Part shown: one piece after another, positions 1 to 50,418 of the stretch
How the letters are laid out: every line of letters starts with the position of its first letter
How positions within the stretch are numbered: the stretch's first letter is position 1
Source of the DNA: a bacterium
GTDB lineage: Bacteria; Patescibacteriota; Minisyncoccia; Phycocordibacterales; UBA9973
Direction of reading: 5' to 3'
NCBI GenBank assembly: GCA_037200905.1
Contig: JBBCGN010000006.1
Coordinates: 1-50,418 of the forward strand
Length of the DNA stretch: 50,418 bases
The notes under the pieces: model-generated
Seen by the model: the letters and a program-made list of their open reading frames with translations, nothing else
The model's database searches: none
What the model was told of the DNA's origin: nothing
Position numbers and translations under genes: made by a program

Positions 1-790
1 ATGCGGGGCGTGGTCACTCCGAGCACTACCTATACCGACAACGGCGAGGTGACCATCGAGAAACACCAGATCTACAACTTCGACAAGCGCGGCCGCGGCC
101 CGGGCACCACCATGCAGGACGTGCTGAACCAGTCGCTCAACACGGGCATGGTCTTCGTCGAGCAGCATCTCGGCCGGGTGCCGCTCAGGAATTACATGCT
201 GTCATACGGCATCAACCAGAAGACCGGCATCGATCTGCCGAACGAGACGAGCGGCCTCGTCTCGAACATCCTCACCAGCCCCCCGCGAGATCGAATATGC
301 CAACGCCGCTTCGGCCAGGGGCATCGCCCTCACGCCGATGGAGATGATCCGCGCCCTCGCCTCGCTTTCGAACGGCGGCAATCTCGTCGTGCCGCACTTG
401 GCGGAGAAGATCAAATACGACGACGGCACCGAGCACGTCTTCACCTATCCGACGGCGCGCGTGAGATCACGCCGGAGACGTCGGAAGAGATCACCCGCAT
501 GATGGTGACGGTCATGGACAAGGGTCTGCATGCGGGCCTGCCGAACTACAGCATCGCCGTAAAAACCGGAACGGCGCAAGTTGCGGATAACGCCACCGGA
601 GGGCTATTATAAGGACAGGCATACGCATTCGTTCATCGGATACTTCCCGGCGTATGATCCGAAATTCATCGTCTTTCTCTATGCGGTCAATCCGAAAGGC
701 GTGGCCTACGCGGCTACCACCTGGACCAATCCCTTCATGGACATCGCGAAATTCCTGCTGAACTATTACGAAGTGCCGCCCGACAGATGA
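1..790 (+). CDS. ftsI: Penicillin-binding protein (FtsI/PBP2 type), C-terminal transpeptidase part, frameshifted
   Basis: SxN motif (QSLN), TGIDLPNE, KTGTAQ and HSFIGYFPAYDPKFI across ORFs 1..612 and 581..790. Continues the N-terminal part at 49491..50418. Confidence 0.93.
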
Positions 791-802
791 TCGCCCTCGC
801 AT

Positions 803-2109
803 ATGGATACATCAACTTTTTAAAAATATCATCGCTTATATATTGAAGCTGGAGTCGCGCCTGGTCTTGTGGAAATACAAGCCGAAAGTCGTGGCCATCA
901 CCGGCTCGGTGGGCAAGACCTCCACCAAGGACGCGGTCTACGCCGTCATCTCTTCGTTCGCCTATGTCAGGAAGAGCGAGAAGAGCTATAACAGCGAGAT
1001 CGGCCTGCCGCTCACTATCCTCGGCGTGCCGAACGGATGGTCGAGCCCGTACGTCTGGCTCAAGAACATCCTCAAGGGCGCCTGGCTCTTCATCTGGCCG
1101 CACAAGTATCCGGAGTGGCTGGTGCTCGAAGTCGGCGTGGGCAAACCGGGCGACATGGACAAGACCGCTTCGTGGCTCGCGAGCGACGCCGTGATCATGA
1201 CGGCCATCGGCGACACGCCGGTGCACATAGAATTCTTCGATTCCCGCGCGCACCTGATAGAAGAAAAGAGCAGGCTCATCAAGACGCTCAAGCGCGAAGG
1301 GCTGCTGGTCCTCAACGCCGACGATCCGGCCATGCTGGCCATGAAGGCCAAGAGCAATCGCCGCAGTATTACCTACGGGTTCCAGGAAGGCGCGGACATC
1401 GTCGGCTCGGGCGAGAGCATCCTGTACAACGGCAATGTGCCTGCGGGACTGGTCTTCCGCGTGGACGACGGGGGCGCGAGCCTGCCCGTCACCATCGAAG
1501 GCGTTTTCGGCCGCAATCATGCTTATGCCACGCTCGCGGCCCTGGCCCTTTCTTCCGGGCCTCAATTTCGACATGATCCGCGCTATCGAGGCGCTGAAGA
1601 ACTACGAAGTGCCTCCGGGCAGGATGCGCCTCTTGCGCGGCATCAACGACACGCTGCTCATCGACGACACTTATAATTCTTCGCCGTTCGCGGCCTTGGC
1701 CGCGCTCGAGACCCCTCGGCGCCATCAAGTCGCTTCGGCCGGAAGATCGCCGTGCTCGGCGACATGCTCGAGCTCGGCCGCCACACCCAGGAAGCGCACG
1801 AGAACGTCGGCCGCATGGCCAAGAACAATGCGGACATATTGGTGGTAGTCGGCCCGCGGGGCCGCGGGGCATCCGGGACGGCGCCATGGAGGAAGCGCAT
1901 GAGGAAAGGAGACATCTATGAATTTCCGAACTCGCGCGAAGCCGGAGATTTCCTCCAGAGGTTTCGTCACGGAGAACGACATCGTGTTCATCAAGGGCTC
2001 GCAGAGCATGCGCATGGAGCGCGCCGTGGAGAGCCTGCTCTTCGACCAGGCGAACAAAGCCCGGCTCCTGGTGCGTCAGGAGCCGGAGTAGTGGCAGCGC
2101 AAGGCCTAG
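803..2109 (+). CDS. murF: UDP-N-acetylmuramoyl-tripeptide--D-Ala-D-Ala ligase, frameshifted
   Basis: ITGSVGKTSTK P-loop, YNSEIGLPLT, LIDDTYNSSP, LGDMLELG, FIKGSQSMRME. Follows ftsI. Confidence 0.92.
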
Positions 2110-2115
2110 GAAAAT

Positions 2116-2458
2116 CTAGGCTCGGCCGTATTTGTCTTCGATGCGCACGATGTCGCTCTCGTCGAACGTGCCGAGGGGCAATTTCCAAGAATTTCACTTC
2201 GTCTCTGGCTTCGAGGCGGTGATCGACGCCGGGCGCGATTGCAAAGCTTGAGCCGGGAGCGGCTTCTCTTTTCTCCGCGCCTACCGTGACGAGCGCCGTG
2301 CCGGAGATGATGTACCAGTATTCGCTCCTTTCCTTATGATGCTGCAAGCTGAACGCTTCACCGGCATTCACGGTGATGATCTTGACAGTGCTCTGTTCGT
2401 TCAGGGTGAACCGCTCGAACTGTCCCCACGGCCTCTTGTCGATAATCGGCTCGATCAT
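2116..2458 (-). CDS. Mannose-6-phosphate isomerase-like cupin
   Basis: RPWGQF, SLQHHKERSEYW, HRLE cupin motifs. Confidence 0.85.
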
Positions 2459-2461
2459 GGC

Positions 2462-2749
2462 TTATTGCGTATCTTCAGGGGCCCCTTCAGGTCGTTGATC
2501 TGGATCGGGCTCTGCACGGCCGACGGCGACATGTCGATGACGCCGAACTGCTTCTCGTAATTCTCGACCTGCTTGGACATCCATTCGGGCGATGCTTTTC
2601 ATGACCTGCGGGGGTCGAGGCGAAAAGAATCGATGTTGTTGCCGGAAGTCAGGGGCGTAATAAAAGGCCTCCTTGCCGTACGCGCCGACAGCGCCGTCGA
2701 TGAGCTTCTTCGGCAATTGGTTCATATTTATCTTGGTTGGGTCTACCAT
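2462..2749 (-). CDS. Small hypothetical protein (possibly DUF3467-like), frameshifted
   Basis: ORF 2462..2749 plus alternate-frame pieces (ENYEKQFGVIDMSPSAVQSPIQ). Confidence 0.55.
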   Translation of the reverse strand: MVDPTKINMNQLPKKLIDGAVGAYGKEAFYYAPDFRQQHRFFSPRPPQVMKSIARMDVQAGRELREAVRRHRHVAVGRAEPDPDQRPEGAPEDTQ

Positions 2750-2817
2750 AATGATTTTTATATTATATTACTTTTCTGCGACAGGTACAGTATAGCACGA
2801 GTCCGGCGGGCGCGGAT

Positions 2818-2875
2818 TTGACAGGGGGATAGGGGCGTTATGCTAATATTTAGGTATTCTAACTATTAGAATACC
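2818..2875 (+). promoter_or_regulatory. Sigma70 promoter with inverted-repeat operator, probably the MarR site
   Basis: TTGACA at 2818 with a -10-like TGCTAAT. Palindrome GGTATTCTA-actat-TAGAATACC at 2853-2875 directly before the MarR ATG. Confidence 0.7.
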
Positions 2876-2877
2876 AT

Positions 2878-3315
2878 ATGAAAAAAACCAATCAATAATA
2901 TCAAGGTATTGAAGCATAGATCCCTTGAGGAAGCCTTGCTCGAGTTCCGCCATGCCATGACCTCGGCCCTAGTGGAACAGGCCAAAGCCAAAGGCTGCAG
3001 CCTGGCGCATTTCGAAGTCCTGAAGTATATCGCCGAAGAAGGTAGTCCGTACATGAAGGATATCGCCAAGCGCCTCCATATCACTCCGCCGTCGGCGAGC
3101 ACTCTCATCGACGCGCTGGTCAAGCAAGGCTTGGTGCACCGGGCACAGATGCCCGAAGACCGCAGGGACGGTCCGCGTGACGCTCCTGCCGAAAGCCCAC
3201 GCTTTTCTCTTTTCCATCCACAAGCACAAGGCATCGATCTTCAACAAGATGCTTTCGAGATTGAGTGCGGAAGACAAGAGCGATCTTAGCAAGAATCCTT
3301 ATCAAGTGCACATAA
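2878..3315 (+). CDS. MarR family transcriptional regulator, frameshifted
   Basis: MKDIAKRLHITPPSASTLIDALVKQGLVHR winged HTH and EDRR motif, heading an efflux operon. Confidence 0.88.
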
Positions 3316-3327
3316 TACATAACCCGT

Positions 3328-4308
3328 ATGAATACATTCAAACAACTGTTAGCAAAACCGAAAATCGCCATTCCCGCATCTATCATCATCGTCGCCCTGT
3401 TGACGGTCTTCGCATACGGCCGCATCGGCGTGGCGCCGGCCGTGCCGTCTACGGTAGGCCTTTCTAGTTCGCAATCCGCCGTCGTATCCGGCGGCAACGT
3501 ATCGCTCTCGTTCGCCAAAAGCGGCCGCGTGGAATCCGTGCTGGTAAAAGAGGGCGACGCCGTCCGCGCGGGCCAAGTGCTCGCCAAGCTTTCCGCTCCC
3601 GATGCCGAAGGCGCAGTAGCGCAGGCCAAGGGCGCCCTCGATCTCGCCCAGGCCCCAGTACGCCTCTCTCAACTCGCAGTACAAGACGGCGAAGGAGCAG
3701 CAGGATCTCATGGTGGCCAATGCCTACAAGACCATGGTATCGGGTTCGCTCGAAGGCGTGCCGAGCCATCAGGACCAGAACACGCCGATAATTTCCGGCA
3801 CCTATGCCTGCGGCACGGAAGGCTCGTACAGATTGAAGCCGTATAGTTCCGGCGATTCGGATTCGGGCTACTCCCTGGCCGTTCTGGGGGCTCGAGAATG
3901 TTATTATTCCCGTGAAATACGACAATGCCGTGCCGCTCGGCACGTGCGGCCTCGAGATAAAGTTCAATCACGTGAACAGCTTCGACTCGAGCACGACCTG
4001 GACCATCAGCGTACCGAATACCAAGGGGCAGCGCATATCTTGCCAACAAGAATGCTTATGATCTCGCCGTCGCCAATCGCGACAAAGTCCTCGCCGATCT
4101 CGAGACGAACATCGGCACCAATACGACCAACAGCGTCGCCAAGGCCCAGATCGACGCCGCACAAGGCGCGTACCAGGCGGCTCTCGGCGCGTACCAGAAC
4201 AACGTCATCGTGGCTCCGGTTGCCGGCACCGTCACCTTCGTCGATCCGGACCTGAAAGCGGGACAATCGGCAGTCTCCGGCAAATCAGTCATTAGCATTA
4301 ATCAATAA
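3328..4308 (+). CDS. Efflux periplasmic adaptor (HlyD/MFP family) with inserted domain, frameshifted
   Basis: N-terminal TM, SLSFAKSGRVESVLVKEGDAVRAGQVLA lipoyl half-motif, NVIVAPVAGTV second half-motif. Confidence 0.8.
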
Positions 4309-4312
4309 ATAT

Positions 4313-4945
4313 ATGGATACACCAAAAGAAAGCATATTCAAAAAGCCGTGGGTGCAGAGCCTGTCGGGAATCATGATCATCGTCCTCTTGGCGGCCGGCG
4401 TACTCGTCTATAAATCCCTCTCTTCGCGCGTGCGCATCGAGAACTCGCTCATCTCCGCTCCGGTTATCGCTATCGGGCCCGAGACCGCAGGCGTGCTCGA
4501 TGAAGTGAACGTGCGGGCAGGCGACGCCGTGGCTCCCGGCCAAGTGCTCGGCCGCGTGGGCGCCGACGTGCTGACGGCGAAAGTGGCCGGCATCGTCATC
4601 TCCGTCGCCAATACTCCGGGGCAAGTCTTCCGGCCGGCCAGGCAGTGGTGGAAATGATCGACCCGAACGAGCTCCGCGTGGTGGGCACCATCAAGGAGAA
4701 TGAAGGCCTGACCGACATCCGCGTCGGCGATCCCGGTCTCGTTCACCGTCGACGCTTTCGGCGGCAAGAAATTCGCCGGCGTCATCGATGCCATCAGTCC
4801 GAACTCCAAGCAGTCTGGCGTGGCCTTCAGCATCTCCGACAAGCGCGAAGTGAAGGAATTCGAAGTCAAAGCCAAATACGATGTCGCGGCCTATCCGGAA
4901 TTCAAGAACGGCATGTCTGCCAAGATGAACGTCTATATCAAATAA
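4313..4945 (+). CDS. EmrA-like short efflux adaptor, frameshifted
   Basis: N-terminal TM, GVLDEVNVRAGDAVAPGQVL, LTAKVAGIV, FTVDAFGGKKFAG. Confidence 0.8.
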
Positions 4946-4968
4946 CCCTCGACAAGCTCGGGCAAGCT

Positions 4969-6492
4969 ATGGAAGAAAATCAAAAGACAACCGAACATCC
5001 GACTGAAAAGCCGGCGAAAAAAGAGCAATCTGCGCTGGTGGATCCTCTTTACCGTCATCATCGGCACCTTTCTCGGCCGCCTCGACCAGACCATCGTGAA
5101 CCTGGCCCTGCCGAAGATCATCGACGATTACGGCATCACTGTCACGGCGGCGGCTGGATCGCTACTGCGTATATCCTGGCGAACGCCATTTTCGTGCCCA
5201 TCTGGGGCAAGCTCGGCGACTCCATCGGCCGCAAGAAGGTCTACATGCTCGGCTTCGGCATCTTCATCGTGGGCTCGGTGCTCGCGGGCCTGGCCTGGAA
5301 CCTGCCGTCCATGATCGTCTTCCGCGTCATCCAGGCTATCGCCGGCTCGGCCGACTATCCGACAGCCATGGCCATCCTCGCCGTGACGTTCAAAGAAGGC
5401 AAGGAGCGCGCCCAGGCTCTGGGAATCTGGTCCTCGTCGTTCGCGGCCGCGAGCGTCTTCGGGCCGCTTCTCGGCGGGCCGCTCATCGACGGCTTCGGCT
5501 GGCGCTCGGTCTTCCTGATCAACCTGCCGATCGGCATCATCGGCATGCTGCATCGCCATGCGCTTCATCAACGAATCGCGCTCCGAGACCAAGATCAAAT
5601 TCTTCGACTGGTGGGGCGCCATCACTCTCGGCATCGCCCTGTCTTCGCTCGTCTTGGTGCTCGACAAGGGCCCTGATTGGGGCTGGACGTCTCTCTCGAG
5701 CGGCATCGCGTACCTCCTGACCGTCTGTTCACCTACATCTTCATCAGGATAGAGAATCATGTGCCCGAGCCGATCGTCGACCTGAAGTTCTTCAAGATCC
5801 CGGCCTTCGTGAACACGCTCATGAACAACTTCGTGGTCTTCATGGGCATGATGGGCGGCATCTTCCTCATCCCCATATTCGCCCAGACCTTCCTCGGCTA
5901 CAACGCCACGCAGGCGGGCTACTTGTTCATACCGATGGCCGCCGCGCTCATGATCGGCGCGCCGCTCGGGCGGCTCGTTCATCGGCAAGTATTCGTCGCG
6001 CATCGTGATATTCTGGAGCACCATCGTGGCGGCGCGGGCATCTTCCTGTTCTCGTTCCTCGATCCGAAGTCGGGCCCGCTCGCCATCATTCTGCCGCTCG
6101 TCGTCATGGCCTTCGGCTGGGCTTCGGCATGGCCCAGCGCACCAACGTCATCGCTTCCGTCGTCGACCAGAAGGAGATCGGCATCGCCTCGAGCGTGCTC
6201 GCCCTCGTGCGCAACCTCTCGGGCGCCTTCGGCATCGCTCTCTTTGCGACGATATTGAACCTTCGCACCGAGCGCATCATTTTCCATATCAACAGCTTGA
6301 GCACCCTCACCAGCCACTTGCCGCTCGATATGCAGAAGTACACCACGCTCGTGATATTGAAGATCGCAGATAGACGCGTATGACTTCGTGTTCATCCTGG
6401 CCAGCATCCTGGTCTTCGTCGGCGCCTTCGCCGTGCTCTTCCTCAAGGTGAAGAACGAGCGCCTCGACGTGAAAGTGCATGTCGAGGGGTGA
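4969..6492 (+). CDS. DHA2 (EmrB/QacA) MFS drug efflux transporter, frameshifted
   Basis: LDQTIVNLALPKI, WGKLGDSIGRKK, GPLLGGPLIDGFGWRSVFLINLPIG. Confidence 0.9.
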
Positions 6493-6563
6493 TTGACAAA
6501 ATTTATTTTTCGTGCTAGTATTTTCCCGTAAACGCTATTTTGAAAACATTAAAACCATTTATC

Positions 6564-7267
6564 ATGACTCACCAACCATCTTCGTCGGTGATTACTGTCA
6601 GCCTCGTGGCTATGCCTGAGTTGTTCTCGCTAGGTGCTCGTACCTCGATACATTACACGAAGCATTCCATCAAGGTTATCTCTCTCGCGAAGGATGGCGA
6701 TGAATTTATGCGGATACACCAGCAGGTACAGCCTGACATCGTATTGCTCGATGTCGGCGCCCCTCCGTTCCGAAAAGGATTGCGAATTCTTGAAGATATC
6801 AAGAAGGAATATTCCAGTATCGGAGTCATCATGATTTTTGATACGCCGGATCCTAATGATACGGCCCGCGTAGAGAACAACCGAAAACTGGTAGAAGATG
6901 CGCTCGTAAAGTTCGCGAATGCGTGCATACAGCGCAATATCCAGCAAGAGGAGCTCATCCAGGCCTTCATCACGGTGCGCTATGAAGAATATTATTTCAA
7001 CGACCTCGTGTCGCGGATATTATTCGACTCTGTGCGGCGCGAGCGGCGGATCATGGCGGAGACCGGTCCACGGCTCACCAAAAACGAGGAGAAGATCCTC
7101 GTCATGCTTTGTGAAGACAAGACGACCGAGCAGATCGCAGCAGGCCTGCATCTCAGCCCGCGCACTGTCGAGGCTAAGCGGCGCGAGATCAAGGACAAAT
7201 TCGAAGTGGCGACAATTGCCGGGACTGGTGGCAAAAGGCAGTACGACTCGGCTTTTACAAGGTGTAA
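6564..7267 (+). CDS. NarL/LuxR-type response regulator (receiver-like domain plus LuxR HTH)
   Basis: PDIVLLDVG receiver motif and LTKNEEKILVMLCEDKTTEQIAAGLHLSPRTVE LuxR HTH. Frameshift near the 3' end. Confidence 0.75.
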
Positions 7268-7387
7268 ACACTTTGTAAAAGCAATCAATCAAAGAGGGAA
7301 TTTTTTCCCTCTTTTTATTTTGACAAATAGATGCCACTGGAGTATACTCTACAGTGAATCTAGATTCTTTAAACAAAAAAATATCAC

Positions 7388-7633
7388 ATGAAAAATGTAA
7401 CTGGCGGCGAGCCTACTTTCTCTAAGAGAGAACGCAAATTTTTGGAACACCTGTCCCACGATCTTATCACCCCCGAAATCGCGAAGGAGATGAACATCAC
7501 CTTCCCCGAAGCAGAAAGCATGCATGATGCGATTCGTGCAAAAATGGGTGCCGAAGGGCCTGGAACTATGATGACCTACGCGTTCAAACACCAGCTCATA
7601 GACAAGCAGACGACTCACAGGCGTGCAGCCTGA
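7388..7633 (+). CDS. Stand-alone LuxR-type HTH protein
   Basis: FSKRERKFLEHLSHDLITPEIAKEMNIT...IRAKMG. Confidence 0.65.
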   Translation: MKNVTGGEPTFSKRERKFLEHLSHDLITPEIAKEMNITFPEAESMHDAIRAKMGAEGPGTMMTYAFKHQLIDKQTTHRRAA

Positions 7634-7844
7634 CCCGCATTTTCTCATCACATTAAAAGAAAGACTATGTCTTTCTTTTTTATTTTGAATGCGCCTTATA
7701 TACTATCGTAATACCGTTACGTTCCTAAAGAGAAATTATCATGGGGCAGATGAACATCATCGCTCCTTGTTCATTGACGGTCAGGGCGAATCGTGCTATT
7801 ACATAAGGGAAACCAGATTTTTTAACAACTTAAAATCCGATCAT

Positions 7845-8335
7845 ATGGAACACAACCGACTCATCCTCCTGCGCATGGTCCAGAAAGAAAGCCGGCCGGG
7901 GCCTCATCGAGCTCTCGTTCTCGGCCCTTGGTCATGACTCTTTGTTATTTCCTCACTGTATTCGTAGTGTCATTCTTGTCGCTGCAATTCGCAGGCTTTA
8001 CCACGGACGACCCCGTACGCTGGTTCAGCGATGCCTATGGCCGATTCATGTTCATCGCCTACGTCCCGTTTTTTGCACTGGCATTCTACCTGATATTCTT
8101 CAGCGGCCTTGCAGAGTACCGGCGCATCTTCCGCCTCGTGCGGCAGCTCATCCGCGACAGAGAAGGGCAGAGGATCGTCATAGCCGTCGCCAATCCCCGG
8201 CAGAGCGCGAGCGACCGCTTACGCCTTTCAGAAGAGATTTCATTTCTCGAGGACTGCCTCATGGAGCTTCGAGGCAGGCGTCCGCTTAGTTTCTGGAAAA
8301 ATATCTTTTCAACCTGGAAATTCCCTGCAGCATGA
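7845..8335 (+). CDS. Membrane protein, unknown function, frameshifted near the start
   Basis: Two hydrophobic segments in ORF 7928..8335. Upstream MEHNRLILL start. Confidence 0.5.
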
Positions 8336-8899
8336 AAGATGAAGATTCCGCTATCGGCAAGCCCGTCGAATACGACATGTGGAAATACTTTTTCCACGAG
8401 AGACGAGATTCATATCGACACGTATGCCTTTCTTTCGGGCCAGGTATGCGAATTGACTGCCATCGTGGAAGTACAAGTTCGAGAGCACTATCAAAGTGTT
8501 CTTCCGGGGCCGAGAGGGAAGTGCCCTATGCCCACTGGGGCATACCGTACAGCCTGCGCTTCCTATCCCGAGGAGATTACTCCGAGCAAGCTGCTCATGA
8601 TGAAGAGCATATTCGGAGTCACTCCGGACGGCTATGTGTATGTGCGGAGCGATCATCGTTTCCGGAAGGGCCACCATACCGCGCTCGAAGTCGAATATCT
8701 CGACAATGATGCCGGCACGGTAGTCTCTCTCGGGTACGTCGATCTGCGCAGCCGCCACTCTTTATTCCTGCGCAGGAAGTACTGCTATCCGAGGCGGTAC
8801 TACGTCTTTATGGCGGCACAGAAAGAACTTCTGCTCCATAGAGGAGCATGGTGTTATTCTTGTGCCTGCGACGGGCTGGATCCGAAGCCGCATCGATGA
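8332..8899 (+). CDS. Hypothetical protein, probable frameshift near 8400
   Basis: ATGA overlap with the previous stop, ORFs 8332 and 8339..8899, followed by a terminator. Confidence 0.5.
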
Positions 8900-8915
8900 T
8901 GCGGCTTTTTCTTTT
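8885..8915 (+). terminator. Intrinsic terminator
   Basis: AAGCCGCATC-gat-GATGCGGCTT followed by a T-run. Confidence 0.75.
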
Positions 8916-9038
8916 TACGAGAGCAGTACAGGCCTTCCTTTCCGGAAGGCCTTTTATCTGAAGATTGACTATAAAGGAAAATAATGTTAATATATCAGCC
9001 GGCTAGTAGTTTGCTAGTTCTTTAAATTCTGAAAAGGT

Positions 9039-9367
9039 ATGAATCAAAAAGTTTTTGTTCCGCGCATGGCCGGCCTCACCCGGGAGGAGGTCAATGAAAG
9101 ATAGCCGAGCTCCGCATCAAGTGCCCGTTCCTTTCCGACGCCAACGCCGAAGAGATCAGGTATTGGAGCGCTTCCGATTCCCATGTCGTCGGCACTGTCA
9201 TCGACCCTGTCGGGCAGTATAAGTGCATCCCCTATGCGTACACGCGGGAAGACCTGCACGACGACTATCCCGGCTGCGAGATTTTCGACGTCGGAGCGAA
9301 ACACGTTCCGCTTCCGCATGGCTCTCATGATCAGCGGCATGGCAGCCATTCGAAGGCCTATTATTGA
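9039..9367 (+). CDS. Hypothetical protein, frameshifted
   Basis: MNQKVFVPRMAGLTREEVNER continues after a 1-nt shift as ..AELRIKCPFLSDANAEEIRYW..HSKAYY*. Own TTGACT promoter. Confidence 0.45.
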
Positions 9368-9695
9368 TGCTCGGAAAGCGCGCGAAGCCATGAAACTTTT
9401 AAAGGGTGGCAGGAGAATCCTGCCGATAACGACCTGTCCATTCCTGGGCGGGTCTTTTTATTTGACTTTTTATGAAAAATAATATATAATGTGTAAAATT
9501 TGTAAAACAAGAGATTGTCCAATATCGCACTTTAGTCAAAGACAGTACTGTTAGGAGGGCTTAAAGTGAAGATACGTTCGAGAGAACGTTAAATACCTAG
9601 CAGTTATCGGCCCGCCTATTCTTAGCTGCGGGCCCTTGTTTTTTTTGACAGAATAACATAAAATGTTATTACTATATCAACTAAAACCGTGATGT

Positions 9696-10238
9696 TTGAC
9701 AACTATCATTCCGTTGATCATCTACGGAGGGGATACCCTCCAGGATGGCACTCAGTGCGGACCGGAGACCAAGCGCAGATGCAGGCACGCCATACGTTTT
9801 CTGCAGAGACACCCCGACCAGCAGTTCATCATAATCCTCGCGGCCGGCAAGCGGCCGGACAAGCCGGAGTATCCGCCTCTCAAAGAAGTCATGAAAAAAT
9901 TCCTTACCATGGAATTGCACAGAGCGCATAACTTTTTCCCGCATACGCCTCTGCCGCCGATCATTATCGCGCGGCAGGAGGGATGGGGAACTTTCCACGA
10001 GAGTCTGGCTGCGGCCAATGTCATGCAGCGCACGGTGGCCAAGCAGGCCTATGTCTGCTCTTCGTGGTATCACATACCGAGGATACTGTTCATCTGGAAT
10101 CTCATTTCCGGCTGGAAAGTATGGATTGTTCCTACTGCGGCATTGTCGCCGAGATTCGATTCTATCTTCCGCGAATGCGCCGCTTTTTTGAAGGTGATGA
10201 GAACATGGTACCTCTGGAGAAGAACACGCACTGAATGA
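9696..10238 (+). CDS. YdcF/DUF218 (ElyC/SanA-like) family protein
   Basis: ILAAGK, WGTFHES, CSSWYHIPR resembling the TSxYHxxR motif. Confidence 0.65.
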   Translation: MTTIIPLIIYGGDTLQDGTQCGPETKRRCRHAIRFLQRHPDQQFIIILAAGKRPDKPEYPPLKEVMKKFLTMELHRAHNFFPHTPLPPIIIARQEGWGTFHESLAAANVMQRTVAKQAYVCSSWYHIPRILFIWNLISGWKVWIVPTAALSPRFDSIFRECAAFLKVMRTWYLWRRTRTE

Positions 10239-10272
10239 GCATTATCAAAACCCTTTCTTATGGAAGGGTTTT

Positions 10273-11115
10273 TTATTTTGGAAATACCGTCGAGAGTTCG
10301 TCGGAATTGTAGATGAGCGTGCCGAGTTCGCCGTAGCTGTAGGTGTGCTCGGCGAGAGTGATGGCCGCGCCGGCTACTACCGGCGTCGGGTTCGGCCTGG
10401 AAGCCTGGAAGCCGATGTTGAAGAGGGTGACGACGACTTCGGGCTTTGCCGAGACGTCGTAGCCGGCCTTGGCCCACTGGCTCTCTATCTCTTTGATGTA
10501 GAGAGCGGTGTAGAGATACGAATAGTAGTGATCGTGCTCGTCGGTCAGGCGGTTGAAGAGCTCGGTATCGTGATCCGCGCCTTCGGGATAAGCGATCAGC
10601 TCGGCCATGCCGGATCCAGGATAGAACGGGCTTGTCGGATCGTTGGCATATGTTTCGATATCCTTGGCCGTGTCTTCCTTTATGCCCGAGACGCCGAGGG
10701 AGAATTTCGAGAGGGAGATCAGGATCTTCAGCGGCTCGAAGACGCGCTTGAAGCTCTCGCGGTTCGAGGTGAAGAAGCGGATCTGCTCGGGCGACACCAC
10801 GGCCACGAGCAATCGGGGAGAGACGCCGGTCTCTTCCGCTACTTTGTTTATGACGCTCGCGTCCTTGGTAAACGCCGTTTTCAAAATGTCCCATTCCACC
10901 GTCTTGTCCCAATCGCATGTGGTCTGGGCTGTGTCCGCGCAGTCCTGTATCGGCGCTGCCTCCGGGATGCCGAGGGAAGCATTGCGCACGGCGTTCGAGC
11001 CGCGGACGTTGAAGGCCCCGAACTGCATGCCGACGAATACCGCGGTAAAGACCGCGCCGACGATGGCGAAAGCGTATACCAATATCTTGAATATCCTGCC
11101 GGGAACCCCTTTCAT
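10273..11115 (-). CDS. Membrane-anchored exported protein, possibly lysozyme-like/DUF1402-like
   Basis: Intact ORF with N-terminal TM, VSPEQIR, SLGVSGIK, WAKAGYDVSAKPEVVVTLFNIG. Confidence 0.6.
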   Translation of the reverse strand: MKGVPGRIFKILVYAFAIVGAVFTAVFVGMQFGAFNVRGSNAVRNASLGIPEAAPIQDCADTAQTTCDWDKTVEWDILKTAFTKDASVINKVAEETGVSPRLLVAVVSPEQIRFFTSNRESFKRVFEPLKILISLSKFSLGVSGIKEDTAKDIETYANDPTSPFYPGSGMAELIAYPEGADHDTELFNRLTDEHDHYYSYLYTALYIKEIESQWAKAGYDVSAKPEVVVTLFNIGFQASRPNPTPVVAGAAITLAEHTYSYGELGTLIYNSDELSTVFPK

Positions 11116-11195
11116 GTCGGGGCATTGTAGCACGAATCCTTGCCGGCATGAAACCGCGCGTATGAAAATGCCCGAGCGGCTGATATAATGGGCAG

Positions 11196-13818
11196 ATGGA
11201 AGAAAAAGTGACGGTACAGACGCCCTGGTTTTTCCCGAGCGACGAAGTCCTGCGCAAGCTGCGCACCTCGCCCGACGGCCTGTCCGAAGAGGAGGCGGCA
11301 AAGCGCCTCGCGCGCTTCGGCAGCAACGATTTCCGGAAGAAGAGCGCCATCAGCATCCCGAAGCTCGCCCTGAAGCAGATCATGAGCCCGCTCATCTTCA
11401 TCCTCATCGGTGCGGGCATCCTGACGGCCGTGCTCGAAGAATGGTCCAACACCGCGGTCATCGCCGCCGCCGTGCTCGTGAACGTCGGGCTCGGGCTGTA
11501 CCGCGAATACCAGGCGGAAAATACCCTGGAAAAGCTCGTCACCTATATCAAGGACCGCTCGCGGGTGATGCGGGGGCGGGAACGAGCGGGAGATAGAATC
11601 TTCTCTCCTGGTGCCCGGAGACATCATCAAGCTCTCGTACGGTTCCCGCGTGCCGGCCGACGCCCGCATCATCTCGACCAACAATTTCAAGATCGACGAA
11701 GCCATCCTGACCGGAGAATCGGTGCCGGAAACGAAGACCGCCGAGTCCCTGGCGGAATCCGCGCCCATGGCCGACCGCCTGAACATGGCCCACGCCGGCA
11801 CCCTCGTGGTGGAAGGCTTCGCCGCGGCAGTGGTGGTGGAGACGGGCAACAGGACGGAGATAGGCAAGATCGCCGACATCGTCTCCGGCACCGAGCGCGC
11901 GGTGACGCCCATCCAGAAAGGCGTCAATCAGCTCTCGTGGTACATCTTCATCCTGACCATGCTCATCATCACCGGCATTTTCGTTCTTGGAGTTTTCCGC
12001 GGGGAATCGGTGCTCGAGATGCTCATCCTCTCGGCGGCCGTGGCCGTGGGCGCCGTGCCGGAATCCCTGCCCATCGCCCTGACCATCATCCTCGCGGTGG
12101 GCTCCGACCGCATCGCTTCCAAGAAGGGCATCGTGCGCAAGCTCGCCGCCGCGGAGACCCTCGGCTCCGTCACCCTCGTCATGACCGACAAGACAGGCAC
12201 GCTGACCAAGGCGGACATGCAGCTCGTGGGCATCGACACATTCGACATGCTGCGCGCGGGGACGTACGCCGAGCCGGGCCTCGCGAGCTTGTCTCCGGAG
12301 CAGAAAGCCGTCCTCGCCACGGCTTTGCAGAATATCGACATCATCGTGCAGAATCCCGCCGGTGCCGAAAAGGACTGGAAATTCGTCGGGCATCCCTTCG
12401 AGGTGAACATCGCCAAGGCTTCGGTAGCGCATGGCATCCCGCTCGGCAAGGCCTTGGCGGAAAAGAATCCGCTGCATATCCCGTTCAATTCTTCGCACAA
12501 ATTTTCCGTCTCGAGGCAGGGGAACGATCTGGTCATCATGGCGCTCCGGACATCCTGCTCGAGCGCTCCGACGTGGACAAGGACACATATGTAAAGGTGC
12601 TCGGGTGGATAGAGCGGGCGAGCGAGGGCGGCAAGAGGCTGATCGCCGTCGGCACCCTCAATACCGAAAAGGCCGAGGATGTGCAGGTCGATTCTATCCG
12701 GCACATCGCTTTCTCCGGCATCCTTTCTTTCTTCGATCCCGTCCGTCCGGAAGTGCCCCTCGCCATGAAGAATATCGAAGGGCACGGCGTGAAAGTCGTC
12801 ATCATCACCGGCGACCTCAAGGGCACGGCCGTCTCCGTGGCGCGCAGCCTCGGCTGGACCGTCGCCGATGACGAGGTCCTGACCGGAGAGGATATCCATG
12901 CCATGACCGACGAGCAGCTGCTCGGAGTGATACGAGGGATTAAGATATTCGCCCGGGTGACGCCGGAAGACAAGCTGCGCATCGGCAACCTGTACCGCGC
13001 GCAAGGCGAAGTGGTGGCCATGACCGGAGACGGCGTGAACGATTCTCCGGCCCTGAAGGCCATGGGACATCGGCATCTCTCTCGGCTCCGGCAGCGACGT
13101 GGCCCAGAGCGCCGCCGACCTCGTCCTCCTCGACGACAATTTCCAGACCATCAGCATGGCCATCGACGAGGGCCGGCGCATCCTCGCCAACATCCGGAAA
13201 GTCTTCGTGTACCTGATGTCGAACGCCCTCGACGAAGTCTTCGTGGTGGGCGGCAGCCTGCTCCTTGCGCTGCCCCTGCCGCTCACGGCCTTGCAAATCA
13301 TCTGGGTGAACCTCTTCACCGGCAGCCTGCCGGCCCTGTCCTTCGCCTACGACGAGAACCTCGACCGCGGCGTCCGCAACAAGAAGCTCTTCAAGAAAGA
13401 ACTGCTGACCACGGAGGTGAAAGTGCTGTCCTTCGGCCTCGGCACCGCGAGCTCGCTACTGCTCTTCTTCCTGTATTGGCTACTGCTCCAGTACCATGTC
13501 GACATAAAGGTCGCCCGCTCTGTCTTCTTCGTCTGCTTCTCGATCTACGTGCTGGTGATCGCCTTTTCCTTCCGGAGCCTCTACAAGCCGCTGTTCTCCT
13601 ACAATCCCTTCTCGAACAAGAAGCTCAACATCGCCATCGCGAGCGCCGTGGCCATCCTCGTGGCCACCATGTGCATCCCGCCCGTGCGCAATCTCTTCGG
13701 CATCGCGCCCATGCCGCTCTCCTGGCTGTGGCTCGTAGTAGTGTGGATGGTCGTGAACGTGGCCTTGGTGGAGATCGCCAAGCGGATATTCCGGATGAGG
13801 ATGCGCTCGTCGGGATAA
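11196..13818 (+). CDS. P-type cation-transporting ATPase (type II-like), frameshifted
   Basis: DEAILTGES, AVGAVPESLP, DKTGTLT phosphorylation site, ITGD, FARVTPEDK, MTGDGVNDSPALK. Confidence 0.95.
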
Positions 13819-13911
13819 AAGCCGGCCACCGCGAGACGCTGCCATTGACTTTTCATGATAAACATGCTAACATATAAAGCGTAACGAGTTTTTAACAAAA
13901 TAAATATAACA

Positions 13912-14123
13912 ATGAAAAAAGCATTATTGATCGCGAGCCTCATCGTTCTCGTGTACGGCATCTCTACCAAGGACGGATTCTCATCAAGTATGGCCTGATA
14001 GTGTTCATCCTGTGGATCATGGTTGCACTGATATCCCGCAGCACTGCGCCCAAGCACGGACGATCTTCCGGTTCCTTGGACCAGTATCTCGATCGTTTGA
14101 GCAGCAAGAAGAAAGAGAGTTGA
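13912..14123 (+). CDS. Small membrane protein, frameshifted
   Basis: MKKALLIASLIVLVYG..YGLIVFILWIMVALI..KKKES* after a TTGACT promoter. Confidence 0.4.
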
Positions 14124-14224
14124 TAGTTGATGCCTTGCGTCTCGCGACCCCCCGAACCTGAAATACATGTATTTCAGGTTTTTTATGTGCGGCCCATGGC
14201 GGGGTAGGGCATGGTCTGCTGATC

Positions 14225-14266
14225 GGTGAAATGAGCTTGTATTCCAAGGCTGAAAGAGCATATTGA
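14225..14266 (+). repeat. Distal fragment of the tRNA-Glu-linked att-like repeat (copy G')
   Basis: CAAGGCTGAAAGAG[C/T]ATATTGACTTTT shared with 15013-15039. Reads GEMSLYSKAERAY*. Confidence 0.55.
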
Positions 14267-14333
14267 CTTTTATTTAAAATATGATATACTATATAACGTA
14301 ATCCCGATTTTTCACAATTAAATATATCGCCTC

Positions 14334-14933
14334 ATGGATCGCATTATTTCTTCCCTCGGAATGATCGCAGGAGTGATTGCTCTTATGGCATTTATTCCTT
14401 TCATTATTGCAATTCTGTCGAAAAAAGCTAAACCGAGTATCATTACCTGGACCACGTGGGCCATCGTCAACTTGTTGCTCTTAAAAAGCTATTACGATAG
14501 CGGAGCGCATAATACTCTTTGGCTGCCGATTACTTTTTTCACAGGAGACGTGATTATCTGTCTGCTTTCGCTCAAATACGGAGAAAAGATAATCACGAGG
14601 TTCGATAAGATATGCATTGCGCTTACCGTGCTCAACATTCTCGGAATAGTATTGTTTTCGTACGACAAGCATGCGGTGCTGGCGCTGTCAGTTATCACCT
14701 TGTTTGTCGGAGGATTGCCAACGGTCAAAAAATCTTGGCTACGCCCTCAAAATGAGAACAGATTAGTATGGTCGATGTTCACAGTCGCTGCAGTTCTCAA
14801 TCTTCTTTCGATAGAAGATTGGTCGCGATGGGAAATCATTGCTCATCCGCTATACGTATTCCTTATCGATGTTGGCGTTGCCACGATCCTTTGGATCAAA
14901 CGACACAAACAACCTGCAATTGTTAAATCGTAA
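14334..14933 (+). CDS. Multi-pass membrane protein with PQ-loop-like internal repeat
   Basis: Intact ORF, two similar halves (P..IIAIL..K.KP..TW and PTVKKSW..P..E...W), own promoter and terminator. Confidence 0.7.
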   Translation: MDRIISSLGMIAGVIALMAFIPFIIAILSKKAKPSIITWTTWAIVNLLLLKSYYDSGAHNTLWLPITFFTGDVIICLLSLKYGEKIITRFDKICIALTVLNILGIVLFSYDKHAVLALSVITLFVGGLPTVKKSWLRPQNENRLVWSMFTVAAVLNLLSIEDWSRWEIIAHPLYVFLIDVGVATILWIKRHKQPAIVKS

Positions 14934-14981
14934 TCGCGAAATCCTTAAAGCCCCATCCAGATATGGGGCTTTTTTATTTTT

Positions 14982-15034
14982 GTGACCCGTCGCAAGGGAA
15001 TATGCCGAAATACAAGGCTGAAAGAGTATATTGA
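14982..15034 (+). repeat. Internally deleted att-like repeat (copy G)
   Basis: GTGACCC core then AGGGAATATG. Reads GNMPKYKAERVY*, with the TGA inside a TTGACT box. Confidence 0.65.
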
Positions 15035-15102
15035 CTTTTATAAATCAATATGCTATAATATACATAAGAAAACAATTTTTTGACAATCAAATACACACAA
15101 TC

Positions 15103-15682
15103 ATGAAAATCAGCACTTTCTTTTTCGGAACTGCAATCATCGTTTTTTCTTCTTTTATCGCTTCATGCGGAGACTCTGAAGCCACAATGGCCATGCGCGC
15201 CAAACAGATTGCGGAGGACAGCATCGCGAAAGCGGCCGCAGCCCTTGCGCAAGCCAAAGCTGACAGCGCCGCCAAAGCCGAAGCTGCGATTACGGAATTG
15301 GTACCTGAAACTATTTCTGTTACAGAAGTAACAAGTACGAAATCCTCCAAAGAAGAGTTCAATAACGAAGGCTTGGCGGAAGTTAAAGCATCTTTCGGCA
15401 TTCACATCATTGCCGCAGGCAAAGCCTATGACGTGCAGGTAGAAAATGAAGACATGAATCACGAAGGCGGTAGCATTGAGAAATACGAAGACATGGACAA
15501 GCCCATCGCAGAAACTCACAAGCTCCGCGCCGGACATCCTTTCCAAGAATGTCACGAACTTTATCCTGTCAATCAACGGCAAGAACGAAGTTAAATCCTT
15601 TATTATGAAGGAAGAGATGAGCGGTGAAGCGGGAAAAGTGGGCACATACAAGCCCGCCGTAGTGATATGGAAAGCCCGCTGA
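15103..15682 (+). CDS. Putative lipoprotein, frameshifted near 15535
   Basis: Signal peptide with IASC lipobox and Ala-rich linker. Confidence 0.65.
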
Positions 15683-15724
15683 TGCGCCGAGAGAATTTTG
15701 GTTAGTAATAAAATCCCACGTGGT

Positions 15725-15755
15725 AGCCGATCAGAATATTCTGATCGGCTTTTTT
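15725..15755 (+). terminator. Intrinsic terminator, perfect 26-bp palindrome
   Basis: AGCCGATCAGAATATTCTGATCGGCT plus T-run. Confidence 0.75.
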
Positions 15756-15843
15756 ATTCGGCATACGGGAATATTATTGACTTTTACTACATAGTATGAT
15801 ACTATGTATGCGAAATAATCTTTTTAAACTTAAACCCTAGAAC

Positions 15844-16372
15844 ATGATACACGGTATTTCGACAGGCAGGCCCGGAGCCACGCGCTTCAGCCTTCGCGGC
15901 ACGGTGCTTAAGCACGTCACCCACACGACCGGCTGGTGGATATTCAAAGAAACATTTTACGGCATCCAGATCCAGCTCGATGAAAAACTGTAAAGCTGTG
16001 CGAAAAGCAATTCGGTAAGATTTACAATGTCGACGGATTTGAGGCCTCTATAGCGGGTGTCGTCAGTGTATTTTTTCCGCAAGAGGATATTGAAGACAAA
16101 GGCTTTGCGCCGGAACCAATGTCGGTATCACTTTTGCGAAAAGCGGACCGCTTGAGCAGTTCTTTAAAGGATCAGAGATGGTGATGGTAGTAGATGTGGT
16201 AAAGATTAAAGACGGCGTTCGCCTTGAAAACGAGCCGCTCCTATCCAGCTTTCTCTCTTATGATCGGCCGCACCAGATTTTGACAACAGGACTAAATTCC
16301 TGTTGTTTTTCTATTTGTGATCCTAGCGGTGCAGTATTGGAATACTGTAGTAGGGAATATAAGGGGATTTAA
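15844..16372 (+). CDS. Hypothetical protein in fragments, running into repeat copy A
   Basis: TTGACT promoter at about 15777, MIHGISTG.. start, open pieces in several frames up to 16372. Confidence 0.35.
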
Positions 16373-16379
16373 GATATAG
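16317..16379 (+). repeat. tRNA-Glu-linked att-like repeat (copy A)
   Basis: GTGATCCTAGCGGTGCAGTATTGGAATACTGTAGTAGGGAATAT. Confidence 0.85.
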
Positions 16380-16437
16380 AAAAATAAAAAACTCGTCAAA
16401 TTTGACGAGCTTTTAGTCTTAGATACTTCTTTAGAAA

Positions 16438-16785
16438 TTATTTTCGTTTCTTAGCATCAATAGAAAAACGATATAATCCGTAGAGACGAAGCATGGGCAA
16501 TATACCATCTTGAGTTGGTTCTTTGGAAACCAGCATAACCTGTTTGTCTTTTAGGTTGTTTGCTATTTTCCATTTTTTGAAAAACTTATTCGCCTCACGC
16601 CAAAGATAACCTAGTTCTTTTTTAGTTATCTTATTTCGATCAACTGTGATTGTCGCCTTGCGATCAATAACTGTAACGCTTCCGTGCAAATTAAAATTGT
16701 TATCTGCAACGGAGAAAGAAAAATTTGCTTCCGTATTAGAGGGAAGTAGATAACGGAATAATCCGTCTTTTACTGTCTGTATCAT
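16438..16785 (-). CDS. Hypothetical protein (cassette gene)
   Basis: Intact 115-aa AT-rich ORF between copies A and B, with own TTGACA promoter and terminator. Confidence 0.65.
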   Translation of the reverse strand: MIQTVKDGLFRYLLPSNTEANFSFSVADNNFNLHGSVTVIDRKATITVDRNKITKKELGYLWREANKFFKKWKIANNLKDKQVMLVSKEPTQDGILPMLRLYGLYRFSIDAKKRK

Positions 16786-16858
16786 TTGAGCTTATTTTTT
16801 TGTTGAAGAATTTGATGTTCACCTTTAAAGTAGCACGAAATAAATTGTTTGTCAATTT

Positions 16859-16933
16859 GTGATCCTAACGGTGCTGAATTGGAATACTGTAGTAGGGAAT
16901 ATGTTTAAATGCAAGATTGAAACAAGCTATTGA
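16859..16933 (+). repeat. tRNA-Glu-linked att-like repeat (copy B)
   Basis: GTGATCCTAACGGTGCTGAATTGGAATACTGTAGTAGGGAATATGTTTAAA...TATTGA. Confidence 0.85.
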
Positions 16934-16996
16934 CTTTTCATATAAAATATGCTTTACTATATAAGTAAACAAGTTCTAAAACAAATCAATACAAAT

Positions 16997-17293
16997 ATGG
17001 AAAAAGAACCGTTTGAAGAAAGAATGGTCCGGGTCCAGTGGCCCGAAACGTTTATCGGAAGATGGGTGGCAACCACCCTCTACGGCACTCACATGGAAGC
17101 AGATGTCGTCATTGCAGAGAGTCCTTCCGGCGTCATGTGTTTCGAAAGCAAAGATCACGGCCTGGCCTATTATGAGACGAAAGAGGTAAAGTTAATGGAG
17201 ATAAAAAAAGATTATCCGCGGCTTTACATAAGAGTCTTTGTGTGTGGAAGTACGGAGGAGGAGTTGAAAGAGCGGAAACTCAAGACGGCATGA
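16997..17293 (+). CDS. Hypothetical protein (cassette gene)
   Basis: Intact ORF after a TTGACT promoter, with terminator AACCATCCC-aca-AGGGATGGTT at about 17315. Confidence 0.65.
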   Translation: MEKEPFEERMVRVQWPETFIGRWVATTLYGTHMEADVVIAESPSGVMCFESKDHGLAYYETKEVKLMEIKKDYPRLYIRVFVCGSTEEELKERKLKTA

Positions 17294-17436
17294 CATGATT
17301 GCTGTCTGCAGTGAACCATCCCACAAGGGATGGTTTTTTATTTTGTCCTGAGATAAGCATTTATTACCTGACCGGTCAGAATATTCTGGCCGGTTTTTGA
17401 TTTTTCCGGAAAAAATGCTATTATCATCATGTTTTT

Positions 17437-17512
17437 GGCCCTTATCGTCTAACGGTTAGGACACCGCCTTCTCAAGGCAGTAATCAGAGTTCGATTCTCT
17501 GTAGGGTCACCA
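17437..17512 (+). tRNA. tRNA-Glu(CTC)
   Basis: Cloverleaf, anticodon loop TT-CTC-AA, GTTCGATTC T-arm, encoded CCA. One extra T in the acceptor 5' strand. Confidence 0.92.
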
Positions 17513-17599
17513 TTTAGAGAGCGCTCGAGAAGCGTCAAGATAATATTCAGTAAGTCTGTATACTACGAATTTAACTGAAAAGAGATATAATTTGAAGAT

Positions 17600-18315
17600 A
17601 TGGAAAAATCACCCGAAGAGACAAAAAGGATTGAGGCCTCGATGGAATTTGTCGAAAAATACTACACCGACGACATTGTCGAGAGAGCGAGTCCTGAAAG
17701 CGTGTGGGCAGCGCAGTGGGCGACCTATGTAGACGAAAATCCGTGCTTGATGTGGCATGCGGCCCGCAATTCTATGATGACGCATTGGCATTTGCTCAAA
17801 TTCCGAAAAAGTTCGTAGGGGTAGACCTCAATGAGGCCAACATTAAATTTTTAAAAACCTCCTTACACCCCAATATCATTAAAGCCAAGACAGAGCTTGA
17901 AAGAAACGGGTCGCAAGTTGAATTGCTTGTACAAGACATTACGGCAAGGAAGCCTGAATTCGATAGACAGTTCGACTCGGTATTCGCATCAGGAATCATC
18001 GGCAATTTTGGCATTGCAGAAACTAAAGCAGTCTTACAAAACATCAATTCCTATCTCGCTCTTGGAGGCCAATTCGTCATGGTGAGTTGGGGAGATGATT
18101 ATCTGAGCAAAGAAAAGAGTGAGGAAAGAGAGGCATCTGGATGGTATCAAAAGCAAGAATTGAAGCCGGAAGATTATGCTCGCTTAATCAGCGAGGCCGG
18201 CTTTACAATAGAAAAGCAAGAAGTGCATGAGGTCGCGGATCCTAAAGAGTATGAATGGGGCTGCATATTCGGCTTTATAGCGAGGAAAACCGTAGATAAA
18301 GAATCTTCAAACTAA
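17600..18315 (+). CDS. Class I SAM-dependent methyltransferase, frameshifted
   Basis: SVLDVACG, VGVDLN, QDIT, FDSVFASG, LALGGQF. Confidence 0.85.
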
Positions 18316-18320
18316 TTACA

Positions 18321-18392
18321 CTAAACTATTTCCGCCTTAAATTTAAGCATATTCCCTATCAAATAGTTCCAATTCCGCACCGTTAGGCTCAC
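18321..18392 (-). repeat. tRNA-Glu-linked att-like repeat (copy C)
   Basis: Reverse strand GTGAGCCTAACGGTGCGGAATTGGAACTATTTGATAGGGAATATGCTTAAATTT. Confidence 0.85.
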
Positions 18393-18440
18393 TGATAGAA
18401 AAATAAAAAATCCCGCACAATTTGTACGAGATTTCATGGA

Positions 18441-18947
18441 TCAACATTTAATGCTTCTGACGCTCTCAAAAATAGAGTTCAGTTGTTCTGCTAATAAATC
18501 GAGCTCTTTTCTCTTTTGACTGCAATCTAGAATATCCTTTGGGTATTGGTCTATGTACTCTTGTATGAGCACAGTCATTCTTTCACAAAAAGGATTATAT
18601 CTTATGTACTGCATCAATTCAGAGGAACCAAATTCAGGAGAGGGATTGTTCTTGATACGAAATTTATCTTTAGAAATAAAAAGCACAGTTTGACCAAAGT
18701 CATTGATACTATAAGAACAATGTTTGATTCCCACCAATATGCCAAAGTCAATCAAGCTTTTTAGAAAAGTTCCTTTTTTATCATTAAGAACTTTTAAGAG
18801 GTCATTTCGTTTTGTTGTGATTGTTTCGAATAGTTTTCTTAACTCTCCATCTTTATCAGAGATAAGCTCTTGAATCTTCTCGATTTCATTTTGGGCGTTC
18901 GATAGATATTTTTCAGCATTCTCCAGACCATTAAAGATTTGTTTCAT
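18441..18947 (-). CDS. Hypothetical protein with coiled-coil N-terminus (cassette gene)
   Basis: Intact 168-aa ORF with own promoter and terminator between copies C and D. Confidence 0.65.
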   Translation of the reverse strand: MKQIFNGLENAEKYLSNAQNEIEKIQELISDKDGELRKLFETITTKRNDLLKVLNDKKGTFLKSLIDFGILVGIKHCSYSINDFGQTVLFISKDKFRIKNNPSPEFGSSELMQYIRYNPFCERMTVLIQEYIDQYPKDILDCSQKRKELDLLAEQLNSIFESVRSIKC

Positions 18948-19008
18948 ATTTACGATTTAAGTATTTGAAGAATTTATTTCTGTCCCTATAATATCATATT
19001 AATAAAAG

Positions 19009-19083
19009 TCAATAGGCTAATTCCTCTTTAAATTTAAACATATTCCCTACTATAAAGTTCCAATTCAGCACCGTTAGGGTCAC
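19009..19083 (-). repeat. tRNA-Glu-linked att-like repeat (copy D)
   Basis: Reverse strand GTGACCCTAACGGTGCTGAATTGGAACTTTATAGTAGGGAATATGTTTAAATTT. Core TAGGGTCAC is identical to the tRNA 3' end. Confidence 0.87.
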
Positions 19084-19266
19084 AAATCTTTTGAGAGAGC
19101 AAACTGCTTTGCTCTAGAAAAAATTTGTGAAGACGGAGGCATATGTTTGCAGTGGCAAACAAGCCGAGTCCGGGTCTGGAAAATTTATGAGCGACGGCGA
19201 GTAAATTATTGTGGATCACTGATAGAAAAATAAAACTCTGTAGGATTTCCTACAGAGTAAAAATAA

Positions 19267-19710
19267 CTAAGCCACTGCTGAACTAACTTCTCTAAAAGTA
19301 ATAGAAGTAAGATTCTTGAAAGGTACAATGAGGTAACTTTGAACATGGTTGTCTACTTCTTCTGAATCAATACCTATCATCTCGTCATTATCGAATTCTG
19401 TAATTACAGTATATTTTGCAGAATCTTCTATTGACGGAAGGATAAATAGAACGGAGCGCTCATCTACTGCATACTTTCTCTTCTTGCCTTCAGGGTCTGC
19501 AACGGCATACATATCAATAGCTTGCGCGATCTTGTACTCGTGTGTACCTGGTTTTCCCTTGAGCTCGTAACTGAATATTATGCTCACGACAAAGTTACTT
19601 CCTTTTCCAAAAAGTTCACTGATCTTGTCCATCCAAAATATCGCCAATTGCTCATTATCATTGGTATCTGTTGGCTTTTTAATGACAATTCCATTATTTT
19701 CAGTATTCAT
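19267..19710 (-). CDS. Hypothetical protein (cassette gene)
   Basis: Intact 147-aa acidic ORF with terminator CTCTGTAGG-attt-CCTACAGAG. Confidence 0.65.
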   Translation of the reverse strand: MNTENNGIVIKKPTDTNDNEQLAIFWMDKISELFGKGSNFVVSIIFSYELKGKPGTHEYKIAQAIDMYAVADPEGKKRKYAVDERSVLFILPSIEDSAKYTVITEFDNDEMIGIDSEEVDNHVQSYLIVPFKNLTSITFREVSSAVA

Positions 19711-19796
19711 TGTTAAGGTTTTATGTGAATGTGCAAATTTGTTTACTATTAGACTTTATAACATATTTATGAAAAATCAATAGCTTTTATGAAAAA

Positions 19797-19871
19797 TCAA
19801 TAGCTAACTCCTCTTTAAAATTTAAGCATATTCCCTACCAGATAGTTCCAATTTTGTATACAAAGGGTCAC
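19797..19871 (-). repeat. tRNA-Glu-linked att-like repeat (copy E)
   Basis: Reverse strand GTGACCCTTTGTATACAAAATTGGAACTATCTGGTAGGGAATATGCTTAAATTT. Confidence 0.8.
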
Positions 19872-19899
19872 CTTTAACAGCTCGCACGAGAAGCGTATT

Positions 19900-20346
19900 T
19901 TGGAACAAAAAGTAGTACTTATCATTGGATTGCCTGGATCAGGAAAAACCACCTACATTGAACAGCATCAAGACATGTTTCATAATTTTGTCGTCTGTGA
20001 CGATTATCACAAATCAGCGCTGCAAAAATCCCGAGCATTCAACGACAGCATTTATTACAATGGTGTGCGAACGGCTCTTCTATCAGGCAAGAGCGTTGTC
20101 ATGGCCGACATCGCCTGGTGTAAATTTGAGCGCTTGGACATAGTAACTAAGGGGCTCCAAGAGCTTTGTAAAGAACTGAAAATAAATCCACCGATAGAAT
20201 TTCTTTATTTTGAAAACAATCCAGAAGCATGCAAAAGAAATGCGGTACACCGCGGGAGAAAAGAACGAGTCGATCGGGAAATAGAGTTTATTGATAAAAC
20301 CAGCAACAATATCGCATTCCAAACGAGGCTATTTCCATACAAATAG
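19900..20346 (+). CDS. P-loop kinase (AAA_33/nucleotide-kinase-like)
   Basis: IIGLPGSGKTT, VVCDD, SVVMAD, CKRNAVHR lid-like motif. TTG start, 3' end uncertain. Confidence 0.75.
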   Translation: MEQKVVLIIGLPGSGKTTYIEQHQDMFHNFVVCDDYHKSALQKSRAFNDSIYYNGVRTALLSGKSVVMADIAWCKFERLDIVTKGLQELCKELKINPPIEFLYFENNPEACKRNAVHRGRKERVDREIEFIDKTSNNIAFQTRLFPYK

Positions 20347-20454
20347 TCGATGCACGACAAGGGTCGGAATGATATACTGGAAAGGCACTAATTAATATTT
20401 CTATTAAAAAAGCGTCCTTATAACAAGGACGCTGGTTTTTGGATTTTTAGACAG

Positions 20455-20670
20455 TTATGATATTTTTCGGTTTCTGTATGCCATTGCTGACATTTGTTGG
20501 TCATTTTCTATCCCGTCCCTGATGGTGCTGTCAAAATCAATACCGTCGCTCACGATGCCGGAGAACTTTTTGTTCCTGTTCGTCTGAGCGTGCTGATACA
20601 TTTTTTTGACCTTACCGGGAAGCTGTTGGGCTTTGGTCATCAGCTTTCTAGCGCTGTTTCTTAAATTCAT
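20455..20670 (-). CDS. Small hypothetical protein
   Basis: 71-aa ATG ORF followed by a hairpin at about 20410. Confidence 0.4.
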   Translation of the reverse strand: MNLRNSARKLMTKAQQLPGKVKKMYQHAQTNRNKKFSGIVSDGIDFDSTIRDGIENDQQMSAMAYRNRKIS

Positions 20671-20719
20671 GCGTTACGTTTTTCAGTTGAGAAATTTGAT
20701 TACAGGATATTGTACTGCC

Positions 20720-21260
20720 AAGAATGCGGTACAAGGGAAGGGGTCAGAATCGGCCGGAAGATGCTATGGCGCGCTGCACTCCAGCAGAAGAACCGGATCG
20801 GTTATTCTGCACGGCTACAGCCAGCACCGGCTGGTTAACCTCCTTTTTGAGCCTTCGGAGCTCTTTTTTCTCCTTTCGGATCTGGATGTTCAGGTCTCTG
20901 CGGGTGTCGCCGCTCGCATTGCGGCAATAGAGTTTGAGCGATTCGAGCTCGTCTCTTTGTTCTGGATGTTCCTTAGATGTTGCTCTGCGGACATACGTTC
21001 GGGGGTTTTGATGTTAAGAAAAAAAGTTAGATGCAGTGTTCGCGGGGTCTTGCCCCTGCAGGCGTTTGAGCTTCGAGATCTCTTTCTGGATCTCTTTGCG
21101 CTTTGCCTTGTCTTTTACCTGTTTCAAACTCCATGTGGAGGTCGTGGCTTTCGCGAGCGCAATTCGTTGAGAGACAGCTGTCCTTCGGCGCTCTGGCCAG
21201 TCTGAAGCATAACTTCGGGTTTTCGTTAAAAGATTGCGTGGACGGATCAGGCCGCCATTG
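20720..21260 (-). CDS. Hypothetical Lys/Glu-rich protein in fragments
   Basis: Open coiled-coil-like pieces on the minus strand (KDKAKRKEIQKEISKLKR; IRKEKKELRRLKKE). Boundaries unclear. Confidence 0.3.
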
Positions 21261-21839
21261 TTTCTTCCTCGGGCTGTCTGCGCACTAAGCGTTTTGCATC
21301 GCTGTACGCATCGATCCTGCAGATTTCGAACTCCGTGACGGTGCCGTTCTCCTGGATGACGTATCCCGTATCGCCGGCACGCTTGCCAAAGAGCGCCTGG
21401 CCGAGCGGGGAGTGCAAGGGAATGATCTTCTTCTTGCGCTTTTCACTGACATGATTTTCCATCATCGTGTCGATGAAATACTCTTCGGGTTCCTTTGCCG
21501 TTCAGGACAAGAAGCACGCCGTTGCCCGGCCCGACATGGGATGTCTGATGCGGCGGGTTCATAAATGGGTCGCTTCATCAATTGACTCATGCGGATAGCT
21601 TTCTTGTTCAAGCTTTCTGCGAGCATGGGGTCTGTGATCGTCTCGAGCATTTTGTTCACCATCCTGATTTCGCCTTGCAAAAATTTGTATCCATTCGGAA
21701 GAAGACGGTGCATCACGTTCTGCAGGCTCAATTCCCGAAAGGTTTCGCCATTGGTCTCGGGGGACGGAGGTTTTTGCTCGCTTTCACGGATAGGGGTTTT
21801 GCTCTGCGCTTTCGGAGCTTTGTTCATAACCTTTTTCAT
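21247..21839 (-). CDS. GreA/GreB C-terminal-domain-containing protein, frameshifted
   Basis: IIPLHSPLGQALFGKRAGD matches the Gre C-terminal SPLGxAL.GK..GD motif. N-terminus is not Gre-like. Confidence 0.55.
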
Positions 21840-21916
21840 AACTGTCTGTGTGATTTTAAAATTTCAAAAAACGAAAAATATATCGGTTACTATTATATAG
21901 ATTTACCGATGTAATG

Positions 21917-23027
21917 TCAAACCAGGCCCGCAGGCCTTGCAGCTATTCGTCGGAACGGGGCTTTTCGAGCTCCAACGTGGCCAATTCGGGGCTCGTACCG
22001 GCGATCTTGGTGACGTCTTTGTCTATCATCTTGAGGGCCTTGTTCGAGGCGTTGTAGTGGTTGGTGACGGTGCCGATGGCGTTGCCGAGCTTTGGTGTGG
22101 TATTCGCCGTAAGCGTTCAAGTGCTTGCCCAGGTCTTCGACTTTCTTGATGATCTCTTTGGCGGATTCCTCTATCTTGAAAGCCTTGAAGCCGTAGAGCA
22201 CGGACTGGAGATATGCCATGAACGTGGTCGGGGAGATGATGATGACTTTCTTCTCGTTGTAGGCGTAGTCGATGAGGTTGCGGGTGTTCACCTTTATCGA
22301 GCCGACTTCGTTCACCAAGAGGTCGTAATAGATGGCCTCGGCGGGAATTTACATGAAGGCGAAGGGCAGGGTATGCTCGTCCGGGCGGACGTATTTCGCC
22401 GTCTCGTCGATGCGCTTCTTCAAGTCGTTCTTGAATTCCTTTTCCAATTCTTCGCGCTTGCTTGTCGTCCATGGCGTGCACCACGCGGTCGTAGTTGTCG
22501 AGCGAGAACTTGGCATCGATGGGGATTGATGCCTTCCTTGGTGACGATGACGGCGTCCACCACTTCGCCGTTCTTGAATTCATACTGCATCTGGTACTGG
22601 CCGGGGGCGAGAGTGTTTGAAAGAATCAATTCGAGCGAAGCTTCGCCCCAGTTGCCGCGCTGCTTCTGATGCTTGAGAGTCTTTTCCAGGCTGCCGAGCT
22701 TCTCGGCGATGGTCACGAACTCGCGTGTGGCTTCGTTGGCCTTGGTCTGCTCGCGGGTGACGTCGTTGAGGCTCTTGTTCATCTGCTCGTTTATCTCTTT
22801 GATAAGGCGCTGCGAATCGGAGAATTGCGTACGCACGGCGTCCTGCATATCCGCGGCGGCTCTCGGTCATCTTTGAATCGAGGGGCGCGGGCCAGTTCCG
22901 CCATCTGCTGCTGGAGCAGGAGGAAAGACTCGCCCTTGTCGTCGGGCTTCTTCCTTTTTTCGAGCCACAGGTAGGCGAAAACTACTCCGGCGGCGGCGCT
23001 CACGATGATCCAAAAGATGTTCGGCAT
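21917..23027 (-). CDS. rmuC: DNA recombination protein RmuC, frameshifted
   Basis: N-terminal TM, coiled coil, RGNWGEASLE, PIDAKFSLDNY, IIISPTT. Confidence 0.92.
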
Positions 23028-23178
23028 GGGCTTATTTTACAGTAAATATAAGAATAAAATAGCACTTGACAAATAGGTATATTATATGATATAATATAAG
23101 AAAGGGTGCGTTTGTATTTGGTTGGTTATTTTTGGTCCCAAATCTTGGAGGCAGGAATAACCAACTAAATATCAGACC

Positions 23179-23382
23179 ATGACAACGAAACAGAAAATAG
23201 CCTTGCTTTCATGCTGGCCATCAATTATCGCTGAAGTCTTCTTCTTAACAAGTTATGTTTCAGCGTATAAAAAAGATGTCGTCCTGTATGACAAGCTCGT
23301 GACTGGTTCGATACTTCTTTCGTTCCTGTCGACCAACATCATTCTGGCGCTCTTCTTTACCCGGCGCCCCAAGACCGCATAA
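23179..23382 (+). CDS. Small two-TM membrane protein
   Basis: 67-aa hydrophobic ORF with TTGACA promoter and terminator. Confidence 0.55.
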   Translation: MTTKQKIALLSCWPSIIAEVFFLTSYVSAYKKDVVLYDKLVTGSILLSFLSTNIILALFFTRRPKTA

Positions 23383-23432
23383 GGCGAAAATGCCAGTCGA
23401 AAAGACATCATAATATAAGTGATGTCTTTTTT

Positions 23433-24160
23433 TTATTTCCCCAAATAGTGTCTGAGAGTATAGATCCAATCCTCTTCGTTGGCGGGATTCTGCTCCTTCT
23501 GTTTCAGGAGCCAGTCGAGGTAGCCGGGATCGAGGCGGGCCACTTCTTCGAGGGTCTTGCCGTTGTAATTTGCCGAAAGGAATGCTATACATGAGCGAAG
23601 GCGTGGCGGAAATCTCGATCATTTTCTCGATGGCAGCCGCTTCGTCGATGGCTGTTTTCTTTCATGACTTGTCGAGCAGGCGCTCGTAGAGCTGCTCGAG
23701 CACCAGCACGTCGCCCATGGCGTCATGCGCCTCGGCTTCGATCTCGATGTCGAGGTAGTAGCGCAGGAATTGCAGCTTGTATTGGGGGATGACGTTCTTG
23801 GTGTCGAGGGCTCGGCTACTCGCAAGGTATCGATGTTGCGAGTCGGCACGATGCCTTCTTTTTCTATGATGGCGAGGTCGAATTTGGCATTGTGGGCCAC
23901 CATGACGGCAGAAGGATCTTCGAGGAGAGTTTTGATTGGGGCATAGTGTTCGCTTTCTTGAAAGCCGGTTTGTCTGCTACCATTTTATTTGTGATATGGG
24001 TGATGGCGCTCGCTTCGGGGGGAATGGAGACAGGCGGCTTGAAGAGCTCGCAGAAAGTTTCCGACGCTGACTTGTAGGCGAGCTGGCAGAGAAAGTCTTT
24101 TTCCGGCTCGTTGCCGGTGGTTTCCGTATCTAAAAATATGATGTGTGGGGATTTATTCAT
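23433..24160 (-). CDS. DEDDh 3'-5' exonuclease (DnaQ/epsilon-like) with C-terminal PFGKY-type domain, frameshifted
   Basis: FLDTETTG, VAHNAKFD, IDTL, HDAMGD, PFGKYNGKTLEEV. Confidence 0.88.
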
Positions 24161-24422
24161 CCCGTTAGAGATTTGCATAATATCGTGTAATTAAATGGGA
24201 TCGTCTGATAAATTTGATCCTGTTATCTCTAACGGGATTCATGTGGCTATTCTAGCATGTTTTTGTATGATGGACCAAGAAATATAATTTTTAGAAAACA
24301 CACATAATTTTGAGCTCAAAATTTGCTCTGCTCGTCGCTCAAGAAAATATTAGCCGGAGTACCGCCTTTATTTTCTAAGCTCCTGCGCAAGGTTTTCATA
24401 AAAATTATATTTCTTAATCCAT

Positions 24423-24875
24423 ATGTTGCACGAACAGATAAAAAACAGCTTGAAAGACGCTATGCTCGCCAAGGACGCGGTCAAGCTCAAGGCGGTGCGC
24501 AATATGCTCTCGGCTTTCACCAACGAGCTCGTGGCCAAGGGCAAGAAGCCGAACGAGTTCCTCTCCGACGAGGAAGCTCTGGCCGTCATCGCCCGCCTGG
24601 CCAAGCAGCGCAAGGACTCTATCGAACAGTTCCGGGCCGGCCAGAGGGAAGACCTGGTCAAGGAAGAGGGAGGCCGAGCTCGCCATCCTCGAAGTCTACC
24701 TGCCGAAGATGATGGAGAAGGCCCGAAGTGGGTCGGTATCGCCGAGGCCAAGAAGGCCGCGCTCGGCATCACCGACGCGGCGCACAAGGGCCTGCTCATG
24801 TCCGCGCTCATGAAAGACCTGAAGGGCAAGGCGGACGGCGCGACGGTCAAGGAGGCGGTGGACGGCCTGTTTTAA
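24423..24875 (+). CDS. yqeY: GatB/YqeY domain protein
   Basis: LKDAMLAKDAVK, KQRKDSIEQF, LEVYLP, GKADG. Confidence 0.9.
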   Translation: MLHEQIKNSLKDAMLAKDAVKLKAVRNMLSAFTNELVAKGKKPNEFLSDEEALAVIARLAKQRKDSIEQFRAGQREDLVKEEGGRARHPRSLPAEDDGEGPKWVGIAEAKKAALGITDAAHKGLLMSALMKDLKGKADGATVKEAVDGLF

Positions 24876-24886
24876 TACGCCCGCGT

Positions 24887-25490
24887 ATGTATACGGTAAA
24901 AATATTAACCCGGCTGATCGAGCACCATCAGGCGCTCGCATACGGCCTGATATTTCTCGGGCCTGATCTTCGAAGGGGAGATCACGCTCATCTCGGCCGG
25001 CGTTGCTGTCGCATCTCGGCCGCGCTCAACCTGTGGGCGACGCTCGCCATCGCCGTGGCCGGAGGGCTGACAAAGACTTTCTCGGCTATTCGTTCGGGCA
25101 ATTCCTGCACCGCAAGTTCAACCGTACGAAATTCCTGGCCTTACGTGGAGAAGCGGCGTTGCTCTACGTGGTGCCGCGTGTTCGCCGAGAAGCCGTTCTG
25201 GTCCATATTCCTTTCCAAATTCATCACCGGCGTGAACTATCTCGTAGTCATCTTCGCGGGATACAAGAAGATAGCCTGGAAGGACGTACCTCCGGGCGGA
25301 AATCACTTCGACGATCATCTGGGCGCCGCTCCTCCTCGCCATCGGCTACTTCTTCAGCTTCGCCGCCATCCACCTGAGCAGGGAAATCGGCGCTTCTTGC
25401 TCACGGTCGCTTCATTTACTATAATCTTCCTCCTCGTCCGACAGGCTGATCGGGCTCTTCTACGAGCTCTCCGAGCATTACAAGATGGGG
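24887..25490 (+). CDS. dedA: DedA/VTT family membrane protein, frameshifted, 3' end abuts the valS break
   Basis: LIFEGEITLISAG, FLSKFITGVNY, AGYKKIAWK..IWAPLL. Confidence 0.75.
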
Positions 25491-27304
25491 AGGAATGCTC
25501 CATGACGAAGCGGGATGCGTTCCACATTTTGTTGGCGAATTTCGCGTAGCCGCGGATATCATTTTCGTCCAGCTTGAGATCGTTGCCCGGCGTGTTGCCG
25601 ATGATCATGGCCATGCGCAGGGCATCATTGCCGTACTTTTCGATGATAGAAAGAGGATCGATGGCTTTCTCGCCGAGCGATTTCGACATCTTCTTGCCGT
25701 CGGCGGTGCGGACCATGCCGTGCAGGTATACGTTCTTGAACGGCACTTCGCCTAAGAGATATTGCGACATCAGGATCATGCGGGCGATCCAGAAGAAAAG
25801 AATATCGTGTCCAGTTTCGATAATCGTCGTGGGGTGATAGGTTTCCAAGTCTTTTGTTTTCTCCGGCCAGCCGAGGGTGGAGAATGTCCACAGTCCGGAA
25901 GAGAACCACGTATCGAGCGTATCTTCATCCTGGGTCCAGCCTTCGCCTTCAGGCGCTTCTATGCCGCAATATGCTTCGCTTTCGTTTCCTTTCGCCTTGT
26001 ACCAGACCGGTATGCGGTGTCCGTACCAGATCTGGCGGGAGATGCACCAGTCGCGCAGATTCTCGATCCAGTGGAAATAGGTCTTTTCGAAATGCTCAGG
26101 CATGATGTTTATCTTCTTTTCCCGTACCGGCTCGAGCATCAATTCTTTGAGCGATTTATCGCCGCGCGCAGGAATTTTCTTGTTCACGTCCACGAACCAT
26201 TGCAGCATGATCTGCGGCTCGATGATGCCGCCGGTGCGCTCTGCCGTAGCCACGCGGTTCACGTAATTCTCATCGATAGAAACGAGTAGGCCTTTCTCTT
26301 TCAGTTTTTCCACGATCTTGTCCCGGGCCTCGGCGATCTTCATGCCGGCGAATTCGCCGGCGATAGGGAGGAGCTTGCCGTACTTGTCGATGATCTGCTC
26401 GCGGTCGAGCTTGTATTTCTCGGCCAGGGCGAAGTCTTCATGCGAGTGCCACGGCGTGATGGTCATGACGCCGGTGCCGAAGTCCATGTCGATCATCTCG
26501 TCCTTTATGATGGTGGCCTCTACGGGGCCGTTGATCCACTCCACGGTGATTTTCTGCCCGTGCTCATAATTCTTGTATCGCGCATCGTCGGGATGCATGA
26601 CCACGTATTTGTCGCCGAATTTCGTTTCCGGCCGTGCCGTGCCTATCTCGAACGGGCCGTATTTGAAGGTATAAAATTTGCCTTTGCGCTCCTCGTAGAC
26701 GAGCTCGTCGTCGGAGATGACGGTCTGGCCTTTCGGATCCCAGTTCACCATCCTGTTGCCGCGATAGATGAGCCCGTCGTCATACATGGTTTTGAACGCA
26801 GTCCGTACGGCAACAGTGCGTTTTTTCGTCGAGAGTAAAAGCTTCGCGGGACCAGTCGAGGCTCGCTCCCATTTTCTTCGCCTGGTTGACGATGGTGTCG
26901 TGCGAGTCCTGAGCAAACTTCTCGACGCGCTTCAGGAATTCCTCGCGGCCGAGGTCGTTCTTGCGCACCCCTTCTTTTTCCAGAAGCTTCTCGACTTTCG
27001 ACTGCGTGGCGATGGCGGCATGGTCGGTGCCGGGAATCCATAATGTTTTTTTGCCCTGCATGCGGGCATGGCGCACCATGATATCCTGGATGACGATCAT
27101 GAGGGCGTGGCCGGTATGCAGATTGCCGGTGACGTTCGGAGGAGGCAAGATTATCGAGAAATGCTCGGCATCGGCCTTCGTGACGCCCTTTTCGATGCAA
27201 GTATCAGGATTGAAGAATCCGCTCTCTTCCCAGAGCTTGTATATGCGCTCTTCGGTGTTTTTGGCATCGTAAGGCTTCAGAAACTTTTCGTCCATAGCCT
27301 CCAT
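25490..27304 (-). CDS. valS: Valyl-tRNA synthetase, truncated before the anticodon-binding domain
   Basis: PPPNVTGNLHTGHA, GTDHAAIATQ, DWCISRQIWYGHRIP, KMSKS. Homology stops at KMWNASRFVMEH. Confidence 0.93.
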
Positions 27305-27326
27305 AGTACCATAAAAGCGGGCTTTC

Positions 27327-28484
27327 CTACAGTTTGAGGTAGCCTTCGGCCTTGATGTTCGCGCCGCGGCCGACTTTGCCTTTCTTCTTGAGAAATTGCA
27401 TATATCCGGCCATGCCGATCATGAGGGAATTATCGGTGGCGAGGCCTGCACCAGGAAAAAGTACCTTTACGCCCTTGGCGGCTTTTTTTATTTCCGTCCG
27501 CAGATACTTGTTCGAGGCTACTCCGCCGGCCACGATGAGGGTCTTCGCATCGTATTTCTCAATGGCCTTTTTCGTCTTGTGCGCGAGCACCTCGACGGCG
27601 GCATTCTCGAATTCGAGGGCGATTTTCGCTTTCGTGCCGGTATCGAGCGTGCCGATCTTCTGGGTCAGGTACAGCACTGCTGTTTTCAGTCCGGAAAAAG
27701 AGAAATCAAAGTTCTTGGTGTACATCATCGGTCTTGGTAGCGAAAAGCTATGTCCTCGCGGGGGTCGCATAATTTTCTGCTGAAAATTTGCTCCTGCTCG
27801 GCCCGTCGGCCTGCGCAAGACCCCGCAATGACATATCTTTTCTCGCCCTATCTGCTAATTTCGATATTTCCGGTCCGCCGGGATATGGCAGGCCGAGCAT
27901 GCGGGCTACTTTATCAAAGGCTTCGCCGGCCGCATCGTCGAGCGTCTCGCCGAGAATCTTGTATTTCATCCAGTCCTTCACCAGTACGAGCTCGGTATGT
28001 CCGCCGGAGACGAGCAGCGACAGCACGGGGAATTTCATTTTCGGCACGGTGAACTTGCCGTTCTGCTTGCCGAAGACGGACAGGATATGGCCTTCCATAT
28101 GGTTCACGGGCACGAGCGGCACTTTCCATTTCTGGGCCAGTTCTTTGGCAAAGACGATACCGGTCCAGAGGGCCGGTTCGAGGCCGGGGCCGCTGGTGAC
28201 GGCGATCAGATCGACGGGCTTGTCTTTCTTGTCGAGCTTGGCCTTTTTCAAAGTCTTGGCGAGCAGTAACGGCAAGGCCTTGATATGCTCGCGCTTTGCG
28301 AGGGCGGGGAAGACTCCGCCGTATTCTTTGTGGATGTCTATCTGCGAAGTCAGGCTGTTCGCCAGCACGCGAAAAGACGCCAAAGGTCCATCTACGCCAT
28401 GGCGTAGATTCGGAATGCGCCGTGTGCTTCGACGATACTCACTCCTGTCTCGTCGCAAGATGTTTCGATGGCCAGTATGTTCAT
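27327..28484 (-). CDS. tsaD: tRNA t6A biosynthesis protein TsaD, frameshifted
   Basis: ILAIETSCDETG, GPGLEPAL, NHMEGH, SGGHT, DDAAGEAFDK, FSFSGLKT, TDNSLMI. Confidence 0.95.
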
Positions 28485-28613
28485 AGGTTTGCGTCTTAGT
28501 ATATATAGCATATAATAGGGCATTAGCAATTAATTCATCTGCGTCGCGCTTCAAAGGACACTATGCGATGTGATTCGATTCACAAGAATCGTGCTGGGCA
28601 TAAACAAAATCAT

Positions 28614-29104
28614 ATGACTACAAAAGAATTTTATATCAAGACGTTGAACGACGAGACCAAGAAGTTCCGCGACGCTAAGAGGCATTGCCGGACGATCAGT
28701 TCGGTTACAAAGTCCACGATAAATCACGAGAGGCTGGGAATTTGGCAGCGCAGCTCGGAGCTCAGTGGGAAGCTATTTCAGGCGTGCTGACTGCGGGCGT
28801 ACCGGCATTCAATGCGCACTCCATGGCAGGCGATATCACCAAGGCTCAAGTGCTTGAGAATTACGACAAAGGAATGGATCAGCTCAAGAAGGATGCTGCA
28901 GCAATCTCCGACGAGGAGTGGGAGAACGGCAAGGGCGTGCTCGACATGGGTCCGGCAGGCAAGTGGGAAGACACCAAGTCCGGCATGGCCTGGGGCTTTC
29001 TCTTCGATGCGATCCACCACCGCGGCCAGCTCACGACGTATCTTCGTGCCATGGGCGCCACCGTGCCGTCCATCTACGGCCCGAGCGCTGATACGAAGCA
29101 GTGA
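28614..29104 (+). CDS. DinB/YfiT-like family protein, frameshifted
   Basis: IHHRGQLTTYLRAMGATVPSIYG. Confidence 0.85.
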
Positions 29105-29149
29105 TTACGAATAGAGAAAGGCAAAAGAAAACCCCGCTAGCTATTTTAG

Positions 29150-29359
29150 CTACGGGGTTTCTGTCATTGTGTCTGCGCCGACGTATAGTTTGTCGGTGCC
29201 GACTTCGAAGGAGAGAAGCGGGACTTTCGGCTTTTGATTGATGTATAACATCAATCCGCCAGTCTGTTCTTCATTGAGAACGATACTGGTAACTCCAGCC
29301 TTTTTTGCTTCTTCGTACCTCTTCTGTGCAAGTTCCTCCAATCCTTCATTGATTAACAT
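29150..29359 (-). CDS. Small hypothetical protein
   Basis: 69-aa ORF with TTGACA..TATAAT promoter and a bidirectional terminator. Confidence 0.55.
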   Translation of the reverse strand: MLINEGLEELAQKRYEEAKKAGVTSIVLNEEQTGGLMLYINQKPKVPLLSFEVGTDKLYVGADTMTETP

Positions 29360-29391
29360 AGTGCTCGTTGTTTTCTTTTATAATATTATAA

Positions 29392-30105
29392 TTATTCGAC
29401 TTTGTCAAGTTTGCGTCTCGCGAGGGGAATAATAGCGCTGCGCAGATTGCGGACCATCTTGAGATCGTCTTGGAATTTGCCTGAGACTTGCGTATAGCCC
29501 TTTTTCTTTTCGTCGTACACTGTAGCGAGTTCTTCATAGGTAAAGTCGCTGCCCGTGCCTTCAACTGCAGTTCCGAAATCGATGATGACCGGCTGGCCTG
29601 CTTTGTCTATCATGACATTGCGTACATGCAGATCACGATGGTAAATACCGGCATTATGCATTTTCTTGATCTGATCATCTAAATCTTTCATGAAGGGTTC
29701 ATTGGAAAATGCATCAGGGACTTTGGATGGCTGAGCAAGGGCTTCTTCGACATTGATGCCGTCAATCTTTTCCATAAGAAAAAATTCATCACCGCTTTCA
29801 GTCTCGATTGAAAGCAAGGCAAGGGGAGTACGCACTCCGGCTTTGTGAGCCTTGCCCTGGAGCTCGTTCTCGCGATCGATAGTATTGTAGACGAGTTGCG
29901 GCGTTTCTTTCACTTTCTTGAGGCAGACCTTGGAGAATGGGCCTTCTTCGATTGCCAGGATCTCTGCGTTGCCGCCTTCGCCGATGGATTTCGCATGGAT
30001 CTCGAACGTCTTCAGGCACTCAATCAATTCCTCGACTTCTTTCGTTTCGAGAATCTTTTGTATCTTTTTTATTTCGTACGGCTTGATTGAAAAATCTTCC
30101 ATCAT
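29392..30105 (-). CDS. Protein-kinase-like enzyme (Bud32/RIO/KdkA-like)
   Basis: IGEGG Gly-loop, LKK, GVRTP, LMEKIDG, HRDLHVRN, IIDFG. Confidence 0.85.
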   Translation of the reverse strand: MMEDFSIKPYEIKKIQKILETKEVEELIECLKTFEIHAKSIGEGGNAEILAIEEGPFSKVCLKKVKETPQLVYNTIDRENELQGKAHKAGVRTPLALLSIETESGDEFFLMEKIDGINVEEALAQPSKVPDAFSNEPFMKDLDDQIKKMHNAGIYHRDLHVRNVMIDKAGQPVIIDFGTAVEGTGSDFTYEELATVYDEKKKGYTQVSGKFQDDLKMVRNLRSAIIPLARRKLDKVE

Positions 30106-30112
30106 ATATTTG

Positions 30113-30185
30113 TGCGCGATACAGGATTCGAACCTATGGCCTACCCCACGTCAAGGGGTCGCTCTACCAACTGAGCTAATCGCGC
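30113..30185 (-). tRNA. tRNA-Val(GAC)
   Basis: GCGCGAT acceptor stem, ACCCC-TTGACGT-GGGGT anticodon arm, GTTCGAATC. Confidence 0.93.
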
Positions 30186-30197
30186 GTTCCTCTGATA

Positions 30198-31412
30198 TTA
30201 CATTTTCTGGGCGATTCTTTCAAGGGCCAGTACGAAAGCGCTCAAGCGGAGATTGGTATTGAGCTCTTTGGCTTTGGCGAAAATGCCCTGCGCCGCCGTG
30301 TCCATGAGGCCGTGCAGTTTCTCGTTCACCTCGTTTTCCGTCCAATGCTCTCCGACCAGATTCTGCTGCCATTCGAAATACGAGACGGTGACGCCGCCGG
30401 AATTCGCCAATATGTCGGGAATGGCAGGAATATTTTTTCTTGAACAATATTTCATCGGCTTCCGGTGTCACTGGCCCGTTGGCAAGCTCTAATATGACCT
30501 TGGCTTGCACATTGCCTGCGTTCTGGGCGGTAATGACATTCTCAAAGCAGCAGGTATCAGGACATCGCAGGGAAGTGCGAGCATTTCTTCGTTGGTCATA
30601 TAGGTACTGTCGGGAAAATCTTTCAGCGAGCCGGTACTTTTCTTGTATTCCGACAGGGTTTTGATGTCGAGGCCGTTCGCATTATACGCCGCGCCTTTCG
30701 AATCCGAGATGGCGATGACCTTGTGTCCGTGCTCTATGAAAATCTCTCCTGCGTTGCTGCCGACGTTGCCGATGCCCTGGATGACCACACTGCATGACTC
30801 GGGCAGGCCGAGCTCTGCGCGCAGGGAATCGAAGACATAAAAACCGCCGAGACCGGTGGCTGCAGTGCGGCCTTCCGAGCCGCCTTGTTCGACCGGCTTG
30901 CCGGTAATGTGGCATCGGTCTTTTCTCCGGTGATCTTCTTGAATTCATCATTCATCCAGGCCATGATCTCGGGCGTAGTATTCACGTCAGGGGCAGGCAC
31001 GTCTTTCTGCGGGCCGAGGTAGCTTGCCATGCCGCGCACCCAGCCGCGGGAGAGGCGTTCGAGTTCGCCTTTGGAGAGAGTCTTCGGATCGACAGTGATG
31101 CCGCCTTTGCCGCCGCCCATGGGGATGTCGGCCACGGCGCATTTGAGGGCCATCCAGAAGGCCAGGGCCTTCACTTCGTTTATTTCCGTATCCTGATGAT
31201 AACGGATGCCGCCTTTGTAGGGGCCGCGGGCGTTGTTGTATTCCACCGGTAGCCGTCGAAGACTTTCGTAGAGCCGTCGTCCATCTCTACGGGGATGGAG
31301 ATTTTGATGTCGTTGTCCGGTATGCGCATGCGCGCCAAGAAATCGGCATCGAAGCTTTTGATCTTCGCTGCTTGTCGAGCTGGGTCATGGCGTTCTCGAA
31401 CGGATTTTGCAT
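30198..31412 (-). CDS. gdhA: Glu/Leu/Phe/Val dehydrogenase (glutamate dehydrogenase-like), frameshifted
   Basis: [52 protein letters not shown]. Confidence 0.9.
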
Positions 31413-31446
31413 AGGGAACTATTGTACCGCTTTTCGGAAGAAAAGT

Positions 31447-32209
31447 TTAGGCAGTGAGCTCTTCGAGGAGAGCGAGCTCTTGCTTTGAGTTCGGCTGGAT
31501 GCCTTCCATGATGTTCGCGACAGGAACGGCTTCTACTGATTTGCCTTGGGAGCGGGCGAGGCCGATGAGATCGGTCAGGTAATACTCGCCTTGGGCGTTG
31601 TCGTTCTTGAGGGCGTTAATGTTTCCCCAGAGCCATTGCCGGTCAAAGCAATAGATGGCCGGATTCACTTCCTTGAGGCCCTTTTCAGCGTCGGTCGCAT
31701 CCTTGAATTCGACATTTTTCTCCACTGTGCCATCGGCGCTCCTGATGATCCTGCCGAAGTTCATCATGCCAGCGCGCCACTGGAGATAATCCGGGACGAT
31801 GATGGTGCCCATGGTGATAGCCGGCTTCGATTCTTTATGTTTCTTGATGATGGAAGTGATCGTTTCTTTGGAGATGAGGGGTTGGTCCGTCGAGAGGACG
31901 AGAACGATGTCGTACTCCGGATGCATGGAATCCTTGGCGGAAGAAACTGCATGGCCGGTGCCGAGCTGCTCCGCCTGATGGGCATATTTCTGGCCTTCGC
32001 CGATGACTTCAAATATCCGCTCTTTCTTGTGGCCGACGACGATGACCGGCTGTATCGGAGGATGAAGTTCTGAAACCGTATCAAGGATGTGCTGGAGGAA
32101 CGGTTTGCCCTTGAAAGGGGAAAGGGCCCTTCGGATCGTCCGATTCCATGCGCTTGCCCTTGCCCGCGGCCAATATGACGATTTGAACCTTGTCTAAGAT
32201 GTTTCCCAT
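31447..32209 (-). CDS. NTP-sugar pyrophosphorylase (GlmU N-terminal domain only), frameshifted
   Basis: ILAAGKGKRM, EQLGTGHAV, FGRIIR, NAQGEYYLTD. No acetyltransferase repeats. Confidence 0.85.
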
Positions 32210-32251
32210 AGGACTGAAATTATACTAACTCTGATACATATTGTCGAGAAG

Positions 32252-32845
32252 CTATTCCGCCTTCTCGCGCTTTCCGATCTCTTCCAGGATCTTCGGAATC
32301 TTCCTGAAATCATTCATGAGCGTCTCGCGCATCGAGCCGTCGTAGAGCGCGGCGGCCGGATGGTAGAGGGCGTAGAAATATTTCGTGGGCATGCCGTTGA
32401 ACTGCTTCACCAATAATTTGCCGTGGGCCTTGGAAATCTGCTCGGCAGGGAAGAAGTTGTTCATGGCATGGCGGCCGAGGAAGACGATGAGCTTCGGCCC
32501 GATGATCTTGAGCTCGCCGAGCAGCCATTCCCGGCAGGCGGCTTTCTCTTCGGGCAGGGGATCGCGGTTGTTCGGCGGACGGTATTTCACGATGTTGGTG
32601 ATATAGACGTCCTCGCGCGCGAGATTGATGGCCTGGAGCATCTCCGCCAGGAATTTCCCCGCCGCGCCCACGAACGGCCGGCCCTGCTCGTCCTCGCTCT
32701 TGCCCGGCGCCTCGCCGATGAAAACGATGTCCGCATCGGCGCTGCCGTCGCCCGGTACGGGCTGCGTGGCCGTCCGCTTCAGCTCGCACTCGCATTCCGC
32801 GAACCATTTCCGGTGCCAGGCGTCGAGTTTCTCCCTTTTGTCCAT
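32252..32845 (-). CDS. Uracil-DNA glycosylase family 4
   Basis: FIGEAPG, FVGAAG, YITNIVKYRPPNNRDP, YHPAAALY. Confidence 0.93.
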   Translation of the reverse strand: MDKREKLDAWHRKWFAECECELKRTATQPVPGDGSADADIVFIGEAPGKSEDEQGRPFVGAAGKFLAEMLQAINLAREDVYITNIVKYRPPNNRDPLPEEKAACREWLLGELKIIGPKLIVFLGRHAMNNFFPAEQISKAHGKLLVKQFNGMPTKYFYALYHPAAALYDGSMRETLMNDFRKIPKILEEIGKREKAE

Positions 32846-33042
32846 CCCGTTAGAAGCAGGTCGCGGTCAGGCCGTGACTGCTTGAAATTAAGGAATAATA
32901 TGTGCGACTGCGGCTTCTAATGGGATCCATGCTCTCAATTATAGCCGAAAAGGCCGGCAGGTACAGTTCATTGACTTTTACCCCACATGTGCTATGATAC
33001 TCGACGGTAAAATGATTTTGTACTTAAAAACCAAATTGAATT

Positions 33043-33357
33043 ATGCTGAAAAGACATCGCCAGACTGCAGAGCACATGATGAACATCTTCCAATTCCCGG
33101 GAGAAAGCGATCTCGAATACCGCAAAAGGGTATTCTTGCACGCGTATCCCTACGGCGACTTGTTCGCCGTAGAAGCCCTCTTTGCAGTCAACGATTGGAG
33201 AAATCTGTCCTCCGATGACAAGAGATTCATGGAGAAGGCGAAACAGACCTTTGACTCCGGCGGCATGATCGCGCTGCGGGCCCTCGTCGATTCCTTCGCC
33301 GAAGATCCCAGGCGATCGTACGCGCCACCGCATGAGAATGAGGCTGTGCGCGCATAA
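33043..33357 (+). CDS. Hypothetical protein
   Basis: Intact 104-aa ORF with promoter and palindromic terminator AAAACCCGGAACTAGTTCCGGGTTTT. Confidence 0.55.
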   Translation: MLKRHRQTAEHMMNIFQFPGESDLEYRKRVFLHAYPYGDLFAVEALFAVNDWRNLSSDDKRFMEKAKQTFDSGGMIALRALVDSFAEDPRRSYAPPHENEAVRA

Positions 33358-33559
33358 TGGCCGCACCAAAACCCGGAACTAGTTCCGGGTTTTTATTTTT
33401 GGACTAATCATCGAAGGAAGCCGCTATATATTGACAAATAACATAAACATGGCAAAATGGCTATGAAAAAAATTATCTTTGATCTTCAAAATCAACCTTG
33501 TTGAATTGCATGTTGACTTTTGTATATTAAAATGCACAATAAAGCGAAACTTATTTACA

Positions 33560-33910
33560 ATGAAAACAGAAAAAATACTTGAAGGTGCAATTCACCTTGA
33601 CAAGCTCATGGGCATTCAGGTTGCCGTCGTTCACCATCTAGGTACTGATGCGTTCAGCAGACCCCAAACAGGTTGCACGTATTATCAAGTCATCAATGAA
33701 TACGACCTTGGTAATTACGACGACATTGAAGATGGTGCGGAAGTGACCTTCAAAGTTGAAGAGCCGGGGATAAGCATCTACCGCTTCGGGGTCACGCAGA
33801 CTCGCTCTCAGTGCACCATTTTGACAATCAAGCGCAAAGGACAAATCATTGAAACTACCGACTACAGGTATGAAAAAGAGTACAGTAAACAAAAATCCGT
33901 GATTGTCTGA
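33560..33910 (+). CDS. Hypothetical protein (cassette gene)
   Basis: Intact ORF from MKTEKILEG, with TTGACT promoter and terminator. Confidence 0.6.
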   Translation: MKTEKILEGAIHLDKLMGIQVAVVHHLGTDAFSRPQTGCTYYQVINEYDLGNYDDIEDGAEVTFKVEEPGISIYRFGVTQTRSQCTILTIKRKGQIIETTDYRYEKEYSKQKSVIV

Positions 33911-34070
33911 TATTTATTAGTTTTTCAAAGCCGAACCGAAAGGACGGCTTTTTATTTTGTGAGCCTATGACCAGTAGAGACTTCTGGTCCCTTGCCCTAT
34001 AAAGCTATGCAAGACTTTGTCAGTGTATTATTTCGACCCTTCTCGGCTGCTCGGACCAGCTCTCTCATTG

Positions 34071-34149
34071 GTGAGCCTAGTGGTGCGGAATTGGAACTGG
34101 ATAGTAGGGGAAGAATATAAGGGGATTTACGATTACATTATACTATTGA
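34071..34149 (+). repeat. tRNA-Glu-linked att-like repeat (copy F)
   Basis: GTGAGCCTAGTGGTGCGGAATTGGAACTGGATAGTAGGG..AATATAAGGGGATTT...TATTGA. Confidence 0.8.
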
Positions 34150-34212
34150 CTTTTAATATATAATGTGATATTGTATATTTGAAATAAGCTTTTAAAACTA
34201 AAAATCAATAAA

Positions 34213-34554
34213 ATGGATAAAACAGATTTCGAATCAGAGAACTGGTTCATTACCCGCTACGATAAACATCACGGTGTAAGAATTAGTAAACGGGAAGATG
34301 ACAAAGTCATTTATGACATTGAATGCATGATAAAATACGGAATGTACGGTGTCACACCAACGAATGATACTCCAAAGATAGTACACGAATTACTATCAAT
34401 AACCGGAGTAAATCTTGTTGCTTATGATCCTCGTCCAGAGAAAGCCTGTGTTCGATTCATCAACGTTAACTCTTATTACAGAGAGAATGAGGTTCTCAAC
34501 CCTGCTAAGTTTATTTTGTCGAAATACAAAAACAGAGAACCCGTTCTTTATTGA
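34213..34554 (+). CDS. Hypothetical protein (cassette gene)
   Basis: Intact 113-aa AT-rich ORF after copy F and its promoter. Confidence 0.65.
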   Translation: MDKTDFESENWFITRYDKHHGVRISKREDDKVIYDIECMIKYGMYGVTPTNDTPKIVHELLSITGVNLVAYDPRPEKACVRFINVNSYYRENEVLNPAKFILSKYKNREPVLY

Positions 34555-34704
34555 TTAAGAATTTATAAATCCTTTGACCATAATGGTTGAAGGATTTTTT
34601 CTTATAGTAGCTCGAACCTTCTCGTACACCCGGTAAAGTTCGAATAAATTATTGACATAACTACAAAGTATGTTATACTGTACTTAAATTTAAAATAAAC
34701 AACA

Positions 34705-34995
34705 ATGCATCAAATCATTATTGTAGGCGCTGTAATCCTTGTAGGAATTCTCGCCATTTTGTTCTTCATGGTTTGGCTTCTATGGTTCAGAAGCTCTAAA
34801 GACTCTGTTTGGCCACAAATCACCAAATGTAATATCTGTGACAAGCAGGTATACGTGTGGCAGCTGCACGAACGCAGGAATATGGATATATCCATTTCAG
34901 GAGATATATTTCTGGGCAATATTTCCGGCTCAGCGATTGTTCATAAAAAATGTGAAGGTAGTCCGAAATCCAAAGTCACTGTAAACAGAGGTTAA
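34705..34995 (+). CDS. Small membrane-anchored protein with CxxC...HxxC motif
   Basis: N-terminal TM, KCNICDK, HKKCEG. Confidence 0.6.
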   Translation: MHQIIIVGAVILVGILAILFFMVWLLWFRSSKDSVWPQITKCNICDKQVYVWQLHERRNMDISISGDIFLGNISGSAIVHKKCEGSPKSKVTVNRG

Positions 34996-35106
34996 AAAAA
35001 CATCCGATGTCCGCTATATGTATATGGCGGACATTTTTTATTTGCTTCAATTATATCTCTTTTTCCAGATCTCGTAGCTATGCAAGCTTACCGAATTATT
35101 GCCTCA

Positions 35107-35154
35107 ACGCTACTCGAGCGCTCTCTAAAAGGTGAGGATTCAGCAGGTAGAACC
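35107..35154 (+). repeat. Copy of the tRNA-Glu(CTC) downstream flank plus a decayed tRNA 3' end
   Basis: 35107-35135 matches the reverse complement of 17507-17535 at 27/29 nt. Confidence 0.75.
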
Positions 35155-35239
35155 TTTCGATTCGTTGCCCTGCAAGGTTATTTCTAATAATTAGCGACTA
35201 ACATCCCGACCCTTCTCGTGAGTGTAAATTTTTGCTAGC

Positions 35240-35809
35240 TTAACAAAATTATTTCCTCGGCAATATTTTGAAAATTCATATTACTTGTATCAAAAATCGT
35301 ATGGGGTATAGGAATAATTTTCAGTAATTCGAGTAACTCGTCCTGTTGGCTAGAATAGTATCTAACGATTTCCTCTTGAGTATTTCCTTTTGTATTAACA
35401 TAATTATTCCACTCGTCATCTCTATGGGATTGAGCCAGAGAATTCTTTCTTCAAGTTTATTATTTGGTATCTCTAGGAAACAAATCTGTGCACTATTTTC
35501 CAATAACAAAGAAGCGCTTTCTGTGAAATCTTCGATATGTGCTCTAGTGCGCCAGATATGAGTAAGATAGAGACGGTCAAAAATAAGTATGCCTTTGCTC
35601 GAAGAAAGATATCTATTTAAAAGACCTGTAATATGGTCATTTGCTGTTACTGGATCAGTATTTTGAAGCAATGGCATTAGAGTTTCTTCCTCGCCGATAA
35701 ATGTGTAATCAAGTCCTCTTCGAGTGAGTATCTTTTCTAGTTCATTCTTCACGGAAGTTTTACCGCTAGTGGCGATGCCCTCAAGCATGATAATGCTAGT
35801 TTTCTTCAT
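35240..35809 (-). CDS. Thymidylate-kinase-like P-loop kinase, 3' end frameshifted
   Basis: IIMLEGIATSGKTS, LIFDR, ERIL. Confidence 0.65.
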
Positions 35810-35835
35810 AATATTCTAAAATAAAATCTTGTAAT

Positions 35836-36443
35836 TCAGTCGGGGAAGAGGACTATTCCTTTAAGATTTTCATGCGGTTCCCTTGTAACGTATGACTCAT
35901 CGTGAGATCCCCAAAGAACAGCAACTGTCGGTATTTTAGCACGGTCGGCTTCTCGAATATCGCCCAGCGTGTCGGTAACAAATAGCATGTCTTCTTTTTT
36001 TATCTGATACTTTTCTTCAATCATGTTAAATTTCTCAACTTTATTTCTTGAAATTTCTGCCGAGGCTACCAAATCAAACATATCTCGTATACCTGCTTTT
36101 TCCAAAAGCGGTAGTAGATTTCGCTCCATAGCAGAAGAATTGATGGTCAAAATGTAATCCTTTGCTTGAGGAATTTTAGTAATTCAAACATTCCGTCATA
36201 CATTCCGACTTCTAATTTTTGTTGTGAGTATGCCAGTTTTCTTGATTCTTTTTCTTCCTCTGTCCGAATAACGGCAGTATTGTTGAGTTTGAACTTCCGT
36301 ATTTCTTCATGGAAGTTCCCGGCCAATAACTCTTTGTGATGGCTTCTTGTCAGATAAGGATAATCTTCTAGAAAAGCATTCTCAGCAATTGTTACAGAGT
36401 CAAAGAGAACCCCGTCCATATCGAAGATGATCAATTTTTTCAT
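35836..36443 (-). CDS. HAD-superfamily hydrolase, frameshifted
   Basis: IIFDMDGVLFDS, LTINS, FVTDTLGDI, AVLWG. Confidence 0.85.
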
Positions 36444-36497
36444 ATATCTGATTATATCAGAAGAGTCTATTTCTGAGTTTCTCGTGCGCGCTGCTGT

Positions 36498-36572
36498 TGG
36501 TGACCCTACAGGGAATCGAACCCTGATTACCGCCTTGAAAAGGCGATGTCCTAACCGTTAGACGATAGGGCC
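36498..36572 (-). tRNA. tRNA-Glu(TTC)
   Basis: Cloverleaf, anticodon loop TT-TTC-AA, encoded CCA. Nearly identical to 17437..17512. Confidence 0.95.
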
Positions 36573-36809
36573 ATGTAAAACTAAAGCAGAAATATAATAG
36601 CATTTTTGGGCCAAATTGCAAAAATAAAACGCCTCCTTTATAGGAAGCGTGTAATCCTTGCTGACCCCTGCATCAATGCGGATGCAGGGTATTTCGCAGG
36701 GAATCGATGTTCATGTAGTCTATCTCTACCACTTCTCCCCGGTATACATGCAGCCTTTTTTCTCTGACTAGCAGGGAATCGCCCGGCAGGTCGAGGGCGT
36801 ACCAGGTGG

Positions 36810-37076
36810 TCAAAAGAGTGACGTGTCTTTGCCGAGCCAGAATCTGTCGCCGACGCTGATCTTCCGCTTTCCCAGCCAGGGGAATGACGGATACTCGGGG
36901 TTCGCCTCCGGCCCGGCTTTTATGACGATGTCATAACTGCCCGGCTTGTCTCCGGGCTCGACCGAAGAGACTTTCGTGTAGGCGGCCTCGGTCGTGAGGA
37001 TTGCGGCGATGCCGATGCCAACCAGCAGCACGAAGAAGATCGCGATAGTCGTTACGGAAAGATTGAATTTCTTCAT
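36810..37076 (-). CDS. Small membrane-anchored hypothetical protein
   Basis: 88-aa ORF with N-terminal TM and TTGACA..TATAAT promoter. Confidence 0.6.
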   Translation of the reverse strand: MKKFNLSVTTIAIFFVLLVGIGIAAILTTEAAYTKVSSVEPGDKPGSYDIVIKAGPEANPEYPSFPWLGKRKISVGDRFWLGKDTSLF

Positions 37077-37176
37077 TATTCGAGGTTTTTGAGTTTACAA
37101 ATAGTTCTTGATTTTCATTATATCATGAAAAGTTATATTGTCAAATAAAAAAGCATCGACCGATACGGTCGATGCT

Positions 37177-37832
37177 TCACGCGATGTGCGGATGCTTCAA
37201 GAAGATCTCTCCGATTTCGTACCAGCTCCTGACGCGGTTCTTGATGCCTGTGACGTTGTCGTGGACGCCGAGCGGATCGTAGAGGCATGCGAATATGTCG
37301 TCCTGCGTCGCGAGGATCTCAGCCGGCGAGTTGTCGATGAAGCCGGCCTTTTTGGCTTCGCGAGGCAGGCCTCTCACGACCACGTCGCTTTTTTGGACGG
37401 TCTTGAACGTCCCGTCCTGCAAGAGTTCCCGCACGCACCGGACATTGTCGACGGAGTCCGGGATCTGCCTTTTGACGACATGATTGATGACGTCCAGGCC
37501 GCGGCGCTCCCTGCCTGTCACGATCCAGATGGTGTATCTTTTGGCCAGGCGGGGAAGCACTCGGACCATGTCGGGATCCATGGGCTGCACGTCTGCATGC
37601 AGCTCGTACGAAGGCAGGAGATGGATGCTGGCATCGCGGTATATCTCTTCTCGCGTGGGACGCTTGTCTTCGGAAAGTATTTTCCTATCGCCTCCTCAAG
37701 GGGCTGCTCGCGTATGTAATCCCCGAGGCACGAGCTGATACTGTACCGCTTATTGAAGTAGCTGATATATACGGCCAGCGTGTCGAACATCGTTTGGTCG
37801 AAATCTAAGAACAAGAACGGTTTTTCGGTCAT
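37177..37832 (-). CDS. 5'(3')-deoxyribonucleotidase-like HAD phosphatase (NT5C-like), frameshifted
   Basis: FLDFDQTMFDT, IVTGR, KSDVV, FIDNS, SWYEI. Confidence 0.75.
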
Positions 37833-37908
37833 GTCGGTAAGTTTTAATCCTTGCCAAGTCTAGCACTTTAAAAAATATCGTCAAATGAATCTTAATGTGG
37901 ATTTAATG

Positions 37909-37936
37909 TTGATAGTGGGGATAAATATGCTACAAT
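37909..37936 (+). promoter_or_regulatory. Sigma70 promoter for the structured RNA and tRNA-Ser
   Basis: TTGATA, 16 nt, then TACAAT preceded by TG (extended -10). Confidence 0.6.
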
Positions 37937-37947
37937 AGCCGAGCTAA

Positions 37948-38068
37948 GGAGACGTGGCTATGAGATATGAACTGCTTCATATCTCATCCGGTTCCGCGAA
38001 GCGGAAAGAGCCGTTGCCATAGGCAGGCTCTAGGGAAGGGCCCGAGAAGGGCACGAAGCCCGTCTCCG
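37948..38068 (+). ncRNA. Candidate tRNA-Ser-like multi-hairpin RNA, unclassified
   Basis: GGAGACG..CGTCTCC-G closing stem identical to the tRNA-Ser acceptor stem, enclosing several hairpins. No canonical anticodon loop or T-loop. Confidence 0.5.
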
Positions 38069-38078
38069 AGCATAGCGA

Positions 38079-38168
38079 GGAGACGTGGCTGAGTGGTTGA
38101 AGGCACTGGTTTCGAAAACCAGCATATGGGAAACCGTATCGTGAGTTCAAATCTCACCGTCTCCGCCA
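38079..38168 (+). tRNA. tRNA-Ser(CGA)
   Basis: CTGGT-TTCGAAA-ACCAG anticodon arm, long variable arm, G discriminator, CCA. Confidence 0.95.
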
Positions 38169-38266
38169 GTAGTTTTGAAAAGTAACAGTAAAAATTGCCT
38201 TATTTTGGGCTATATTTCAAAACCAGAAATTGCTAAAATAGGTCAACCCTGAAGGGATTCGAACTT

Positions 38267-39009
38267 ATGGATAAAACGCAATTTATAAAAACCTGTAATC
38301 AGCTTCTTGAGGCATACGAAACAGGTTTGCTTGGACAAACCGTGATGCCTGAGGATTCCAATCTGGAATTGAAAAGATGGATCGAGAAGATCGCATCGCG
38401 TATTTTACGCTCCCGATGGCACTTAACTATCAGCGTGATAGCTATAAACTTTGGGAAGCTGCCCTAAAGACTTTTAATGATCCCGAAACTCGATTCGTAT
38501 TCGATGTTGAGAAAGTCTCAAAAAGCTCAGAGGACGAGGTTCGAGCCGCGTTAATGAAATACAAAGTCGCGCTTCAACCGAATAAGCATGTAAATACGTG
38601 GCGCACGATAGCAAAGACCATCTATGAAAATTGGGGATCGTTCACGAAATTCTTTGATGCGACTGAAGGAGATTTTCTTGCTCTCAAAGAAATAGTGAAT
38701 ATAGATCATAAAAAGGGATTTCCATATCTATCAGGTCCAAAGATATTTAACTATTGGTCATTCATAATAAGTACCTACGGCGGAGTTTTTCTTATGAATC
38801 GAGATCATATAGAAATTGCTCCCGATACTCATATCACACAGTGTTCAGTAAAGCTTGGAGTAATTACCTCCGATGAAGCGCTATCACTTACAAAAGATGT
38901 AATCTCTGCAAAATGGCGCGAATTACTGAAAGAAAGTGGAATCGATCCGATCGACATGCACCCGCCACTTTGGTTCTGGAGTAGAAACGGCTTTCTTTAC
39001 CAGAATTAG
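38267..39009 (+). CDS. Hypothetical protein with HhH-GPD (DNA glycosylase)-like motifs, frameshifted near 38360
   Basis: GFPYLSGPKIFNYW and IAPDTHI resemble the HhH and (A/P)VDTHV motifs. Confidence 0.5.
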
Positions 39010-39060
39010 ATATTTTAGTTACCCTATACAAAACAGTATAGAATCCGTAAAATAATCACC

Positions 39061-39243
39061 ATGACAAAGCCCAAGCAAGTTAAAAATCATGCTGGTATCT
39101 CACTAGAACGTCTGGCGGAGCTTCGACATGCCACACTTATAGCTTCTACTGGTTCGTCACTTCGTCTCTCTGGCTCAAAAGTCACCAACAAACAGGTCGA
39201 GCAGATTTTGAACGCAATCAGTAAACCTTCTGGGCAAAAGTAG
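39061..39243 (+). CDS. 60-aa protein resembling a Fic-family N-terminal segment
   Basis: ATLIASTGSSLRLSGSKVTNKQVEQIL resembles the SIGSSTRIEGS..VE.LL pattern, from recall. Confidence 0.35.
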   Translation: MTKPKQVKNHAGISLERLAELRHATLIASTGSSLRLSGSKVTNKQVEQILNAISKPSGQK

Positions 39244-39582
39244 GAACATCAAATAAGGCAGGGTTTTCTTTGTATATTTGTCTTAGGTTCCGTATAATTC
39301 TGTCTAAGTTCGCGAAATTGAGCCGCTTCGGTTCAAAGTTGTGCCAACCATCACCGCAGTTTTGAACGCAGTGAGAAACTGCGGAGCGAGCGAGCAAACT
39401 GCTTTGCTCGCGTGTGAGGTTTGAACGACGGAGTGTGAAATTTTCAGTAGGAAATTTCCACAAGTCGGTGCCCAGACCGGAATTTTTCGACGGAAAAATT
39501 CCGAATCGCGGGCAAATCTCACCGTCCTCCGCAAAAAGAAAAGCCCTTGCATGTATATACATGCAAGGGCTTTCGGATTGCC

Positions 39583-40005
39583 TTACTGCAAGCCGGTAGA
39601 TTCGGTCTTCGAAACTTGCTTTTCTGTTTTCGTGAATGCCACCACGACTGCAATAATGTAAAAGACGATCGCAATGATGATGAGCCATGCTTTATTCGGC
39701 GCCTCGTGGCTGTAATACAAGAAGAAGTAGCCGGCAGCGGCAAATGCGGGGGAGATAAGCCGGGCCTTCTCATGGCTGGCTTCGCTCGCGATGCTTTTCG
39801 CGTCCCATTTGGGATATTCTTTTCGCAGCATCTTTTTGTAAGGGAAAAAAGGTACCAACAGGATGCTTGGTAGTACTCCGAGACTTGCAAAGAGCTGGAG
39901 CGCGGAATAATGCTCCGCATGCAAGGAATTGGATAAGCTGAAGATCGAGCAGAGGACGATGATATACAGCCCGCCGACCCATAGGAAAGTGTGAAGCATT
40001 CTCAT
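39583..40005 (-). CDS. Four-TM membrane protein
   Basis: Intact hydrophobic 140-aa ORF. Confidence 0.6.
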   Translation of the reverse strand: MRMLHTFLWVGGLYIIVLCSIFSLSNSLHAEHYSALQLFASLGVLPSILLVPFFPYKKMLRKEYPKWDAKSIASEASHEKARLISPAFAAAGYFFLYYSHEAPNKAWLIIIAIVFYIIAVVVAFTKTEKQVSKTESTGLQ

Positions 40006-40110
40006 GACGTATATGTTTTTGTTTAAAGAAGGGTTACAGGATATATTATAACCATAAAAAGCTATTTGTCAAACAAGTCTAGTATGGGCATTGTATAGTA
40101 TAATCAGGCC

Positions 40111-41267
40111 ATGGATTACTATAAAAAATCAGTGGCCCTGCACAAGAAATTGAAAGGCAAGCTTGAAGTCCGTTCGAAAGTTTCGATAAAAAATAAACAG
40201 GATTTGTCTCTGGCATACACTCCCGGCGTGGCCGAAGTCTCCCGCGTGCTCGCCAAGAACAAGAATCTCGCCCGCGAGCTGACTCTGAAATCAAACTCCG
40301 TTGCCGTCGTTTCCGACGGCTCTGCCGTGCTCGGCCTGGGCAATATCGGCCCATACGGCGCATTGCCGGTGATGGAAGGCAAGGCCGTGCTCTTCAAGGA
40401 ATTTGGCGGTGTGGATGCATATCCGATATGCCTCGATACCCAAGATACCGAAGAAATAATAAAAATTGTGAAAGCTATCGCGCCAGGGTTTGGCGGCATA
40501 AACTTGGAAGATATTTCTGCGCCGCGATGCTTTGAAATAGAGGAACGGCTCAAAAAAGAATTAGATATCCCGGTGATGCATGACGACCAGCACGGCACGG
40601 CTATCGTGGTGCTTGCGGCCCTCATCAACGCCCTCAAGGTCGTGAATAAGAAGAAAGAGAAAGTAAGAATCGTTATAAATGGCGCCGGTTCGGCGGCTAT
40701 CGCCATCGCGAACTTGATGATGGAATACGGCGTCACCGGCGGCAATATCATCATGGTGGACTCGAAAGGCGCCATACACAAGAAAAGGAGCGATTTGAAC
40801 ATATATAAAGCGAAAATTGCCGGCAAGACCAATGCCTTGAAAATATCAGGCGGACTCGATGAGGCCTTGGTGAACGCCGATGTCTTTATCGGCGTATCGG
40901 TGGCTGATACCTTAAAACCCGAAGTTGTGGATACCATGGCTCGCGATCCGATAGTCTTTGCAATGGCGAATCCGAATCCAGAGATAAGCATGGAGAATGC
41001 CAAGAAGACCAAGATCAAAGTCTTTGGCACGGGCCGCAGGCGACTATCCGAATCAGATCAACAATGTCCTTGCTTTTCCCGGCATTTTCCGCGGGAGCGC
41101 TCGACAGCGGGGCCAAGCAGATCACGGAGAAGATGAAACTCGCTTCTGCGGAAGCTATCGCTAAGCTCGTCTCAAAGAAAGAATTGTCGCCGAACTATGT
41201 CATTCCCAATCCGTTCGATAAAAGGGTAGCCAAAGCCGTGGCCCGGGCCGTAGCTTCCAAGAAATAA
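40111..41267 (+). CDS. NAD(P)-dependent malic enzyme, frameshifted near 41035
   Basis: LSLAYTPGVA, DGSAVLGLGNIG, MEGKAVLFK, INLEDI, HDDQHGTA, AMANP, NNVLAFPG. Confidence 0.93.
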
Positions 41268-41284
41268 AAAAGAAAGAATTTGAA

Positions 41285-41320
41285 ACAAAAAAACTCCGGC
41301 TCAAACCGGAGTTTTTTTCA
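41285..41320. terminator. Bidirectional intrinsic terminator
   Basis: AAAAAAACTCCGG-ctcaaa-CCGGAGTTTTTTT between convergent genes. Confidence 0.8.
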
Positions 41321-41329
41321 TTGTGCAAG

Positions 41330-42301
41330 TTATTTGGTATGTATGGCGAGATAGATATCTTCGAGAGCGCGTACGGCGTCGCCGGCAGCGATGTTGTTCT
41401 GGTGATAGAGCACGGTAGTGCAATCGCCCGCGGCCCCAGATGCCCGGAGTCTCGGTCTTCTGCGTGACAGGGTCGATCTTGATGCGGCCCGTAGTCGTCG
41501 AGCGCCACCACTTCTTTGGCAAAGTCTGTGTTCGGGATCTGGCCGATCTCTACGAAGACGCCGGAGACTTTCAATTCATGCGTTTCGCCGGTGGTCTTGT
41601 CCTTGTAGGTGAGGCCTTCCACCATCTTGTCGCCTTTGACTTCAAGGATGTCGGCGTTTCAAGATGGCTTTCATTTTCGGATTCTTCAGGACCTTGTCGA
41701 CGGTGATCTCATCGGCCTTGTTGAAAGAGTCGCTCCTGTGGATGAGGGTGACGGAATTGCAGTAGGCGAGGAGCTGGGCCGCGGTCTCGAATCCGGCATT
41801 GCCGCCGCCGGCGACCACTACGTCCATGCCGGAAAAGAGCGGACCGTCGCACGAAGCGCAATAGGTCAGACCTTTGTGCTCAAGCTTGTCGGCGCCTACG
41901 GCTTCGAGCTTGCGGCGTCCGGAACCGGAGGCGATGAGTATGGTCTTGGTGGTGAAAGTGTCGCCTGATTCGGTGGTGACTTGGAAGCGGTCGCCCTGTT
42001 TGGAAATGTTTGCCACTTTCTCGCCGTCTTTGGCCATGAGCGTCGAGCCCATGTCTTCGGATTCTTTTGCGTTCTCGGTGCCGATAGCGTTCGCCAGGAC
42101 GTGCTTCTTCAGGTTCTCGGCCAGGTCGTGGCCGGAGATGGATGTGCTGCCGATCCAGTTATAGATAGTCTCCGAAACGATAGACTGTCCGCCCCATTCG
42201 CCGGTGAGCAAAAGGGTATTCAGGCGCTTGCGCGCGGCGTATACGGCCGCAGAAGCGCCTGCTGGACCGCCGCCTATAATGATCAGATCATATGTATTCA
42301 T
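41330..42301 (-). CDS. trxB: Thioredoxin-disulfide reductase, frameshifted
   Basis: [21 protein letters not shown] redox motif, GGGNAG, GVFVEIG, AAGD. Confidence 0.88.
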
Positions 42302-42359
42302 GGGTATAGTATAGCACAACGCAAAAGTGGCCATTATGGCCACTTTTTTGCTTGTATGA

Positions 42360-43547
42360 TTAATTCTTCTTTCTGCGGAGAAAGGCCGGAACAGCGCTCC
42401 AGTCGTCGTTGTCGTCTTCGATGATGATCTCTTCCTCTTTCTTCTCGGGCTTCTTGAAGAAATCATTGTTGCTCGAGCCCATGTTCGACTGGATGCTGTT
42501 GTGGATCTCTTTCTTCGCCACTGCGGCATTCTCTTCCTTGACTTTCTCGCCGGTCGGAGGGCCCGCGAAGAGGCTCTTCCTCGGCATGTCGGCAGGGAAG
42601 CTCGTGGCGATGACGGTGACCTTGAGCTCGCCCTTCTTGAGCTTCTCGTCGCGGATGGTGCCGAAGATGACCTTGGCGTCCTTGTCGATGGATTCGGTGA
42701 TGATCTTCGCCGCTTCCTGGATCTCGTGGATGGTGACGTCCTCGCCGCCGGAGATGGCGAAGAGCACGCCCCTTGGCGCCGTTGATGGAGACCTCGAGGA
42801 GCGGGGGAATTGATGGCCTGGAGAGCGGCCTGTTCCGCGCGCTTCTCGCCGGAGGCCGAGCCGATGCCCATGAGGGCAGAGCCGGCGTTCGCCATGACGG
42901 CGCGGATGTCCGCGAAGTCGACGTTGATGATGCCGGGAGTGGTGATGAGGTCGGAGATGCCCTCGACTGCCTGGCGGAGGACGTTGTCGCACATGGCGAA
43001 CGCTTCCTTGAAGTTGGTGTTCTTATCGGCGAGCTGGAGGAGCTTGTCGTTCGGGATGACGATGATGGCGTCCACTTCTTTCGCCAGGTCTTCGAGTCCC
43101 TTTTCCGCGAGCTTCATGCGGTGCGCGCCTTCGAAGAAGAACGGCTTGGTGACCACGCCGACAGTGAGTATGCCCTGCTCCTTTGCGGCGCGCGCCACGA
43201 TCGGCGCGGCTCCCGTGCCCGTGCCGCCGCCCATGCCGCAGGCGATGAAGATCATGTCAGCGCCCTTGATGACATCCTGGATCTCCGACTTCGTCTCTTC
43301 GGCCGCCTTCTTGCCGACTTCCGGATCCATGCCGGCGCCGAGGCCCTTGGTGAGGGTTCTTGCCGATGTGGATCTTTTTCTCTGCCAGGGAGTTGTGCAG
43401 GTCCTGGGTATCGGTGTTCATGCTGATGAATGTCACGCCCTTGACCTTGCTATTGATCATGTGGTTGACTGCGTTCTTTCCGGAACCGCCGACCCCGATG
43501 ACCACGATGCGAGCGAAGCTTTCGATTTCTGGGTTTACTTTAGGCAT
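42360..43547 (-). CDS. ftsZ: Cell division protein FtsZ, frameshifted
   Basis: [17 protein letters not shown] tubulin motif, INVDFAD, acidic linker and PAFLRR tail. Confidence 0.97.
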
Positions 43548-43685
43548 ATAAATAGGGGATTAGTGGATAATTGCTGATAAAAGGCCGATAAAAAACTGAT
43601 ATTTCCCTATCATAGCAGAAAATAAAAAAAAAGCAAACTTTTTGCTTTTTCCGGAAAAATCGCCGAAAATCGGGGGCGTCACGCA

Positions 43686-44857
43686 TTACGGCATGAACTG
43701 TTTCGTTATCGATTTTATGGCGCTTTTCAGGTCTTTCAATATGCCGCCCATCGAGCCTTTCTCGTATCCGCCGCCTTCATGATCGGCGGTGATGAGCCCG
43801 AGCACCGTGAACCACGACGAGTCGCGCAGTTTCGTCTTTGACGAGCCGAAGAATTCGCTGTTGCCGATCTTTGACGGCAGGCCGAGCGCCGATTTCGACT
43901 GCTCTTCGAGGCCTTCGATGCCTGCGCCGCCGCCGATCCAGACGATGCCGGCCGGCAGGAGCTCGTTGCGTTTTATCTTTTTCAGATGCGTCTCGACCAG
44001 TTCGAAGATGTCGGAGAGGCGGGCCTCGATGATCTCGTCGAGGCGCTTCTTCGAGAAGTTCGCGGTGGTGTTGCCGAGCTTGAGATTCTCGGCTTCCTCG
44101 AGGGTGATCTTGAGGCCCAAGGCGATGTCGTTCGTAAAATCGCTCGCGCCGATGGAGTACGTATGGAGCGATACCAGCGTGCCGTTTCTCGAAGACCGCG
44201 AGCGACAATGTCTCCGCGCCGATGTTCACGAGGGCCGAGCCGACGATCTTCTGGCGCTCGGAGAGGGCGATGCTCGATGCCGCGACCGGGGCGGCGATGA
44301 CATCGATCGGCTCGACGCCCGCGCCGGTGATGACTTCGAGCAGGTCCTGTCCTCGAGGTGCTGGTTCGAGTAGGTGATGAAGAGGGCCCGGGCCTCGAGC
44401 TTGTTGCCCTTCATGCCTTCGGGGCGTCCGAGGACTTCCTTGCCGTCGAGCTTGTAGGCGATGGGGGAGACCTGGATGACCTTGCGGTTGCTTCGAAGCG
44501 ATGTTCGTCTCGGCTTCCTCGAGGGCCTTGCTGATGTCGAGATTGGTGACTTCGCTGTCGGCCTTGGAGATGATGGTGGAACCAGTATTGATGTCCCCGC
44601 GGAGGGGTCACGCCGGAGGCTGCGACGTATGCCCTGCGCACTTTCACGCCCGAAGTCTTTTCCGCCTCGGCGATGGCCCGCTTGAGCGACGACACCGCTT
44701 CGGCGAAATTCACCACGTAGCCGCGGCGGACGCCGAGGGTCGGCGCTTCGCCCACGCCGATGATCTTCGGGAACGCTTCTCCCTTTGAGAATTCGCCGAT
44801 GACCACGCGCGTGGCGTGCGTGCCCAGGTCTATGCCGACTGATATGTTTCGTATCAT
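43686..44857 (-). CDS. ftsA: Cell division protein FtsA, frameshifted
   Basis: GIDLGTHAT, NIGAETLS, LPAGIVWIGGGA. Directly upstream of ftsZ. Confidence 0.93.
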
Positions 44858-45046
44858 TATTTCTTGTTCTTCCTTATTTTTCCCAGTAAAAATTTATTCC
44901 GCTCTTCTCAATAGTACTACGTTGCGCCGCGCGTATCAAATGCCGCGTTCCGTGGATAACTGGCAATTTTAAAAGATTTTTTGCAAAACGGAGGATGGCG
45001 GTTTTTTGCAAAAATAAAAATGCACCCGGAGAGGGGTGCATTTCTC

Positions 45047-45275
45047 TTATCGTATCTTGCCGAGCTTGCGGAGCTTCTCGACTTCCTTCCTGCGCACGAG
45101 GCGGTTGAGCGTGCTCTTCTTCGCCTTGAGCTTCGATTCCTTGCGCTCGTTGTAGCGGCCCTTCTTCACCTTCTGGATGATGCCGGACTCCTGGACCTTG
45201 CGCGAGAAGCGGCGCAAGACGGCTCGCATTGTTCTCGCTCTGGTTCTTCTTGATCTCTATTACTGTCTTTGCCAT
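45047..45275 (-). CDS. rpsU: 30S ribosomal protein bS21-like, frameshifted
   Basis: IEIKKNQSE..VLRRFSRKVQESGII, basic C-terminus. Confidence 0.7.
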
Positions 45276-45390
45276 ATAGTACAGAGAGATTAGCATAACA
45301 AGGAATATATGGCAAGGCGCGCTCATTGCCCGGGTTCATTTTTTAAAGCCCGTTTTGATCTTTTGGCCCAAAAAAGCTACTATAGAGCAT

Positions 45391-45860
45391 ATGGATAAAA
45401 CAGCGGACTATATCACGGAAGAGAAGCGGCAAGCCCTCGAAGCGGAACTTGCCGACCTGAAGGGCCCGAAGCGCAAGGAGATACTCGATGCTCTCGAATA
45501 TGCGAAATCGCTCGGCGACCCTTTCCGAGAATGCCGAGTACCACCAGGCCCGCGAGGATCAGGGCAAGCTCGAAGAGCGCATCGCCAAAGTAGAGGAGAT
45601 CCTGCGCTCGTCGCAAGTCGTTTCCGCATCCGGCGGCGACATCGTGCAGATCGGCTCCAAAGTCACCGTTACCAAAGAAGGCGGTTCCGAAGAAAAATCT
45701 ATCAGATCGTCGGCGCCGAAGAAGCCGACATGGCGGCGGGAAAAATCCTCGAACAAGTCTCCGTTCGGCTCGGCGCTCTTCGGCAAGAAGAAGGGCGACG
45801 CCGTCTCTTTCAGCTACTCCCGGCGGCGCAGTCAATTATAAAATCGTAAACGTGTCATAA
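45391..45860 (+). CDS. greA: Transcription elongation factor GreA, frameshifted
   Basis: GDLSENAEYH, VQIGSKV, SPFGSALFGKKKGD. Confidence 0.93.
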
Positions 45861-45867
45861 TAGAGGC

Positions 45868-47337
45868 ATGTCAGCAATCGACGAAATCAGGAGACGCTCG
45901 TCTCGCGAAGCTCAAGATTCTTCAGGGAGAGAAGGCATTGACCCGTATCCGGCTGATTCAAAGCGCGAGATAAGGCTCGCCGATGCCGCATCTCAATTCG
46001 AAACTCTGGAAAAGGACGGTGCGGCCAAATGGATCGCGGGCCGCGTCATGTCCGTGCGGGGGGGCAGGGCGGCCTCGTTTTCATAACGCTCAACGACGGC
46101 ACGGGAACATTTCAGGGCTTGCTCAAGAAAGACACGATTGGCGATGAAAACGTTCGATCTTTTCAACGATGTCGTAGACATCGGCGACTTCATCGAGATC
46201 GACGGCACTTTTTTCACTACCAAGCGTGGAGAAAAAGACTCTCGAAGCGAAAGAATGGCGCATGCTTTCCCAAGTCGCTCCTGCCATTGCCGGACAAATG
46301 GGATGGCTTGCAGGACGTGGAAATGCGCTTCCGCAAGCGATAATCTCGATATATTGATGAGTCCGGAGATCAAGGAACTTTTCGAGAAAAAGGTGAAGTT
46401 TTGGCGCCACTACGAGAAACTTTTTGGAGAAGCATAATTTCATGGAGGTAGAAACTCCTACTATAGAAGTCACCACCGGTGGCGCAGAAGCCCGGCCGTT
46501 CAAGACGCATCACAATGATTTCGATATCGACGTATTCATGCGCATCTCCGTCGGCGAGCTGTGGCAGAAGCGCCTGATTGGCTGCCGGTTTCGAGAAGAC
46601 GTTCGAGATCGGCCGCGTGTACCGCAACGAAGGCTCGAGCCCCGACCATCTGCAGGAATTTACCAATATGGAATTCTATGCCGCATACATGAATCTCGAT
46701 GCCGGCAAGGCATTGGTGCGCAATCTTTTCATAACCATCGCCAAAGAAGTTTTCGGTACGACAAGCTTCGAGACTCGCGGGTACAAGTTTGATTTCGATA
46801 CGGTATGGCCGGAAATAGACTATGTAGAAGAGATCAAAAAAAACTACCGGCATCGACGTGCTCGAGGACTCCGAAGCTACCATGATGAAAAAGCTGACCG
46901 AACTCGGGGGTCACCTACGAAGGCAAGAACAAAGAGCGCCTCACCGACTCGCTCTGGAAATACTGCCGCAAGCAGATCGCCGGTCCGGCTTTCCTCGTGA
47001 ACCATCCGAAGCTCGTCGCGCCGCTCTCGAAATCGAATCCCGACGACCCGCGGCAGACGATCATGTTCCAAGTCTTGCTCGCAGGTTCTGAACTCGGCCG
47101 CGCGCATGCAGAACTCAATGATCCTATCGATCAGGCAGAACGATTCGAATCACAGCAGAAATTGATTGATCGGGGAGATGATGAAGCCATGATGTCAGAT
47201 ACTGAATACGTAGAGATGCTCGAACACGGCATGCCGCCGACATTCGGATTCGGATTCGGGGAAGATTGTTTGCAATATTGTCGGATAAACCGATCCGTGA
47301 TACGCAACTCTTTCCGCTGATGCGGCCTAAAGAATAA
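45868..47337 (+). CDS. lysS: Lysyl-tRNA synthetase class II, frameshifted
   Basis: IAGRVMS OB-fold, [29 protein letters not shown]. Confidence 0.95.
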
Positions 47338-47642
47338 AAAATCCCCTGTCCATGAACGGGGGATATTTGCAATGGCTTCTTGATTAAAACCCTGATAGGT
47401 TCCACGTACTTATATACAGGCGTACCAGATTCTTGGTCGATACCCAAAAACATCAGAAGAGCCGGAACTTCCTCGGCAGTTTGCTCTGAATTGCCTTCGA
47501 CTGGCTTCGAAAGATTCAACTCTCCACTGCAGGAGGGTTTTGGTTGAATGTGCTGCTCCATACATAACAGATTTTGATGTACTTCGTTATCTAAATAATA
47601 CAACAAATTTATAATAATGCAAACTCTACAGGCGAGAAAAAG

Positions 47643-47714
47643 TTATCCACACATTATAGTGTGGCGGGGTGGGAGAGAGTGGTCTATAATGTACCCCAAG
47701 TGGGAAAAGGTGGG
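47643..47714 (+). promoter_or_regulatory. dcw promoter region with a DnaA box and MraZ-type GTGGG repeats
   Basis: TTATCCACA at 47643. GTGGG at 47669, 47700 and 47710, near-matches at 47659 and 47679 (10-nt spacing). TATAAT at 47685. Confidence 0.7.
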
Positions 47715-47744
47715 AAATCAGAAAATAAGTGAAAAATAAAAAAT

Positions 47745-48195
47745 ATGCTCATCGGCGAATATATCCATACAATTGATGCCAAGAACAGAATTTCCTTGCC
47801 GGTAAAGTTCCGACAGGAGATGGGCAAAAAAAATTATCATCACTCCGGGACTCGACCAAGTGCTTGTTCATTTTCACAAACAAAGAGTGGGCCAAGGTTT
47901 CCAAGCGCCTTTCCGATACCGATTCCGACCTTTCCTTTCTCGAGGCAGACAAGCGCAGCTTCAACCGTTTCATGTTCGGCCGCGCGGCCGAAGTGGAAGT
48001 GGACTCCATCGGCAGGATCCTGATCCCCGATTTCCTCAAGGACCGCATCGGATTGAAGGACAAGGCTGCGGTGGTGGGGTGGGCGTGGAGGATCGCGTGG
48101 AGATCTGGAACGACAAGGTCTGGTCGCAGTACAAGGAAACCGTGGAGAAGCAGGCTGATCAGCTCGCGGAGAAGCTCGCCCGCGGCAGAGCATAA
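47745..48195 (+). CDS. mraZ: Transcriptional regulator MraZ, frameshifted
   Basis: MLIGEYIHTIDAKNRISLP, DSIGRILIP, RVEIW. Confidence 0.95.
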
Positions 48196-48196
48196 A

Positions 48197-49116
48197 ATGG
48201 CCTCGCCTGTTAGGACAGCAACGGCCGAAGGACAGCGTTCACAAGAGCGTTCTTTTACAAGAAACCATCGGCAATCTCGGCATCACCGGCACGTCGGTGG
48301 TGGTCGACGGCACGTTTCGGCGGGGGCGGGCACAGCGCGGAGATCTGCAAGAAGCATCCGGGCGTGCGCATCATAGCCATCGACCAGGACAGCGGAGCTT
48401 GAAGCGGGCCGAGGACAAGTTCAAGGGCCTCGACTGCAAGGTAGAGTTCCATACCGCGAATTTCCGGGACATGGATACGGTGATCGGCGAGCCAGTCGGA
48501 TGCGGTCATCCTCGATCTCGGACTCTCGTCGGACCAATTGGAGAATTCTGGGAGAGGATTTTCTTTCATGAAGAATGAGCCGCTACTCATGACCATGAAA
48601 GAGAATCCTTCCTCGGAAGACCTTACGGCCAGGGACATCGTGAACACCTGGAGCGAGGAGAATCTCGCCGACATCATGTACGGATTCGGCGAGGAGCGAT
48701 TCTCGAGGCGCATAGCCAAAGGCATCGCAGGGGCGAGGAAGAAGAAGCCTATCGAGACGACGTTCGACCTGGTGAGCATCATCGAGCAATCGGTTCCGGC
48801 GCCGTACCGGCGGGGGGAAAGACCCAATTGCGCCACGAAGACCTTTCAGGCCATACGCATCGCCACCAATGACGAGCTCGGCGCGCTCTCCACGGGACTG
48901 CGCAAAGGGTTTACGGCCTTGCGGCCGGGAGGCAGGATGGCGGTGATCTCGTTCCACAGCCTGGAAGACAGGATCGTCAAGAAATTCTTCAAAGCCGAAG
49001 CGGACGAGGGTAGGGCGAAGCTCATCACCAAGAAGCCCATAGTATCGGAAAAATCAGAATTGACGGAGAATCCGAGAGCCCGGAGCGCGAAATTACGAAT
49101 CATAGAAAAATTATAA
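48197..49116 (+). CDS. rsmH: 16S rRNA m4C1402 methyltransferase, frameshifted
   Basis: HKSVLLQE, VVDGT.G.GGH, GFSF, TFQAIRIATNDEL, SFHSLEDR, NPRARSAKLR. Confidence 0.95.
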
Positions 49117-49137
49117 ATAAGTTTTGATACAAGAAAT

Positions 49138-49501
49138 ATGAAAGCAGCAGCATTAAAAATGAAGAGGTATGCGAGCAGCGTCAACATCGTCAAATAACAG
49201 CGATCTTTCCAGGCGCGCGCTGCATTTCATGCTGCTGTCTCTCGCCTGCTCGGCATCGCCTACGCCGTCATCCTCGCGAACATGGTCTTCAATATCGTCG
49301 AGCGCAAGGCTCTCGAGACGCAGGCCCGCTCGCTCGGCAACGACGTATCAGGCCATGGAACTCACGTATCTCGCCGAATCGAATAAGGTGGATCTCGCCC
49401 TCTCGTACTCCATGGGCTTCAAGGAGACCAAGGCCACGTTCGCAACTCGCAAGTCGCTGAAGTCATTGGGCAGCGTAAAAGTTTCGAACAATGAGCTCTA
49501 A
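49138..49501 (+). CDS. FtsL-like bitopic protein, frameshifted
   Basis: Lies between rsmH and ftsI, TM followed by a short coiled segment, ATGA-type overlap with ftsI. Confidence 0.55.
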
Positions 49502-50418
49502 GCTTTTCTCGAGAACTTCGGTACTGTCCCTCGGCGTCATCGTGTTCGCGCTCGTCCTCATCTCGAGGCTTTTTTGGCTGCAGGTGCTCCATTCGAGCGC
49601 TTATTCCGAGAAGAGCCGACCGCCAGTACGTCTACGCCGTCGTCGAACATTCTTCGAACGGGAGGCACCATGTTCTTCCAGAACAAGGACGACGGCCTCG
49701 TCTCCGCCGCCCTGCAGACGGCCGGATTCAAGATCGCCATCAATCCGACGGAGCTCGCCGACAAGGAATCCGCGTACGCGGGTATCAATGCCGTCGTACC
49801 GGTCGCCAAGGACGATTTCATGAACAAGGCCGCCAAGTCCACAGACCCGTACGAAGAGGTGGCCACGCATCTTTCGAAAGACGAAGCCGACGCCGTCACG
49901 GCCAAGAAGATTCCCGGCGTCTACATATACAAGGAGAAGTGGCGCTTCTATCCCGGCGAGAACCTGGCGTCGCAGTCGCTCGGGCTCTTGGGCTACAAGG
50001 GCGACAATGCTCGGCGGCCGCTACGGCCTCGAGCGCCAGTACGACGACGTGCTGGCGGAGAACGAGGACGATTCTTACGTGAACTTCTTCGCCCAAGTGT
50101 TTTCCAATATCAACAAGACGCTCTTCGAGAGCGGCAAGAAGAGCGGGGACGTGGTCACCACCATCGAGCCGACGGTGCAGAGCTTCCTCGAGAAATCTCT
50201 CGCGGGCGTCCGCGACAAATACAATACCGATTCCATCGGCGGCATCATCATGAATCCGAAGGACGGCTCGATCTACGCCCTCTCGGTGAAGCCCGATTTC
50301 GATCCGAACTGACGTCTCCAAGGTCAAGAACGTGGCCGTGTTCTCGAATCCGCTCGTCGAGAGAACGTCCTCGAGTTCGGCTCGGTGGTCAAGCCGCTCG
50401 TCATGGCCGCGGCGCTCG
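49491..50418 (+). CDS. ftsI: Penicillin-binding protein (FtsI/PBP2 type), N-terminal part, frameshifted
   Basis: RLFWLQV, RGTMFF, WRFYPG..LASQSLG, GRYGLERQYD, TTIEPTVQ, IIMNPKDG, and GSVVK (SxxK) at the very end. Confidence 0.93.

Follow-up and report, generated by a model that had tools for sequence, protein, structure and literature searches.

Each copy of the ~85-nt repeat found in the window, that is, in the whole 50,418-nucleotide stretch of DNA that was analysed, very probably represents the P' side of an attachment (att) site belonging to a small element that integrates by means of a large serine recombinase (LSR), a reading to which we assign a probability of roughly 85%. It draws on the homology of the encoded peptide to the C-terminal tails of LSRs, on the split geometry of related elements elsewhere, on the offset of a sequence motif between attP and attB, and on the absence of an LSR of this kind here. 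The proposal of the initial annotation that the repeat is the C-terminal remnant of a recombinase, split off since attP lies inside the gene, is borne out by the LSR-tail homology and by the occurrence of the tail motif within the intact open reading frames (ORFs) of loci L055 and L056. Its choice of enzyme has to be revised: rather than a tyrosine integrase of the Mx8 or SSV1 type, the enzyme is an LSR, with the domains PF00239, PF07508 and PF13408.

Repeat Copies and Their Cassettes

The repeat is present as six full copies (A to F), a copy with an internal deletion (G) and a fragment comprising the promoter end (G'), all of which lie in the contig of the window, and searches of the 677-kb genome with nhmmer and a sequence-only covariance model found no copies outside this contig. 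A 23-nt repeat pattern had five matches, compared with none in 100 shuffles. The copies are as follows, each tail peptide given being followed by a stop codon:

14245..14292, plus strand: copy G', the promoter-proximal end of the repeat only (..KAERAY, stop, then TTGACT-16-TATACT); repeat family D5
14263-14290, plus strand: promoter-like site of G', 10/12 matching positions
14982..15062, plus strand: copy G, with core GTGACCC at 14982-14988, tail end ..GNMPKYKAERVY and promoter TTGACT-17-TATAAT
16317..16379 (model match 16313-16376), plus strand: copy A, orphan tail VILAVQYWNTVVGNIRGFKI; truncated, without promoter
16859..16961 (model match 16855-16938), plus strand: copy B, orphan tail VILTVLNWNTVVGNMFKCKIETSY
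18321..18396 (model match 18314-18396), minus strand: copy C, orphan tail VSLTVRNWNYLIGNMLKFKAEIV; intact promoter missing
19004..19087, minus strand: copy D, orphan tail VTLTVLNWNFIVGNMFKFKEELAY and promoter of ORF 18441-18947
19792..19875, minus strand: copy E, orphan tail VTLCIQNWNYLVGNMLKF (early stop), and duplicated promoter of ORF 19267-19710
34067..34163 (model match 34067-34154), plus strand: copy F, orphan tail frameshifted by a 4-nt insertion, then promoter and ORF 34213-34554

Copy D is the top match to the repeat model with both nhmmer and the covariance model. In copy G, only the right half is matched by these models (14995-15039, plus strand); ~27 nt have been deleted internally, with loss of the frame, and the core GTGACCC is retained, neither of which the initial annotation had reported. 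The promoter of this copy matches at 11 of 12 positions and a terminator (14947-14972) adjoins it. Terminators also lie immediately upstream of copies A (16282-16307) and C (18435-18407), and terminator-like sites number 15, where 4.7 would be expected. The stop codon of copy B, TGA, falls within the -35 box (TTGACT) of the downstream ORF 16949-17293.

The cassettes have a GC content of 32-45%, as opposed to 55-62% in the adjacent DNA. Their genes, including that of the D cassette, have no homologues in 40 relatives, and therefore no shared cassette was seen at two places. Pfam searches with the cassette genes identified a methyltransferase and an AAA_33 kinase-like protein only, the remainder belonging to no family. 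The copies are decaying relics that bound these low-GC, single-gene cassettes.

The Tail Peptide and Its Reading Frame

The peptides quoted previously for copies A, B, C, D, E and G were reproduced exactly, and copy F returns to 24 codons once its 4-nt GGAA insert is taken out. Across 29 related sites from other genomes, the frame originally proposed contains no stop over 18 codons, whereas the other frames contain 78 and 18, and its pN/pS is 0.64-0.68, compared with 0.9-1.4 in the other frames. A frame-specific substitution bias is thus evident across the related sites, but it is only weak among the window's own copies (pN/pS of 0.58 compared with 0.70 and 1.12). In other genomes, the second frame that had been noted as partly conserved (DPNGAELEL..) does not stay open. 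The first 27 nt of the repeat are conserved at all three codon positions, and downstream of the half-site the changes are codon-like (TTT/TTC, CAA/CAG, AAA/AAG, GGT/GGA/GGG, and swaps among I, L and V). The related sites have GTG as their first codon, or ATG in four cases, the R at the first position being imposed by the search pattern, and their length beyond the first 18 codons is highly variable.

With an HMM whose training set was 14 intact LSR tails only, copies E, D, F and C took ranks 1-4 among the 23,366 six-frame peptides of this genome (E = 0.04-0.2), copies B and A fell within the top 11, and all matches were in the frame originally proposed. The E-values of single copies are modest (0.04-6, with 0.04 for copy E and 0.09 for copy D), and, being paralogues, the copies do not count as independent matches. 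The tails of the window align without gaps to the LSR-tail consensus VTLIIRNWNQIFNQIKGF, and metagenome sites with GNIRGF tails are intermediate between the window variant and this consensus. Given the weak frame bias in the window, together with the frameshift in F, the deletion in G, the truncation of A and the early stop in E, the peptide signal in the orphan copies is inherited from the LSR gene rather than clearly maintained.

The LSR Family and Its Complete Elements

The LSR family, which is present in Patescibacteria, comprises 1,749 database matches and carries the three domains named above. About 93 of its best 120 members (median length 506 aa) end in ...SSLVTL(Q/P/R)(R/G)IE(L/P), an ending that is antisense tRNA-Glu and the mark of the integrated form. 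Another ~15 of the best 120 are ~23 residues longer (median 529 aa) and end in LV(T/A)L...(N)WN.(I/L)......(F/W); these are the full-length form, and their ending is the peptide of the repeat. Both peptides put forward in the initial annotation as search terms therefore exist as recombinase C-termini, with ...VTLQRIEL found exactly in six of the best 120, ...VTLQGIEP in one, and the NWN type in the ~15 longer proteins. Inspection of the DNA places the tail motif within an intact LSR ORF in both L055 (GTGACCCT..AATTGGAACCAGATTTTT) and L056 (GTTATACGGAATTGGAAC). In the AlphaFold model of family member P0045, the tail is predicted to be helical (residues 493-502 and 504-528), with a pLDDT of 86-91 up to about residue 510.

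A scan of the genome collection with the core motif returned 33 loci, 28 of them from Patescibacteria. A tRNA-Glu gene occurs at a distance of 0.3-4.7 kb from 17 of these loci, and in 17 of 17 cases it is on the opposite strand and to the same side. In the L042 island, a 539-aa LSR reads into tRNA-Glu (..EPSSLVTLPGIEPGLQP, then a stop), and the displaced tail site is found at the opposite end of the island. Locus L057 is a complete 7.3-kb element with the order tail site, cargo, Rep (PF23343), LSR and tRNA-Glu(CTC). LSR domains are present in the related elements L042, L057 and L055, and an LSR is absent from 16 of the 17 islands bounded by the motif and tRNA-Glu. Furthermore, L033 carries two copies of the site 644 bp apart, and is thus an array in another genome.

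Absence of the Integrase from the Assembled Genome

Searches with tblastn and a full-length HMM found neither a member of the LSR family nor a fragment of an LSR body in the window or in the assembled genome, which is 72% complete. The sole LSR of the genome, on another contig (C1:275312-276718), is a distant one with ~25% identity and does not overlap a tRNA. No intact LSR with the GNM/GNI tail subtype of the window was found either: a chimeric query restricted to the tail region matched only the LSR P0047 itself, and a metagenome scan with the pattern of the window's subtype gave three further sites, all of them orphans, and no LSR. Since there is no family member or body fragment here, the window contains relics of LSR elements, and not an element.

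Three LSRs from the same genus (G012, G438 and G017) were set aside. They read into tRNA-Glu, but with ~36% identity to P0047 and no NWN tail found at their far ends, they constitute a different subfamily.

Probable Attachment Sites and tRNA-Glu Targets

The tRNA-Glu genes of the window and the sequences on the other side of the core are:

17437..17512, plus strand: tRNA-Glu(CTC), attB-type target; its antisense 3' end reads VTLQRIEL, then a stop, exactly the ending of LSRs in integrated form, for instance P0047
36498..36572, minus strand: tRNA-Glu(TTC), second target; its antisense 3' end reads VTLQGIEP, then a stop, and LSR P0101 ends ..VTLQGIEP
17513..17535, plus strand: flank of tRNA-Glu(CTC), or "left arm", with 82% identity to the flank beside copy E; repeat D7
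19872..19896, minus strand: left arm of copy E, resembling the tRNA-Glu(CTC) flank; repeat D7
35107..35180, plus strand: left-arm copy similar to 17513-17535, then a decayed antisense tRNA-Glu 3' end, as read from the sequence
36470-36497: left-arm copy, flank of tRNA-Glu(TTC)
19088..19222, minus strand: conserved non-coding segment left of the core of copy D, starting with a core-like GTGATCC

The antisense continuations of the two tRNA genes are as the initial annotation stated. Its left-arm readings (FSCALLL, FSCELLK and FSSAL*M, the asterisk being a stop) were likewise recovered as quoted. These arms may be remnants of the LSR 3' end or native flank; they are not recognisable as LSR-derived, and an HMM of the 42 residues preceding the core in the LSR family had no match in the genome, window included. 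The segment at 19088..19222 shares 84% identity over 102 nt with L043 and also matches L034, L047 and L052; in other genomes, its counterpart adjoins the 3' end of tRNA-Glu, directly so in L043, which serves as a before/after comparison for the site. Comparison of this segment and its relatives with the LSR 3' end gave only E = 0.019 in a 30-sequence set, with overlapping frames, a weak hint that it may be a decayed LSR 3' end.

The core common to the repeat and the tRNA is (T)TGTGACCCTA, and the motif GGAATyGrAAC lies 4-5 bp farther from it in the repeat than in the tRNA. Thus GGAATCGAACC begins at +13 from GTG in both tRNA-Glu genes; in the repeat and the 29 related sites, GGAATTGGAACC has its start at +17 and its end 5 nt later than in the tRNA. 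For the LI integrase, Rutherford et al. (2013, PMC3783163) describe a motif of the zinc-ribbon domain that is shifted by 5 bp between attB and attP and lies closer to the centre in attB; at the level of sequence, the offset seen here matches that published for serine integrases. Crossover in LSR elements takes place at a central dinucleotide. Differences at the junctions of L057 confine the exchange to within GTGAC, and L042 and L057 together to GTGAC(C). The core-proximal half-site is well kept in copies A-F. Copies C, D and E are oriented towards tRNA-Glu(CTC), copy F towards tRNA-Glu(TTC); copies A, B and G lie 5' of tRNA-Glu(CTC) in inverted orientation, and fit a fixed arrangement only if a rearrangement is assumed.

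Proposed Mechanism

We infer that these particular copies arose by LSR recombination, and the array may have formed by the following order of events. In the free circular element, attP would lie within the 3' end of the LSR gene, in the form P arm-GTGACCCTA-tail. The core TTGTGACCCTA would be read as (L)VTL, the next ~20-30 codons would specify the C-terminal helix (..NWNxI..I..F..), and the tail's stop codon would overlap the -35 box that serves the first cargo gene. Recombination of the element would take place at the extreme 3' end of tRNA-Glu, the crossover falling within GTGAC at about tRNA positions 70-74. Integration would then fuse the LSR to antisense tRNA codons (..VTLQRIEL, then a stop), and would leave the P' half-site, together with the tail codons and the promoter, at the opposite end of the island. 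With attP inside the LSR coding sequence, integration would thereby replace a ~25-residue C-terminal helix, so that every insertion would rewrite the C-terminus. In the window, both tRNA-Glu genes would have been used repeatedly and the LSR genes later deleted, so that low-GC cassettes of one gene each remain, stacked one after another, every one behind its own orphan tail and half-site.

A serine integrase normally acts only on the pair attP and attB. The stacking of units at one tRNA and the inversion of copies A, B and G therefore need extra events, for which tandem multimers, deletions or inversion are candidates. More speculatively, the tRNA-Glu loci of these ultra-small bacteria might conceivably act as a serine-integrase gene-capture platform, in which an LSR acting in trans stacks, and perhaps also shuffles, units that retain just a P' half-site, tail codons and promoter; in the complete element, the exchange of the C-terminal helix for antisense-tRNA residues upon integration could be a built-in switch of activity or direction.

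Alternative Explanations

An LSR-tail origin is also compatible with a reading that adds a present-day function, namely that the copies are working sites of integron-like cassette capture at tRNA-Glu, with the LSR acting in trans. Islands bounded by the motif and tRNA-Glu mostly lack an LSR (16 of 17), the three metagenome sites of the window's subtype are orphans too, and arrays exist in other genomes, as at L033. In addition, units have their own promoter and terminator, excepting the promoter in copy A and an intact one in copy C, terminator-like sites are in excess, and the core-proximal half-site has been kept in copies A-F. However, copies F, G, A and E are damaged as described above, and the left arms vary among the copies, so that most junctions are unlike a complete attP. 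The weak frame and sequence constraint among the window's copies, the lack of a family LSR in the genome, and the orphan status of the cassette genes, with no homologues in the 40 relatives, also argue against it, and we regard present-day capture as unlikely.

That the repeat is an independent micro-protein of ~24 aa, starting with GTG or, in some relatives, ATG, is scarcely credible. Its frame is open in 29 of 29 related sites, four of which have ATG in place of GTG, yet the R at the first position was set by the search pattern, the upstream DNA has no Shine-Dalgarno sequence or promoter and usually brings a terminator up to the site, length varies widely past the first 18 codons, and intact elements have these codons in the interior of a ~530-aa ORF. 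It is also very improbable that the repeat is a non-coding element, regulatory or RNA, such as an operator, a small RNA or an upstream promoter element, and that its peptide is accidental: the repeat does end in a sigma-70-like promoter (again excepting copies A and C), and its first 27 nt are conserved irrespective of codon position, but there is no conserved structure or covariation (four invariant pairs only, -0.97 kcal/mol), no Rfam family is matched, substitutions downstream of the half-site are codon-like, and the intact LSR ORFs of L055 and L056 contain the repeat sequence. A structured RNA or tRNA-like element in particular was ruled out by the lack of covariation and of an Rfam match. 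The conservation of the repeat follows directly from its linkage to tRNA-Glu and the LSR. Almost no weight is given to the possibility that a tyrosine-integrase element like Mx8 or SSV1 left the repeat behind. The 3' ends of tRNAs are the classical targets of these enzymes, and attP lies inside int in both Mx8 and SSV1, but the only PF00589 gene of the genome is on another contig (C1:90654-91166), all recombinases found with these terminal peptides are of the serine type and carry PF00239 and PF07508, and the att architecture fits serine integrases.

Relation to Known Recombination Systems

If the copies are P' half-sites of LSR elements, as we favour, their nearest points of comparison are the serine integrases of phiC31, Bxb1, Listeria A118/LI and SPbeta (SprA), with which the cognate LSRs share their Resolvase, Recombinase and zinc-ribbon domains. 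As in enzymes of that type, a long helix is predicted to follow the zinc ribbon in the P0045 model, and the att sites are short, with a distal-motif offset of 4-5 bp as in the LI integrase (PMC3783163). Unlike them, the present family targets the extreme 3' end of a tRNA gene and has attP within the integrase's own coding sequence, and in the window the enzyme is absent. Serine integrases have been described as not targeting tRNA genes (PMC4383910), and tRNA targets are not mentioned by Durrant et al. 2022 (PMC10083194). In the literature searched, no description was found of a tRNA-targeting serine integrase with attP in its own gene.

Among known elements, Mx8 (IntP/IntX) and those of the SSV1 type have attP in int, and their integration into a tRNA alters or splits the C-terminal part, with a displaced coding fragment at the other end. 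These are tyrosine recombinases, of different chemistry and att architecture, and the likeness is taken from established knowledge. Integron arrays likewise consist of one-gene units that lie beside a fixed entry site and are each delimited by a recombination-site copy. Unlike in integrons, however, the tyrosine recombinase IntI and the attC hairpin are absent (the repeat has four invariant pairs only), each unit has its own promoter, and the site is a fragment of a recombinase gene; any mobility of the cassettes is putative.

For this genome, the LSR reading accounts for a puzzling repeat, for two low-GC patches and for about a dozen orphan genes, which would remain from repeated invasions. 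At these sites, an orphan tail with no integrase is the more frequent condition, which raises the question of how the islands persist or move. Serine integrases are widely used genome-engineering enzymes, and the window would be the footprint of a large Patescibacteria LSR family that does target tRNA genes.

Repeat copies in the window

The att-like repeat reported by the initial annotation is confirmed. A search with nhmmer and a five-copy profile, together with a sequence-only covariance model, recovered seven members; within the 677-kb genome, neither method found a copy in the remaining five contigs. Five matches to a 23-nt pattern were obtained, versus none in 100 shuffles.

Repeat copies (nhmmer and covariance model) and tRNA-Glu genes
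14995-15039, + strand: copy G, right half only
16313-16376, + strand: copy A
16855-16938, + strand: copy B
17437-17512: tRNA-Glu, CTC anticodon, antisense read VTLQRIEL*
18314-18396, - strand: copy C
19004-19087, - strand: copy D
19792-19875, - strand: copy E
34067-34154, + strand: copy F
36498-36572: tRNA-Glu, TTC anticodon, antisense read VTLQGIEP*

Translation reproduced all of the peptides previously read from the copies, as well as both antisense tRNA-Glu reads. Several copies are damaged: F carries a 4-nt insertion, G an internal deletion of ~27 nt and E an early stop, while A is truncated. Each full copy is closed by a sigma-70-like promoter, with the stop codon of the frame inside its -35 box, and a terminator lies immediately upstream of most copies (15 terminator-like sites observed versus 4.7 expected).

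The recombinase family that owns the peptide

At one locus in another genome (L042), a 539-aa ORF with the resolvase signature ..VIYVRVSSAEQ.. lies between the motif and a tRNA gene, and runs antisense into the tRNA to end ..YLTEPSSLVTLPGIEPGLQP*. A database search with this ORF returned 1,749 relatives carrying PF00239, PF07508 and often PF13408; these are large serine recombinases (LSRs). The C-termini of the best 120 of the 1,749 were classified.

C-termini among the best 120 relatives
Antisense-tRNA (..SSLVTLQRIEL, ..VTLPGIEPGL.., ..VAPRGVEPLL..): ~93, median 506 aa, integrated form
..LV(T/A)L...NWN.(I/L)......(F/W)..: ~15, median 529 aa, full-length form
Other: ~11

The peptides read from the window thus occur as recombinase C-termini: within these 120, the NWN tail ends ~15 proteins, VTLQRIEL is the exact C-terminus of six and VTLQGIEP of one, the latter two peptides being identical to what the window's tRNA-Glu genes read in antisense. 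The long form is exemplified by the database proteins P0045 (..STLVTLCLKNWNQIFLYIKNFRHNF..) and P0100 (..FVDSVIRNWNNIIIHLRNFQNF..), in whose DNA (L055 and L056, respectively) the motif lies inside an intact ORF. A Nomurabacteria contig (L057) holds a complete 7.3-kb element, in the order terminator, GTGACCCTAAGTAGTGCAAATTGGAAC.. (VTLSSANWNLIVYQIKSF..*), cargo, Rep (PF23343), a 61-aa ORF and an LSR that ends ..NPSSLVTLQRIEL* within tRNA-Glu(CTC).

The first cargo gene past the tail encodes an OLD-like AAA_15/TOPRIM nuclease in L055 (3788-5569) and a Hypoth_Ymh protein in L057 (4485-4997), and in these two intact elements looks defence-related; in L042 it encodes a 254-aa protein (2985-3749).

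Homology of the repeat peptide to LSR tails

The 23,366 six-frame peptides of the genome were searched with an HMM built solely from the tails (the last ~24 codons, to the right of the core) of 14 intact LSRs. Copies E, D, F and C were the first four matches (E = 0.04-0.2), copies B and A fell within the top 11, and all six were matched in the frame that starts at the core GTG. Since the copies are paralogues, these matches should be counted as a single family-level hit, which the context supports. GNIRGF of copies A and F is closest to the general consensus NQIKGF, and intermediate tails, such as VTLGGWNWNQIVGNIRGF.., occur at three metagenome sites that belong to this subtype. The HMM ranking and the presence of the motif inside intact LSR ORFs together support the proposal that the repeat is an orphaned integrase C-terminus.

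Within the genus, the repeat model gives weak matches only; families elsewhere in the order carry the first 27 nt with little change. When one genome per species was scanned with the pattern RTGANCCNNNTTNTACNNRATTGGAAY, 33 loci were obtained, 28 of them in Patescibacteria (Nomurabacteria, Paceibacterota, Saccharibacteria, Parcubacteria), with the consensus TTGTGACCCTAATTATACGGAATTGGAACCAGATTTTYAATCAAATAAAGGGTTTT, translated VTLIIRNWNQIFNQIKGF. Past the first nine codons the changes are codon-like (TTT/TTC, CAA/CAG, AAA/AAG, GGT/GGA/GGG and I/L/V exchanges). Over 29 sites and 18 codons, the frame from the core GTG contains no stops, versus 78 and 18 in the other two. The anticipated frame-specific substitution bias was evident in these related sites (pN/pS 0.64-0.68, versus 0.9-1.4 in the other frames) but weak among the window's own copies.

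Architecture of the attachment site

The sequence (T)TGTGACCCTA is common to the tRNA and the repeat. To the right of this core, the tRNA carries GGAATCGAACC from +13 and the repeat GGAATTGGAACC from +17, ending 5 nt later. In serine integrases, the zinc-ribbon-domain motif is shifted by 5 bp between attB and attP (Rutherford et al. 2013, PMC3783163), and, judged from sequence, the offset seen here would be exactly this shift. Differences at the L057 junctions confine the exchange to GTGAC, tRNA positions ~70-74. The first 27 nt are probably doubly constrained, as half-site and as codons, in keeping with the conservation of every codon position, although the conservation figure is inflated by the search pattern itself.

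P0045 was modelled with AlphaFold from an alignment of 32 sequences; helix 493-502 of the model contains the core codons, and the tail forms helix 504-528 (tail pLDDT 86-91 as far as ~residue 510). Given this predicted helicity, integration would exchange a structured helix for 5-12 antisense-tRNA residues.

The left arm, on the other side of the core (CTTCTCG..GCGCTCTCTAAA.GGTGACC), occurs at both tRNA-Glu genes, at copy E and at 35107, with a longer version at F. Repeated as it is, an HMM of the pre-core region did not assign it to LSR codons.

Relics in the window

No LSR of the tRNA-Glu family, nor a fragment of its body, was found in the window or the genome assembly. The sole LSR of the genome (C1:275312-276718, on another contig) is ~25% identical to the family and overlaps no tRNA; it is shorter, ends ..LILINKRVVLE*, and lies ~2 kb from a tRNA-Gln. 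The window therefore holds relics rather than an active element. GC content between copies is 32-45%, versus 55-62% in the surrounding DNA. The inter-copy genes are mostly orphans, with a methyltransferase and an AAA_33 kinase-like protein recognised by Pfam, and the gene downstream of copy D was absent from 40 relatives. Between tRNA-Glu(CTC) and copy C, the methyltransferase gene (17600-18315, +) consists of two overlapping ORFs (17600-17818 and 17704-18315), which suggests a frameshift; the HAD-like gene beside tRNA-Glu(TTC) (35836-36443, -), split into ORFs 36147-36443 and 35836-36150, is probably a pseudogene.

Compared with L043, the inserted DNA sits exactly at the core of copy D. The left flank of D (19075-19176) shows 84% identity with the sequence directly abutting tRNA-Glu in L043, and is also similar to the equivalent flanks of L034, L047 and L052. 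A non-coding segment of ~130-150 nt is conserved among these loci:

19088-19222, - strand: conserved segment (also L043 4895-4996, L034 3861-4018, L047 3791-3887, L052 4672-4768)

The segment has a core-like GTGA(G/T)CC at its start and the real core at its end, and in three other genomes directly adjoins the tRNA-Glu 3' end. From peptide resemblance (KFSSPGLSYF..PSSQ versus KFGTxKLSPIY..PSSL), the segment might derive from the 3' end of an LSR gene by decay.

Strong terminator hairpins lie at 14947-14972, 16282-16307, 18407-18435 and 19235-19258. A hairpin followed by TTTTTCTAT(TT/CA)GTGA(T/G)CC is seen in at least three places (ahead of copies A and C, and at 19222); the terminator-core cassette junction is thus a repeated unit in its own right. 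Near-identical palindromic terminators (CCGATCAGAATATTCTGATCGG at 15727-15748 and CCGGTCAGAATATTCTGGCCGG at 17372-17393) end two different cassettes, the second immediately upstream of tRNA-Glu(CTC).

The sole normal recombination of serine integrases is attP with attB, and the stacked units therefore require that tandem multimers formed and then underwent deletions, or another route. Copies A, B and G lie inverted on the 5' side of tRNA-Glu(CTC), an orientation that would be consistent with an inversion in which the two tRNA-Glu loci recombined through sites of opposite orientation.

Comparison with known systems

An attP inside int is known from Mx8 and SSV1, the precedents invoked by the initial annotation. 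These are tyrosine recombinases, whereas PF00239 and PF07508 mark the present family as serine recombinases; the original interpretation finds support once the enzyme class is amended accordingly. In enzyme class, in the shortness of the att sites and in the motif offset, the family matches known large serine integrases. In the literature searched, we found a description neither of a tRNA target nor of an attP inside the enzyme's own gene for LSRs. According to PMC4383910, tRNA genes are not among the targets of serine integrases, and Durrant et al. 2022 (PMC10083194) do not mention tRNA targets.

In 17 of the scanned loci the motif has a tRNA-Glu gene 0.3-4.7 kb away, without exception on the same side of the motif and encoded on the opposite strand. 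Sixteen of these 17 islands lack an LSR, although LSR-bearing islands, if longer, may exceed the 8-kb loci, and the three metagenome sites of the window's subtype likewise lack one. Orphan tails thus appear as the commoner state, with the reservation that longer LSR islands may have run off these loci.

Other LSR subfamilies of the same genus (L060-L069; genomes G012, G438, G017, G008, G021, G013, G030 and G033) likewise have reading frames that cross tRNA gene ends, their targets including tRNA-Glu, tRNA-Ala, tRNA-Leu and tRNA-Phe, and some extend deeper into tRNA-Glu (..DPTGNRTRITGLKSRCPNR). Overlap of the recombinase gene and its att site with a tRNA target thus seems to be general in these bacteria.

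Follow-up and report, generated by a model that had tools for sequence, protein, structure and literature searches.

The tRNA-Glu(CTC) gene and the array downstream

The window (the whole stretch of DNA analysed, 50,418 nt) carries a tRNA-Glu(CTC) gene at 17437..17512 on the plus strand (ARAGORN; Rfam tRNA, 48.4 bits), with the 3' terminus TAGGGTCACCA. Its final bases, TAGGGTCAC(CA) at 17501-17511, make up the putative crossover core on the attL side, as read from the sequence. Cores in the same orientation as the tRNA are found again at 18384-18392 (TAGGCTCAC), 19075-19083 (TAGGGTCAC), 19213-19219 (GGATCAC) and 19864-19871 (AGGGTCAC). These coordinates had been given in an earlier, sequence-only reading of the window and were confirmed, as was its list of what the units hold: a methyltransferase (frameshifted), ORF168, a gene-less 135 bp, ORF147 and a P-loop kinase (AAA_33). 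The arm that it had noticed before three of the cores is also present, its length being 85 nt and not about 60 nt according to the repeat search (18308-18392, 18999-19083 and 19787-19871; 72-76% identity to the reference copy). With a sequence-only covariance model the three downstream arms score 66-80 bits (E 1e-18 to 4e-23).

The tRNA is followed by a right-of-core flank family, P'1 (CATTTAGAGAGCGCTCGAGAAGCGT..., 17510..17600, plus strand), which was defined by repeat search and has further copies at 35132-35041 and, in part, after arm R4 (19872-19896); a P'1-like sequence after arm R5 was seen by eye alone. The minus strand of P'1 (17510-17600) weakly resembles the 3' end of genes for large serine recombinases (LSRs), the blastx match to an LSR C-terminus being 42% over 62 aa, most of it in the tRNA-coded part. 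Unit A carries a class-I SAM methyltransferase gene (17600..18315, plus strand; Methyltransf_31, 1.5e-10) that is frameshifted into 17600-17818 and 17704-18315. It is bounded by arm and core R1 (18308..18392, plus strand, 73.9 bits), a P half-site joined to TAGGCTCAC, and the tail TGATAGAAAAATAAAA directly 3' of R1 gives an attP-like junction between units. Unit B (18393..18947, minus strand) is composed of a T-tail with a hairpin terminator (18393-18440) and ORF168 (18441-18947), whose transcription would start from a promoter within the next arm, R2. No homologue of ORF168 was found among 5.8 billion proteins, the present contig being the only one to carry it and no second strain having turned up in the collections, and neither ORF168 nor ORF147 matched a Pfam family above threshold.

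Arm and core R2 (18999..19083, plus strand) has the highest score of the three (80.4 bits). A native-type tRNA terminator stands directly 3' of it; if the array contains a genuine attR (P|core|B'), R2 is on its sequence the strongest candidate. The gene-less 135-bp stretch termed unit C (19084..19212, plus strand) opens with the terminator hairpin GAGAGCAAACTGCTTTGCTC; a hairpin at 19097-19114 is seen again beside other tRNAs and, in the relative G078, after tRNA-Glu(TTC). Unit C is probably native flank and not a cassette. The left end of unit D is R3 (19213..19235, plus strand), a core-like GGATCAC lacking an arm and followed by the tail TGATAGAAAAATAAAA; the 20-mer TCACTGATAGAAAAATAAAA, reported earlier as identical at 18389 and 19216 (R1 and R3), is indeed so. 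Unit D itself (19236..19786, minus strand) holds a hairpin terminator, the orphan ORF147 (19267-19710) and a promoter region with a 20-nt tandem duplication (19766-19805). Arm and core R4 (19787..19871, plus strand, 66.4 bits) is directly followed by a flank of the P'1 type (CTTTAACAGCTCGCACGAGAAGCGT) and then by the P-loop kinase-like ORF148 (AAA_33; 19900..20346, plus strand), beyond which the low-GC island has its boundary, near 20440.

Two further arrays in the window

A mirror-image array was found 5' of tRNA-Glu(CTC) (14240..17352, plus strand) by repeats, the covariance model and eye. It comprises a candidate promoter-only fragment (about 14240-14275, by eye only), ORF199, the short arm/core G (14982-15039), ORF187 and a broken stretch of higher GC. 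Closer to the tRNA are the inverted arm/core copies U2 (16317-16392) and U (16859-16938), with ORF115 (16438-16785, minus strand) after the former and ORF114 (16949-17293), which has a terminator at its end, after the latter. No gene directly follows arm R1 or arm U2.

The second tRNA-Glu gene of the window, tRNA-Glu(TTC) (36498..36572, minus strand), has the same core as tRNA-Glu(CTC), and the opposite strand of its downstream flank encodes ISEFLVRAAV|GDPTG, which resembles clade-2 LSR ends. The array behind it (33400..36497, minus strand) begins, nearest the tRNA, with a frameshifted HAD hydrolase gene (35836-36443) and continues with the P-loop ORF162 (35321-35809), a degenerate core with a P'1 copy (35041-35135), ORF96 and ORF113, arm/core R5 (34070-34154, 67.2 bits), a bare core TAGGCTCAC (33959-33967) and ORF143. 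The upstream mirror array (about 14.2-17.35 kb), the tRNA-Glu(TTC) array (33.4-36.5 kb) and the low-GC islands had all escaped the sequence-only reading.

The arm and core repeat in this genome

The covariance-model matches are confined to the present contig, and the repeat was found nowhere else in the 677-kb genome. Arms and cores are restricted to two low-GC islands (GC 0.36-0.44, against about 0.55 in the flanks). The sequence common to the tRNA end and the arm-bearing sites is limited to TAGGGTCAC(AA/CA), an identity of 9-11 nt, and the T-arm-like part of the repeat has a 4-nt insertion and is otherwise different from the tRNA as well. The right-hand flanks of the cores are of three or more unrelated kinds: TGATAGAAAAATAAAA with a terminator, AAAT with a promoter or hairpin, and CATTTAGAGAGCGC; the variants of this right half include TGATAGAAAAATAAAA..., AAATTGACA... 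and CATTTAGAGAGCGC... Judged by eye, dyad symmetry between these flanks and the P half is low; in the same kind of comparison about 10 of 25 positions of the P' of relative G080 match the inverted P half, and the match of the window's own right-hand flanks is at chance level. Five or more copies have an arm that terminates in TTGAC(T), with a -10-like box some 17 nt further on and then an ORF; the units have their own TTGAC promoter and hairpin terminator, in mixed orientations.

The consensus fold of six arms (RNAalifold) has four invariant pairs, an energy of -0.97 kcal/mol and no covariation, and an Rfam scan of 14-22 kb returned the tRNA alone, matches to preQ1-II and Qrr being far under the gathering scores. 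The window holds no recombinase gene, and blastx against 37 LSRs matches only tRNA-encoded tails. PF00589 has a single match in the genome, an Xer-like protein on contig C1, and none within the window. The search for an LSR of the matching clade was negative in this 72%-complete genome, whose single LSR, located in a tRNA-Gln island, shows 25% identity. All-against-all blastp of the cargo ORFs, and blastp against the islands of relatives, revealed no common cargo, and PADLOC, run on ten cargo ORFs, gave nothing above threshold.

The half-site in related genomes

Beyond this genome, the 26-nt half-site TTCCAATTCCGTATAATTAGGGTCAC was found in 12 of the 120 further genomes that represent the genus (Ca. 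Nomurabacteria/Paceibacterota). It was searched with the pattern TTCCAATNNNGNANNNNTAGGNTCAC at no more than one mismatch, the control being the reversed pattern; the pattern has six sites in this genome and occurs in 12/120 congeneric genomes, and the control has none. In all 12 the half-site lies downstream of tRNA-Glu (CTC or TTC) and direct to it, at a distance of 0.7-7 kb. A scan of this kind across CPR genomes had been proposed with the sequence-only reading, and its outcome, together with the two arrays here, speaks against a repeat spread genome-wide independently of tRNA-Glu and bears out the view that the repeats are scars of recombination sites tied to the tRNA-Glu 3' end.

Among 185,579 species genomes the half-site matched 19 contigs, and seven of the nine new loci checked were in CPR-labelled bins. 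The 26-mer of locus L084, similar to that of G000, is likely a chance match, since it lies on a Pseudomonadales-type non-CPR contig with no tRNA and about two such matches are expected in 596 Gb by our own arithmetic. The G000-type arm pattern had no match in metagenome contigs.

The nearest related locus, L093, has only the ATPase, the tRNA and RmuC in common with the window and carries a different one-gene island that terminates at the half-site motif. That the repeats delimit one-gene units, as had been claimed, also holds elsewhere, given that LSR-less units bounded at the core occur in L082 (two), G080 (one) and G109 (one). The unit of G080, of 644 bp, lies directly behind an intact LSR element.

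A large serine recombinase with a frame across the core

The islands of G128 and G080 open with a protein of 539-559 aa that has Resolvase, Recombinase and Zn_ribbon_recom domains, contain a rolling-circle Rep (PF23343, 1.2e-21; phrog_3419) and terminate at the half-site motif; in G080 the sequence after the last motif resembles the flank of the window's tRNA-Glu(TTC). The autonomous form is 4.7-6.4 kb long and consists of the LSR, a 60-aa ORF, the rolling-circle Rep and variable cargo. These LSRs, located at the same tRNA and with the same P half-site, are recombinases of the kind that the sequence-only reading had suggested looking for. Its statement that the array has no integrase is correct for the window, but with an LSR at the same tRNA in G128 and G080 it describes a decayed locus and not the system.

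LSR homologues occur in 84 of 121 genomes of the genus. A tRNA adjoins the LSR at 19 of the 20 best loci checked, most of these tRNAs overlapping the LSR 3' end, and at ten of them it is tRNA-Glu. Translated to their own stop, the tRNA-Glu-adjoining LSRs of G128, G080, G012, G017, G093 and G013 all end within the tRNA. The LSR frame is open across the core, ending ...SSLVTLPGIEPGLQP when integrated and ...SSLVTLIIRNWNQLFNQISGF... when joined to the arm in a simulated excised form. All 27 distinct arms from relatives are open in the LSR frame for 18-39 codons, reading VTLII(R/Q)(N/D)WNx(I/L)FNQIKGF, about half of which lies outside the search pattern, and their third frame stops immediately. 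The six arms of the window read V(T/S/I)L..NWN.(I/L/V)(V/I)GNM(F/L)KF. Codon-position and synonymous/non-synonymous counts on these six local arms did not discriminate between the two open frames, and the coding frame was settled by the 27 arms from relatives. As the arms here encode a peptide related to the LSR tail, they can be taken as orphaned LSR tails, that is, the P half of the attachment site.

For other LSR subclades a search for repeats of the tRNA end gave no attR, nor did the arm model match in those loci, and a scan of viral contigs yielded no related LSR. In the literature library searched, no paper pairs 'large serine recombinase' with 'Candidate Phyla Radiation', and among the 12 best matches of a broader CPR search serine recombinases were unmentioned.

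Origin of the arrays

The arms and cores are probably scars that small integrative elements left at their attachment sites, an LSR having inserted these elements at the 3' end of tRNA-Glu, and LSR-less modules would have remained. The site family is strictly linked to tRNA-Glu, relatives have LSR and Rep at this very site, and the frame is continuous across the core. Hybrid sites are found as well: the target carries attL (B|P') and the distal end attR (P|B'), with only a short core in common. What we infer is that LSR recombination brought in the units of the window, and in which order. According to this scheme, the very end of the tRNA-Glu genes, on the 3' side, would be where LSR elements insert in the genus, the LSR reading frame of the autonomous form spanning the crossover point. 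The P arm would encode the last 18-39 LSR codons in the free circle, and in the integrated state these codons would be encoded by the tRNA complement, the P arm staying behind as an orphaned tail, with the core next to it, where the island ends on the other side. Repeated integration at two tRNA-Glu genes, with loss of recombinase modules and some rearrangement, may then have produced stacks of low-GC single-gene modules that would be self-expressed and delimited at the core. As small elements inserted by an LSR at a tRNA 3' end, they would make the locus a hot spot of gene accretion, broadly familiar in kind but unusual in its recombinase and its host.

An LSR gene lies inside the element in G128 and G080 and in none of the window's units, which are for this reason at most derivatives of LSR elements and not members of that class. 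Neither LSR nor Rep is present in units B, D and E, each of which is placed between cores, and G080 has a unit of this sort behind its intact element. Such units would be non-autonomous, and their movement would need an incoming LSR element, either in cis by co-excision or in trans. Many junctions are probably dead, to judge from how varied the right-hand sides of the cores are: heterogeneous flanks of low dyad symmetry are not obviously bound by an LSR dimer, so several junctions may never have been substrates or may no longer be. To our knowledge canonical LSRs do not target attL again, and textbook LSR chemistry therefore leaves the formation of tandem stacks unexplained. The upstream mirror array is predicted neither by scars of LSR elements nor by simple stacking on the tRNA 3' end, as first proposed. 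A single inversion between both tRNA-Glu arrays was considered as its source and rejected, since on paper it cannot yield the upstream array.

It is doubtful, though conceivable, that in Nomurabacteria-like CPR bacteria the two tRNA-Glu genes are platforms of a true LSR-run cassette system, in which LSR-less one-gene modules with a P half-site are captured, stacked, inverted and exported by LSR+Rep mini-replicons and the swap of the LSR tail signals the free or the integrated state. We regard it as unlikely that the units are living, minimal integron-like cassettes whose circles of 0.6-0.9 kb excise and re-insert at the tRNA-derived core with a recombinase acting in trans. Several units have both ends exactly at the core (B, D and E here, two units of L082 and single ones of G080 and G109), these ends are conserved around variable and unrelated cargo, R1 and R3 have their 20-mer in common in spite of arms only 72-76% identical to the reference copy, and the G080 unit immediately follows an intact LSR element, all of which is what such cassettes would leave. 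Against them stand the right half-sites, which are heterogeneous and mostly plain terminators or promoters, the cognate LSR not found in the assembly, the lack of any cassette common to two genomes (ORF168 being nowhere else) and the absence of an attC-like fold in the RNAalifold analysis. The supposed 60-nt arm is no site of the attC kind but the 3' end of the LSR frame, left as the P half.

Islands of a tyrosine integrase, or IMEX/pdif modules moved by the host Xer, with a coincidental association to LSRs, are very improbable here. In their favour, tyrosine integrases classically target tRNA 3' ends, the genome has an Xer-like protein as its only tyrosine recombinase, and the modules lie in both orientations as pdif modules do. 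Against them, the tyrosine recombinases of the 12 relatives are never near the half-site islands, identity to the tRNA is 9-11 nt only with no restoration of its 3' half, no 11-6-11 dif-like dyad was seen by eye in the motif, and the recombinases that do lie on the tRNA are LSRs, whose reading frame crosses the core. Strongly disfavoured, and hardly credible, is an incidental likeness of core and tRNA, the arms being a shared promoter or leader repeat of small island genes. The TTGAC(T) arm end with its -10-like box and ORF in at least five copies would suit a promoter, but in L082 the half-site comes after terminators with no promoter, R1 and U2 precede no gene, the half-site always adjoins tRNA-Glu and the arm continues the LSR frame. 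The scars of LSR elements remain the preferred reading in what follows.

Relation to known systems

The genomes of CPR bacteria are tiny, and few ways in which these bacteria exchange genes have been recognised; LSR elements on tRNA 3' ends are common in this genus; at tRNA-Glu they would build hypervariable islands of orphan genes. It is of interest that the enzyme targeting a tRNA is a serine and not a tyrosine recombinase. The enzyme of the relatives has the same domains (Resolvase, Recombinase, Zn ribbon) as phiC31, Bxb1, A118, SpoIVCA and CcrAB, and as with phiC31-type LSRs the attachment sites are short, attP and attB have little identity and integration is directional. Here, unlike in those systems, the target is a tRNA 3' end and the LSR gene overlaps its own attP, with exchange of the C-terminal tail. 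In Islander-type surveys the tRNA 3' end is described as the preserve of tyrosine integrases (PMC4383910). The present islands differ in having no tyrosine integrase near the 12 related islands and no repeat of a tRNA 3' fragment of tens of nucleotides.

The tycheposons and tRNA-linked islands of Prochlorococcus combine integration and replication modules with insertion at tRNA genes in streamlined genomes, later arrivals displacing earlier ones and leaving degenerate remnants and extra partial tRNAs, and a minority (27 of 937) use a large serine recombinase (bioRxiv 10.1101/2020.12.28.424599). The elements described here are alike in the streamlined genome, the insertion at tRNA genes and the integration and replication modules, and would share the displacement of earlier arrivals and the degenerate remnants. 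They can be set apart by an LSR frame that spans the site, a repeat made of a 9-11-nt core and an LSR-tail arm in place of a partial tRNA, a smaller size (4.7-6.4 kb, with a rolling-circle Rep) and a CPR host.

A closer likeness of the single units is to the CIMEs of the Streptococcus ICESt1/ICESt3 family, non-autonomous att-flanked elements with no recombination genes that stand in tandem with, or replace, an autonomous element. CIMEs are kilobases long and depend on tyrosine integrases, which target the 3' end of either a protein gene or tRNA-Lys. The units here are likewise att-flanked, non-autonomous and placed in tandem or as substitutes at the same site, and by analogy their movement would be co-excision, whereas they measure 0.5-0.9 kb with one gene each. 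In outcome the arrays also resemble integron cassettes, being small single-gene units of unrelated cargo with a conserved recombination site on a fixed platform. The integron-like label was nevertheless not sustained, as IntI, attI and the conserved attC hairpin are absent and the units have their own promoters and terminators in both orientations, unlike integron cassettes, which mostly lack promoters, share one orientation and are read from Pc. Recombinase-less single-gene modules that terminate exactly at the crossover core are of interest in themselves, and should they prove mobilisable they would represent a second, mechanistically different route to cassette arrays.

Equally of interest is that the recombinase gene and its attachment site overlap, so that the tail is exchanged upon integration. 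In immunity of the mycobacteriophage BPs/Brujita type an ORF crosses attP and the repressor C-terminus changes upon integration, and in archaeal SSV-type integrases attP lies inside int, so that the tyrosine integrase is split. In all of these, as in the LSR here, an ORF crosses attP and integration therefore alters the C-terminus of the protein; what sets the LSR apart is that, from its sequence, only the last 12-39 codons would be swapped. As integration tools, these small enzymes with their short, defined sites could find practical use.

Arm and core repeats at the two tRNA-Glu genes

The source genome (677 kb in six contigs, 72% complete, the window being one entire contig) is from a genus of Ca. 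Nomurabacteria/Paceibacterota, within the CPR. Sequence inspection found all four cores that the sequence-only reading had placed downstream of tRNA-Glu(CTC) (17437-17512, 3' end TAGGGTCACCA), at exactly the positions claimed. As it had stated, the arm precedes three of them; in the repeat search arm plus core reaches 85 nt (18308-18392, 18999-19083 and 19787-19871), where an arm of roughly 60 nt had been described, and the 20-mer TCACTGATAGAAAAATAAAA is indeed identical at 18389 and 19216. A sequence-only covariance model of the arm, run over the source genome, matched seven copies, all on this contig: six at 65-80 bits and a partial one at 22 bits.

Further arrays had escaped the earlier reading. 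Upstream of tRNA-Glu(CTC) the arm recurs in inverted orientation: complete at 16859-16938 and at 16317-16392, shortened at 14982-15039 and possibly, judged by eye only, as a promoter-only fragment near 14240-14275. Downstream of, and direct to, a second gene, tRNA-Glu(TTC) (36498-36572, minus strand), the arm is present in full once (34070-34154) and the core once without an arm (33959-33967), and the sequence found 3' of tRNA-Glu(CTC) recurs at 35041-35135. In both repeat regions the GC content is low, 0.36-0.44, whereas the flanks have about 0.55. Terminator hairpins at 15725-15755 and 17365-17395 (gccgatCAGAATATTCTGatcggc, ccggtCAGAATATTCTGgccgg) have the loop-proximal motif CAGAATATTCTG in common and are a small repeated terminator family inside the island.

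Organisation of the units and their cargo

The commonest unit consists, from the core outward, of GTGAnCCTA, an arm of about 75 nt ending in TTGAC(T), a -10-like box about 17 nt further on, a single ORF of 113-187 aa and a hairpin terminator with a T-rich tail (TTTTATTTTTCTATCA) that leads to the next core. In a second layout, exemplified by ORF115 (16438-16785, minus strand), the promoter abuts the core and reads away from it, and the arm comes after the terminator. The cargo comprises a frameshifted methyltransferase, a frameshifted HAD hydrolase, two P-loop kinase-like proteins and orphans. Pfam and PADLOC gave no significant match for any orphan, and the cargo ORFs proved unrelated when compared with each other. 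ORF168 (18441-18947, minus strand) had no homologue among 5.8 billion proteins and was found on no other contig.

Split reading frames are seen in many genes of the window (11196-13877, 17600-18315, 35836-36443, 21900-22900, 30200-31400 and 42360-43550), where contiguous protein matches switch frame in blastx and ORF lists; either the long-read assembly contains indel errors or pseudogenes are widespread. The record name (contig 15502 of GCA_037975565.1) suggests a genome binned from a very large assembly.

Large serine recombinases at tRNA-Glu in related genomes

The 26 nt of the arm nearest the core, TTCCAATNNNGNANNNNTAGGNTCAC, were searched with at most one mismatch and are present in 12 of the 120 other genomes of the genus, where the reversed control pattern gave no match. 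The proposed link to tRNA-Glu holds throughout these relatives: in 12/12 a tRNA-Glu (CTC or TTC) stands 0.7-7 kb upstream of the site and in the same orientation. A scan of 185,579 species, one genome each, returned the pattern on 19 contigs, and seven of the nine new loci checked are in CPR-labelled bins; the match on a non-CPR contig (L084) is likely due to chance. A metagenome contig scan with the arm pattern gave no match.

A recombinase whose island carries the same arms had also been sought, and it is a large serine recombinase (LSR). In two relatives (G128 and G080) the island opens directly at the tRNA with a protein of 539-559 aa (domains Resolvase, Recombinase and Zn_ribbon_recom), followed by a 60-aa ORF, a rolling-circle replication initiator, Rep (PF23343, 1.2e-21; phrog_3419), and variable cargo, and terminates at the half-site motif. 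After the last motif of G080 comes CATCAAGTGCTAGCACGAGAAAC, which corresponds to the sequence directly 3' of tRNA-Glu(TTC) in the window, as expected of attR. LSR homologues occur in 84 of the 121 genomes of the genus; a tRNA adjoins the LSR in 19 of the best 20 loci checked, it is tRNA-Glu in ten of these, and most overlap the LSR 3' end. Tyrosine recombinases of the 12 relatives were never near the islands.

The 72% complete source genome yielded neither an LSR of the matching clade nor a Rep. Its only LSR (C1:275462-276343, a 468-aa frame) is 25% identical and lies on contig C1 inside a low-GC island (C1:270000-279000, 0.36-0.43 against 0.55) that ends at tRNA-Gln(CTG), c[278446-278517].

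The arm as a detached recombinase tail

The LSRs beside tRNA-Glu that were translated to their own stop (G128, G080, G012, G017, G093 and G013) all end within the tRNA, and the listed C-terminal peptides of G062 and G075 also extend into tRNA-encoded residues. One clade has the tail ...VTLPGIEPGL.A*, another the tail ...GDPTGNRTLI.GLK.RCPNR*. When the far-end arm is joined to the LSR in silico, as in excision, the frame remains open (...SSLVTLIIRNWNQLFNQISGF...*). Moreover, the 27 distinct arms of the relatives are all open in the LSR frame over 18-39 codons and encode VTLII(R/Q)(N/D)WNx(I/L)FNQIKGF, varied by conservative replacements. Roughly half of the peptide falls outside the search pattern, and the third frame of these arms stops immediately. 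The six arms of the window give V(T/S/I)L..NWN.(I/L/V)(V/I)GNM(F/L)KF in the same frame, and in at least three of them the stop codon is inside the -35 box of the next gene's promoter. Because the arms stay open in the LSR frame and encode a conserved peptide, the arm is, on its coding evidence, an LSR gene's 3' end that has become detached, and the P half of attP. The relatives' consensus, TTCCAATTCCGTATAATTAGGGTCAC, is the same in genomes with a locus GC of 0.35 to 0.42, an identity that an old scar in neutral decay would not show.

Origin of the locus

Most likely, mini-replicons carrying LSR and Rep integrate at the final bases of tRNA-Glu, with a crossover that would fall within or just after TAGGGTCAC, leaving the arm at the far side of the island. 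The arm plus core sites ending at 18392 and 19871, and that at 34070-34154, would then be P|core|P'-type junctions between adjacent units. The site ending at 19083 has the appearance of a true attR at the native tRNA terminator, because the hairpin that follows it, GAGAGCAAACTGCTTTGCTC, recurs beside other tRNA genes of the source genome and 3' of tRNA-Glu(TTC) in G078. On this hairpin evidence the gene-less 135-bp unit, formerly counted as a cassette, is probably native flank instead. To the right of the cores lie sequences of several unrelated types, which resemble plain terminators or promoters and which an LSR dimer may be unable to use. A second LSR clade may have left scars too, since the tRNA-Glu(TTC) flank on the opposite strand (ISEFLVRAAV|GDPTG) weakly resembles the clade-2 LSR end (ISNFANVSL|GDPTG). 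An inversion between two oppositely oriented tRNA-Glu arrays was rejected as the source of the upstream mirror array, which it would not yield.

What the sequence-only reading observed was thus confirmed; its interpretation is supported in part only. The locus is not an integron, as IntI, attI and the attC fold are all absent and its units lie in either orientation and drive their own expression. Recombinase-less, cis-mobilisable units accrete with streptococcal ICEs, and the window locus resembles these. In outcome it is also like the tRNA-linked tycheposon islands of Prochlorococcus, in which later arrivals displace earlier ones, remnants and partial tRNAs accumulate, and a minority of elements use an LSR (bioRxiv 10.1101/2020.12.28.424599). 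Less familiar are the use of an LSR for tRNA targeting in CPR bacteria, an LSR frame spanning its own site so that the tail would be swapped upon integration, and small one-gene units with exact boundaries. A search of one literature library found no paper pairing 'large serine recombinase' with 'Candidate Phyla Radiation', and in a broader CPR search serine recombinases were unmentioned among the 12 top-ranked matches.

Related islands and possible parallel scars

LSR-less stacks bounded at the core occur elsewhere. At L082 the order is tRNA-Glu(TTC), three units (one a lone response-regulator receiver) and pyrB; G080 and G109 each have one unit of 640-680 bp between two motifs. The nearest related locus found, L093, has nothing but the P-type ATPase, the tRNA and RmuC in common with the window, and its island holds a different single gene and ends at the motif.

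In L082:3736-3885 (JAQBRH010000003.1) a gene-less insert of about 150 bp lies within the 3' end of tRNA-Glu(TTC), with the direct repeat ACTCCCTGTAGGGTCA on both sides; this could be a minimal scar or else a short insertion like the gene-less stretch at 19084-19212. At 38079-39420 in the window, tRNA-Ser(CGA) is followed by an island of about 1.2 kb with a 210-aa ORF (38377-39009) and a small ORF. The tRNA-Ser 3' end recurs in degenerate form where the island ends (about 39331-39366, ...CCGCAGTTTTGAA against CCGCCAGTAGTTTTGAA), and next to it stands the same terminator hairpin as after 19083 (here 39392-39409). The arrangement has the look of an integration scar at another tRNA, parallel to those at tRNA-Glu.

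The 3.4-kb island from tRNA-Glu(CTC) to the motif in G087 (L041) encodes a 524-aa ATPase-like and a 348-aa helicase-like protein, judged by eye only to be a possible two-gene defence pair. A thioredoxin-like gene and a permease lie inside the island in G102, whereas their G087 homologues lie beyond the motif, which fits older layers being pushed outward.

Follow-up and report, generated by a model that had tools for sequence, protein, structure and literature searches.

Naturally split or truncated aminoacyl-tRNA synthetases exist, the split AlaRS of Nanoarchaeum being one example. The locus analyzed here resembles that case in that a synthetase frame stops ahead of the part that binds tRNA. 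However, no separate C-terminal piece is found here, the relatives have fused, full-length enzymes, and the frame stops exactly where two contig ends have been artificially joined. Chimeric or misjoined MAG contigs offer another comparison: as in such contigs, sequences that are not neighbors have become adjacent and genes have been cut, with no repeat, att site, or terminator. In contrast to them, both sides of the join belong here to the same organism and to the same contig, and the join lies at a predictable midpoint rather than at a shared repeat.

A different kind of system is the start-fixing software that is applied to assembled contigs. When run as a stand-alone step, fixstart rotates all input sequences, without a test of circularity. 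In the absence of a dnaA match, Circlator fixstart rotates a contig to the Prodigal gene that lies nearest to its middle (Hunt et al., 2015; Genome Biol 16:294, PMC4699355). All six contigs of the present assembly look like the output of this procedure, as each record begins at the start codon of a predicted forward-strand gene, the one nearest to the original middle, and, wherever the junction could be placed, the former ends lie joined close to the middle of the rotated record. The difference is that Circlator fixstart was made for truly circular contigs, whereas the inputs here are linear pieces of one chromosome.

The window, that is, the whole stretch of DNA that was analyzed (50,418 bp), is the complete contig C6 of this assembly. 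A preliminary description of it had drawn attention to a valine-tRNA ligase gene (valS) that is cut mid-gene and fused to dedA, and had proposed that the fusion marks a circularization breakpoint. We consider it very probable (about 94%) that the valS–dedA fusion is a bioinformatic artifact, in which the ends of a linear contig were glued together by start-fixing software.

The Assembly and Its Frame Switches

The assembly, a CPR genome out of a metagenome, consists of six contigs (676,658 bp) and is 72% complete. At least 84 frame switches within conserved genes are found across it. In the window, several of these lie at or beside homopolymer runs (T6, A8, C6, and G5), and example sites are 26822–26826, 47828–47831, and 287–321. 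Such a load fits an unpolished long-read assembly, the kind on which start-fixing tools get run, and the seeming pseudogenes dedA, tsaD, metS, ileS, and dnaA are probably the product of sequencing errors.

The closest relative is genome G006, whose ValS is 85% identical, and gene order was compared with its contigs C15 and C20 by tblastx. Two stretches of the window, 14000–20000 and 33000–36000, have a G+C content of 0.36–0.44, vs. 0.52–0.62 in the rest of the window, and are without a counterpart in G006.

The valS Fragment, dedA, and Their Junction

The valS fragment occupies positions 25495–27304 of the minus strand and corresponds to codons 1 to approximately 603 of the roughly 720-codon valine-tRNA ligase of the Paceibacteria type (PF00133). 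It carries a single frameshift, at 26822–26826. In a tblastn search with the best homologue (P0001, 728 aa), residues 1–161 matched 27304–26822 and residues 160–600 matched 26826–25492, after which nothing was aligned; similarly, the G006 ValS, a 739-residue open frame, aligns as far as residue 611. Against close homologues, the homology ends at 25492–25495, the last matching residues being ..KFANKMWNASRFVMEH, with the His codon at 25495–25497. The fragment is thus without most of the anticodon-binding domain. This amounts to some 125–130 codons, and not to several hundred, because ValS in this lineage (Paceibacteria-type Patescibacteria) has only 715–750 aa. Beyond the limit of homology, the valS frame reads on into dedA antisense for 46 codons (25354–25494, minus strand) before it meets a stop, within an ORF that extends over 25354–26916. 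The 46-codon extension, which matches no Pfam family and has no homology to ValS, is meaningless.

On the other side lies dedA, which encodes a VTT-domain membrane protein and is recognized at 24887–25505 of the plus strand by homology to the G006 DedA, with a TGA at 25503–25505; PF09335 is detected on the G006 homologue. Residues 13–147 of the latter match 24872–25282 and residues 147–219 match 25281–25499. The homology stops at 25490–25499, ending in ..LIGLFYELSEHYKMG, so that at most 5–8 codons are lost from the 3′ end relative to G006. At least five frameshifts are present in dedA within the window, and its "decayed" look is explained by the noise of the assembly.

Alignment to close homologues fixes the breakpoint within 25491–25499, where the two homologies meet without any spacer. 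The tail-to-tail arrangement that had been described, with neither intergenic DNA nor a terminator between a cut valS and dedA, is therefore confirmed. No repeat, palindrome, or terminator exceeding chance was detected around the breakpoint, as had also been noted for repeats, and the earlier view that tRNA- or att-mediated excision does not account for the join is upheld. Blastn comparison of the junction flanks with the other contigs (word size 9) found no match, which indicates an absence of overlap between contigs.

In G006, valS (minus strand, 51.7–53.9 kb) and dedA (plus strand, 80.5–81.2 kb) are 28 kb apart on C15, and synteny at the junction jumps from approximately 81.1 kb to 52.1 kb of that contig. 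With valS and dedA oriented in this way, the tail-to-tail fusion can arise only if the end of the segment is joined to its start, and simple deletion or inversion was rejected. When cut at 25.49 kb, the window becomes colinear with G006:C15 from 52121 (mid-valS) to approximately 81150 (the end of dedA), in the order 25492 to 50309 and then 4 to approximately 25499. Since colinearity runs through the end and the start of the window, the record is a rotated form of a linear piece, and 25.49 kb is the place where its true ends meet. The proposal that the join unites both ends of a linear piece of chromosome is thus formally right; what is not supported is the notion of a biological circle in which an essential gene is cut, as midpoint joins of this kind and ATG starts also occur in the other contigs of the assembly.

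ValS in Related Genomes

The best 120 database matches to ValS are 635–769 aa in length and 80–88% identical to it. The Anticodon_1 domain (PF08264) is present in 119 of them, and the exception is labeled partial by its source. Among 30 relatives, 29 have an open frame of 679–838 residues at the ValS match, and in none does ValS end at around 600 residues. The loci of 11 relatives were inspected; all contain a full-length valS with a contiguous C-terminal domain, followed downstream by genes for a PrsW-family protease and then Hsp20, and dedA lies beside valS in none of them. Hence a ValS that ends naturally at this point next to a convergent dedA, which could have explained the arrangement, has no case among the 30 relatives and 11 loci.

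To find the missing part, the entire assembly was searched in every frame by tblastn, the queries being the C-terminal portions of two homologues and of the G006 ValS. No ValS C-terminus was matched, and the valS 3′ end is absent from the assembly. A Pfam search for Anticodon_1 in all frames returned only leuS (on C3) and ileS (on C1), so that a separately encoded C-terminal domain, the other natural explanation that had been envisaged, has no gene in this assembly. Neither of the features that would identify a naturally truncated or split ValRS, a short form common to the relatives or a separate anticodon-binding gene, was observed.

One genome of the same genus, G015 (99% complete, 8 contigs), gave no ValS match. 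The open frame that contains its best match (E 5.6e-15) has 1190 residues and in this respect resembles the weaker matches to class I synthetases in other relatives. This lack of a ValS match could reflect an assembly gap or something more interesting.

Other Class I Synthetases in the Assembly

The other class I synthetase loci of the assembly were considered as a possible second valS and rejected, as they are ileS (C1), leuS (C3), and metS (C1). Two of these genes have inserted domains. In ileS (C1:45389–47965, minus strand), a histidine-phosphatase domain (PF00300, E 7e-35; about 200 aa) is inserted between positions 265 and 280 of the catalytic-core profile, upstream of KMSKS. Many relatives have open frames of approximately 1100–1360 residues at the weaker class I synthetase matches, which suggests that the ileS insert may be conserved in the genus. 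In leuS (C3:29384–32245, minus strand), a 954-residue open frame, the inserted domain is a NUDIX hydrolase (PF00293, E 7e-15).

A Rotation Signature across the Assembly

Each of the six contigs has at its first base an ATG that opens a plus-strand ORF (63–857 codons), and the probability of ATG alone occurring by chance at six starts is (1/64)^6, or about 1.5e-11. In addition, this first ORF spans the old midpoint in every contig. In the window it is a 203-codon ORF of the plus strand (1–612), a fragment of ftsI/PBP created by a one-base indel in a G run, after which its ATG was called as a start inside ftsI; it spans the old midpoint near base 285 and, being closest to the middle of the unrotated contig, was picked to open the new record.

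The end of the record (50341–50418, plus strand) runs directly into base 1 within ftsI. Positions 49983–50309 of the window correspond to 72280–72606 of G006:C15 and positions 4–321 to 72715–73032; the distance from 50309 through the record end to 4 is 112 nt, vs. 109 nt between 72606 and 72715 in G006, so that the sequence is continuous within 3 nt. The apparent 50.4-kb circle, closing within ftsI, is consequently due to a rotation cut and is not a biological closure. The comparison of end-to-start continuity covers C2, C4, C5, and C6, the ends of C1 and C3 being without conserved genes, and in all four contigs gene order relative to G006 passes from the record end to the record start.

The counterpart of this continuity is a break in gene order near the middle of the record. 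In the window the junction lies about 282–290 bp beyond the contig midpoint (25209). In C2 it is placed at 46369–46420 (midpoint 46264, offset +105 to +156), where a tRNA adjoins a CofE-like gene that appears to be without some 30 N-terminal codons. In C3 the junction is at approximately 20907 (midpoint 20641, offset +258 to +283); there, hisS is cut mid-gene and adjoins a 95-residue ORF, itself cut at about residue 38. In C4 it is at approximately 34990 (midpoint 34348, offset +611 to +646), where a cut surface-protein gene adjoins an obg without its first 12–14 codons or so. The C1 junction is bracketed at 160038–161000 (midpoint 160015, offset +22 to +985), and for C5 gene order did not locate a junction, the region from 39.4 to 54.4 kb being without genes conserved in G006. 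All of the resolved junctions are on one side of the midpoint, at +105 to +646 bp. A record start at a start codon, contiguity of record end and record start, and a near-midpoint break in gene order with cut genes, which together characterize a rotation artifact, are thus all present.

Contig Ends and the Gaps between Them

Once the rotation is undone, the original ends tile the G006 chromosome in the order C3, a 2.3-kb gap, C6, a 1-kb gap, and C4. C3 starts at approximately 49.8 kb of G006:C15 and runs down, and C6 starts at 52121 and runs up. In G006, the interval between them contains the rest of the 95-residue ORF, a GIY-YIG gene, hsp20, prsW, and the final 128 valS codons. At its other end, C6 stops at about 81.15 kb, whereas the start of C4, within obg, lies at about 82.13 kb; in G006, this second gap contains a gene of the MYG1 family. 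Searches of the whole assembly for the C-terminus of ValS, PrsW, Hsp20, and MYG1 gave no match. The missing ValS domain lies within an ordinary assembly gap of a 72%-complete genome.

Origin of the Junction

The sequence of events that we favor is the following. Contig C6 would originally have been linear, with one end inside valS and the other at the 3′ end of dedA, these limits being set by gaps that flanked it in a noisy assembly of long metagenome reads. Every contig of the bin would then have been handled as circular by a start-fixing step, which joined the last base of the contig to the first and opened the resulting "circle" again at an ATG close to its middle. Such a step would leave the true ends fused at approximately the midpoint (25491–25499) and the ends of the record inside ftsI. 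Fused ends and a new cut near the middle are what is expected when fixstart, with no circularity test, is applied to a bin of linear contigs. From the match to the documented rule, we infer that a program of the Circlator fixstart type was used. The dnaA gene of the assembly is frameshifted and lies inside C1, at 128.8–129.3 kb, which would explain why it went unrecognized. Rotation to a random CDS start, half-length rotation between polishing rounds, and rotation to dnaA only were also considered, and none of them predicts both an ATG start and a midpoint junction. Presumably, no read spans 25491–25499.

The join could also have been made one step earlier, if the assembler itself had connected the ends, misled by a chimeric long read or by its own wrong call of circularity, the contig being legitimately rotated afterward. 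The assembly is noisy and long-read-like, mistaken circular flags are set by assemblers from time to time, and the end result expected for C6 is the same. However, a wrong circular flag would be needed on all six contigs, and blind rotation is simpler; we regard this course of events as very unlikely, and it, too, makes the valS–dedA join an artifact. It is still harder to credit a real 50-kb circle, or a tandemly duplicated or amplified segment running from mid-valS to the end of dedA, whose novel junction the assembler resolved into a loop or circle. The topology agrees with such an origin, with the right end of the segment joined to its left end in a tail-to-tail manner that plain deletion or inversion cannot yield, and the record closes cleanly at ftsI. 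Against this, a mere 285 bp separate the junction from the exact midpoint, the first codon of the record is an ATG, as in the five other contigs, and equivalent truncations of genes in mid-record occur on three other contigs. Six "circles" that tile one chromosome with gaps of 1–2.3 kb are not credible, and the flanking contigs stop 1–2.3 kb short of the borders of the segment, unlike what would be expected around a duplication. The assembly also has no intact valS or valS 3′ end, a point that is weak alone, since the assembly is 72% complete. An excised circle, an integrative element, or an amplification would be marked by a recombination signature at the junction (an att site or direct repeat, or a recombinase) together with an intact parental copy of the cut gene elsewhere, but no repeat beyond chance and no such copy were found. 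A circular amplicon or tandem duplication of core genes (valS to dedA, including ftsI and tsaD) whose junction falls near the midpoint by coincidence is accordingly very improbable.

A genuine rearrangement would have left either a valS pseudogene or an enzyme still functional although most of the anticodon-binding domain is lost or is supplied by another gene. Genome reduction is a trait of symbiont-like CPR bacteria, and a number of genes in the record have a broken appearance; yet the apparent decay consists of scattered frame switches, several of them at homopolymer runs of C6. In G006, valS and dedA are 28 kb apart in an orientation that excludes a simple deletion, no second valS exists in the assembly, a free-standing Anticodon_1 gene is absent besides leuS and ileS, and the full-length gene is kept in all of the relatives that have a ValS. 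A truncation of valS in the organism itself therefore seems extremely unlikely.

Consequences

The gluing of linear contig ends by a start-fixing step has consequences beyond valS, as it implies an artificial join near the middle of every contig of a public genome and calls for a quality warning. The joins cut valS and dedA on C6, hisS on C3, obg on C4, and the CofE-like gene on C2, and the ends of the records are false "circular closures," that is, rotation cuts within continuous sequence. Inferences drawn at these places would be misled, whether they concern truncated essential genes, fusions, 50-kb circles, missing domains, synteny, or estimates of completeness. The same defect is probably present in other genomes from the same pipeline, and a cheap screen would be to look for an ATG at the start of every contig together with a break in gene order at half its length (L/2).

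With regard to the bacterium itself, the valS–dedA junction is not a real biological feature and says nothing about the organism. It is almost certain that the latter possesses an ordinary valS of full length, with prsW and hsp20 downstream, located in the unassembled gap between C3 and C6.

Follow-up and report, generated by a model that had tools for sequence, protein, structure and literature searches.

The window analysed here, a stretch of 50,418 nucleotides of contig JBBCGN010000006.1 (assembly GCA_037200905.1) from a bacterium of the Patescibacteriota, contains two tRNA-Glu genes. ARAGORN predicted tRNA-Glu(TTC) on the minus strand (Rfam tRNA match, 63 bits; Table 1) and a tRNA-Glu with anticodon CTC on the plus strand (17437-17512). 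The two genes are mutually inverted, lie 19 kb apart and have 68 of 80 nt in common. An earlier annotation made by a model from the letters alone (the sequence-only reading) had also called two tRNA-Glu loci with isoacceptor genes. An AT-rich island (33.4-36.5 kb) lies behind tRNA-Glu(TTC), and the G+C content drops from ~0.59 to ~0.40 at its edge near 33.4 kb.

The HAD-family and kinase-like genes placed downstream of the minus-strand tRNA in that reading were found there, each with a frameshift. The HAD gene has an intact paralogue, 30-41% identical, on another contig (C1:43459-43977). The kinase-like gene has 123 representative homologues, typically of ~190 aa, and tblastn aligned its residues 3-120 and 123-185 in two different frames; a homologue was detected in only 1 of 150 genomes of the genus. 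The frameshifts in the two genes could be assembly errors. The kinase-like genes of the two islands were considered as paralogues and rejected (BLASTP E=0.57). Farther from the tRNA lie self-contained cassettes with orphan genes. The 96-aa ORF encodes one transmembrane helix and Cys pairs and has no Pfam match, and the 113-aa ORF next to copy F of a repeat family matched only itself among 5.8 billion proteins.

Table 1. Features of the island behind tRNA-Glu(TTC), from the tRNA outward
Feature	Position	Strand	Description
tRNA-Glu(TTC)	36498..36572	-	3' 21 nt (TTCGATTCCCTGTAGGGTCAC) are the putative B half of the target site; LSR genes of relatives end in it
Putative B' half-site of tRNA-Glu(TTC)	36479..36499	-	TTCTCG, 15 nt, core; 22/27 identical to copy E flank
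HAD-family hydrolase gene	35836..36443	-	Pfam HAD_2/Hydrolase matches over two ORFs in different frames; frameshift near 36150
P-loop (TSGKT) kinase-like gene	35247..35809	-	Frameshift near 35438; no Pfam family
Orphan outer B'-type block	35199..35220	+	12-mer CGACCCTTCTCG; just past the stop of the kinase-like gene; 19/22 identical to 20353-20374
GTGA core with weakly tRNA-like arm	35132..35180	+	B-type spacing; GAACC ends at nt 23
Paralogue of the complete tRNA-Glu(CTC) downstream spacer	35033..35135	+	Runs from the core through B' and the leader to the start codon of the methyltransferase gene
Self-contained cassette	34652..35035	+	Promoter (11/12 to consensus), 96-aa orphan ORF 34705-34995, terminator
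Third copy of the 12-mer (CGAACCTTCTCG)	34613..34624	+	Between two orphan cassettes
Cassette led by copy F	34146..34597	+	Promoter TTGACT-17-TATTGT, 113-aa orphan ORF 34213-34554, terminator
Copy F	34071..34136	+	Putative P-type (element-side) half-site and orphaned integrase tail
B'-like left arm of copy F	34021..34070	+	Outer block with CGACCCTTCTCG, inner GCTCTCTCATTG
Core-only remnant GTGAGCCTA	33959..33967	+	Directly after a terminator T-run; exact 9-mer
Outermost cassette	33431..33958	+	Promoters, 116-aa orphan ORF 33560-33910, terminator

Site parts common to the two islands

The self dot plot proposed with the sequence-only reading (14-20.4 kb against 33.4-36.6 kb) yielded 11 segments with at least 20 of 24 positions identical, compared with 0.27 in shuffled controls. 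The 27/29-nt match to the flank of the other tRNA-Glu gene noted in that reading (35107-35135 against the reverse complement of 17507-17535) is exact, and it forms the tip of a 103-nt spacer paralogue (35033-35135 against the reverse complement of 17507-17609; 85/109 identical). This spacer aligned with a score of 86, whereas shuffles averaged 16.9 and reached at most 26. It also contains the second copy of AGCTATGCAAG; the two copies that had been reported (34003 and 35076) are both present, although as a bare 11-mer the pair is near chance.

The full copy F called in the sequence-only reading is a genuine member of the repeat family, since an nhmmer model built without it gave E=2e-9, and the nearby cargo genes are indeed orphans. 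The family has six copies in the genome, all within the window. The nearest relative of copy F is copy A of the tRNA-Glu(CTC) locus (54 identical positions), and its conserved tail frame is broken by a 4-nt insertion. Its left arm matches the reverse complement of 20355-20379 at 21/25 positions and the tRNA-Glu(CTC) flank at 23/28; its outer motif stands 25 nt away from the core instead of 15 or 20. The partner of the outer B'-type block, 20353-20374, lies at the far end of the tRNA-Glu(CTC) island.

Short motifs were likewise confined to the islands. All eight GTGA[CGT]CCTA in the window lie inside them, as do all three occurrences in the genome of the inner motif GCTCT[CA]T[CA]A..GTGA and all four of the 12-mer CGA[AC]CCTT[CG]TCG in the window (0.04 expected). 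The recurrence of TTCTCG, to which the earlier reading had pointed, was borne out in position (34040, 34619, 35213 and 36479), but the hexamer alone carries no meaning because the window holds 80 copies; it is the 12-mer around it that is significant.

Two further site calls stood in part. The half-site read at 33959 is an exact 9-mer, with ~0.02-0.07 expected by chance in the tRNA-Glu(TTC) island, but past those 9 nt it has no likeness to the repeat or to a tRNA, and a full diverged repeat was not supported there. The decayed tRNA end at 35132 survives as a marginal match of the arm after GTGA (10/19 to the tRNA in fixed register, p ~0.006; p ~0.03-0.055 in an anchored gapped alignment), but Rfam called no tRNA there. 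The 35132-35180 arm has no similarity to P arms, and an assignment of 35136-35205 as a P arm of a family found in relatives (G185-type) or of the window's own repeat family was unsupported. The parts common to both islands are only 78-82% identical. The tRNA-Glu(TTC) island and the tRNA-Glu(CTC) stack draw on one set of site parts.

Serine integrases at tRNA-Glu genes of relatives

No cognate large serine recombinase (LSR) was found in the window or in the genome, which is 72% complete. The sole LSR of the genome (C1:275312-276718) lies near tRNA-Gln on a long branch and is 25% identical to the enzyme of relative G085; the sole tyrosine recombinase gene (PF00589) is on that other contig as well (C1:90.6 kb). 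Because the genome has no integrase of the family, the enzyme was assigned through relatives only. LSR homologues run antisense into tRNA-Glu(TTC) in five relatives (G185, G380, G085, G233 and G363) and into tRNA-Glu(CTC) in three (G115, G373 and G361), and their C-termini, such as VTL[SPQL]G[IV]EP, are encoded by the tRNA antisense strand. Five of these LSRs form one clade (support 100/100) in which both anticodons are mixed, TTC in two genomes and CTC in three.

In G085 and G233, the LSR has the Resolvase, Recombinase and Zn_ribbon_recom domains and belongs to an element at tRNA-Glu(TTC), as it does not in the window, and the opposite element end carries the window's repeat family (E=9e-8 to 1e-6), in frame through GTG ACC CTA. 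The repeat of G233 is joined to a B' carrying TTCTCG-N15. Intact elements in relatives span ~4.7-7.5 kb, and those of G085 and G233 contain cargo genes, a rolling-circle Rep (REP_ORF2-G2P) and the LSR. At the far end of elements in relatives lies a tRNA-like arm that also codes for the free-form C-terminal tail of the integrase. These tails are coding: the two attR tails of the G185 clade (L047 and L092) have the same length, 44 aa, and a common motif, F[VI][DE]FF..L[DE].IIS, although their DNA has diverged. These genes identify the enzyme, by way of relatives, as a serine integrase, not a tyrosine integrase. The sequence-only reading had named no enzyme type.

The repeat family was found in 15 foreign loci, and wherever a tRNA is present, tRNA-Glu adjoins the array: tRNA-Glu(CTC) in four loci (L049, L052, L058 and L060) and tRNA-Glu(TTC) in four (L055, L056, L089 and L090). 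The long L089 and L090 stretches also hold unrelated syntenic tRNA genes. Arrays of 2-4 integrase-less units recur behind tRNA-Glu in foreign loci, and neither an LSR nor shared cargo was found in the 13 foreign repeat loci L048-L060. That one recombinase family services both isoacceptor genes, as the earlier reading had proposed, is thus well supported from relatives, by the mixed clade and by the repeat behind both genes, and not from the source genome.

An integrase reading into the repeat was found in 0 of the 13 foreign copies that a pattern search had located and in 0 of the 6 window copies. Likewise, a long protein with a repeat-encoded tail was sought in the 5.8-billion-protein set, where 445 word candidates gave none at E<=10. 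Such absence would follow if integration always splits the gene, but the joined form stays unseen. The codon-position entropy of the repeat is only weakly periodic (0.59/0.63/0.76). As a 26-nt DNA pattern with 2 mismatches the repeat had no match outside the source genome among 400 genomes of the family, its peptide profile returned only noise in 300 genomes of the order, and pattern scans of viral contigs gave no match. Among 40 relatives, none was close enough at the DNA level to offer an empty or differently filled site.

The sites themselves have a recurrent architecture. The pattern TAGGGTCAC-N15-CGAGAA occurs after both tRNA-Glu types in 7 of 150 other genomes of the genus (reversed control, 0). 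B' (CACC-N7-GCTAGCACGAGAA) follows tRNA-Glu(TTC) in G347 and G327 and tRNA-Glu(CTC) in G230, G386 and G704, and comes after element arms in G233 and G109 (reversed control, none). The 42-bp target TTCGA-N16/N15-CGAGAA has equal halves (21+21) about a putative CAC/C centre, is kept in seven other genomes of the genus, and has loosely inverted outer motifs (TTCGAT and TTCTCG). We infer that TTCTCG marks the outer half of this target site after both tRNA-Glu genes.

On the element side, the distal motif is shifted. GTTCCAATTC of the repeat lies 26 nt from the core, 5 bp farther out than the tRNA's GTTCGATTC at 21 nt; TTCCAATTC to CAC is 26 nt in copies B, C, D and F, and TTCGATTC to CAC is 21 nt in both tRNAs. 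The +5 shift is also seen in an unrelated arm of G109. In the LI integrase, the zinc-ribbon motif of attP lies 5 bp further out than in attB (PMC3783163), and the same LSR-type shift of the element half-site is found in the window. The LSR genes, which contain the P' side, showed no clear mirror image of the distal motif.

A probable decayed serine-integrase island and its alternatives

From these data we consider it probable that 33.4-36.5 kb is a decayed island of scars from small integrative elements inserted by an LSR at tRNA-Glu(TTC). The LSR gene would span its own attachment site, and attB would be the 42-bp site centred on CAC/C at the tRNA tip, with the tRNA T-arm and acceptor end as one half and the downstream flank ending in CGAGAA (TTCTCG) as the other. 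Since both tRNA-Glu genes carry this inferred site, one integrase family could use either. Copy F and its B'-like arm would be an attR-type scar, followed by two orphan cassettes with their own promoters, and the 103-nt CTC-type flank copy, joined at the GTGA core to the weakly tRNA-like arm, would be another remnant. The tRNA-proximal module would consist of B' and the frameshifted HAD and kinase-like genes, and the tRNA-Glu(TTC) end together with its B' half-site is apparently an unoccupied 42-bp attB. Points against this reading are the lack of a family integrase in the genome, the repeat copies into which no integrase reads, the weak codon periodicity of the repeat, the 25-nt spacing at copy F and the missing mirror motif on the P' side.

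Serial stacking is not accounted for by the textbook LSR cycle, because attP is no substrate for canonical LSRs when its partner is attL or attR. For a pile of scars behind an empty attB, ordinary LSR reactions on a multi-site array would be the most economical route: an attP x attB deletion would release a circle carrying attR, and the return of such a circle by attL x attR insertion would require a directionality factor.

The data did not show movement of cassettes between the loci, which the sequence-only reading had suggested as a possibility. The CTC-type flank copy in the TTC island and the kinship of copies F and A point towards it, but no cargo is common to the two loci or to any of the arrays compared, and the cargo beside copy F is orphan. 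The two frameshifted genes, the orphan cargo, the divergence of the common parts and the lack of a matching integrase argue that the window holds a fossil, not a working copy, of a serine-integrase system. The observation in that reading was partly confirmed and its interpretation partly supported.

A platform that is still active is unlikely. Here the short units would be integrase-less mini-cassettes and not debris of large elements, and a trans-acting LSR would excise and re-insert them, integron-like, at either tRNA-Glu, with one cassette pool. The units are uniform (0.5-0.8 kb, each with a promoter and terminator), the integrase-less arrays recur in foreign loci, the junction TTTTTCTATCA/GTGA is present twice at 96% identity, attB appears empty at both tRNAs with arrays beyond, and nearly identical B' copies accompany different tRNAs in separate species, as if travelling with the units. 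However, no identical or near-identical cassette was seen in two places, the cargo is orphan, the genome lacks a family LSR, island genes are frameshifted, and attR x attB or attP x attL reactions would exceed known LSR behaviour without a directionality factor. We are equally doubtful that the tRNA-Glu pair serves as two docking platforms for an integron counterpart run by a serine integrase. Units of one gene, flanked by a P-type arm at one end and by a B'-type or terminator-type arm at the other, would leave as circles (attP x attB deletion) and re-enter either tRNA-Glu (attL x attR insertion); if true, ordinary LSR chemistry on a multi-site array would shuffle a common cassette pool in ~0.7-Mb genomes.

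An internal rearrangement, either a segmental duplication or an inversion between the inverted tRNA-Glu genes, homologous or site-specific, could also have moved the CTC-type flank, and we hold this to be less likely still. The extent of identity between the inverted tRNAs, the CTC-type spacer inside the TTC island, the resemblance of the HAD leader to the methyltransferase leader (21/26) and a mirror-image array 5' of tRNA-Glu(CTC) are consistent with such an event. Yet identity between the copies is only 78%, which makes any such event an old one; the homology breaks off precisely at the GTGA core, a boundary that fits site-specific and not homologous exchange; and an internal event leaves the same site parts at both tRNAs in unrelated genomes unexplained.

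It is highly improbable that the repeats belong to a tyrosine-recombinase or integron system, as attC-like or core-type sites, even though tRNA 3' ends are classical targets of tyrosine integrases (PMC4383910) and repeat-bounded single-gene units resemble integron cassettes. Instead of an IntI-type integrase next to attI, the genome has its one tyrosine recombinase on another contig; identity between repeat and tRNA amounts to a 9-nt core plus the shifted motif, not a long identical block; the six arms folded as single strands no better than shuffles (z -1.13 to +1.31), unlike attC hairpins; every unit comes with a TTGAC(T/A)...TATAAT-like promoter of its own, unlike promoterless cassettes that depend on a platform promoter; and in relatives both the tRNA and the repeat are in physical linkage with LSR genes. 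Finally, chance resemblance in AT-rich intergenic DNA, near which TTCTCG alone, the AGCTATGCAAG pair and the 33959 9-mer each fall, is refuted by the shuffle controls on the dot plot and the 103-nt spacer, with the copy F E-value, the 12-mer count and the foreign loci next to tRNA-Glu also against it, and can be set aside.

Relation to known systems and significance

The probable serine-integrase island shares features with several known systems. The enzyme of the relatives has the Resolvase, Recombinase and Zn_ribbon_recom architecture of large serine integrases (Listeria A118/LI, phiC31, Bxb1 and SPbeta SprA), and as in those systems the sites are short, only a small core is common to element and host, and the distal motif of the element half-site lies 5 bp further out, as for the LI integrase (PMC3783163). 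Unlike them, the tRNA 3' tip is targeted, attP lies in the last integrase codons, several scars lie behind one target, and the hosts are ultra-small Patescibacteria. In a gene that spans attP, the integrases resemble Myxococcus phage Mx8 IntP and the SSV1-type archaeal integrases (cited in PMC4383910), which are tyrosine recombinases: there too the crossover is in the integrase gene, and insertion alters or removes the C-terminal end, with the rest left at the far end. Here, by contrast, a serine recombinase is involved, and insertion exchanges only ~20-44 codons for ~11 tRNA-antisense codons.

Prochlorococcus tycheposons are small cargo elements with an integrase and a replication module that target tRNA genes; successive insertions displace older elements outward, so that an island of partial tRNA-like repeats and degraded elements is left, and a minority (27 of 937) have a large serine recombinase (bioRxiv 10.1101/2020.12.28.424599). 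The same layout, integrase and Rep at a tRNA with older remnants outward, is found here, with the LSR and Rep in relatives and only remnants in the window. In contrast to tycheposons and other tRNA-linked islands, all the enzymes here are of the serine family, the repeat imitates the tRNA end in shifted form and does not duplicate a tRNA fragment, the leftover units are single genes with their own promoters, and the host phylum is different. Chromosomal integrons and CALINs likewise have single-gene units, a recurring site and a fixed platform, often with no recombinase nearby, but here there is no IntI, the sites do not fold, the units have their own promoters and both orientations, and the platform is a tRNA.

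According to Islander (PMC4383910, 2014), serine integrases are not known to target tRNA genes, and we found no description in the literature of serine recombinases at tRNA genes in Patescibacteria/CPR. Our data point to a family of serine integrases that targets the very tip of tRNA genes, a class not known for these enzymes in that account. The case for one family using both tRNA-Glu genes comes from relatives, and nothing in the window shows cassettes moving now. The inferred site, which combines a tRNA half with a conserved half in the flank and has a 5-bp shift in the element arm, is a possible source of compact new integrase/att pairs. Patescibacteria have tiny genomes and few recognised routes of gene gain. 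The relatives suggest that a 42-bp site common to the two isoacceptor genes lets one integrase clade use both of them, which would give two hot spots per genome for a single element pool.

Parts shared by the two tRNA-Glu islands

The source genome belongs to the Patescibacteria (Paceibacteria-type; 677 kb, 72% complete), and the window is its contig C6. A low-G+C island flanks each tRNA-Glu gene (CTC island, 13.9-20.4 kb; TTC island, 33.4-36.5 kb; G+C 0.32-0.46 versus 0.5-0.63 elsewhere), and all eight copies of the core GTGA[CGT]CCTA in the window lie inside these islands. A sequence-only reading had proposed that the two islands share arms. In a dot plot of 14-20.4 kb against 33.4-36.6 kb, 11 ungapped segments of at least 20/24 were detected, versus 0.27 in shuffles. 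The 27/29 match (35107-35135) to the flank of the other tRNA-Glu was exact as described, and grew with gaps to 103 nt (35033-35135 versus the reverse complement of 17507-17609; 85/109 identical; score 86 versus a shuffle mean of 16.9 and maximum of 26). This paralogue covers the entire spacer from tRNA-Glu(CTC) to the methyltransferase start codon and includes the second AGCTATGCAAG copy. Using an nhmmer model trained on 17 repeat copies with copy F of the TTC island left out, we found that the genome has no more than six copies, each of them within the window; F was recovered at E=2e-9, confirming it as a member of the repeat family. Since its nearest relative is copy A of the CTC locus (54 identical positions), the copies are not grouped by locus.

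Other proposed similarities were weaker. The hexamer TTCTCG alone is uninformative (80 in the window), whereas the 12-mer around it, CGA[AC]CCTT[CG]TCG, is enriched (four window copies, each within an island, versus 0.04 expected; five in the genome). The supposed decayed tRNA end from 35132 matched at 10/19 positions in fixed register (p about 0.006; about 0.03-0.055 in an anchored gapped alignment), and Rfam called no tRNA there; at the supposed half-site at 33959, the 9-mer is present and nothing more. Parts that the TTC island shares with the CTC island have an identity of 78-82% and hence give no sign of recent exchange, and no cargo common to both loci, or to any fetched array, was found; the suggested movement of cassettes between the loci was not borne out. 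A terminator-like hairpin, CCG(A/G)TCAGAATATTCTG(A/G)(T/C)CGG, occurs in two copies (17372-17398 and 15727-15753; 85% identical), one of them directly upstream of tRNA-Glu(CTC).

Features of the TTC island (plus strand, left to right), the two tRNA-Glu genes and two complete elements in relatives
Feature	Position	Remarks
tRNA-Glu(CTC)	17437-17512	plus strand
Orphan cassette	33431-33958	
Core-only remnant	33959	
B'-like arm	34021-34070	outer motif 25 nt out
Copy F	34071-34136	joined to B'-like arm, attR-type scar; tail frame broken by 4-nt insertion
Two orphan cassettes	34146-35035	own promoter and terminator each; further 12-mer copy between
CTC-type spacer	35033-35135	joins weakly tRNA-like arm at GTGA
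Weakly tRNA-like arm	35136-35180	
Orphan outer B' block	35199-35220	just past kinase stop
Kinase-like and HAD genes	35247-36443	both frameshifted
B' and tRNA-Glu(TTC)	36479-36572	apparently empty attB
tRNA-Glu(TTC)	36498-36572	minus strand
Complete small element at tRNA-Glu(TTC)	L089 (reverse-complemented) 12710-17488	arm, DUF3800 cargo, Rep, LSR
Complete small element at tRNA-Glu(TTC)	L090 11971-18389	arm, putative methylase and HNH-like pair, Rep, LSR

Four modules of the two islands have the same build, in which a B' half-site precedes a gene that runs in the same direction as the tRNA. This gene is the methyltransferase in one module, and the AAA_33 kinase, the HAD gene and a lost gene at 35033 in the others; the leaders of the methyltransferase and HAD genes are alike (21/26). 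The gene behind copy F is a strict orphan. The HAD and kinase genes reported downstream of tRNA-Glu(TTC) are present but broken, the former near 36150 and the latter (true extent 35809-35247) near 35438. All three genes that lie behind a B' half-site and share the direction of a tRNA-Glu, the methyltransferase (17600-18315), kinase-like (35247-35809) and HAD (35836-36443) genes, are apparently split by a single frameshift each, which may be real decay or long-read assembly indels in AT-rich DNA. A weak homologue of the kinase-like gene was found in 1/150 genus genomes; the gene's product belongs to an uncharacterised P-loop family (~190 aa; motifs EGI.TSGKT and DRLY.THI; 123 representative clusters) with no Pfam model.

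A large serine recombinase family and its orphaned tail

Large serine recombinases (LSRs) are very frequent in the genus (108/151 genomes). Contig C1 of the source genome encodes its single tyrosine recombinase and its single LSR; the latter (G000:C1:275312-276718) lies 1.7 kb from tRNA-Gln(CTG), reads into no tRNA and has a very long branch. One LSR of the genus, in G185, runs antisense into tRNA-Glu(TTC) at its 3' end; the locus shows synteny with the window (tRNA-Val ... tRNA-Glu, tRNA-Ser). With this protein as query, 22 homologues were obtained, and wherever the gene end was on the contig and a tRNA was present, the last ~11 codons were tRNA antisense. The targets were tRNA-Glu(TTC) (G185, G380, G085, G233, and G363) and tRNA-Glu(CTC) (G115, G373, and G361); the homologues at L071-L077 and L080 end within tRNA-Ala(TGC) (five loci), tRNA-Leu, and tRNA-Asn, with C-termini, e.g. 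...GLEPATPSLQMRCSTR, read off the tRNA. There have been several changes of tRNA target in the family. In a maximum-likelihood tree, G185 and G380 (TTC) and G115, G373, and G361 (CTC) formed one 100/100 clade with short branches, indicating that one integrase clade uses both isoacceptor genes; the earlier idea of one recombinase family serving both is well supported by relatives.

A degenerate repeat pattern matched 3 species genomes and 10 metagenome contigs, with no long frame upstream of the repeat at any of these 13 sources. Where a tRNA was on the piece, it was tRNA-Glu (CTC in L049, L052, L058, and L060; TTC in L055 and L056), and the foreign loci carry arrays of 2-4 copies downstream of the tRNA. 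In G085 and G233, the LSR at tRNA-Glu(TTC) is accompanied, 4.7-7 kb off and in the same orientation, by arms of the window's repeat family (E=9e-8 to 1e-6), and one of the G233 arms adjoins TTTCTCGTGCTAGCACTTGATG, which is the tRNA's native flank. The integrase frame passes through GTG ACC CTA and the arm starts with the same nine bases; therefore, an excised circle would encode ...SSL-VTL-IIRNWNQLFNQISGF..., for which the comparison partner in the window is VTLTVLNWNFIVGNM.... In the G185 clade, far-end tails could be located in two cases (L047:7715-7850, G185; L092:47-180, G361); both are exactly 44 codons and have F[VI][DE]FF..L[DE].IIS in common; because length and motif are kept while the DNA differs, the tails are coding. 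There is good evidence, from these reading frames, that the free-form integrase would have a longer C-terminus, lost on insertion. The repeat corresponds to the element half-site and the orphaned tail of an LSR that has its attP within its own gene. A joined integrase-plus-tail frame was looked for and never found, which fits a gene always split when integrated.

Elements of the G085/G233 type also hold a rolling-circle Rep (REP_ORF2-G2P) and cargo genes. The Rep of the two complete elements, L089 and L090, is 272 aa (E=1e-21), and these elements look like integrating rolling-circle replicons.

Anatomy of the attachment site

On the tRNA side, CAC is followed outward from the core by 21 nt and TTCGA (GTTCGATTC). 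The repeat has a near-identical GTTCCAATTC 5 bp further out, the displacement that distinguishes attP from attB: in LI integrase and others, displacement of the zinc-ribbon-domain motif separates their half-sites (PMC3783163). On the opposite side, CGAGAA lies exactly 15 nt from CAC in both tRNAs, copy E and the 35107-35135 copy. The pattern TAGGGTCAC-N15-CGAGAA was present in 7/150 other genus genomes (reversed control, 0), after tRNA-Glu(TTC) in G347 and G327, after tRNA-Glu(CTC) in G230, G386, and G704, and after element arms in two genomes, G233 and G109. For the flank half-site, the consensus is CACC-N7-GCTAGCACGAGAA, and TTCTCG is its outer motif. We infer that the target is a site of 21+21 bp, with CAC|C, the predicted crossover position, at its centre, and that both tRNA-Glu genes carry it. 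The arms show no single-strand folding and are thus not attC-like.

A perfect 10-bp palindrome (GTGCTAGCAC) lies within the flank half-site in L096-L103. This half-site is kept directly after tRNA-Glu genes in genomes of 28% to 42% G+C; host function and delivery by elements are both possibilities for the upkeep of an unoccupied half-site. The same half-site adjoins a third and unrelated tRNA-like arm (GTGACCCTATTGTATGGCTTTCAGAAC) at L097 (G109:C1:95757), and the GAAC motif of this arm is likewise shifted 5 bp outward.

Known systems and the accumulation of scars

Among known systems, the nearest are LSR integrative elements, tycheposon-type tRNA islands (LSR in 27/937 tycheposons; bioRxiv 10.1101/2020.12.28.424599), and integrases with attP inside their own gene. 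Mx8 and SSV1 share this last arrangement with the tRNA-Glu LSR family, but their enzymes are tyrosine-type. According to Islander, serine integrases were not known to target tRNA genes (PMC4383910), and we found no literature on serine integrases at tRNA genes in Patescibacteria.

The window contains a fossil of the integrase system, not a working copy. The textbook LSR cycle does not account for several scars behind an empty attB. Deletion between attP and attB inside an array could release circles carrying P|B', and insertion by attL x attR could return them; together, these reactions would give exactly the mix of junction types found.

Follow-up and report, generated by a model that had tools for sequence, protein, structure and literature searches.

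The segment at 37947/48-38077 of the window, meaning the whole 50,418-nucleotide stretch of patescibacterial DNA analyzed here, is probably (roughly 70%) one copy of a non-autonomous, structured insertion element lying directly 5' of a tRNA-Ser(CGA) gene. The element belongs to what is apparently an order-wide family of structured insertion modules undescribed so far, and from comparison of loci across genomes we infer that it is mobile now or was so recently. The original prediction for this locus had offered three readings: a novel tRNA-like RNA or SerRS decoy, a folding switch controlling tRNA maturation, and a miniature palindromic insertion with target duplication. Insertion with target duplication comes closest of the three to the sequence evidence: a precise insertion and a 12-nt duplication are found, while the simple palindromic MITE gives way to a multi-helix core. 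The parts of the element and its neighbors are as follows.

37909-37936, plus strand: promoter-like site TTGATA-16-TACAAT, sigma-70-like with a TG-extended -10, ending 11 nt before G37948
37947-37959, plus strand: R1, an upstream copy of the tRNA-Ser 5' end (nucleotides -1 to +12), AGGAGACGTGGCT
37960-37987, plus strand: P2, a 12-bp hairpin, ATGAGATATGAA-CTGC-TTCATATCTCAT
37988-38006, plus strand: J2/3 (CCGG) and the P3 hairpin TTCCGC-GAA-GCGGAA (P3 proper at 37992-38006)
38007-38031, plus strand: P4 hairpin, AGAGCC..GCC-ATA-GGC.GGCTCT, with a GUU/A internal loop
38032-38056, plus strand: J4/5 (AGGGAAGG), P5 (GCCC-GAGAA-GGGC, 38040-38052) and J5/1 (ACGA)
38057-38068, plus strand: P1', the acceptor-like strand AGCC+CGTCTCC+G
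38069-38077, plus strand: linker AGCATAGCG from element to tRNA (family consensus GARNNNARYGA; missing in some copies)
38079-38168, plus strand: tRNA-Ser(CGA), intact and with CCA encoded (ARAGORN; Rfam tRNA, 58.6 bits)

R1 supplies the 5' strand of a closing helix, P1, in which GGAGACG.GGCT (37948-37959) pairs with AGCC+CGTCTCC (38057-38067), followed by G38068 and without a CCA. A second copy of AGGAGACGTGGCT, R2 (38078-38090, including A-1), provides the first 12 nucleotides of tRNA-Ser(CGA), and the intact gene begins there, 131 nt downstream of R1. P1' is the complement of R1 and, equally, of the real tRNA 5' end. Within the closing helix, the CTGC loop of P2 sits in a conserved context (AACUGCUU), the family consensus is CCGGUUC..GAA for J2/3-P3 and UAGGNGG for J4/5, and the apical part of P4 differs from copy to copy. 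No ORF of the GIY-YIG kind lies in the window element (37947-38078).

The architecture described in the original prediction is borne out: both copies of the 13-nt repeat (at 37947 and 38078), the four inner hairpins (P2-P5, between 37960 and 38052), the closing stem with its adjoining G and no CCA, and the promoter 11 nt upstream, with its end at 37936. A lone 13-mer repeat at such spacing lies within chance for 50 kb; recurrence at 28 independent tRNA-Ser loci is beyond it. On the 5' side of the element, a divergent HAD-like gene (37177-37832, minus strand) is present as two overlapping ORFs (104 and 137 aa), a split possibly due to a frameshift.

The 121-nt stretch is predicted to fold at -63.3 kcal/mol, compared with -39.1 +/- 3.7 for 200 shuffles (z -6.6; no shuffle as stable). 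The alternative anticipated in the original prediction, in which the 3' strand P1' pairs with the true tRNA 5' end over an 11-nt loop, is also real. For the whole precursor, the equilibrium ensemble gives this swapped arrangement (R1 with the tRNA 3' end and P1' with R2) a mean pair probability of 0.67, compared with 0.32 for the native arrangement, where R1 pairs with P1' and R2 belongs to the acceptor stem; when P1' is replaced in silico, R1 and R2 compete about equally. Since the swapped fold is favored at the predicted equilibrium, a thermodynamic "insulator" role for P1 is unsupported, and any insulation would be kinetic at best. The same modeling suggests that the element may carry a cost to its host.

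BLAST of the element against 60 relatives placed it in three genomes of the same genus, including a copy upstream of tRNA-Ser(GCU) and a genome with two tandem copies. A covariance model of the ~130-nt unit, built from five copies and applied at a threshold of 60 bits, yields 35 matches above that score in 30 of 212 genus genomes (~14%). Each of the 31 matches inspected has a tRNA-Ser gene directly on its 3' side, or else another copy that does, and the element is in sense orientation at every inspected tRNA-Ser locus. The genes downstream carry the anticodons CGA (14), GCU (7), UGA (4) and ACU (3). In 21 of 28 cases R1 reproduces the opening 12 nt of the local tRNA exactly, and in another 5 there is 1 mismatch, an agreement that spans six tRNA 5'-end variants. 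The acceptor-like CGTCTCC(+G) occurs in two of the 31 copies (window and L067 only); the ~29 others have CGACGAG or a similar strand that pairs in a different register, with tRNA positions ~4-12. Relative to its nearest relative, the window copy has TC in place of GA at P1' (CGTC[GA]CGAG), and the discriminator G is not conserved among copies.

The window genome (677 kb, 72% complete), in which five tRNA-Ser genes were found, holds one full copy only, at one of these genes, along with two weak tandem cores and lone P2-like hairpins. With a single full copy, a multi-copy MITE within this genome was rejected. ARAGORN also reports, in the same genome, a tRNA-Ser with anticodon ACT (A34) beside tRNA-Ser(GCT) (C2 12540-12629, minus strand); this unusual isoacceptor recurs in the genus (L052, L054, L056 and L062), where it too bears the element.

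Homologues 5' of tRNA-Ser, which the original prediction had proposed to collect, are thus present in relatives, and their helices covary. In a genus alignment of 33 copies and 38 pairs, with shuffles and slid structures as controls, 93% of cells are paired and compensatory double changes affect 23 of the 38 pairs, whereas shuffles give 13.6 +/- 1.6 and slid structures 3-9. P2-P5 are 85-100% paired in the genus (P5, 98%); P1 is 85% paired with two covarying pairs, a C6-G to U6-A change seen four times, and GU 20 versus AC 6. An alignment of 59 core copies from the whole order gives 98% of cells paired, 22 of 24 pairs covarying, and 345 compensatory cells versus 81 in shuffles. Across the order P2 is 99-100% paired with compensatory changes in 11 of its 12 pairs, and all six outer pairs of P4 covary. 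GU outnumbers AC order-wide by 16 to 2, so the fold appears to be selected on the sense strand. AACUGCUU, CCGGUUC, GAAA and UAGGNGG are near-invariant across the order, and such conservation of unpaired nucleotides would fit a functional RNA as well as a parasite.

Evidence for insertion comes from syntenic loci. At empty sites (L020, L022 and L032; L027), the promoter ends ~8-12 nt before tRNA +1; at filled sites (L040, L041, L039, L045, L051 and L063; L061), the same promoter (TTGAAAAAA...TAGATT) stands at the same distance before R1. Because promoter spacing is equal in filled and empty sites, the element must begin with the old tRNA 5' end, and the second copy is where the working tRNA starts. 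This comparison is drawn from other genus genomes, no relative locus having the window's own flanks. At L013 a deletion scar has R1 joined to the linker end only. Tandem copies are found in G010 and at L051, L102 and L108, with two or three units per array; this would follow if every insertion restored a new target.

A maximum-likelihood tree of the core, from which R1 and P1' were excluded, mixes isoacceptors: its starred (well-supported) branches require a minimum of 3, 2, 2 and 3 label switches. The CGA copy of the window has its closest relatives in L048 (89% identity) and L043, both GCU, and ACU and UGA copies are nested among CGA copies. R1 matches the local gene while the core tree mixes isoacceptors, which is most simply explained by a new duplication with each insertion, although concerted evolution between resident copies might produce some of the same signal in the tree. 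The duplication varies in length across the family (12 nt, or 12-13 in the window, and 17, 18 or ~50 nt), and the sole "inverted repeat" is R1/P1', one arm of which is derived from the target. To our knowledge, no known transposition chemistry accounts for a variable duplication length or a target-complementary right arm.

Weaker matches of the first model exposed other contexts, and a second model was built from P2-P3-P4 alone. Of the 301 genomes of the order, 98 contain this core, as do 77 of the 190 genera; a genome may have up to 12 copies, often in tandem or at contig ends. The organisms are Patescibacteria of the Candidatus Nomurabacteria / Paceibacterota type. In one genome (G332), near-identical cores follow directly after D-loop G18/G19 of copies of the Val, Lys(UUU), Lys(CUU), Ser and Thr genes; each is succeeded by a segment complementary to tRNA nucleotides ~8-18 and then by a repetition of the upstream flank and tRNA 1-18 that runs on into the intact gene. 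Two other genomes (G357 and G246) have the core between nucleotides 19 and 20 of a truncated tRNA copy, which the intact gene adjoins. At tRNA-Gln(CUG) in the window genus, the core interrupts a decayed outer tRNA-Gln, and the intact tRNA-Gln lies enclosed within the P4 of this core. Where elements lie on the 3' side of tRNAs, their terminal part repeats the T-arm and 3' end.

Several further observations touch on the tRNA contexts. In the window genome, two tandem, partly decayed cores lie between two minus-strand tRNA-Met genes and on the opposite strand (C1 290667-290869), the only antisense arrangement observed. In the window itself, a P2-like hairpin (GCGAGCAAACTGCTTTGCTCGC, 39385-39410) and further hairpins precede a tRNA-Ser 3'-end remnant (..CAAATCTCACCGTCCTCCGC, 39515-39540) ~1.35 kb behind the tRNA, and the same hairpin core recurs in the tRNA-Glu island at 19096-19115. 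The hairpins and remnant look like a 3'-side version of the family. Core-bearing pseudo-tRNA copies at L100, L101 (G357) and L078 have a GC-rich palindrome (CCTGCCTGCCGGCAGGCAGG and variants) in their 5' part, which appears to be a second, independent hairpin insert.

The core also extends beyond tRNA genes. Two genera carry it within 23S rRNA as a ~122-nt insert at LSU model position ~228; the insert follows GGAGGAA at both loci (L119, G053:C7; L124, G314:C19) and is flanked at L119 by the direct repeat ATAAAARGCAA. In rpsI (uS9), the last four codons and stop (W-S-K-R-stop) constitute the 5' strand of P2 (L082, L083, L088, L115 and L127), and the complementary strand tracks synonymous codon changes. 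P2 of the rpsI type is found in 5 of 401 genomes, in one of which the same P2 closes a MurF-like ORF; given this rarity, the rpsI 3' end was rejected as the ancestral, universal home of the core. The rpsI gene of the window genome (C5 96135-96476) is an empty site with an ordinary terminator.

A mobilizing factor was sought among ORFs within 1.2 kb of 35 named loci, which were clustered: no transposase, integrase or reverse transcriptase is tied to the Ser elements there, and no longer, cargo- or integrase-bearing version occurs at these loci. Recurrent neighbors belong to housekeeping families (thioredoxin-reductase-like, RuvX-like and membrane proteins). Small GIY-YIG ORFs do lie within 300 nt of four module loci (of ~70) and beside tRNA-Gln(CUG) of the window genome. 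Their positions are C1 278524-278757 in that genome, L051 1979-2203, L062 999-1226, L098 567-716 and L077 2-190; at L051, the ORF has tRNA-Ser(CGA) on one side and, on the other, a second copy of that tRNA's stretch from T-loop to 3' end. Through this co-location, GIY-YIG nucleases become candidates for the mobilizing factor, which is a lead, not a result.

The life of such an insertion can be envisioned as follows. Insertion would duplicate or re-supply the displaced gene end, and the essential tRNA would survive; the former tRNA-Ser promoter would then drive element and tRNA as one transcript. Upon transcription, R1 may pair with P1' while R2 and the tRNA 3' strand are still to be made, locking the decoy 5' end away and, on kinetic reasoning, thereby leaving R2 free for the real acceptor stem. 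Cleavage by RNase P at R2 would free the tRNA. The acceptor-stem look of the window copy would be a by-product, R1 being tRNA sequence and P1' its complement. The core would most likely serve propagation or recognition by some factor, with the GIY-YIG nucleases at tRNA ends as candidates.

RNase P RNA (RF00010) is present in all eight same-genus genomes tested, including the element carriers G010 and G015. It was not found in the window genome, which is uninformative in a 72%-complete assembly. A missing RNase P as ground for a self-processing leader was accordingly rejected.

A more specific form of the insertion reading is tentative: the core may define a hitherto undescribed class of RNA-structured selfish element of Patescibacteria that invades loop-coding positions of tRNA and rRNA genes and the ends of other genes, targets sites through a helix between host flank and internal strand, evades counter-selection by regenerating the gene end instead of by splicing, and uses its core as a recognition site for a minimal nuclease (the co-located GIY-YIG proteins, for example) or as a catalytic or guide RNA in its own integration.

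It is unlikely that the segment is instead a host-beneficial, cis-acting leader, a regulatory or chaperoning 5' domain of the precursor in which a toggle between the two folds sets the amount of mature tRNA-Ser, or from which a stable noncoding RNA with a function of its own is released. A leader would explain why the Ser-type unit always lies behind the tRNA promoter and always in sense, why P1 covaries with the tRNA sequence (the fourfold C6-G to U6-A change), and why unpaired nucleotides are kept order-wide and GU exceeds AC as for structure at the RNA level. An element found in no more than ~14% of the genus genomes, and here beside a single one of five tRNA-Ser genes, is difficult to reconcile with such a service, and empty syntenic sites work without the element, with only a scar left at one site. 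Dead tRNA fragments and 23S rRNA harbor this core too, and it also occurs at the rpsI stop codon and where a MurF-like ORF ends; in the tRNA-Gln version the outer parts decay. The folding switch of the original prediction fares likewise: the precursor is indeed bistable in silico (0.32 versus 0.67), but its uneven presence among genomes, the scar left by a deletion and the number of unrelated contexts speak against a dedicated regulator.

Still less probable is the scar of an integrase-mediated element (an attL/attR remnant), whose attP would have carried the tRNA 5' end and whose cargo has since been lost. Direct repeats of a tRNA end are a hallmark of such elements, and the tRNA-Ser 3'-end remnant near 39515-39540 could be taken in the same sense. 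A scar would not be expected to keep a ~120-nt unit conserved whole and with RNA-type covariation, however, and the 35 named loci include no version with cargo or integrase. The core within 23S rRNA and after the rpsI stop has no tRNA att site, and the 5' end or D-loop is an atypical target for integrases.

A true tRNA-Ser mimic, recognized by SerRS or RNase P through its acceptor stem, G73 and long extra arm and acting as a decoy or being charged, is very improbable: although R1 and CGTCTCC+G in the window give a 7-bp acceptor stem and discriminator, and the four hairpins and closing stem add up to as many helices as a class II tRNA has, the element lacks an anticodon loop, a T-loop and a CCA. 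ARAGORN and cmscan (E<=10) recognize nothing besides the tRNA at 38079-38168, leaving 37948-38068 without a match, and comparative data disfavor mimicry, with the acceptor complement limited to two of 31 copies and a variable discriminator.

The original prediction's tRNA-like RNA or SerRS decoy is therefore left unsupported, and the insertion element is the reading carried forward. In the bacteria with the smallest genomes, tRNA and rRNA genes are single-copy and essential. A compact folded element would be able to colonize such genes across the order and leave its host alive, since the gene end is rebuilt with every insertion. Should the element be mobile, as the comparative data suggest, it would represent a new strategy of genetic parasitism beside self-splicing introns and att-site-carrying islands, and it would account for many calls of "pseudo-tRNA," "tRNA mimic" and short rRNA insertion in CPR genomes. 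Its conserved ~85-nt core would likewise make a promising candidate for a catalytic or protein-binding RNA of a new kind. For annotation, such units should not be reported as tRNA-like genes.

Known RNA families offer no home for the element. It is unmatched in Rfam 15 at E<=10, with no gathering-score match to the element in the window, and Rfam finds only tRNA and LSU rRNA at 13+6 related loci; the Rfam check that the original prediction had proposed turns up no described family. No published description was found in Rfam or in a full-text literature search. Candidates judged by eye (SRP RNA, RNase P RNA, 5S rRNA, hammerhead and K-turn) do not fit, and Rfam agrees. Self-cleaving ribozyme classes (hammerhead, twister, pistol, hatchet and HDV-like) give no Rfam match at E<=10, and the hammerhead core CUGANGA/GAAA is absent by eye. 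There is no Rfam match to a group I or group II intron either, and the tRNA downstream is uninterrupted.

Comparison with intron guide helices (P1/IGS of group I, IBS-EBS of group II) is nonetheless instructive. As in those systems, a flank (tRNA nucleotides ~4-18) pairs with an internal strand, P1', that covaries with the target. The element differs in having no catalytic core and in leaving the host tRNA unsplit and without splicing, and its guide is located at its 3' end. Insertions in rRNA provide a second point of reference. CPR rRNA genes are described in general terms as rich in insertions (PMC9297842), which are common in CPR 23S genes. Those described are mostly introns of >=0.5 kb, often with homing endonuclease ORFs. 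The core resembles these and the intervening sequences of 23S rRNA in being a ~122-nt 23S insert, and differs in that one module is shared by rRNA, tRNA and mRNA ends.

Free-standing GIY-YIG homing endonuclease cassettes occur in tRNA clusters, as with SegB of phages T4/T6. The likeness here lies in GIY-YIG genes placed between a tRNA and a duplicated end at module loci (L051, L062 and L098); in contrast to such cassettes, the window element has no ORF, and nuclease and module are linked only by lying together at 4 of ~70 loci.

Elements that integrate into tRNA genes, and the CIMEs derived from them, share with the family an intact tRNA accompanied by a partial direct copy of the displaced end, with arrays arising from repeated insertions. 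Direct repeats of the target tRNA are found in the window as R1 and R2; a cognate integrase or longer relative is found in none of the Ser-type flanks. Unlike CIMEs, the element is only ~120 nt, without cargo or integrase, and uses the 5'/D-loop side as often as the 3' side. Its core is also found in rRNA and at an mRNA end, and its structure is RNA-like (covariation, GU > AC).

The closest likeness in size and behavior may be to the MITE-like repeats. The family is small, noncoding, multi-copy and variably present (30 of 212 genomes for the Ser type; 98 of 301 for the core), although no autonomous, transposase-coding relative appears at the 35 loci, which give housekeeping families. Correia/NEMIS, BOX, RUP, ERIC and REPIN sequences are similarly small (~85-135 nt), noncoding and multi-copy in many genomes, and these repeats also share a patchy distribution, tandem and decayed copies, a flanking direct duplication and a stable, co-transcribed fold. 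Where a MITE is a simple foldback, the core described here is a three-to-five-helix junction with loop and junction nucleotides that are invariant across the order. Its targets are loop-coding positions or ends of RNA genes; its duplication, 12 to ~50 nt in length, regenerates the gene end, and one arm of its closing helix is the target itself.

Follow-up and report, generated by a model that had tools for sequence, protein, structure and literature searches.

The contig analysed here seems to close on itself, its last bases running into its first within a single gene, and this raises the question of whether the implied 50.4-kb circle of core chromosomal genes is a DNA molecule. The window covers contig C6 in full (50,418 bp), one of six contigs (C1 to C6) in an assembly which totals 676,658 bp (about 677 kb) and has a completeness rating of 72%. 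The closest named relatives of this metagenome-assembled genome (MAG) are 'Candidatus Nomurabacteria'/Paceibacterota MAGs, and the organism is a Nomurabacteria-like member of the CPR. Its closest relative, a genome of the same genus referred to here as G006, served as the reference for synteny and tblastn searches, and the contig in that genome which matches the window is G006:C15. The GC content is approximately 51-52% in the genome under study, with GC3 values of up to 0.8 in core genes, and 32% in G006. ValS is about 82% identical between the two despite this gap, which represents a large compositional shift inside one GTDB genus. A sequence-only reading of the window had left the choice between an artefact, in the form of a premature circularisation or chimeric read, and a real excised circle. 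Our analysis points strongly to an artefact, although of a third and simpler kind, because other contigs of the assembly carry the same signature: the circle very probably results from the rotation of a linear contig and corresponds to no DNA molecule.

The end and the start of the window meet inside ftsI. The 5' part of this gene (49,491-50,418, plus strand) encodes the transmembrane helix, the dimerisation domain and the SVVK motif, carries around four frameshifts and was found by six-frame translation to end with ...VMAAAL and the first base of an Asp codon. The 3' part (1-787, plus strand) encodes the SLN and KTG motifs and the C-terminus, and its bases 1-612 form a 203-aa ORF fragment whose ATG is the start of the contig. 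This first ORF (1-609) matches the Pfam Transpeptidase profile from position 57 of 299 and hence starts in the middle of the domain. The last bases of the window encode ...NVLEFGSVVKPLVMAAAL together with one lone G at 50,418, while the first bases supply AT-GCG-GGG and then, past one extra base, VVTPSTTYTDNG. When the join was aligned to the FtsI of G006 (571 aa), AAALDAG followed by GVVTPSTTY in the window was found opposite AAAIDKGVVTANTTY in G006, with no residues lost or repeated. In tblastn, residues 1-309 of the G006 protein cover the stretch from 49,491 to base 8 of the window. The earlier observation that the contig end meets its start inside ftsI with neither gap nor overlap is thus confirmed residue by residue. 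The same is true of the order of the SxxK, SxN and KTG motifs, as SVVK lies before the join, and SLN and then KTG lie after it.

The sole irregularity at this join, apparent from the sequence and the alignment to G006 FtsI, is a GGGG run at positions 5-8 (plus strand) with one surplus base; the in-frame version would be GAT GCG GGc GTG GTC. A frame slip in this G-run had been recognised from the sequence alone, but the direction given for it was incorrect, since the run has one base too many and not one too few. The indel is unremarkable because ftsI carries approximately eight frame changes over about 1.7 kb, in line with the earlier argument that it fits the indel rate, and from this density we conclude that the assembly is a poorly polished long-read assembly. 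Frameshifts are dense in the window, at about one per 200 bp in ftsI (49,491 through the join to 787), and occur in dedA and valS as well. In C2, C4 and C5, full-length alignments to G006 were obtained for many genes, and C6 may be less well polished or have a lower coverage than the other contigs. At 41,645-43,417 (minus strand), FtsZ and a thioredoxin-reductase-like domain share one 591-aa stop-to-stop frame, which most likely reflects an indel that merges the frames of two neighbouring genes and not a fusion.

The genes on either side of ftsI were also examined. Directly upstream are mraZ, rsmH and ftsL (47,858-49,498, plus strand), which were located by translation and by tblastn of the G006:C15 ORFs at 70,075-71,801. 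Directly downstream is murF (819-1,958, plus strand), which matches G006:C15 73,487-74,803 with 57% identity. The same order is found in G006, where mraZ, rsmH and ftsL likewise precede ftsI and murF follows, and the native division and cell-wall cluster mraZ-rsmH-ftsL-ftsI-murF therefore runs intact across the window boundary.

Inside the window lies an artificial junction at 25,491-25,505, where valS and a dedA-family membrane protein gene abut tail to tail with zero spacer. The valS gene (25,492-27,295, minus strand) retains the first 607 of about 735 codons; homology to the 735-residue ValS of G006 stops at residue 607, at window positions 25,492-25,495. In Pfam, its tRNA-synt_1 domain is matched to position 413 of 414 and Anticodon_1 was not found. 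The missing 3' part (about 128 codons, covering nearly all of the anticodon-binding part) is absent from the whole assembly, and the prsW-like and Hsp20 genes which neighbour valS in G006 were not found in the assembly either. On the other side, the dedA gene (24,887-25,505, plus strand) is frameshifted but essentially complete. The G006 DedA protein matches it by tblastn in two HSPs (residues 1-130 and 130-201) which reach residue 201 of 207 at 25,496, and the stop codon is located at 25,503-25,505. Upstream of valS, the conserved neighbour tsaD (27,330-28,380, minus strand; Pfam TsaD) is retained.

A comparison of gene order with relatives, which the sequence-only reading had suggested, was carried out on 80 genome loci and 80 metagenome loci with relatives of valS (n=160). 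All but one of these loci (159) have a full-length ValS, and in the remaining locus the contig ends within the gene. Downstream of valS, a prsW-like gene is present in 124 loci, and tsaD lies upstream in 108, whereas dedA was not observed within 10 kb of valS in any of the 160. A native convergent dedA/valS pair was rejected on this count. No contig of the same species with an intact valS was found in the genome and metagenome collections, where the best identity was 87%. Because the missing ValS residues are absent, dedA and valS abut, and their adjacency is found in none of the 160 loci, the true discontinuity is at 25.49 kb and not at 50,418/1. The proposal that the breakpoint lies near 25,490, and that 50,418/1 is normal gene sequence, is therefore upheld: valS is cut and ftsI is continuous across the join, with the order of the ftsI cluster kept in G006.

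We considered whether the discontinuity could be the closure point of a real molecule, in which case a fraction of the CPR population would carry the valS-to-dedA segment either excised as a 50-kb circle or duplicated in tandem. The junction does have the head-to-tail topology expected of such a molecule, and as the 3' part of valS is absent from an assembly which is 72% complete, the parental flank is not directly demonstrable. The gene content argues otherwise. None of the 30 ORFs scanned against Pfam and none of the four tRNA genes (two tRNA-Glu, tRNA-Val and tRNA-Ser) revealed a rep, par, terminase, integrase, recombinase or packaging function, and the ORFs belong only to housekeeping or accessory metabolic families. 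These include mannose-6-P isomerase/cupin, an MFS transporter, a LuxR-type response regulator, a P-type ATPase, a methyltransferase, kinases, malic enzyme, FtsZ, a thioredoxin-reductase-like (TrxB-like) protein, glutamate dehydrogenase (GDH), a nucleotidyl transferase, UDG, TsaD and DinB. The housekeeping content that had been noted earlier, lacking rep, par, terminase and integrase genes, is accordingly corroborated, but the suggestion that the size reflects a phage headful is without support. Compared with what defines a circular replicon, the contig has no genes for replication, partition, packaging or integration, and its closure would truncate valS, a single-copy essential gene. There is also no repeat which links the two ends: a self-BLAST of C6 against the whole assembly gave just 56-111-bp matches, the other contigs share at most about 90 bp with C6, and none of the matches lies at the junction. 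An inverted-duplicate (fold-back) or repeat-mediated loop was rejected for the same reason. Finally, the junction is not specific to this segment, as equivalent midpoint breaks are present in C1, C2, C3 and C4, and obg, the continuation on the dedA side, sits at the break of C4. For a real molecule the midpoint position would be a coincidence, and the dedA-valS adjacency is absent from all relatives surveyed; we regard it as very improbable and the least likely of the explanations considered.

The window also contains two islands of 36-44% GC (14,000-20,500 and 33,000-36,600), which are located at the tRNA-Glu genes 17,437-17,512 and 36,498-36,572. The islands carry orphan ORFs, a methyltransferase and AAA-type kinases, and a G006 counterpart is absent in or near both of them, the first lying within a 2-22 kb insert and the second within an unmatched stretch at 32-41 kb.

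The decisive evidence comes from the other contigs of the assembly. In all six, base 1 is the ATG of a plus-strand ORF. The chance of this occurring is about (1/64)^6, and every contig must therefore have been re-started at a predicted gene. Furthermore, the end-to-start join is native in five of the six contigs (C1, C2, C4, C5 and C6), which indicates that the contigs were rotated and not trimmed. As an example, rseP is found at position 1 of C4 and its G006 neighbour at the end of C4, while in C5 and C2 the genes on either side of the join follow the G006 order. In C1 the join falls inside a 23S rRNA gene on the minus strand, where positions 1-1581 of the bacterial LSU model correspond to C1:1598..1 and positions 1564-2925 to C1:320031..318145. 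The start codon of C1 belongs to a spurious 63-aa ORF (192 bp) antisense to the 23S rRNA, and such an ORF is typical of an automatic gene caller. A 5S rRNA was observed in the same contig at about 317,354-317,461.

The second part of this signature is a break at or just past the midpoint (L/2), which was observed in five of the six contigs and cuts genes in four of them. The breaks were placed by synteny with G006, as midpoint ORFs judged by eye proved too noisy. In C6 (L/2 at 25,209) the break at 25,491-25,505, with valS cut at codon 607, lies 282-296 bp beyond the midpoint, within the span of the first ORF after de-rotation. In C4 (L/2 at 34,348) it lies at about 34,990-35,003 (approximately +642), where the PG-binding motif of a LamG/FN3 protein is interrupted and about 12 residues of obg are missing. 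In C3 (L/2 at 20,641) it lies at about 20,879-20,900 (approximately +238), where hisS ends at residue 214 of 435 and the remainder is absent from the genome. In C2 (L/2 at 46,264) the break at 46,365-46,419 (+101 to +155) comes past ligA and a tRNA, and an F420-ligase-like gene is without its first 26 residues. For C1 (L/2 at 160,015) a jump in synteny from rluB to another part of G006 places it at 160,011-160,777 (-4 to +762). After de-rotation, the midpoint falls inside the first ORF in C2, C3, C4 and C6. The likeliest break in C1, at about 160,778, is 762 bp off the midpoint and past the 192-bp first ORF, and the midpoint rule fits this contig only if it is taken as the nearest predicted gene within the rRNA operon. 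The midpoint region of C5 has no G006 homologue, and inspection of its ORFs gave no decisive gene truncation.

The edges of these breaks can be paired between contigs. The order in G006 is dedA, one ORF and obg, and in this assembly dedA is at the break of C6 and obg is exactly at the break of C4. Similarly, G006 has hisS, one ORF and a 286-aa gene in that order, and here hisS is at the break of C3 and the C-terminus of the 286-aa gene is at the break of C1. Because neighbours in G006 are found here at the breaks of separate contigs, the contigs are linear neighbours on one chromosome, and the junction at 25.49 kb consists of two original contig ends pasted together. When C6 is read from 25,492 to 50,418 and then from 1 to 25,491, it is collinear with 51.7-81.2 kb of G006:C15, with a C6-specific insert at approximately 2-22 kb.

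These pairings also bear on a false circularisation by the assembler, in which one or a few chimeric long reads, or an error in the assembly graph, joined dedA to valS and the resulting circular 50-kb contig was later rotated. The noise of the assembly, with about one indel per 200 bp in ftsI, suggests a low coverage at which chimeras may survive, and a clean tail-to-tail fusion lacking any repeat is what such a join would leave. A chimeric junction could fall anywhere, whereas the actual one is 282 bp from L/2 and within the span of the start gene, and four other contigs are broken at the same relative place, three of them with cut genes. Six false circles in a 677-kb genome, with edges that are neighbours in G006, are also far less economical than six linear contigs. 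We consider this explanation very unlikely, if slightly less so than a real molecule; neither a single chimeric read nor a single excised circle is sufficient, because the other contigs carry the same signature.

Rotation of linear contigs very probably accounts for these features, through a short series of steps. C6 would be a linear chromosomal contig of a noisy long-read MAG, and after assembly all contigs would have passed through a start-fixing step which assumes circular input. With no close match to dnaA, each contig would be rotated so that its forward strand begins with the Prodigal gene closest to its middle. C6 would thus have been opened at the start codon (ATG) of an ORF fragment within the frameshifted ftsI, leaving the window end and start natively contiguous, and the rotation would have concatenated the true ends of C6 at 25,491-25,505, namely the 3' end of dedA and valS broken at codon 607. 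The apparent 50.4-kb circle would then exist in the file only and no join at the level of reads or the assembler would be required. Reads spanning 25,491/25,492 are expected to be absent.

The behaviour of the contigs resembles the output of the fixstart step of Circlator. The full Circlator pipeline rotates just those contigs which it judges to be circular, and fixstart run as a separate task should rotate all the contigs given to it. In the present assembly dnaA is located at about 128.8-129.3 kb of C1 and not at the start of any contig. Circlator rearranges a contig so that a fully matched dnaA comes first on the forward strand, with PROmer hits of at least 80% identity kept (PMC4699355), and when there is no dnaA match it takes as the new start whichever predicted gene is closest to the contig middle (Hunt et al. 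2015, PMC4699355). The dnaA of this CPR organism presumably misses the 80%-identity match to the default dnaA set of Circlator. Like fixstart output, C6 begins at the forward-strand start codon of a Prodigal-type gene nearest the original middle, dnaA is ignored in the absence of a close match and the original ends adjoin near the new midpoint. The difference is that fixstart is meant for contigs proven to be circular, whereas here it would have been applied to linear fragments of one chromosome and so produced a false internal adjacency. Judging from this behaviour, Circlator or a program with the same rule was probably responsible. A reorienter which is sensitive to dnaA (dnaapler-like) is unlikely, as the dnaA at about 129 kb of C1 was left unused, and rotation to a random gene is also unlikely given that five breaks lie within 1% of L/2.

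The rotation may have been carried out by the depositor or by a later handler, and it could also have been added downstream of the public record by data handling, in which case the deposited contig would be linear and unrotated. That all six contigs are uniformly affected would suit a downstream step, but there is no sign of such processing and a published circularisation tool is known to follow the midpoint-gene rule (PMC4699355), and we therefore consider a downstream origin unlikely, though less remote than the two explanations weighed above. The outcome for the present finding is the same with either origin, as the circle is an artefact and no circular molecule is involved.

Two further kinds of record are comparable with C6. 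Circular phage and plasmid records which have been rotated or arbitrarily opened also show a seamless join of end and start inside an ordinary gene, as an effect of bookkeeping. These are truly complete circular or permuted genomes, whereas C6 is not closed and holds a second, non-native junction. Chimeric or misjoined MAG contigs share with C6 the fusion of two non-adjacent chromosomal loci with truncation of genes (valS here; hisS and obg in the sister contigs). In contrast to these, the fusion in C6 would stem from the concatenation of ends and not from reads or the assembler, and it recurs predictably just past L/2.

The biological relevance of the circle itself is nil, as there is no 50-kb circle. 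For users of the public MAG, at least five of the six contigs hold a false adjacency near their midpoint, and genes are truncated in four of them (valS, hisS, obg and others). Such adjacencies could pass for gene loss, pseudogenisation, fusion or rearrangement, and findings near the break coordinates of C1, C2, C3 and C4 need to be read with this in mind. An ATG at the start of every contig together with a synteny break at or just after L/2 forms a simple screen, which would also catch other linear assemblies that have passed through a start fixer for circular genomes. In addition, de-rotation yields hints for scaffolding, in which the dedA end of C6 is placed next to the obg end of C4 and the hisS end of C3 next to the break of C1.
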